Below are positions 1 to 20,000 of a stretch of 20,000 nt of DNA, in pieces; positions within the stretch are counted from its first letter, which is position 1, and every line of letters starts with the position of its first letter. The notes below the pieces were generated by a model. The model saw nothing but the letters and a program-made list of their open reading frames with translations, ran no database searches and was not told the DNA's origin. Source of the DNA: an uncultured virus (IMG/VR IMGVR_UViG_3300002460_002270) (Duplodnaviria; Heunggongvirae; Uroviricota; Caudoviricetes); the IMG/VR virus record IMGVR_UViG_3300002460_002270; one strand, written 5' to 3'. A program made the position numbers and the translations under genes.

Positions 1-34
1 TCTTACATGTTGATAATGCATCAAATGTTACGCT

Positions 35-49
35 TGATAGAATCACGGC
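35..49 (+). promoter_or_regulatory. Putative extended -10 promoter (TG-a-TAGAAT) for the glycan operon
   Basis: TG at 35-36 and TAGAAT at 38-43, followed 6 nt later by the ATG at 50. No -35 hexamer at 17 bp spacing. An imperfect inverted repeat (5-28) lies just upstream. Confidence 0.4.
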
Positions 50-781
50 ATGTGTAAGAGAGTTCACCCGATGAAAGTCTTGATTCCGATGGCAGGTGAG
101 GGCAGCAGGTTCGTCCAAGCTGGATACACGTTTCCCAAGCCGTTGATCGATGTGAACGGTAAACCGATGATCCAGCGTGTCATTGAAAACCTCGATTTTG
201 ATGCTGAATACATCTTTCTTGTCAGGAAAGAGCATCTTGAAGAGTATGAGATTGAAGCAACGTTACAGCAGATCACACATGATAACTGCAATATTGTTGT
301 CGTTGATTCATTGACTGAGGGCGCAGCATGCACAGCTCTACTAGCACGGAAGCTTATTGATAATTGTGAAGAGCTGCTTATCGCTAATTCTGATCAGGTC
401 ATTGAGTATTCAAGAGAAAACTTTGAGACGCTTCGGAGGTTCACAGACCTTGATGGGATTGTCTTTGCGTTCAGGGCTGTCCATCCAAAATGGAGCTTTG
501 TCAGAACAAACGCTAGAGGATTGGTCGTTGAGGTTGCAGAGAAGAAACCCATCTCTGATATCGCTACATGTGGAATCTACTACTATCGTCGAGGAGCTGA
601 CTTCGTTAGCTGTGCACTTAAGATGATTGCGAAAGACGTTCGTGTAAACAATGAGTTTTACATCGCTCCCGTTTATAATGAGATGCTTAGTGATAAAAAG
701 ACACTGGTGCCGTTCTTTGTCCACAGGATGCATGGGCTCGGCACGCCAGAGGACCTTGAGAAGTATAGGGGCGAAAGATGA
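50..781 (+). CDS. Sugar-phosphate nucleotidyltransferase, BcbE-like (NTP_transferase fold)
   Basis: KVLIPMAGEGSRF..GYTFPKPLIDVNGKPMI, TEGAACT, IANSDQ, EVAEKKPIS, ATCGIYYY, NNEFYIAPVYN and LGTPEDL motifs. Alternative start is the ATG at 71 (MKVLIPMAG). Confidence 0.88.
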   Translation: MCKRVHPMKVLIPMAGEGSRFVQAGYTFPKPLIDVNGKPMIQRVIENLDFDAEYIFLVRKEHLEEYEIEATLQQITHDNCNIVVVDSLTEGAACTALLARKLIDNCEELLIANSDQVIEYSRENFETLRRFTDLDGIVFAFRAVHPKWSFVRTNARGLVVEVAEKKPISDIATCGIYYYRRGADFVSCALKMIAKDVRVNNEFYIAPVYNEMLSDKKTLVPFFVHRMHGLGTPEDLEKYRGER

Positions 782-1635
782 CACTCACACATGAGAACTT
801 AGGCATTTGGATTATCACGTACAATCGCTCAAATGAACTAAATGAAAACATCAGATCGCTGCGAGAGTCTGCGGGTGATCTGTTTAAGATTACTGTCATC
901 TCAAATCATAGTGTTGTCGAGCTTAAAGAAGACTATGGCAACATCAACATCATCATGAACCCGCTCCGACCCGATCATAGCTGGGGTTATCTGGCTCGAA
1001 GCTGGAATCAATGCTATTATTTGGGCCTTGAACTACATGAGAACATACTCGTCTCCCAGGATGATATGTTGTTTCGGACTGGATGGCTTGAACTAATCAA
1101 TGACGCACGCTCATATTCATTCTATTCTGCTCCTGTGGGCGATGTAGCCCACTTGACAAGCAGGGATGCATTCCTGAAGGTAGGTTGGTGGGATGAGAGG
1201 TTCGTTGCGATGGACTATCATGACTATGACTATCTCAGTCGCGTCTATCAGCAGATGAAGGAAGACTCTTCCGTTGTTGACCGCGGGCTTGGTGTCTCAT
1301 GGAATGATATCGGTTTGTCACAGTTTTGGTCAGGTAAAGGGTTTGAGGGCGATGGCACTGATCGCCCTCGAGGAGCAGAGACGTATCAGAATAGGGTTAA
1401 TAGGCTATGGTATGCACAGAAGCGCGCCCTGGGTTTTGATATCACGTCAAATCCGATGTGTCATAAGGATAAGCGCTGGCGTGATATTAGCAGTCCGGTC
1501 ATTATTCCAGAGATTGATTGGTATCCCTGGTTTACAGCTCGAATGCAACGCTTGACTGATAAGCGGCAGCAGTTTCATCATGTGCCGTACGTTGAAGCGT
1601 ACGGAAATGACGGGTATGACTGTGATAAGCTGTAG
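778..1635 (+). CDS. GT-A fold (GT2-like) glycosyltransferase
   Basis: N-terminal IWIITYNR, LARSWN, SQDD (DxD-like) and KVGWWDERF..DYHDYDY, resembling the GT2 GxFDExF...EDxD region. ATGA overlap with the upstream gene. Confidence 0.7.
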   Translation: MTLTHENLGIWIITYNRSNELNENIRSLRESAGDLFKITVISNHSVVELKEDYGNINIIMNPLRPDHSWGYLARSWNQCYYLGLELHENILVSQDDMLFRTGWLELINDARSYSFYSAPVGDVAHLTSRDAFLKVGWWDERFVAMDYHDYDYLSRVYQQMKEDSSVVDRGLGVSWNDIGLSQFWSGKGFEGDGTDRPRGAETYQNRVNRLWYAQKRALGFDITSNPMCHKDKRWRDISSPVIIPEIDWYPWFTARMQRLTDKRQQFHHVPYVEAYGNDGYDCDKL

Positions 1636-1658
1636 TAGCAGAAAGCTAGAGAAGCTCT

Positions 1659-2039
1659 ATGTTTGAGGTCAAGATTGTCAAAAAACCGTGGGGTGAAGAG
1701 CATTGGCTTGAACTCAATGAAAGATATTGCTACAAGCGGATCTACATCAATGCTGGTACTCGAACGAGCTTTCAATATCACGAACAAAAGCTTGAGACGA
1801 ATTTTATCATCTCTGGTGAAGCAGATGTCTGGCTTGAGGATGATGAAGGAGTTGTTCAGAAGATAAAGATGTGTGCTGGTGAGTATTTCACAGTAAAGCC
1901 TCCTCGAAAGCATCGTGTTATTGCCCTGACAGATCTAGTTCTTATGGAAGTTTCAACGCCCGAAGTGGACGACGTTATTCGGATTCAAGATGATGCTACT
2001 AGACCTGACGGTAGGATTGAGTCGGAGCATGGAGTATAG
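1659..2039 (+). CDS. Stand-alone cupin, mannose-6-phosphate isomerase (type II C-terminal)-like sugar isomerase
   Basis: VKKPWGEE, TSFQYHEQKLET, PPRKHRV, EVSTPEVDDVIRIQDD: cupin metal motif (H..E / H) of PMI-like proteins. Confidence 0.85.
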   Translation: MFEVKIVKKPWGEEHWLELNERYCYKRIYINAGTRTSFQYHEQKLETNFIISGEADVWLEDDEGVVQKIKMCAGEYFTVKPPRKHRVIALTDLVLMEVSTPEVDDVIRIQDDATRPDGRIESEHGV

Positions 2040-3618
2040 GGTTTGCATTCTATCAGCAGGCCGCGGCATGCGCCTGGGTCCGTTAACTGATGACATCAAC
2101 AAGTCTCTTTTGCCGATAGACGGTAGGGCTATAATCTCGCACATTATTGAGAAGTTTCCTAGGGATGTTGAGATTGTGGTGGCTGTTGGTTACCAGGCAG
2201 ACAAGGTCTGCGAGTATCTGAGCCATGCCCATGATGATCGAAAGATAGTCTGTGTTGAGGTGCCAGATTGGGATGCTCCGGGAGCAGGTCCTGGTGCGTC
2301 ATTGCTTCGTTGCAAGGGACATCTACCTGGCAGCTTTGTCATCTATGCAGCTGACACGTTGCTGATGGAGCACGTCCCACCGCCCGATAGGAATTGGTTG
2401 GGAGTTGCTCCTGTGACTGAGACCGAGCGGTTCTGTACTGTCCAGATTAAGGGTGAGCTCATCTCAAAGCTCACAGATAAACGGAAATGTGACAACCGGC
2501 TCGCCTTCGTCGGTGTTGCAGGGATCAGGGACTATGAAGAGTTCTGGGNAGCCTTGGAGGCCGATGATACACTAATCGAAAATGAGAAGCAGTTGTCGAA
2601 CGGTTTGGCGACGATGATTCTCCATCGGCTCCATCCTGAGGAATTTACTTGGTTCGATACTGGGACGATCGAGAGCTTTGAGGCGACAAGGAAGCACTTT
2701 GAGGGGGATGACAATTTCGTCTTTGACAAGGTGAATGAGTTCACCTACCAGATCAATGGGTTGTTGGTGAAGTACTTTGGCGACCCGAATGTCGTCAAGA
2801 ACAGGTTGGCACGTGCTGAGAAACTCGAAGACCTGTGTCCGACGATCAGGAAGTCATCCCAGCGGTTCTACTCGTACGAGATGGTCAAGGGGAAGACAGT
2901 CTATGAGTGTCTGACACCGAAGTTGACGTCTGACTTTATCACGTGGGCCATGAACAACCTATGGATTGAGGTAGAGGGTATCAACAAGGATGCCTATAAC
3001 AAGTCGTGTGACAAGTTCTACAGGACGAAGACCCTTGAGAGGGTCGCAATGTTCTACAAGAAGTACCCAGAGCTTAGGGAATTGCCTGCCAACGTCAATG
3101 GTGAGCCGCTCCCTCCACTTTCTTCAGTCTTTGAGGACGTCAATTGGTCTGGGTTGTCATTCGGTTTGCCGACAAACTTCCACGGAGACCTCCAGTTCGA
3201 CAACGTCCTCAGGTCAGGTTGGCTTTCGACGGGTCGGGATGCATTCAAACTGATCGATTGGCGTCAGGATTTCGATGGTAGGACCGATGTCGGTGACATG
3301 AGGTATGATCTGGCTAAGCTCTATGGTGGCCTGACGATCCCTTACAACCTGATTAAGCAGAACAAGTTCAAGTATGATGAGTCAGCTGACGGTGTCACGT
3401 ATGACATTGATACGACTCTAACTTTGAATGAGTCACAGGTTGTTCTCAGGAAGTACATCAACGATCTATTCGGTGCTGTGATTATGCAGGATGTTGAGAC
3501 AATCAGGGCTTTGATTTTCTTGAACATGGCTCCGCTGCACGCTTATCCTTTTGACAAGCTCCTCTACTACATGGGATGGAGTTACTTGCATCGGGCGGTA
3601 CACAGAGATGATCTGTAA
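2029..3618 (+). CDS. Bifunctional nucleotidyltransferase plus APH/choline-kinase-like sugar kinase (BcbE/BcbG-like fusion)
   Basis: N-terminal ILSAGRGMRL..NKSLLPI and WFDTGT (NTP transferase). C-terminal FHGDLQFDNVL, LIDWRQDF and YDLAKL (APH-type kinase motifs). Start placed at ATG 2029 (MEYRVCIL) rather than 1990. One ambiguous base (N) at 2549. Confidence 0.85.
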   Translation: MEYRVCILSAGRGMRLGPLTDDINKSLLPIDGRAIISHIIEKFPRDVEIVVAVGYQADKVCEYLSHAHDDRKIVCVEVPDWDAPGAGPGASLLRCKGHLPGSFVIYAADTLLMEHVPPPDRNWLGVAPVTETERFCTVQIKGELISKLTDKRKCDNRLAFVGVAGIRDYEEFWXALEADDTLIENEKQLSNGLATMILHRLHPEEFTWFDTGTIESFEATRKHFEGDDNFVFDKVNEFTYQINGLLVKYFGDPNVVKNRLARAEKLEDLCPTIRKSSQRFYSYEMVKGKTVYECLTPKLTSDFITWAMNNLWIEVEGINKDAYNKSCDKFYRTKTLERVAMFYKKYPELRELPANVNGEPLPPLSSVFEDVNWSGLSFGLPTNFHGDLQFDNVLRSGWLSTGRDAFKLIDWRQDFDGRTDVGDMRYDLAKLYGGLTIPYNLIKQNKFKYDESADGVTYDIDTTLTLNESQVVLRKYINDLFGAVIMQDVETIRALIFLNMAPLHAYPFDKLLYYMGWSYLHRAVHRDDL

Positions 3619-4429
3619 GGACACCAAAGTCTGTATTTCGATCTCGTCTAATCCAGGAAGCACAGGCGCTCTGATCCACAATTCTTTGTATGAACGTTAT
3701 GGGTTAGACTACATTTATGTTCCTCGAGCATTGGCTGATCATCAGTTAAATGATAGCATTACAGCAGTTCGTGCCCTTGGGATAGTTGGTTGCAGTGTTT
3801 CCATGCCCTTCAAGCGACGTGTGATATCGTTGCTTGATCAGACAGACGGACATGCTAGCTTTGTTCCTACTGTTAACACCATCAAGCACCTGGACGGACG
3901 TCTTATTGGTTATAACACTGATGTTGATGGCGTGATGATGGCATTAGGTGACCTTGTTTCATCGTATGAATGTCATATGACGCCCACTGTCGTCGGCTCG
4001 GGTGCGACTGCGTATTCAACCGTCTATGCTCTATCAATAATGGGATTCAAGGAGATGTATCTCTGGAATAGGACAGAATCTAAAGCTGATGCTTTAGCAG
4101 GATTTGTTAGCGCTTTGGGAATTAGAGCGTGTGTTTTGAAGGACCTCAATGCTTTGAGCGCCGATGTTCTTATAAATGCGTCAGCACTCGGTTTGGATGA
4201 TGAGTCTTTTCCGATGTCAGATGATGTCCTTGGGATGTATAGATTTGTCTTTGACGTTGTCAACAGTCCGAAACAGACAGACTTAATTATTCGAGCAGAA
4301 GCATTGGGTTTAAAGAACTCTACGGGTAAACAGATGGCATTGTATCAGGCCTTAAAGCAGTTTGAGATATACACAGACATCACACTTGACATTCCGCGTG
4401 AGATAGAGTTCTTAAGGTGTATCATATGA
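3608..4429 (+). CDS. sdhL: Shikimate dehydrogenase-like oxidoreductase, SdhL subfamily
   Basis: MICKDTKVCISIS..HNSLYERYGLDYIY..VRALGIVGCSVSMPFK..VNTI..GYNTD, then VVGSGATA and NRT. The N-terminus resembles H. influenzae SdhL (HI0607, recalled as MINKDTQLCMSLS...VRALGIRGCAVSMPFK) more than AroE. Start placed at ATG 3608. Confidence 0.85.
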   Translation: MICKDTKVCISISSNPGSTGALIHNSLYERYGLDYIYVPRALADHQLNDSITAVRALGIVGCSVSMPFKRRVISLLDQTDGHASFVPTVNTIKHLDGRLIGYNTDVDGVMMALGDLVSSYECHMTPTVVGSGATAYSTVYALSIMGFKEMYLWNRTESKADALAGFVSALGIRACVLKDLNALSADVLINASALGLDDESFPMSDDVLGMYRFVFDVVNSPKQTDLIIRAEALGLKNSTGKQMALYQALKQFEIYTDITLDIPREIEFLRCII

Positions 4430-5436
4430 AGCTATTCATTGGACCCATGAGCAAGAATGTTGTCGATGCAGCCATTGAGTTTGAACAGGAGAATAGACCA
4501 TCTGATCTAGCTGGGTTTATTCCATCACGAAGGCAGGTTGAGGCTAGCATTTTGGGGTGTGGGTACGTCTGTAACTGGACGACTGAAAAGTTTATCGATT
4601 ATGTTGTGTCTCATGATACCAGTCTTCGTATCATACGTGATCATGGGGGTCCAGGACAGGGGTCTGTAGAGGATGATGGGTTAGACTCATTGACATGTGA
4701 TGTTAAATCTGGTATAAAGTGTATCCATATTGATCCATGGAAGATGTATAGGACGATCGAGGGGGCTGCGATGTGCACGATCAGTCTCTTGAATCACTGT
4801 CATCTGATTGATTCAACATGCATGTTTGAGATTGGGACTGAGGAGGGTATTAGAAGGTACACTCCAGAAGAGCTGGATGAGTTTATCACGCTTGTTGAGG
4901 CAGGTGCTGATCCGTCTGTATTCGATTGCATCATCTATGCTGTGGTCCAGTCTGGAACGAATGTCAATGGTATGGCCAACACAGGTCATTTTGATGCGAA
5001 TAGGTCGGCAGAGATGGCTGCTGTCTGTCATAAGCACGGGCTGGAGGCTAAGGAACACAATTCTGATTACCTAACATCAGAAGAGCTTAAAGCCCGTGCT
5101 GACTGTGGTGTTGATGCATTCAACATCGCACCTGAGTTTGGAGTGTTAGAGACAGAGATTTTGATTGACATGCTTCGTAGCGCTGGACTATATGATGAAC
5201 TGAATGAATTTATTCGTACATGCATCAAGTCAGGAAAGTGGGAGCGCTGGGCATCATTCAACAGAGATTTCATATCTGATGAGCTTGGGTACTTAACAAC
5301 GCTATGCGGTCATTATAACTTTGAGACTGACTCGTACCGAAATGCCCGACGCCATCTCATTAAGGACGGTCTTGACTTCGATACGATCGTCAAGGATGCA
5401 ATCAAACAACGGATTGGGGAGATTGTTAAGGGATGA
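4426..5436 (+). CDS. GatZ/KbaZ-like TIM-barrel protein (putative ketose-phosphate epimerase)
   Basis: FIGPMSKNVVDA, IPSRRQVE..GYV, RDHGGPGQG, IHIDPW, EIGTEE, VVQSGT, KEHNSDY and NIAPEFG parallel the GatZ/KbaZ DHxGP, HxD, YxIGTE, VVQPG, EAHSTDY motifs. ATGA overlap at 4426. Confidence 0.78.
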   Translation: MKLFIGPMSKNVVDAAIEFEQENRPSDLAGFIPSRRQVEASILGCGYVCNWTTEKFIDYVVSHDTSLRIIRDHGGPGQGSVEDDGLDSLTCDVKSGIKCIHIDPWKMYRTIEGAAMCTISLLNHCHLIDSTCMFEIGTEEGIRRYTPEELDEFITLVEAGADPSVFDCIIYAVVQSGTNVNGMANTGHFDANRSAEMAAVCHKHGLEAKEHNSDYLTSEELKARADCGVDAFNIAPEFGVLETEILIDMLRSAGLYDELNEFIRTCIKSGKWERWASFNRDFISDELGYLTTLCGHYNFETDSYRNARRHLIKDGLDFDTIVKDAIKQRIGEIVKG

Positions 5437-5813
5437 AACGAGTTGCCTTCGATATGGATGATGTCATCTGCACACGCAGGTCAGAGGAGGGTGGCGTTCT
5501 AAAGTATCACACATGTGAGCCCATTCTGAAGGGAGTTAGGCTTGTCAATGAATGTTTTGATGCTGGCTATTATATCGTCATATTCACAGCACGTGGGATG
5601 ATAAGCTGCGAAGGAGACATTGAGAGGATCAATGCAGAGATTAGGCCTCTAACGCTGTGTCAGCTTAAACAGTGGGGTGTTAAACATCATGAGCTTGTCA
5701 TGGGAAAGTATCCGTATGATGTTTTGATCTGTGATAAGGCCGTAGATTCTCGTGACATAGCAACATTGGCTGACATCGAGAGAGCCTTAGCACGCTCTAT
5801 CTCGAATGAGTGA
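5433..5813 (+). CDS. Small capless HAD phosphatase (BcbF-like)
   Basis: AFDMDDVIC (DxD motif I), IFTARG (motif II), MGKYPYDVLICDKA (motifs III/IV). ATGA overlap. Confidence 0.85.
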   Translation: MKRVAFDMDDVICTRRSEEGGVLKYHTCEPILKGVRLVNECFDAGYYIVIFTARGMISCEGDIERINAEIRPLTLCQLKQWGVKHHELVMGKYPYDVLICDKAVDSRDIATLADIERALARSISNE

Positions 5814-6535
5814 TGTATACGATGAAACGCGTAGCTGTATGTGTGTCAGGACATCTTCGAGCACCCAAGCTTGGATATGAGTTGCTTAAGCGACATGTGA
5901 TTGATCCTAATCCAGGCTATCAATTTGACTTTTTCATCGATACGTGGTCAACTAGAGACTGGCGAAAGAATGGTGATATTGATAGGACGGGCGAATCTCT
6001 TGGACATGTGATCAGTGACGTCATATCATTTTACAAGCCGATAGTTCTAAATGTTCAGCGTGATCGTGAGTGGAACACTGATGCGTATATAAGACATGCT
6101 AGGGCTGGTGACGTTAAAAAGAAGACTAACGGCGAGCACATACTGGGAATGTATTATAAGATCATGAAATGTGATGAGATTCGCAGGAATCATGAAAATG
6201 AACTACATTTTCAATATGATTTAGTATTTAGACATAGGACTGACGTTTCATTTAAGAATGATCTAGTATTGTCAGATACGGTAATCGAACAGGCACAGGC
6301 TACGATCTTTGTTGCGAAGAATCATTCTGAGCAACAAGTCTGGTGCTCTGATGTATCAGCATTTTCTTCATCTAAGGGTATGACATTCTATTCACGTTTG
6401 TTTAAAGTGCTTCATACGCTTGTAGAAAGTCATAGCGTATTCAGGCCTGAACCATTACTATATCATCATCTCATGTCATCAAGTGAGTTTAAGTTTGATG
6501 AATTCTTTCCAGATTGGTATGTGATAAATGAATAG
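5813..6535 (+). CDS. Putative glycosyltransferase of the 'AVCxSGxxR' type
   Basis: KRVAVCVSGHLR, DFFIDTW, MYYKI, YDLVFRHRTD, SDVSAF and PEPLL: a motif set I recognise from small GT-like proteins in phage and polysaccharide loci. Start could be 5810 (GTG), 5813 or 5822. Confidence 0.6.
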   Translation: MYTMKRVAVCVSGHLRAPKLGYELLKRHVIDPNPGYQFDFFIDTWSTRDWRKNGDIDRTGESLGHVISDVISFYKPIVLNVQRDREWNTDAYIRHARAGDVKKKTNGEHILGMYYKIMKCDEIRRNHENELHFQYDLVFRHRTDVSFKNDLVLSDTVIEQAQATIFVAKNHSEQQVWCSDVSAFSSSKGMTFYSRLFKVLHTLVESHSVFRPEPLLYHHLMSSSEFKFDEFFPDWYVINE

Positions 6536-6552
6536 ATTGAGTGGAGTAGCTT

Positions 6553-7413
6553 ATGTCATTTTCTAATGAGCTTGAAAGATACGTAACAGATATCGAGAAT
6601 GCAGTAGCATACAAAGGAATAGGGAAGAAGCAAAGAAAATACACAGGGATAATGTTTCATGCTAGACGTATGGCTGAATTGATTGTAGGAGCAGAAGCAA
6701 GGAAAGCAGTAGAGCTTGGAACATGCACGGGAGAGGGTCTATGTCTGCTAGGCGCCGCATGTTCAGTAGAGGGAAATGTTACAAGCATTGATATAAAACG
6801 AAAAAATGACATTTATAAGAATGAAATATTAAAAAGATATCCGCCATTGGCTAATGTTAGATGTTTAACGGGTGATAGTGTTGATAACACTATTATATCT
6901 AAAGTAATGGCAGATGATCAGTTGATAGATGTGCTGTTTATTGATTCATCTCATCTTCGTAATCGTGTTCTTAAAGAGATAAATGCTTGGTTTCCGTTTC
7001 TTTCGAATGATGCTATTGTATTTTTTCATGACGCTGTCTTATGTCATGATACTGTAAGAGTTAGTGTAGATGATGTGTTAGATGGGCTGTCGGTGTTAAG
7101 GTGGTGTTCTGATCTTAACTTTGAGAAGCTTAGGCTTTATGATGTTCCAGATCACGCCGTAGCAGGAATAGATGATTCAGGTAGACCCTTTTCTCAGGCC
7201 GAGATAGATGATCGACGTGAGGGAGCAGAAGACGTGAGATTCAATTCTGATGAATTCTTTACGACAGATGCATCATTTAACGATGAAAATTTTGACGTGA
7301 AATATGAGCTAATAGCTCATTGGCCTGGGCTGATAGTGTTGTCAAATATCTCAGAGAGCGCGCGTGAATCAATCATAGAGAAAACAAGAAGAATTTTAGA
7401 TAAAGAAGCGTAA
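6553..7413 (+). CDS. Class I SAM-dependent methyltransferase (Methyltransf_24-like) with C-terminal extension
   Basis: VELGTCTGEG, SIDI, GDS, IDVLFIDSSH, IVFFHD. GGAG 7 nt upstream of the ATG. AT-rich sequence. Confidence 0.8.
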   Translation: MSFSNELERYVTDIENAVAYKGIGKKQRKYTGIMFHARRMAELIVGAEARKAVELGTCTGEGLCLLGAACSVEGNVTSIDIKRKNDIYKNEILKRYPPLANVRCLTGDSVDNTIISKVMADDQLIDVLFIDSSHLRNRVLKEINAWFPFLSNDAIVFFHDAVLCHDTVRVSVDDVLDGLSVLRWCSDLNFEKLRLYDVPDHAVAGIDDSGRPFSQAEIDDRREGAEDVRFNSDEFFTTDASFNDENFDVKYELIAHWPGLIVLSNISESARESIIEKTRRILDKEA

Positions 7414-7417
7414 ACTT

Positions 7418-8170
7418 ATGACATTGAAGTTAGGGATAGCAATTTCAGTCTTTAATAAGGTTTCTGAAGTTTTAACTAACGTAAATATCATTCGTAAACA
7501 CTGGATCGACTTTAATAATGCATTTATTAGTGTATGTTGTAATGATCAGAATAGCATAAAGTTAATAGAGAAGCTTGACATTGATGAGCTGACAATGGGC
7601 GCTAATATTCCGTCAGAGCCCAAGGTAAACTTAAGGCGTAGACAATTTAACTGCATTAAAGGGTCGATGGAAGCATGTCGCGCTGACTATGTTGTCCATT
7701 GGCATGCAGATGCATTTGCGGTCAACGTAGACTCTTTGTTAAAGATTGTTGAACAGATGGAAAAAATGACGTATGTTGCTGCTTTTCGAGGCAGAGGGCT
7801 TGACTACAGAAATCCAAAGACGATATACGGCGACTGTGATGACCATTTTTTGTTTTTGTCAAGAGCTATATTGGATGCTGGCTTGCTTGATGTCGATCCT
7901 GAAGAGCATGTGCGAACGTGTAACGTAGAGAGTTTTCTTAGCTTACAGCTAGCAAAACATCGCGACAGAGTCTGGCATTATTCAACAATGCGTCAGAACA
8001 TTGTTGGAACAGCCCTTAACGATCCATTCTACGATGACGGGATTCAGCATCGAGCGATGAATCCGTATAATATCGATCATGAACGAGGATTTATCCATGC
8101 TCAAACGCGTGAGCTTCTTAGAGAAAAATTATTGATGTATGATGTGCCACAGGAACTGATCAGTCTGTGA
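7418..8170 (+). CDS. Putative GT-A fold glycosyltransferase, divergent
   Basis: N-terminal LGIAISVFNK (GT2-like first strand) and DYVVHWHADAF (degenerate DxD). Operon context supports the call. Confidence 0.5.
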   Translation: MTLKLGIAISVFNKVSEVLTNVNIIRKHWIDFNNAFISVCCNDQNSIKLIEKLDIDELTMGANIPSEPKVNLRRRQFNCIKGSMEACRADYVVHWHADAFAVNVDSLLKIVEQMEKMTYVAAFRGRGLDYRNPKTIYGDCDDHFLFLSRAILDAGLLDVDPEEHVRTCNVESFLSLQLAKHRDRVWHYSTMRQNIVGTALNDPFYDDGIQHRAMNPYNIDHERGFIHAQTRELLREKLLMYDVPQELISL

Positions 8171-9177
8171 AGAAGTTCATCGTCACTACATCAATTAATA
8201 GCCCCACTAAGGCTATTGAGAAGTTTGATGCGATGGAAGACTGGCATCTGATTGTGGTCGGTGACCTGAAGACTCCGACTGACTACAAACTCAAGCGGGG
8301 GACATATGTGCCCCCCCGCCAACAGAGCACCCTGGGTTTCAATTGCGTTGAGCAGATTCCATGGAGTGTAATCCAGCGTCGCAACATCGGTTACCTGCTT
8401 GCTCTCCGTGAGGGTGCAGACATCATTGCGACTGTGGATGATGATAATATCCCGCTTCCAAACTGGGGACGTGACATTGAATTTCCGATGCGTGTAGAGC
8501 GACCCTGGTATAAATCTGACCTTGTCGTTGACCCGCTTTACATTCATGAGATCGATCTGAGGGATCGAGCCTATCCAGGTCTGAAGCTTTGGCATCGTGG
8601 ATTTCCTGTGCAGTTGCTTGAAGAGCGTTGGCAGCATGATTTCGTCTCTGGTGGACATAGTGATATTGATGTTGTTGCTGATTTGTGGAATGGTGATCCT
8701 GATGTCGATGCCGTGTGTCGGATCGCTCACGGCCCATTCAATCTTATTTTTGGTGATCGCGAATCGATCATGGAGTCATTTGCTCCCTATAACACCCAGA
8801 ATACATTCTTCTCTCGTCGGGTCGCATCCTGCATGTGCCTGCCCTATGATATCGGTCGGATGGATGACATATGGGCGAGCTACATGACGCAACGTGTAAT
8901 GCGGGAGCTAGATAGTAGAGTGCTTTTCAGAGGTCCGAGCGTGTTTCAGGACAGGAACATTCACGACCTCTCAAATGACCTTGAGAAGGAGTTGATTGGT
9001 TACAGGCATACGATTACATTCCTCCAGAGGCTCAACTCGATTGAGGTAAGGAAGGAAGTATCGATCTTGCAGATGTATGCTGATGTTGTCTGCGGGATTT
9101 ACGGTCTACCATTCATCTCTGAAAAGATGCATAGATTTCAGCGTACCTGGATTGATGATGTAGCGAGGCTCATATGA
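8167..9177 (+). CDS. STELLO/DUF288-like (GT75/RGP-related) glycosyltransferase or mutase
   Basis: FIVTTSINSPT, WHLIVVGDLKTP, RRNIGYLLA..GADIIATVDDDN, RGFP, GDPDVDA, NTQNT and RMDDIWASY are STELLO-type motifs. GTGA overlap. Confidence 0.8.
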   Translation: MKKFIVTTSINSPTKAIEKFDAMEDWHLIVVGDLKTPTDYKLKRGTYVPPRQQSTLGFNCVEQIPWSVIQRRNIGYLLALREGADIIATVDDDNIPLPNWGRDIEFPMRVERPWYKSDLVVDPLYIHEIDLRDRAYPGLKLWHRGFPVQLLEERWQHDFVSGGHSDIDVVADLWNGDPDVDAVCRIAHGPFNLIFGDRESIMESFAPYNTQNTFFSRRVASCMCLPYDIGRMDDIWASYMTQRVMRELDSRVLFRGPSVFQDRNIHDLSNDLEKELIGYRHTITFLQRLNSIEVRKEVSILQMYADVVCGIYGLPFISEKMHRFQRTWIDDVARLI

Positions 9178-10172
9178 AAATCTTAGTGACGGGCGCCGCG
9201 GGCTTCGTCGGGCGCCACATGACAAAGAAGTTGTGTGACCGAGGCGACGACGTTGTCTGTGTCGATAACATGGTGTCTGAGTCTTCGCTCCATCCGAATC
9301 TGTGGATGGATCACCTCAAGCCAACAAAACCGGTCAGGTTCCTCAATGTTGACTGCAGGGCATTTTTTAATGAGAGTTCTGAACAATTCGACATGATTAT
9401 CCATCTAGCAGCTGTCGTAGGCGGCCGTTTAACAATTGAGAATCAACCACTCTCAGTTGCTGAAGACCTCGCGATTGATGCGATGATGTTCAACTGGGCA
9501 GTCAAGACAAATCAGAAGAAGGTCATCTTTCTCAGTTCATCTGCAGCGTACCCGATCCAACATCAGACACGGCAGAGTCATCGTCTCCTCAGTGAGGACC
9601 TGATCGATCTGTCATCAGACGTCATCGGAAAGCCTGATTTGACGTACGGTTGGGCCAAGCTGACTGGTGAGTATCTGGCAAAGCTCGCTTTCGAACGGAA
9701 TGGGTTGCAATCGGTTTGTTTCCGTCCCTTCTCGGGTTACGGAGAGGACCAGCATCTGTCATATCCGTACCCTTCATTGGTTCGAAAAGTCATGAAGAGC
9801 CAGGGGAAGAAGCCCATTGAAGTGTGGGGATCAGGCGATCAGGTCAGGGATTTCATCTACATCGATGATTGCATCGATGCGATCCTTCACATTGCACCCC
9901 AGGTCAATGATGGCCGTGCTGTGAACCTGGGAACGGGTAACCCAATGACATTTGTTGATCTGATTAAGCAGACGCACACCCTATTATGGGAATACGGTGA
10001 GCCAAAGATCACTTGCCTGACCGATAAGCCTGAGGGTGTGTTCTACCGAGCAGCCGACATCCTGCTGATGAAGTCATATGGGTATACACCCACGACGACG
10101 CTTGAGCAGGGACTTAAGAAGACATTAATCGCAAACGGCCTGCGAAAGGAAGACTGTGGGTGTTGGTTATGA
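9174..10172 (+). CDS. NAD-dependent nucleotide-sugar epimerase/dehydratase (extended SDR, GDP-mannose 3,5-epimerase-like)
   Basis: ILVTGAAGFVG, HLAAVVGG, SSSAAYP, YGWAK (YxxxK), VWGSGDQVRDFIYIDD. Confidence 0.92.
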   Translation: MKILVTGAAGFVGRHMTKKLCDRGDDVVCVDNMVSESSLHPNLWMDHLKPTKPVRFLNVDCRAFFNESSEQFDMIIHLAAVVGGRLTIENQPLSVAEDLAIDAMMFNWAVKTNQKKVIFLSSSAAYPIQHQTRQSHRLLSEDLIDLSSDVIGKPDLTYGWAKLTGEYLAKLAFERNGLQSVCFRPFSGYGEDQHLSYPYPSLVRKVMKSQGKKPIEVWGSGDQVRDFIYIDDCIDAILHIAPQVNDGRAVNLGTGNPMTFVDLIKQTHTLLWEYGEPKITCLTDKPEGVFYRAADILLMKSYGYTPTTTLEQGLKKTLIANGLRKEDCGCWL

Positions 10173-10804
10173 CTGTGAAATGGCTCTTACCGCGGTATGA
10201 AGGTGATAAGGATTTCCCATCACCGTATGACCGGGATGGGAAAGTGACGTCTTCAGATGTCTGCTTGCTGAACATTGGATGTGGGCAGAAGCCATTCAAG
10301 GGGTTCAGGAACCTTGATAGTCTTGACATTCCTGGGATTGATTATCCAAAGAAGGACGCTCGTGACCTAAGCTTCTTACCAGAAGAGATGTTCAGCTACA
10401 TCTATGCATGTCATGTGCTTGAGCATATCCCGCGATCAGATACATTTAAGACGATCTGCGAGTGGTATCGCGTCCTGAAGTTTGGTGGTATGATCCGTAT
10501 CTCCGTTCCAGACTGGGATGCGACAGTGATGTACTATCAGCGGACACATGATCTCGAGAACTGTCTAAACTGGATCTACGGTGGTCGTGAAAAGGAGGTG
10601 TTGGATGAATTTACGCATCGACGCATCTTCAACCTTGTTAACATCCGTGCCTTACTTTATGAGGCAGGGTTTAAGCGGATTGAGCTGTATGACCCTAGAG
10701 AGACATTTCATGGCAACATCGATGACTTTAGCTTTGCCCATCGTCCGCACATGGACTTTGATAATGGGATTGCAATGTCATTGAACGTGCAGGCAGTGAA
10801 ATGA
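10169..10804 (+). CDS. SAM-dependent methyltransferase (Methyltransf_11-like)
   Basis: LNIGCGQKPFKGFRNLD, YIYACHVLEH, EWYRVLKFGGMIRISVPD, LYEAGF. Start at ATG 10169 (ATGA overlap). Confidence 0.88.
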   Translation: MTVKWLLPRYEGDKDFPSPYDRDGKVTSSDVCLLNIGCGQKPFKGFRNLDSLDIPGIDYPKKDARDLSFLPEEMFSYIYACHVLEHIPRSDTFKTICEWYRVLKFGGMIRISVPDWDATVMYYQRTHDLENCLNWIYGGREKEVLDEFTHRRIFNLVNIRALLYEAGFKRIELYDPRETFHGNIDDFSFAHRPHMDFDNGIAMSLNVQAVK

Positions 10805-11682
10805 TGGACAAGCCATTTGTGACGTACCACGTTAATACGTTCAACAGGCTGTCGCTGCTGCGAAATCTGTTGCTTAGCTTTGAGCTGCACAACGTGTATG
10901 ATAGGTTTGAATGGGTCATCACTGACTACGGATCTACTGACGGAACACGTGATTTCTTATATGAGCACATGAGCACGCATCCCTATGTCTCAGTTCTGTT
11001 CTCTAGGGAATGCACATACTTTCAAGCGCTGTCATACAAGGAGCTAGCGCCTAAGTCAAAGAGATTTAGATCACATGCCATGTTCGGTCTGGCACGCAAT
11101 GTCGCGCGCGCTGTAGGCAGGGGTGACGTGTTCATAGACATAGCAGATGATCATCAGTTTGTTAGGACAGGCGATTGGGTGTCTGAGATGTTGGGTGTAA
11201 TTCAGCAATGCGCTAATGTCTCCAGCGTAATCTATCGTGGGATGTGGCATAATCGTCTGATGAAGTCCAATAACGAACGTGAACCTGTTGTTACGACTGA
11301 AAGTGACGTGTCATACTATGTTGCAAGACATAAGGGTTATGATGATTATCATCTTATGACACGTGTGATGTATGAACGCATCGGTCCCTATCTAGAGATA
11401 GAAAGAGAGACAGACTCTCAGAGGCTACGGGACTGGAGAGATGAGAGAGAGACGTTTGACCACTACCGTGACTACCTCTGGCGTGCTGACGCCCTTGGGT
11501 TGAAGAAAGCGTTTCTTAAGTATCCGTATGTTGTTGACTTTCCTAACGGATACAAGGCTTCTGAAACGCAGCCGATGATGACGATAGTCCCTTCTTTTAC
11601 GTTACATGAGATGGAGCAGCTCTTTGGACATCTTGACAGACCAGTTTCTTCAAACGAGCTGATAGAACGAAGAGCGTTATGA
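10801..11682 (+). CDS. GT2-family glycosyltransferase
   Basis: VNTFNR, VITDYGSTDGT, GLARN, IADDHQF. ATGA overlap. Confidence 0.8.
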   Translation: MMDKPFVTYHVNTFNRLSLLRNLLLSFELHNVYDRFEWVITDYGSTDGTRDFLYEHMSTHPYVSVLFSRECTYFQALSYKELAPKSKRFRSHAMFGLARNVARAVGRGDVFIDIADDHQFVRTGDWVSEMLGVIQQCANVSSVIYRGMWHNRLMKSNNEREPVVTTESDVSYYVARHKGYDDYHLMTRVMYERIGPYLEIERETDSQRLRDWRDERETFDHYRDYLWRADALGLKKAFLKYPYVVDFPNGYKASETQPMMTIVPSFTLHEMEQLFGHLDRPVSSNELIERRAL

Positions 11683-12740
11683 AAATAGCGTTTTTGATGG
11701 ATAAAGCCCAAACGTTTCAGGCGCTAGCAGCTGTGCTGTTTGAGGCCTCACTCCGTGGGCACGATTGTGTTGTCTACTCTACGTGTAAGCGTCCTGAGCT
11801 TCAGTGCATCGACGGCTTTGAGAATGTGGTGTGGCGCCAGTTTGACGATCGACAGGGTGTCAGAGCTTCATTTTTAAGTGAACGAAAAAGACATGATGCG
11901 GTTCTGGGCATCAACCTGTTTAATAGTATTTGGAGCTCTATCTATGAGGGTGCACCAGCAAATACATATGCTGTTGAGTATTGCTGGAATGAGATATATA
12001 ACTGTCGCAAAATTGTTAGCGATGCAACGCTCTTTGCAAACTCTGACTGGAGCTTGCAGGCTATTCGTCGTTTGAGTGGCTACGATAACGTCATGTCTAT
12101 TGGTAGTCCATGGTTTGATCTAATCAGCACGTTTAAAAGCATTGACAATTCTGAATATATCGTTTTCATGGCACCACATAATAGTTTTTATAGCAGGTAT
12201 TCTAACTTTAAGCATGTTGTAGAACAATTTCTTAAATATCTTGACATGTATTGTCATGAGTCTGGTCTACAGCTCATCCTTAAGACGCGTGAGAAGTATA
12301 CGGTAGATCACGCCGAGGGAGCGAAGTTTCAAGCAGTGCTTTCAGATGAAAATCCGTTTGATCATTTGATGCTTTATGCACATGCAGCATGTGTTGTGAA
12401 CTTTTGTTCATCGGCTATTAATGAGCTTGCATTCCTTGATGTGCCATCAGTGTGTGTGTTTCCTGAGCTGCATCGCGTGCTGCACCAAGGAGAGCGTCCG
12501 CAGCCTGGAATTGAGCTAATAAATGAGCGGTACTACGCAGGTCCAGCTGTTGATGGTGTGCATTGTTCAGCAGTTTTGTCGGATGGGTTTTCGTTTGAGT
12601 CTGTATCAGATAGCATAGAGACAGTGCTGTCATCAAAGAAGGATTGGTCGTCGTACCAGGCGATGCATTTTCCAGGTGACCATAGTAGCGCACGAAAGAA
12701 TGTCATGGATGTGATTGAAGATGGATCATGCACACAATGA
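11679..12740 (+). CDS. Putative GT-B fold transferase (candidate nonulosonate/ulosonate transferase)
   Basis: Two-domain pattern with SIGSPWFD linker, LILKTR and VVNFCSSAINELAFLDVPSV, typical of GT-B C-terminal S(S/T)xxxE.....P motifs in CMP-sugar/CDP-polyol transferases. Substrate inferred from context only. Confidence 0.55.
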   Translation: MKIAFLMDKAQTFQALAAVLFEASLRGHDCVVYSTCKRPELQCIDGFENVVWRQFDDRQGVRASFLSERKRHDAVLGINLFNSIWSSIYEGAPANTYAVEYCWNEIYNCRKIVSDATLFANSDWSLQAIRRLSGYDNVMSIGSPWFDLISTFKSIDNSEYIVFMAPHNSFYSRYSNFKHVVEQFLKYLDMYCHESGLQLILKTREKYTVDHAEGAKFQAVLSDENPFDHLMLYAHAACVVNFCSSAINELAFLDVPSVCVFPELHRVLHQGERPQPGIELINERYYAGPAVDGVHCSAVLSDGFSFESVSDSIETVLSSKKDWSSYQAMHFPGDHSSARKNVMDVIEDGSCTQ

Positions 12741-13746
12741 ATTGCAGCTTAGGACGAATGAGCTATTAAACTGGCTATTGCATTCTAGGTCAAATCAGTT
12801 GTTCTGTGAGCCTCGATACGTTCAAGACATGCTTGTTGCTAATGTTAGGGCATCTAATGCTGCGCTACCAGTGCTCGCGCTGGAGGAGTCGCAGTTAAGC
12901 TGTGCAGACATACAGGTCATGGGACTTGATACGTCTGGCATAAGATGCGAGTATGCCAATGCGTTATCTGACCTTCAACAGGTTGTTGAATCCATACGTG
13001 AGCTTGTCTGTGATTTTATAGTTGTGGGTAGCCTAGCTACAGCAGACTATGTCATGGGTTGGAGCGATCTTGATATAATAGTGATTATCAAAGATAATGC
13101 TTTGGTGTCATTGTCTAGCTTTCTAAAGCTTCGAAATAGTTGTCTTCTTATAGAAAATGAGATAATTCCACGCGTTGATAAGCTGCAACATCATGGTGTG
13201 CAGTGCATGCTAGAGTCTGATCTTAAGATGTATCCTGACATATTCTATCCTCATGAGCTATTCATAGACGGAGCGTCACTTCTTCATGAAAAGAATGTCA
13301 TGAGGTTTATGGTTCGTGACTCATCTCAGGAGCAGGTGATGCGACTAAAGAGCATTCATGACGTCTTCAAGGATGCAGCTATTGACGGCGCGTTAATGCA
13401 TCATGGACTGCGCGGAGTGTTCCTGAAAGAAAGGTATGTGAATGCCGATGATAACATGTATCAGTTTAAGTATATGTTGTCTGTCATCATGTTGTTACCC
13501 ACATTATGGATGAATGCACGTGGCATGAACTGTAGAAAGGGTGATTCATTTGAGCTTGTTAGGCCATATATCACGCCTGAAACATGGAAGATAGTCGAAC
13601 AGGCTTCAGAAGTTAGACGTATATGGAAAGAGTTTCCAGTAATGTCAAACGAGATACCCAAGTGGGTTCAGGATGTCGTGCCAAACGATTATCTTGAACG
13701 TGCATTTTGTTTTGTTGATGAGTTATGGAATAGACTGTATGATTGA
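12721..13746 (+). CDS. Pol-beta superfamily nucleotidyltransferase domain protein
   Basis: IVVGSLATADYVMGWSDLDIIVII (hGS...SDxDh), followed by a probably helical C-terminal region. Start at ATG 12721 (or TTG 12715). Confidence 0.75.
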   Translation: MDHAHNELQLRTNELLNWLLHSRSNQLFCEPRYVQDMLVANVRASNAALPVLALEESQLSCADIQVMGLDTSGIRCEYANALSDLQQVVESIRELVCDFIVVGSLATADYVMGWSDLDIIVIIKDNALVSLSSFLKLRNSCLLIENEIIPRVDKLQHHGVQCMLESDLKMYPDIFYPHELFIDGASLLHEKNVMRFMVRDSSQEQVMRLKSIHDVFKDAAIDGALMHHGLRGVFLKERYVNADDNMYQFKYMLSVIMLLPTLWMNARGMNCRKGDSFELVRPYITPETWKIVEQASEVRRIWKEFPVMSNEIPKWVQDVVPNDYLERAFCFVDELWNRLYD

Positions 13747-14599
13747 GCAGTATTATGATGCGATCAGTGAGTTCTGCAGCGACAACCCTGGGCTGCAAAT
13801 CTACATGGCGGGCTCTATCTCTCATCCAGGGATATCTGATCTAGATTTCTTAACGTTGGATGAACAGCCCGTCATAAGCGACAATATTAAGCGTTTTCTC
13901 ATGGGTGGAAATGTGATAGTGTATCCACGTGAGTTTTTTCAACGCATCAATGAGATTGAGAAGTTTGATCTGCAGCTATTACAAGGTGATGAGATTCAAG
14001 CGTTGCCAGCTATCGATGCATTTGATGAGGTTGAGATATTGGAGTGGTTACCTGAGAGAATCTGTCTGCTTGAAAGTCTAGATTTAGTGACGCATGACAC
14101 CTCAGACGAAAGAAGACGCACACTGTTATACCTAAAGTCTGTCGATAGAAGTATTTCAAACGTTGAGAAGTATACGAACTATAGTATCTCTAGGCCTAGC
14201 ATCGATGATGTGAGGCTTAATCATGAGATGCTTAACCTTAATGAGACAGTGCGTCTGTTTATCTTCGCGGCGAATGAGGCTTGGTCATGCTTTGAACGTG
14301 AGTTCAGAGGCTTGGTGGGAGACATCTGCGGAACGGTAAACATATCAAGCCACTATACTTTCAATGATAGGTTCAAATGTCTGATGCTATATCTGAAACT
14401 ATTATCGTCAGTTTCATGCGAGCTGACAGAGAAGCTAAATGAACGCGTATCATTAGATGGAAGCATAGAGTATGTTGAACCTGCGTTCCTTGACTTCGTT
14501 GTTAGACGCTGGCATCTGTTAAATGATGTTTTTCTGTGGCATAGAACGAGAGGTCATGTATCGGGTATGATTAAGTATGGGTGGTTCCTGCTGTCCTGA
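13739..14599 (+). CDS. Second Pol-beta superfamily nucleotidyltransferase domain protein
   Basis: IYMAGSISHPGISDLDFL near the N-terminus. Start placed at ATG 13739 (8-nt overlap with the upstream gene). Confidence 0.72.
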   Translation: MIEQYYDAISEFCSDNPGLQIYMAGSISHPGISDLDFLTLDEQPVISDNIKRFLMGGNVIVYPREFFQRINEIEKFDLQLLQGDEIQALPAIDAFDEVEILEWLPERICLLESLDLVTHDTSDERRRTLLYLKSVDRSISNVEKYTNYSISRPSIDDVRLNHEMLNLNETVRLFIFAANEAWSCFEREFRGLVGDICGTVNISSHYTFNDRFKCLMLYLKLLSSVSCELTEKLNERVSLDGSIEYVEPAFLDFVVRRWHLLNDVFLWHRTRGHVSGMIKYGWFLLS

Positions 14600-15725
14600 A
14601 GTTCGTGTCGTACACTGCATCGATACAGAAGGGCCCATCGGTGGCGATGTTCGAAGAAATCCAGATGGGACTAGGGAATTTTTAGATAATTGGGTTGATA
14701 TATCATTAACGCTTAAAGAGTTAACGTCTGATACTTTTCGTCTTGAAAATAGTGATTCTTTTGGTGGACGTTATAAGTTTAATTGGTTCATAATGGATTT
14801 CATGGGATTTAAGACGAATCCTAAAAATCGTGTACAGAAATATAACGACACATATGATAACATCAAGTCATTGAATATTAGAGATGATTCATTTCATTGG
14901 CACTATCATCATCCTCCTGCATCTGGTGTGGGTGACCAGTGGAGCAATGATTGGGATTCATCACGTGCATGGGAGCAGATACTAGGGCACAGAATCATAC
15001 ATAGAGGTGATTTTCCCGAAGCGTTCCGTGCTGGTGGTACGATAGAGGACATTAAGTGTTCTCAATGGCTTGAAGACAACATTATGATTGACTATTCGAA
15101 CCGCTCGTTTCGAGGTTCGATGCCGACAGATGACATCTTTGACTTTAATTGGCACGGCGCTCCTACCAGCTGGGGATACTACCGCCCGCACAGTGATGAT
15201 ATCACATGCGTGGGCGACATGCGTAGGTACATCGTTAGATGTACTGACCTGAGGTCAAGGCTCTATAGCCTCTCGTACGACGATGTGTATGAAGCGTTCT
15301 GCTATGCGAAGTATACAAGAAGACCGTTGATACTGTCGTACTTTAGCCACGACCATCGCGACATGAGGGATGAGACGAGGCACGCGATAAGCCTGATCAA
15401 GCGTGCCTCGTCTAGGTCTGGTGTTCCATACAGATGGGATGATGCTAAACGAGCGCTTCAAGCATCTGCTGGGCTTAGTGAGACGAAGCTAAGTGTTTTC
15501 ACGGAAGCTGTCGGATCTAACATACGATTTCGATTCAGCGGGAAGATATTCCAGAAGGAACCATTCGTCTACGTGCTTGACAGCGAAGATGAGGTAATCA
15601 GATGTAATACATTTCACGTCGGTGGGCTGTGTTATGACGTAGGGTTACCAAGGGATACAAAAAAAGTAGGCGTTGCAGCGACCAGCGTCACAGGTGACAA
15701 GGTCGTCAGTGTGTTAGACCTGTGA
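14577..15725 (+). CDS. Hypothetical protein, polysaccharide deacetylase/CE4-like barrel
   Basis: VVHCIDTEGP, FNWFI, HWHYHHP, AFRAGG and YFSHDH resemble the DxE / HxH / FRAG / H motifs of NodB-like metallo-hydrolases. The C-terminus is beta-rich. Confidence 0.5.
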   Translation: MGGSCCPEVRVVHCIDTEGPIGGDVRRNPDGTREFLDNWVDISLTLKELTSDTFRLENSDSFGGRYKFNWFIMDFMGFKTNPKNRVQKYNDTYDNIKSLNIRDDSFHWHYHHPPASGVGDQWSNDWDSSRAWEQILGHRIIHRGDFPEAFRAGGTIEDIKCSQWLEDNIMIDYSNRSFRGSMPTDDIFDFNWHGAPTSWGYYRPHSDDITCVGDMRRYIVRCTDLRSRLYSLSYDDVYEAFCYAKYTRRPLILSYFSHDHRDMRDETRHAISLIKRASSRSGVPYRWDDAKRALQASAGLSETKLSVFTEAVGSNIRFRFSGKIFQKEPFVYVLDSEDEVIRCNTFHVGGLCYDVGLPRDTKKVGVAATSVTGDKVVSVLDL

Positions 15726-16876
15726 CAGCGATGAGTGTCATGTGTGTCATCCCTGCACGTGGGGGTAGCAAGAGATTACCTAAAAAGAACATCCGTTTCA
15801 TTGCAGGAAAACGGATGTTACAGTGGTCAATCGAGGCATGTCTAAAGAGCAAGTATGTTGATAGGATGAACCTATGGGTGTCAACAGAAGACGCGATGAT
15901 AAAGTCGCTTGCCTGCAGCCTAGGTGTGAATGTGATTGATAGACCTCAACAGCTAGCTGAAGACAGTGTCTGGACGCAGGATGTCCTCAAGCATGCCGTC
16001 AAGAACGTGTGCGGTGACGCCCTACCAGACGTTCTCGTACGGGTCCAGGCAAACTCACCCCAGATAACAGGCGCTAAGATTGATGAATGCATTGATAAGT
16101 TACTTGAGAATGAGTTGTATGAAGTGTTCACTGTGAACCAAGACGGACTGGAGGATGCAGCGATACATGTGATGCGTGGGCGCTGTGTCTATCAGGATGC
16201 CCTTAGCGTCTACAAGGGTGTTGTTGTAACTGATTATGTTGACATGCACGATCGAGATGACGAGGATAGGGTGAGAAACATGCTTGAGACGGAAGGCTTA
16301 CATCAATCGTTCATTCAAGAAGGGTTTCATCAGATAGAGCTACAGATGAAAGAGTTTCTGCGGTCACGTCATAAGCCACAATATAATCTTTGGCATTGGG
16401 CGATGTCAGTCCCTATCGTTGATGAGAGGTGGTTGAAAGTTGTTTCTACTGATCGTAGGTTTTATGATGCGCTGCTAAACCGTGAAGTAAAAAGCGTTTT
16501 AGATGTAGGATGTGGTTTCTGCATGTATTGGCCCTTTCTTAGGGCTCTCGGTGTTGAGCGCATTGTGGGCATAGACCTATTTGATATGGGCTTAGACCCT
16601 CCTCAAGAGTACTTTAAGACAGCGAAAGCATTGGTTAATGAGTTTTGTGCGCCTGAGCTGCACGCAGATGGGTTCTCGTCAGACGTGATACAACATGATG
16701 TGAACACAGACAACGCTGTTCCTATGATTAGTGACAGCAATGAGCGATTTGATGCTTCCATCTCAATGGCGACACAATGTCAGAAGCCCTGGGTCAGAAG
16801 CATCAATAATGATTCACTGGCAAGGCTGTTAGATAGGCATGTGAAGCATGATGGAACAAGGGTCATCATCGGTTAA
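15722..16876 (+). CDS. neuA: CMP-nonulosonate synthetase (cytidylyltransferase) fused to a C-terminal SAM methyltransferase domain
   Basis: CVIPARGGSKRLPKKNI, VSTED, IDRP..LA, QANSP, VDMHDRDD (CTP_transf_3). Then VLDVGCG and IVGIDL (SAM motifs) in the same frame. Start could be 15722, 15731 or 15740. Confidence 0.85.
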   Translation: MTAMSVMCVIPARGGSKRLPKKNIRFIAGKRMLQWSIEACLKSKYVDRMNLWVSTEDAMIKSLACSLGVNVIDRPQQLAEDSVWTQDVLKHAVKNVCGDALPDVLVRVQANSPQITGAKIDECIDKLLENELYEVFTVNQDGLEDAAIHVMRGRCVYQDALSVYKGVVVTDYVDMHDRDDEDRVRNMLETEGLHQSFIQEGFHQIELQMKEFLRSRHKPQYNLWHWAMSVPIVDERWLKVVSTDRRFYDALLNREVKSVLDVGCGFCMYWPFLRALGVERIVGIDLFDMGLDPPQEYFKTAKALVNEFCAPELHADGFSSDVIQHDVNTDNAVPMISDSNERFDASISMATQCQKPWVRSINNDSLARLLDRHVKHDGTRVIIG

Positions 16877-17522
16877 GCCAAAGATTAGCATGATTATCAC
16901 ATGCTATAATCTTGAGGAATATATCACGCGTGCAATATCGAGCTGTCTAAACCAGACGCTTGATGAATGTTTTTGTGAGGTTGTTGTCGTTGATGACTGC
17001 TCGACTGATGGTTCATGGAAGCAGATCCAGGGATTCGGAAGCTTGATAACGTCAGTCAGGCTTGAGACAAACGGTGGCGTTTCATGCTCTTCAAACGTGG
17101 GAATCCATCTATCAAGAGGAAAGTACATAACACGTGTTGACGGAGACGACTTTATCAACAGAAATTTTGCACATTCAATGTGTGAGGTCTTAGACTGGAA
17201 TGATGATGTAGGGTTTGTGTATTGCGATCATATCAGGGTTGACGAAGAGGGCCAGCGTCAGGTTGAGATAAACACTCTCGATAGGTTGTTAGACCATGGT
17301 GCTGGAGTTGTCTTTAGGCGTCGGTACATGGATGCATTAGGTCTGTATGATGAATCATTGCGGAATAGAGAAGACTATGACTTCATTTCTCGCTACATAA
17401 AGAATTTTGATGGCTATCATCTGAAGCTACCCTATTATCGTTACTTTAAGCGTGCGGGCAGCCTCTCAACGATGGTCGATGAACGCCTAAGGCTTAAGGA
17501 AAAGATAGATGAACGAGCATGA
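16848..17522 (+). CDS. GT2-family glycosyltransferase (SpsA-like)
   Basis: ISMIITCYN, VVVVDDCSTDGS, NGGVS..SNVG, RVDGDD, GLYDE...EDYDF. Confidence 0.92.
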   Translation: MMEQGSSSVKPKISMIITCYNLEEYITRAISSCLNQTLDECFCEVVVVDDCSTDGSWKQIQGFGSLITSVRLETNGGVSCSSNVGIHLSRGKYITRVDGDDFINRNFAHSMCEVLDWNDDVGFVYCDHIRVDEEGQRQVEINTLDRLLDHGAGVVFRRRYMDALGLYDESLRNREDYDFISRYIKNFDGYHLKLPYYRYFKRAGSLSTMVDERLRLKEKIDERA

Positions 17523-18567
17523 ATTGTGGAAGAGGATTCGAGGTGGTGAACCGTACTTTATTGCGGAAGCGGGCGTAAATCATCTGGGTTCGTTTGAGCT
17601 AGCTGAGCGTCTAATACGCGAGGCAGCTCTTGCCGGAGCAGATGCCGTGAAGTTTCAGTCGTATAAGGCTGATAACCTATGCGTGCCAGACGCTCCGAGG
17701 TTTTGGGATTGGAGCGGCGAGGAGGTTGAGGATGGTTCACAGTTTGATTCATATTCTATCCTTGATTCCTTTGGTGAGAATGAACATGCTGAGCTTGCGA
17801 GGTTGTGCAAGAAGTTCAATGTTGAGTTCATGTCAACTCCTTTCGATGCAGATGCTGTTGATTATCTTGACAGGATAGGTGTTTGTGCGTATAAGGTCGC
17901 GTCATGTGATGTCACGAATATTCCCCTTCTTGAGTGCATAGCTAGCAAGGGAAAGGTTGTGATGCTGTCAACGGGAGCCTCGACGATTGATGAGATAGAG
18001 GATGCCGTTAGCGTCCTTGAGCGAGGAACTTCATCAATTGTCATAATGCATTGCAATTTAAAGTATCCTACAGCAGATGATGAAATAAATCTGGGAATGA
18101 TAGACACGCTGAAATTAAAATGGGGAGAGAAGTATCAGATAGGTCTTTCAGATCATACGATGAATATGTGGACACCAGCGATTGCGTTCGCCCGCGGGGC
18201 GACAGTGTTTGAGCGTCATTTTACGGTTGATAAGTCTCTTAAGCTCAGTGCTGACCACTGGTTAAGCGCCGACCCAGACGATGTACGTAAGATACTGGAG
18301 AACGTACGTTTCGTTAAGACGCTTGTCGGAAAGTGCGTAAAAGAACCCACGCCCAGCGAGGAACGAGCTCGGTTATATGCTCGTAGAAGTATCGTTGCGA
18401 AAAGAGAGATAAGTGTGGGTGAGCTGCTGACAACTGAAAACATTGCATGCAAGAGACCTGGCACAGGCATCTCTCCTGCTAGGTTCAATGAGCTGTTGGG
18501 GTGTAGGGTTACGGTCTGTATCAAAGAGAATGAGCTATTGAATGATGGAAGTTTTGTTAGAGCATGA
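17509..18567 (+). CDS. neuB: N-acetylneuraminate/nonulosonate synthase family protein with C-terminal SAF (antifreeze-like) domain
   Basis: FIAEAGVNHLG, GADAVKFQ, STPFD, KVASCD, LSTG, HCNLKYPT, GLSDHT, ERHFT, RRSIVA, KRPGTGISP. Confidence 0.95.
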   Translation: MNEHELWKRIRGGEPYFIAEAGVNHLGSFELAERLIREAALAGADAVKFQSYKADNLCVPDAPRFWDWSGEEVEDGSQFDSYSILDSFGENEHAELARLCKKFNVEFMSTPFDADAVDYLDRIGVCAYKVASCDVTNIPLLECIASKGKVVMLSTGASTIDEIEDAVSVLERGTSSIVIMHCNLKYPTADDEINLGMIDTLKLKWGEKYQIGLSDHTMNMWTPAIAFARGATVFERHFTVDKSLKLSADHWLSADPDDVRKILENVRFVKTLVGKCVKEPTPSEERARLYARRSIVAKREISVGELLTTENIACKRPGTGISPARFNELLGCRVTVCIKENELLNDGSFVRA

Positions 18568-19505
18568 GTCTTACGGGTGAAAGCATGAAGGAAGCAAGGA
18601 AGCAGATAGCTGTCGTCGGGCACGGGTATGTGGGAGAGGCCCTTGAGAAGGGTATGAAACACGCCTTTGACGTGCTGGTCCATGACCCATTCAAGTATCC
18701 TCCTGGAAAGATAGGGTCAGGAACAGCAGGTGTTGAGCTCGTTGAGACGCTTGATGAGCTGACACAACGAGCACAGGTGGTCTTCGTTGCTGTGCCCACG
18801 CCGATGAACCCAGATGGGTCAGCATCGACGAGGGTCGTTGAGAGCGTCGTCGCATCCATCGCAGAGTTCGGTCGCCAGAACATCGTCGTCATCAAGTCCA
18901 CAGTCCCACCGGGAACGACTGACGGGCTTCACAGCAGGTTTGCGGGTCCCCACTATCATCTTAAGGGCGTGATCTTCTCGCCGGAGTTTCTGACAGAAGC
19001 GAACTACATCGATGACTTTAAGAACCAGACGCGCATCATCCTCGGTGGCGATGCAAGCTGCACCAAAGTCGTCCGCGACGTCTTCAAGCGTGCGTATCCC
19101 AACGTTCCGATCGTGCGAACCAGCGCAGCAAACGCAGAGCTTGTGAAGTACACAACGAACTGCTTCCTGGCGACGAAGGTATCGTTTGCGAATGAGCTGT
19201 TTCAGGTCTGTGAGGCATTGAACGCACGAGGGAGCGACGTTGATTACGACCGTGTGATTGAGGTCGCGACGTTGGATGAAAGGCTGGGAAAGTGGGGGTG
19301 GCGTGTGCCTGGTCCAGATGGCCAGCTCGGGTTCGGGCTCTCATGTTTTCCTAAGGACTTAAATGCTTTGATTCATAAGACTAAAGAGCTTGGGATAGAC
19401 CCTAAGCTGATGTCAGCTGCATGGGAGAAGAACCTTGAGGTTCGTGAAGACAGGGATTGGGAGAGGATGTCTAAGGCTGTTGTCGATGTTAAGGAAGGTA
19501 GCTGA
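18564..19505 (+). CDS. ugd: UDP-glucose/GDP-mannose dehydrogenase family, short form lacking the C-terminal domain
   Basis: VVGHGYVG, VAVPTP, IKSTVPPGT, SPEFL, AELVKY..NCFLATKVSFANE, GFGLSCFPKD (catalytic Cys). The protein ends about 50 aa after the Cys. Confidence 0.9.
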   Translation: MSLTGESMKEARKQIAVVGHGYVGEALEKGMKHAFDVLVHDPFKYPPGKIGSGTAGVELVETLDELTQRAQVVFVAVPTPMNPDGSASTRVVESVVASIAEFGRQNIVVIKSTVPPGTTDGLHSRFAGPHYHLKGVIFSPEFLTEANYIDDFKNQTRIILGGDASCTKVVRDVFKRAYPNVPIVRTSAANAELVKYTTNCFLATKVSFANELFQVCEALNARGSDVDYDRVIEVATLDERLGKWGWRVPGPDGQLGFGLSCFPKDLNALIHKTKELGIDPKLMSAAWEKNLEVREDRDWERMSKAVVDVKEGS

Positions 19506-19628
19506 TACTGCTAAGTCGTCTTCTACGTATCATGTCAGATGCGTGCGCACAGCGTGATGCCCTTTGCAGGCAGAGGATGATGGTAACCATCGGCCTTGGT
19601 TTTATGGGCCAGATGAGCCCCTATGCGG

Positions 19629-19640
19629 TATGATGGACCA
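19629..19640 (+). promoter_or_regulatory. Putative -10 element for a leaderless transcript of the nuclease gene
   Basis: TATGAT at 19629-19634, then 6 nt, then ATG at 19641. Same geometry as at 38-50. No Shine-Dalgarno sequence. Confidence 0.35.
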
Positions 19641-20000
19641 ATGTCAAGCGATGAAGCCGTTTCCTGGCCCACAGGAAAGCCCCATGTCTCCTTTTCTGAG
19701 CTGTCAGACTGGATACAGTGCCCCTTCAGACATTCTCTCATCCACATAAGGAAGCTGGGCTCATTCACACCCACGCCGCACCTGAGCTTCGGCACGGGCG
19801 TCCACAACGCGAATGAGCACTTCATCCAGACGCGTGAGCTTGACAAGGAGCGTGCGTACGACGTCATCCGCAAATCATGGCAGGAGAATGAGGAGCTCTT
19901 CATGAAGGGTCCCTTCCCAGACTGGGCCTCCAGCGGCTACGGTAAGCTTGATGACTGGATCGCCAAGGCTAGCAGGGTGCTTGATGATGTGCCTCCCTTC
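19641..20000 (+). CDS. PD-(D/E)XK nuclease superfamily protein (RecB/AddB C-terminal or Cas4-like exonuclease), 3'-partial
   Basis: Not in the ORF track because it runs off the window. Translated by hand: MSSDEAVSWPTGKPHVSFSELSDWIQCPFRHSLIHIRKLGSFTPTPHLSFGTGVHNANEHF..., matching the S.S.l....CP...G...H N-terminal signature of PDDEXK_1 proteins. In-frame ATG also at 19623, with a stop at 19614-19616. Confidence 0.8.
   Translation, partial: MSSDEAVSWPTGKPHVSFSELSDWIQCPFRHSLIHIRKLGSFTPTPHLSFGTGVHNANEHFIQTRELDKERAYDVIRKSWQENEELFMKGPFPDWASSGYGKLDDWIAKASRVLDDVPPF

Follow-up and report, generated by a model that had tools for sequence, protein, structure and literature searches.

Five consecutive genes in a 20,000-nucleotide stretch of DNA from an uncultured virus, probably a marine phage (the stretch is referred to here as the window), form a widely conserved cassette, whose predicted function, judged from sequence and modelled folds, is probably to make a rare sugar in nucleotide-activated form, for use in glycans, from a common ketose phosphate. 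The initial annotation had proposed that the block leads to an activated ketose, polyol or cyclitol by a pathway not characterised before; as a whole that interpretation is partly supported, and no pointer to a cyclitol was found.

The ORF listing and a check of the junctions place the five genes in the same direction on the + strand at 1659–5813 and bear out the tightly overlapping run that had been described, with successive overlaps of 11, 11, 4 and 4 nt; the next gene, at 5810–6535, overlaps the end of the HAD gene by 4 nt. The family names first given to all five proteins also held. The cassette and two flanking genes are as follows.

50–781, + strand: stand-alone nucleotidyltransferase, 243 aa (PF00483), two genes upstream of the cassette
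1659–2039, + strand: small cupin, 126 aa, type II phosphomannose-isomerase (PMI)-like (PF01050 and Cupin_2)
2029–3618, + strand: bifunctional nucleotidyltransferase (NTase)-kinase; NTase about 2029–2755, APH/protein-kinase-like kinase about 2756–3618
3608–4429, + strand: shikimate dehydrogenase family protein of SdhL type, 273 aa (1npy match)
4426–5436, + strand: enzyme of class II aldolase fold, distantly resembling GatZ/KbaZ, 336 aa (AF2 structure match)
5433–5813, + strand: small capless HAD phosphatase, 126 aa, BcbF/AfhF-like
5810–6535, + strand: protein resembling DUF7796, 241 aa, immediately downstream of the cassette; may be a transferase or another partner

Conservation and surroundings of the cassette

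The gene families co-occur widely elsewhere and far above chance. Related loci with at least 2.5 kb on both sides of the NTase-kinase were searched with HMMs after removal of duplicates (n=103). In 98 of these complete loci the cupin immediately precedes the NTase-kinase, and a small HAD is present in 102, some of the HAD HMMs being derived from single sequences. The GatZ-like gene is present in 102/103, adjoining the NTase-kinase; among viral loci, those found via the GatZ-like gene have an adjacent NTase-kinase in 80/80 cases and those found via the NTase-kinase have a GatZ-like gene in 76/79, although selection of loci through one or other of these two genes inflates their co-occurrence. 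SdhL, which had been counted as a pathway member, is of the family stated and present here, but is optional, being found in 29 complete loci and missing in 74.

Natural fusions join the same domains. NTase-kinase-GatZ proteins (P0148, P0164, P0229 and P0346) score above cutoff on PF08013, P0247 has the order GatZ-NTase-kinase, and GatZ, cupin and NTase-kinase are joined in P0242 and P0241 (source label Amoebophrya sp. A120). L037 (767 aa) is a cupin-NTase-kinase fusion, and GatZ-HAD fusions are represented by P0299 and P0334, the HAD of the latter being 41% identical to that of the window. HADs of the related loci fall into at least four subtypes that differ by lineage, a pattern that resembles the filling of a single necessary step by non-orthologous replacement. 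One variant locus (L164) has the cupin, NTase-kinase and HAD, with GatZ-like and SdhL both missing, and fits the GatZ-like enzyme as an add-on that alters the sugar made.

Both flanking genes possibly belong with the cassette. The 5810–6535 protein matches phrog_13607 (E 1.4e-13), its structural neighbours in the Atlas are viral DUF7796 and ‘capsular polysaccharide biosynthesis’ clusters, a family weakly resembling DUF7796 occurs in 32/98 loci, and a stretch resembling it is fused ahead of GatZ-like in P0322. The 50–781 protein (PF00483, 39.5 bits; phrog_3980, E 2.2e-65) has relatives close to the module in 15/80 viral loci, and is 25–30% identical to a stretch that adjoins a kinase-like protein and a BcbF-type HAD in four loci. 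Elsewhere the window encodes several GT2-type glycosyltransferases, sugar methyltransferases, NeuB, a CMP-sugar synthetase and a UDP-glucose dehydrogenase.

Predicted steps and the enzymes behind them

In the route that we infer, every substrate, the order of the kinase and phosphatase steps, the choice of nucleotide and the sugar itself are predictions. The first step would be C4 epimerisation of a ketose phosphate by the GatZ-like protein, through Zn-dependent retro-aldol/aldol chemistry for which conversion of fructose-6-phosphate to tagatose-6-phosphate is the precedent. The GatZ-like structure suggested for this protein is borne out by its AF2 model (pLDDT 94.2), which over 325 aligned residues matches GatZ 2fiq at rmsd 2.4 (Z 32.6), and matches 3txv with Z 30.5; the next closest structures are other ketose C4 epimerases (Z 25–26 to tagatose 4-epimerase and UxaE), with class II aldolases further off (Z 20–23.5). 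In its family D75-H76, E138/E142 and H214 are invariant and align with the DH, GTE and AHSTDY motifs of GatZ. As described in the available text of PMC11907403, GatZ and KbaZ epimerise fructose-6-phosphate to tagatose-6-phosphate, with His88, His257 and Glu171 binding Zn and Asp87 as the catalytic residue. The residues aligned with the Zn-binding and catalytic positions of GatZ are invariant in the GatZ-like family. The window protein has no Pfam match (PF08013 included) and no NCBIfam match, and an invariant SRRQ occupies the position of GatZ TSNQ; its substrate may therefore differ from fructose-6-phosphate, for example by a second anionic group. The family is not restricted to the cassette pathway, since stand-alone close relatives (36–42% identity) occur in many marine Flavobacteriaceae/Bacteroidetes loci with NTase-kinase, cupin, SdhL and HAD all missing within 8 kb; two annotated examples adjoin succinate dehydrogenase genes.

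The cupin, which matches PF01050 MannoseP_isomer (33.5 bits, cutoff 23.6) as well as Cupin_2, would serve as the aldose-ketose isomerase, so that tagatose-6-phosphate would yield talose-6-phosphate or galactose-6-phosphate. The aldose phosphate would then pass to the NTase-kinase, whose gene is taken to start at the ATG at 2029 (the longest ORF begins at 1990) and contains a single N at 2549, where P0121, a database protein 100% identical to it, gives the residue. The kinase domain of its AF2 model (pLDDT 91.3) has the APH fold (3tyk, APH(4)-Ia, Z 14.1, 255 aligned residues), and the motifs HGDxxxxN and DWR are invariant in the family; the window domain has no Pfam match over cutoff (APH E 0.05), and homologues do pass the APH cutoff. 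Because the domain matches no specific sugar-kinase family, and a profile search against the PDB matched catalytic loops only, the sole guide to the site of phosphorylation is remote homology to AfhE, which suggests the anomeric hydroxyl and hence a 1,ω-bisphosphate.

The HAD would then take off the distal phosphate. It carries an FDMDDV (DxD) motif at its N-terminus, as read off the translation, matches phrog_1238 (E 1.1e-19), and scores 37.6 bits on TIGR01689 EcbF-BcbF, well under the cutoff of 162. A tblastn search found homologues in 364 phage records, among them the HAD adjoining the Mosigvirus NTase-kinase, which is 33% identical to that of the window. The N-terminal domain of the NTase-kinase, a sugar-phosphate nucleotidyltransferase (PF12804, 34.9 bits) with Z 25.7 to RmlA 4ecm, 23.5 to LicC and 21.5 to MurU, would join the sugar-1-phosphate to an NTP to give the NDP-sugar. 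In about a quarter of relatives, SdhL may add an NAD(P)-dependent oxidation or reduction, and it is proposed to be an optional tailoring oxidoreductase. Its top PDB match is HI0607 SdhL (1npy, E 2.4e-35), over the full length, and the 5-ketofructose reductase 7cok matches as well (E 9.4e-21); it reaches 183 bits on NCBIfam PRK12550, under the cutoff of 306, and retains the catalytic Lys (MPFK) and Asp (NTD) and a GxG motif. The product would feed the glycosyltransferases and methyltransferases encoded elsewhere in the window. The leading guess for it is a talo- or galacto-hexose; a literature search found no NDP-talose route.

Alternative products and uses

The activated ketose or polyol first envisaged is possible, yet rather unlikely; an activated aldose is favoured over it, since almost all complete loci (98/103) have a PMI-type cupin. 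A ketose product would require the kinase to act on O2 of a ketofuranose-6-phosphate, the HAD to remove the 6-phosphate from the resulting 2,6-bisphosphate, and the NTase to form, for example, NDP-tagatose; a polyol product would require SdhL to reduce the ketose phosphate to an alditol phosphate for activation by a LicC/TarI-like cytidylyltransferase. Consistent with one or the other are an NTase fold nearly as near to LicC as to sugar-1-phosphate enzymes such as RmlA, a ketose reductase (7cok) within the shikimate dehydrogenase family, and six separate loci whose upstream sequence is intact and in which no cupin was detected. A BcbF-type locus (L251) likewise has a HAD, a kinase-like protein and an NTase without an isomerase, and tblastn found neither cupin nor GatZ-like in the four BcbF-type loci fetched. 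Moreover, according to the available text of PMC13326640, AfhE acts on the ω-phosphate of a furanose; ketohexose-6-phosphates share this ring form. Against this, the isomerase, which is also retained in four-domain fusions, would have no obvious role, the polyol version needs a dehydrogenase that 74/103 loci do not have, and no characterised ketose-2-phosphate nucleotidyltransferase was found.

The same enzyme logic would fit a C5 or C7 ketose phosphate, and a pentulose-5-phosphate or sedoheptulose-7-phosphate substrate is an unlikely second alternative to the hexose route. AraD establishes retro-aldol C4 epimerisation of a pentulose-5-phosphate, which counts for a C5 skeleton; a pentose version might run from D-xylulose-5-phosphate through L-ribulose-5-phosphate and L-arabinose-5-phosphate to NDP-L-arabinofuranose. 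A heptose version would lead from sedoheptulose-7-phosphate to a D-glycero-D-galacto- or talo-heptose, as a non-orthologous counterpart of GmhA/HddA/GmhB/HddC. To this point weak matches of the NTase domain to HddC (NF049965, E 8.3e-4; 5xhw, 6jq8; structural Z 19.7), the frequent heptose-pathway labels of phrog_1238 members, with ADP-heptose epimerase among cyanophage neighbours, and a window SDR at 9174–10172 that scores on heptose_epim (1.8e-28) below cutoff. The sole characterised homologue system uses a pentose-5-phosphate (PMC13326640, available text). However, characterised GatZ-family enzymes use hexulose-6-phosphates, as far as PMC11907403 describes them, the Pfam family of the cupin is that of the hexose-phosphate isomerase PMI, and chain length is not measured by any sequence feature.

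Supply of a sugar donor for RB69-like glycosylation of phage DNA bases, in place of surface or virion glycans, concerns the use of the product and not its synthesis, and is improbable: homologous HAD and NTase-kinase pairs do adjoin thymidylate-synthase homologues in Mosigvirus and Enterococcus phage 9183, systems that arabinosylate DNA (PMC13326640, available text), but the 20-kb window has no thymidylate-synthase homologue and does encode the glycosyltransferases and other sugar enzymes named above, the same module occurs in cellular glycan loci with an O-antigen ABC transporter or acyltransferase, and an LPS-core cluster holds relatives of the HAD, kinase-like protein and NTase.

Comparison with known systems

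The link drawn earlier to BcbE/F/G sets stands at the level of homology. Of four loci around true TIGR01689 HADs, one (L251) was compared by profile, and there the HAD lies beside a 527-aa full-length NTase-kinase homologue (hhalign P 98%, E 2.6e-13), with a match to the 50–781 gene in a 245-aa ORF; in the remaining loci tblastn likewise shows a protein matching the window's kinase domain next to the HAD and a relative of the 50–781 gene as a further neighbour. The window HAD differs in scoring far below the TIGR01689 cutoff, which is exceeded in 26/401 genomes sampled, all of one order, and cupin, GatZ-like and SdhL were all unfound in the four loci by tblastn. A literature search found no functional test of these capsule and LPS-core sets, and searches brought up nothing informative on the tie to fructose-substituted capsules stated in the initial annotation.

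ManC/AlgA-type PMI/GDP-mannose pyrophosphorylases also pair a PF01050 cupin with an NTase. In the cassette these domains are split and come in the opposite order, a kinase and phosphatase stand in place of a mutase, and the GatZ-like enzyme has no counterpart in ManC/AlgA. The variant locus with only cupin, NTase-kinase and HAD could make NDP-mannose without phosphomannomutase.

The GDP-D-glycero-α-D-manno-heptose pathway uses the ketose-phosphate isomerase GmhA, the anomeric kinase HddA, the distal phosphatase GmhB and the nucleotidyltransferase HddC, and the cassette would follow the same four-step logic, with the weak HddC matches noted above. Its isomerase is a cupin rather than SIS and its kinase of APH rather than GHMP fold, neither pair being homologous; kinase and NTase form one protein, and epimerase and dehydrogenase are extra.

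Compared with GatZ/KbaZ (PF08013; 2fiq, 3txv), the GatZ-like protein has the same whole-protein fold with the Asp-His, Glu and His residues kept, and relatives fused to NTase-kinase do pass the Pfam cutoff. The window protein is about 85 residues shorter, in addition to its SRRQ motif, and its context is anabolic, whereas annotated distant PF08013 relatives lie in PTS sugar-catabolism operons.

The closest precedent is the phage AfhE/AfhF pair, for which the primary paper on UDP-D-arabinofuranose synthesis is reportedly He et al., Nat Chem Biol 2026. The cassette NTase-kinase and HAD are remote homologues of this pair: the NTase-kinase aligns with Enterococcus phage 9183 ORF047 (hhalign P 99.8%, E 8.6e-28) and, as weak homology, with that of Mosigvirus, the RB69 genus (P 94.7%, E 6.2e-8, 461 columns). 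In the available text of PMC13326640, arabinose-5-phosphate is reported as experimentally shown to pass through the 1,5-bisphosphate and 1-phosphate to UDP-arabinofuranose, AfhE being both a kinase of arabinose-5-phosphate and a UDP-arabinose pyrophosphorylase and AfhF a HAD that depends on Mg and turns Araf-1,5-P2 into Araf-1-P, with examples in HY126, RB69 (gp52:53 and gp51) and DLP3 (gp82 and gp81) that serve DNA arabinosylation. The claim that no characterised pathway exists thus needs qualifying, because the NTase-kinase and HAD half matches this scheme; for the whole five-family combination, a literature search found no paper. Both systems have an N-terminal NTase and C-terminal kinase with a small GmhB-like HAD, both place an isomerase that makes (or, in the cassette, would make) the aldose phosphate before the pair, and the order kinase, phosphatase, NTase reported for AfhE/AfhF (PMC13326640, available text) is proposed for the cassette likewise. 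They differ in that the cassette lies in a glycan island and not a DNA-modification cluster, has a cupin where the AfhE/AfhF system has a SIS-type arabinose-5-phosphate isomerase, and adds the GatZ-like and SdhL enzymes. The difference lies in the front end, in which a GatZ-like C4 epimerase and a cupin, with SdhL optional, would replace arabinose-5-phosphate isomerase.

The gene block and its surroundings

The window is a single long run of + strand genes, and the five consecutive overlapping genes described in the initial annotation are real open reading frames (ORFs), with overlaps of 11, 11, 4 and 4 nt at the four junctions.

Genes of the block (coordinates, strand, product)
1659-2039, +, cupin
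2029-3618, +, nucleotidyltransferase-kinase (NTase-kinase), 529 aa
3608-4429, +, SdhL-like protein
4426-5436, +, GatZ-like protein
5433-5813, +, HAD phosphatase, 126 aa

The sole N of the window, at 2549, falls at a position covered by a 100% identical database protein (P0121). Megablast of the entire window found no cultivated phage among phage records that matches at the DNA level. The nearest protein-atlas clusters of the GatZ-like protein and of the downstream protein are viral, with Uroviricota as the commonest phylum, an IMG/VR contig (L082) has several window genes in common at up to 74% identity, and a phage-type PD-(D/E)XK exonuclease is encoded at the window's end. The window probably derives from an uncultured tailed phage. 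The window is rich in glycosyltransferases and methyltransferases and also contains a sialic-acid-type pathway; a SIS domain is absent from every window gene in the Pfam and NCBIfam searches.

The gene at 5810-6535 directly follows the HAD gene, which it overlaps by 4 nt. Its DUF7796-like product has viral ‘capsular polysaccharide biosynthesis’ clusters as atlas neighbours and resembles Campylobacterota capsule proteins in structure, and 32 of 98 related loci carry a family with weak resemblance to DUF7796; the protein may transfer the new sugar. The nonulosonic (sialic-like) acid set at 15722-19505 includes a CMP-sugar synthetase (CTP_transf_3; 384 aa, with a long C-terminal extension), NeuB (TIGR03569, 320 bits against a cutoff of 399.65) and a short protein of the UDP-glucose/GDP-mannose dehydrogenase family (313 aa). 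Two adjoining genes at 12715-14599 (343 and 308 aa) show nothing stronger than a weak NTP_transf_2 match (E 0.0019) and are also found in contig L082, at 36% and 71% identity respectively.

Folds and motifs of the encoded proteins

Pfam detects only a nucleotidyltransferase in the 529-residue NTase-kinase. Its AlphaFold (AF2) model, built on 35 homologues (pLDDT 91.3), has two domains in one chain. The N-terminal domain, in which the nucleotidyltransferase match spans residues 13-259, resembles the sugar-phosphate nucleotidyltransferases RmlA (4ecm, Z 25.7), LicC (Z 23.5) and MurU (Z 21.5), and the C-terminal domain has an aminoglycoside-phosphotransferase (APH) fold, with 255 residues aligned to APH(4)-Ia (3tyk) at Z 14.1. 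The kinase signatures HGDxxxxN and DWR are invariant, a GxGxR motif is also present, and several homologues pass the Pfam APH cutoff. The Foldseek and VIA lists for a 541-residue model are filled by nucleotidyltransferases, with APH(4)-Ia the sole kinase match, and when a profile of 25 kinase domains was searched against the PDB, the matches were confined to the catalytic loops of unrelated protein-kinase-like proteins (best E 0.0024); these profile and structure lists neither show nor exclude a tie of the kinase to NahK, AmgK, MtnK or choline kinase.

The segment encoding the GatZ-like protein (4417-5436) has no Pfam match at E <= 0.01, does not reach the gathering score of PF08013 and has no NCBIfam match; four relatives (P0148, P0164, P0229 and P0346) score 32.5-43 bits on PF08013, above the cutoff of 26.7. 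The best match of its model (pLDDT 94.2; Foldseek E 2.5e-15) is E. coli GatZ (2fiq, Z 32.6, rmsd 2.4, 325 residues aligned), ahead of 3txv (Z 30.5), other ketose C4 epimerases, namely tagatose 4-epimerase and UxaE (Z 25-26), and class II aldolases (Z 20-23.5, about 245 residues aligned). The predicted structure, a class II aldolase TIM barrel with GatZ-specific additions, thus supports the earlier assignment of the 4426 protein as GatZ-like. In GatZ, the catalytic aspartate is D87 and the Zn ligands are H88, E171 and H257, according to a 2025 study (PMC11907403). Across 27 sequences of the GatZ-like family, D75, H76, E138/E142 and H214 never vary and, by sequence alignment rather than 3D superposition, correspond to the GatZ motifs DHLGP, GTE and AHSTDY; an invariant SRRQ occupies the position of GatZ TSNQ.

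PF01050 is the C-terminal domain of type II phosphomannose isomerases (PMI). The window cupin passes its gathering score (33.5 against 23.6 bits, covering 105 of 116 profile positions), and a relative from another locus (L020) reaches 102.5 bits. The SdhL-like protein has Haemophilus HI0607 SdhL as its top match (1npy, E 2.4e-35, residues 1-257) and scores 183 bits on NF009202 (PRK12550; cutoff 306); the catalytic Lys and Asp are kept, K69 and D105 being invariant. The family also includes 5-ketofructose reductase (7cok, E 9.4e-21), which provides a precedent for sugar ketoreduction. Viral SdhL-like genes are often short (about 214 aa, for example 8954-9598 of locus L130), with a trimmed nucleotide-binding domain in which the catalytic Lys/Asp and GxG are kept.

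The 126-residue HAD protein is capless, carries a DxD motif and matches phrog_1238 (E 1.1e-19). On TIGR01689 (EcbF-BcbF) it scores 37.6 bits, short of the cutoff of 162, and is not an equivalog; its small size, lack of a cap and DxD motif suggest that it works like an EcbF-BcbF phosphatase.

Co-occurrence and natural fusions

The GatZ-like family is large, with 2002 matches in the 90% database, 1267 representatives at 50% identity (E <= 1e-3) and 309 relatives in the species-genome collection. A single-sequence scan of viral contigs found no GatZ-like relative and an alignment-based scan did, giving 238 in IMG/VR, where the NTase-kinase has 303.

By tblastn, every one of 80 viral loci has the NTase-kinase beside the GatZ-like gene, as do 18 of 80 cellular ones, the latter from Legionellales, CPR bacteria, an archaeon, Planctomycetota, Bdellovibrionota, Pelagibacteraceae and others; in the reverse direction, the GatZ-like gene is present in 76 of 79 viral loci reached through the NTase-kinase. 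Cellular loci without the NTase-kinase are of two kinds. The first consists of many stand-alone copies in marine Flavobacteriaceae/Bacteroidetes, and the second of distant relatives, of which both with a Pfam match are PF08013 proteins in PTS sugar operons. The stand-alone copies (36-42% identity; loci L002-L016, L018, L021 and L024) match at about 8001-8950 in those of the loci that include 8 kb of upstream flank; tblastn within 8 kb of them found no NTase-kinase, cupin, SdhL or HAD, and in both annotated loci the gene adjoins succinate dehydrogenase genes.

Small genes are under-counted by tblastn: of 45 tblastn-negative loci, 29 have a cupin immediately upstream of the NTase-kinase according to a cupin HMM, and nine of the remaining 16 are cut off at the cupin end. 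Removal of duplicates left 134 unique loci of 177, which were searched with HMMs for four HAD subtypes, two of them built from single sequences. Among the 103 complete loci (at least 2.5 kb on each side of the NTase-kinase), all chosen via the GatZ-like protein or the NTase-kinase, 102 have the GatZ-like gene, 98 the cupin and 102 a small HAD within 4 kb, but only 29 (about 28%) have SdhL. The proposed co-occurrence of the five families is strongly conserved, with SdhL as an optional member. The HAD subtype differs between lineages, the pattern expected for a required dephosphorylation with a replaceable enzyme. The cassette also occurs in DPANN archaea, CPR bacteria, Pelagibacteraceae and marine phages.

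In 22 of 98 loci, the module has a C-methyltransferase-like family (Methyltransf_23 and Methyltransf_14) in its vicinity. One variant locus (L164, 2400-9608) has cupin, NTase-kinase and HAD genes without GatZ-like or SdhL genes. Its NTase-kinase, at 43% identity, is among the closest viral relatives in the NTase-kinase scan (that of L165 is closer, at 49%), and the locus further encodes a carbamoyltransferase, a separate kinase of the APH type and a 470-residue protein in which HAD_2 is fused to an NTase.

Members of the block are also found as single polypeptides, and no SdhL fusion was seen among the fusions found.

Natural fusions of block members (domain order, source)
NTase-kinase-GatZ: P0148, P0164, P0229 and P0346, about 900 aa
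GatZ-NTase-kinase: P0247
GatZ-cupin-NTase-kinase: P0242 (993 aa) and P0241 (1390 aa, source label Amoebophrya sp. A120)
Cupin-NTase-kinase: a protein of locus L037
GatZ-HAD: P0334 (HAD 41% identical to that of the window) and P0299

P0241 may represent the module in a eukaryote, or its contig may be viral or a contaminant. A further set (P0249, P0256, P0261 and P0275) includes a fusion of the GatZ-like protein to a class I/II aminotransferase (E 3e-42) and weak matches (E about 3e-4) to a Methyltransf_23-like or GFO/IDH/MocA-like oxidoreductase domain fused to it, which suggests variable tailoring.

A candidate rare-sugar route and known activation systems

The chances are judged about even that the block encodes an undescribed, very widespread route to rare NDP-sugars for phage or host glycans, in which a biosynthetic GatZ-type retro-aldol C4 epimerase is joined to a back end of the type formed by the phage enzymes AfhE and AfhF. 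In the front end, the GatZ-type epimerase and the PMI-type isomerase would lead from a common ketose phosphate to an aldose phosphate that is uncommon: fructose-6-P would give tagatose-6-P and then talose-6-P or galactose-6-P, with talose as the outcome if the cupin keeps PMI stereochemistry. In the back end, the kinase would phosphorylate the anomeric carbon of the sugar omega-phosphate, the HAD would take off the distal phosphate and the NTase would nucleotidylylate the sugar-1-P; by analogy, this half most likely works as do AfhE/AfhF and the classical heptose pathway. SdhL would add an optional redox step. The GatZ-like protein would change which sugar is made, and the variant locus without GatZ-like and SdhL genes fits such a role. 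Candidate products are NDP-D-talose, NDP-tagatofuranose and NDP-L-arabinofuranose, which marine tailed phages would place on their own or host glycans.

The scheme would work equally with a pentulose or heptulose as substrate. An activated ketose, formed via a 2,6-bisphosphate, or a polyol is a possible product, as the initial annotation had proposed, but would leave the near-universal cupin without a role. The sugar might instead serve DNA glycosylation; against this, the window has no thymidylate-synthase homologue, and glycosyltransferases, methyltransferases and the sialic-acid-type pathway abound. An analogy with CDP-2-glycerol synthesis (Gtp1-3), with the GatZ-like protein as a fructose-6-P aldolase yielding dihydroxyacetone and SdhL as the reductase, was dropped as the main reading because most loci lack SdhL and the scheme gives the cupin nothing to do. 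GDP-mannose 4,6-dehydratase occurs near the module in 50 of 98 loci, and GDP-mannose supply as the sole function was rejected because it leaves the near-universal GatZ-like protein unexplained. A cyclitol, also suggested initially, is unsupported, there being no cyclase or inositol-phosphate synthase.

If the rare NDP-sugar route is correct, it would be the first anabolic role of the GatZ/KbaZ epimerase family and a second, chemically different case of the phage NDP-sugar scheme that proceeds via anomeric phosphorylation of an omega-phosphate. Given how common the module is in IMG/VR, the sugar may be frequent on marine microbial and viral surfaces, where it may affect phage-host recognition, and the enzymes could provide one-pot conversion of fructose-6-P to rare NDP-sugars for glycoengineering.

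Vibrio cores with wav genes probably contain fructose, a point on which passages of two papers are silent, and literature searches gave nothing useful on K4 and BcbEFG and nothing relevant on NDP-talose or talose phosphates. BcbF-type sets, named in the initial annotation, are also relatives of the block. Of 401 genomes sampled in one order, 26 encode a true TIGR01689 HAD, and in all four fetched loci tblastn detected, next to the HAD, both a homologue of the kinase domain and a gene related to that at 50-781 of the window; in the annotated example, an LPS-core cluster (L251), the kinase-like neighbour is a 527-residue full-length NTase-kinase homologue (P 98%).

AfhE of phage HY126 is reported to combine arabinose-5-P kinase and UDP-arabinose pyrophosphorylase activities, and AfhF to be a HAD that depends on Mg and turns Araf-1,5-bisphosphate into Araf-1-P (PMC13326640, citing He et al. 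2026); the same paper, on arabinosylated phage DNA, places the RB69 equivalents, gp52:53 and gp51, beside an arabinose-5-P isomerase. A phage of the RB69 genus, Mosigvirus, has the layout isomerase, 561-residue protein and phrog_1238 HAD. The window HAD is 33% identical to the Mosigvirus HAD that lies beside its NTase-kinase, and hhalign aligned the window NTase-kinase profile with the 561-residue protein over 461 columns and both domains (P 94.7%, E 6.2e-8), which points to a remote relationship between the two proteins; tblastn of P0121 gave no Mosigvirus match at E <= 1e-3. A stronger alignment (P 99.8%) is to an Enterococcus phage protein encoded between a HAD and a thymidylate synthase homologue.

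The block and the AfhE system thus have in common an N-terminal NTase with a C-terminal protein-kinase-like domain and a neighbouring small HAD. They differ in that the AfhE system has a SIS-type arabinose-5-P isomerase, whereas the window has a cupin and a GatZ-like protein, so that two front-end enzymes, GatZ-type and PMI-type, would act here where RB69 has one. No description of GatZ-like, cupin and NTase-kinase together was found in the literature covered, which takes in few subscription journals. The initial view that no characterised pathway has this combination holds, within that literature, for the whole and not for its activation half, which corresponds to the known AfhE/AfhF scheme; no description exists there of the front end or of the product.
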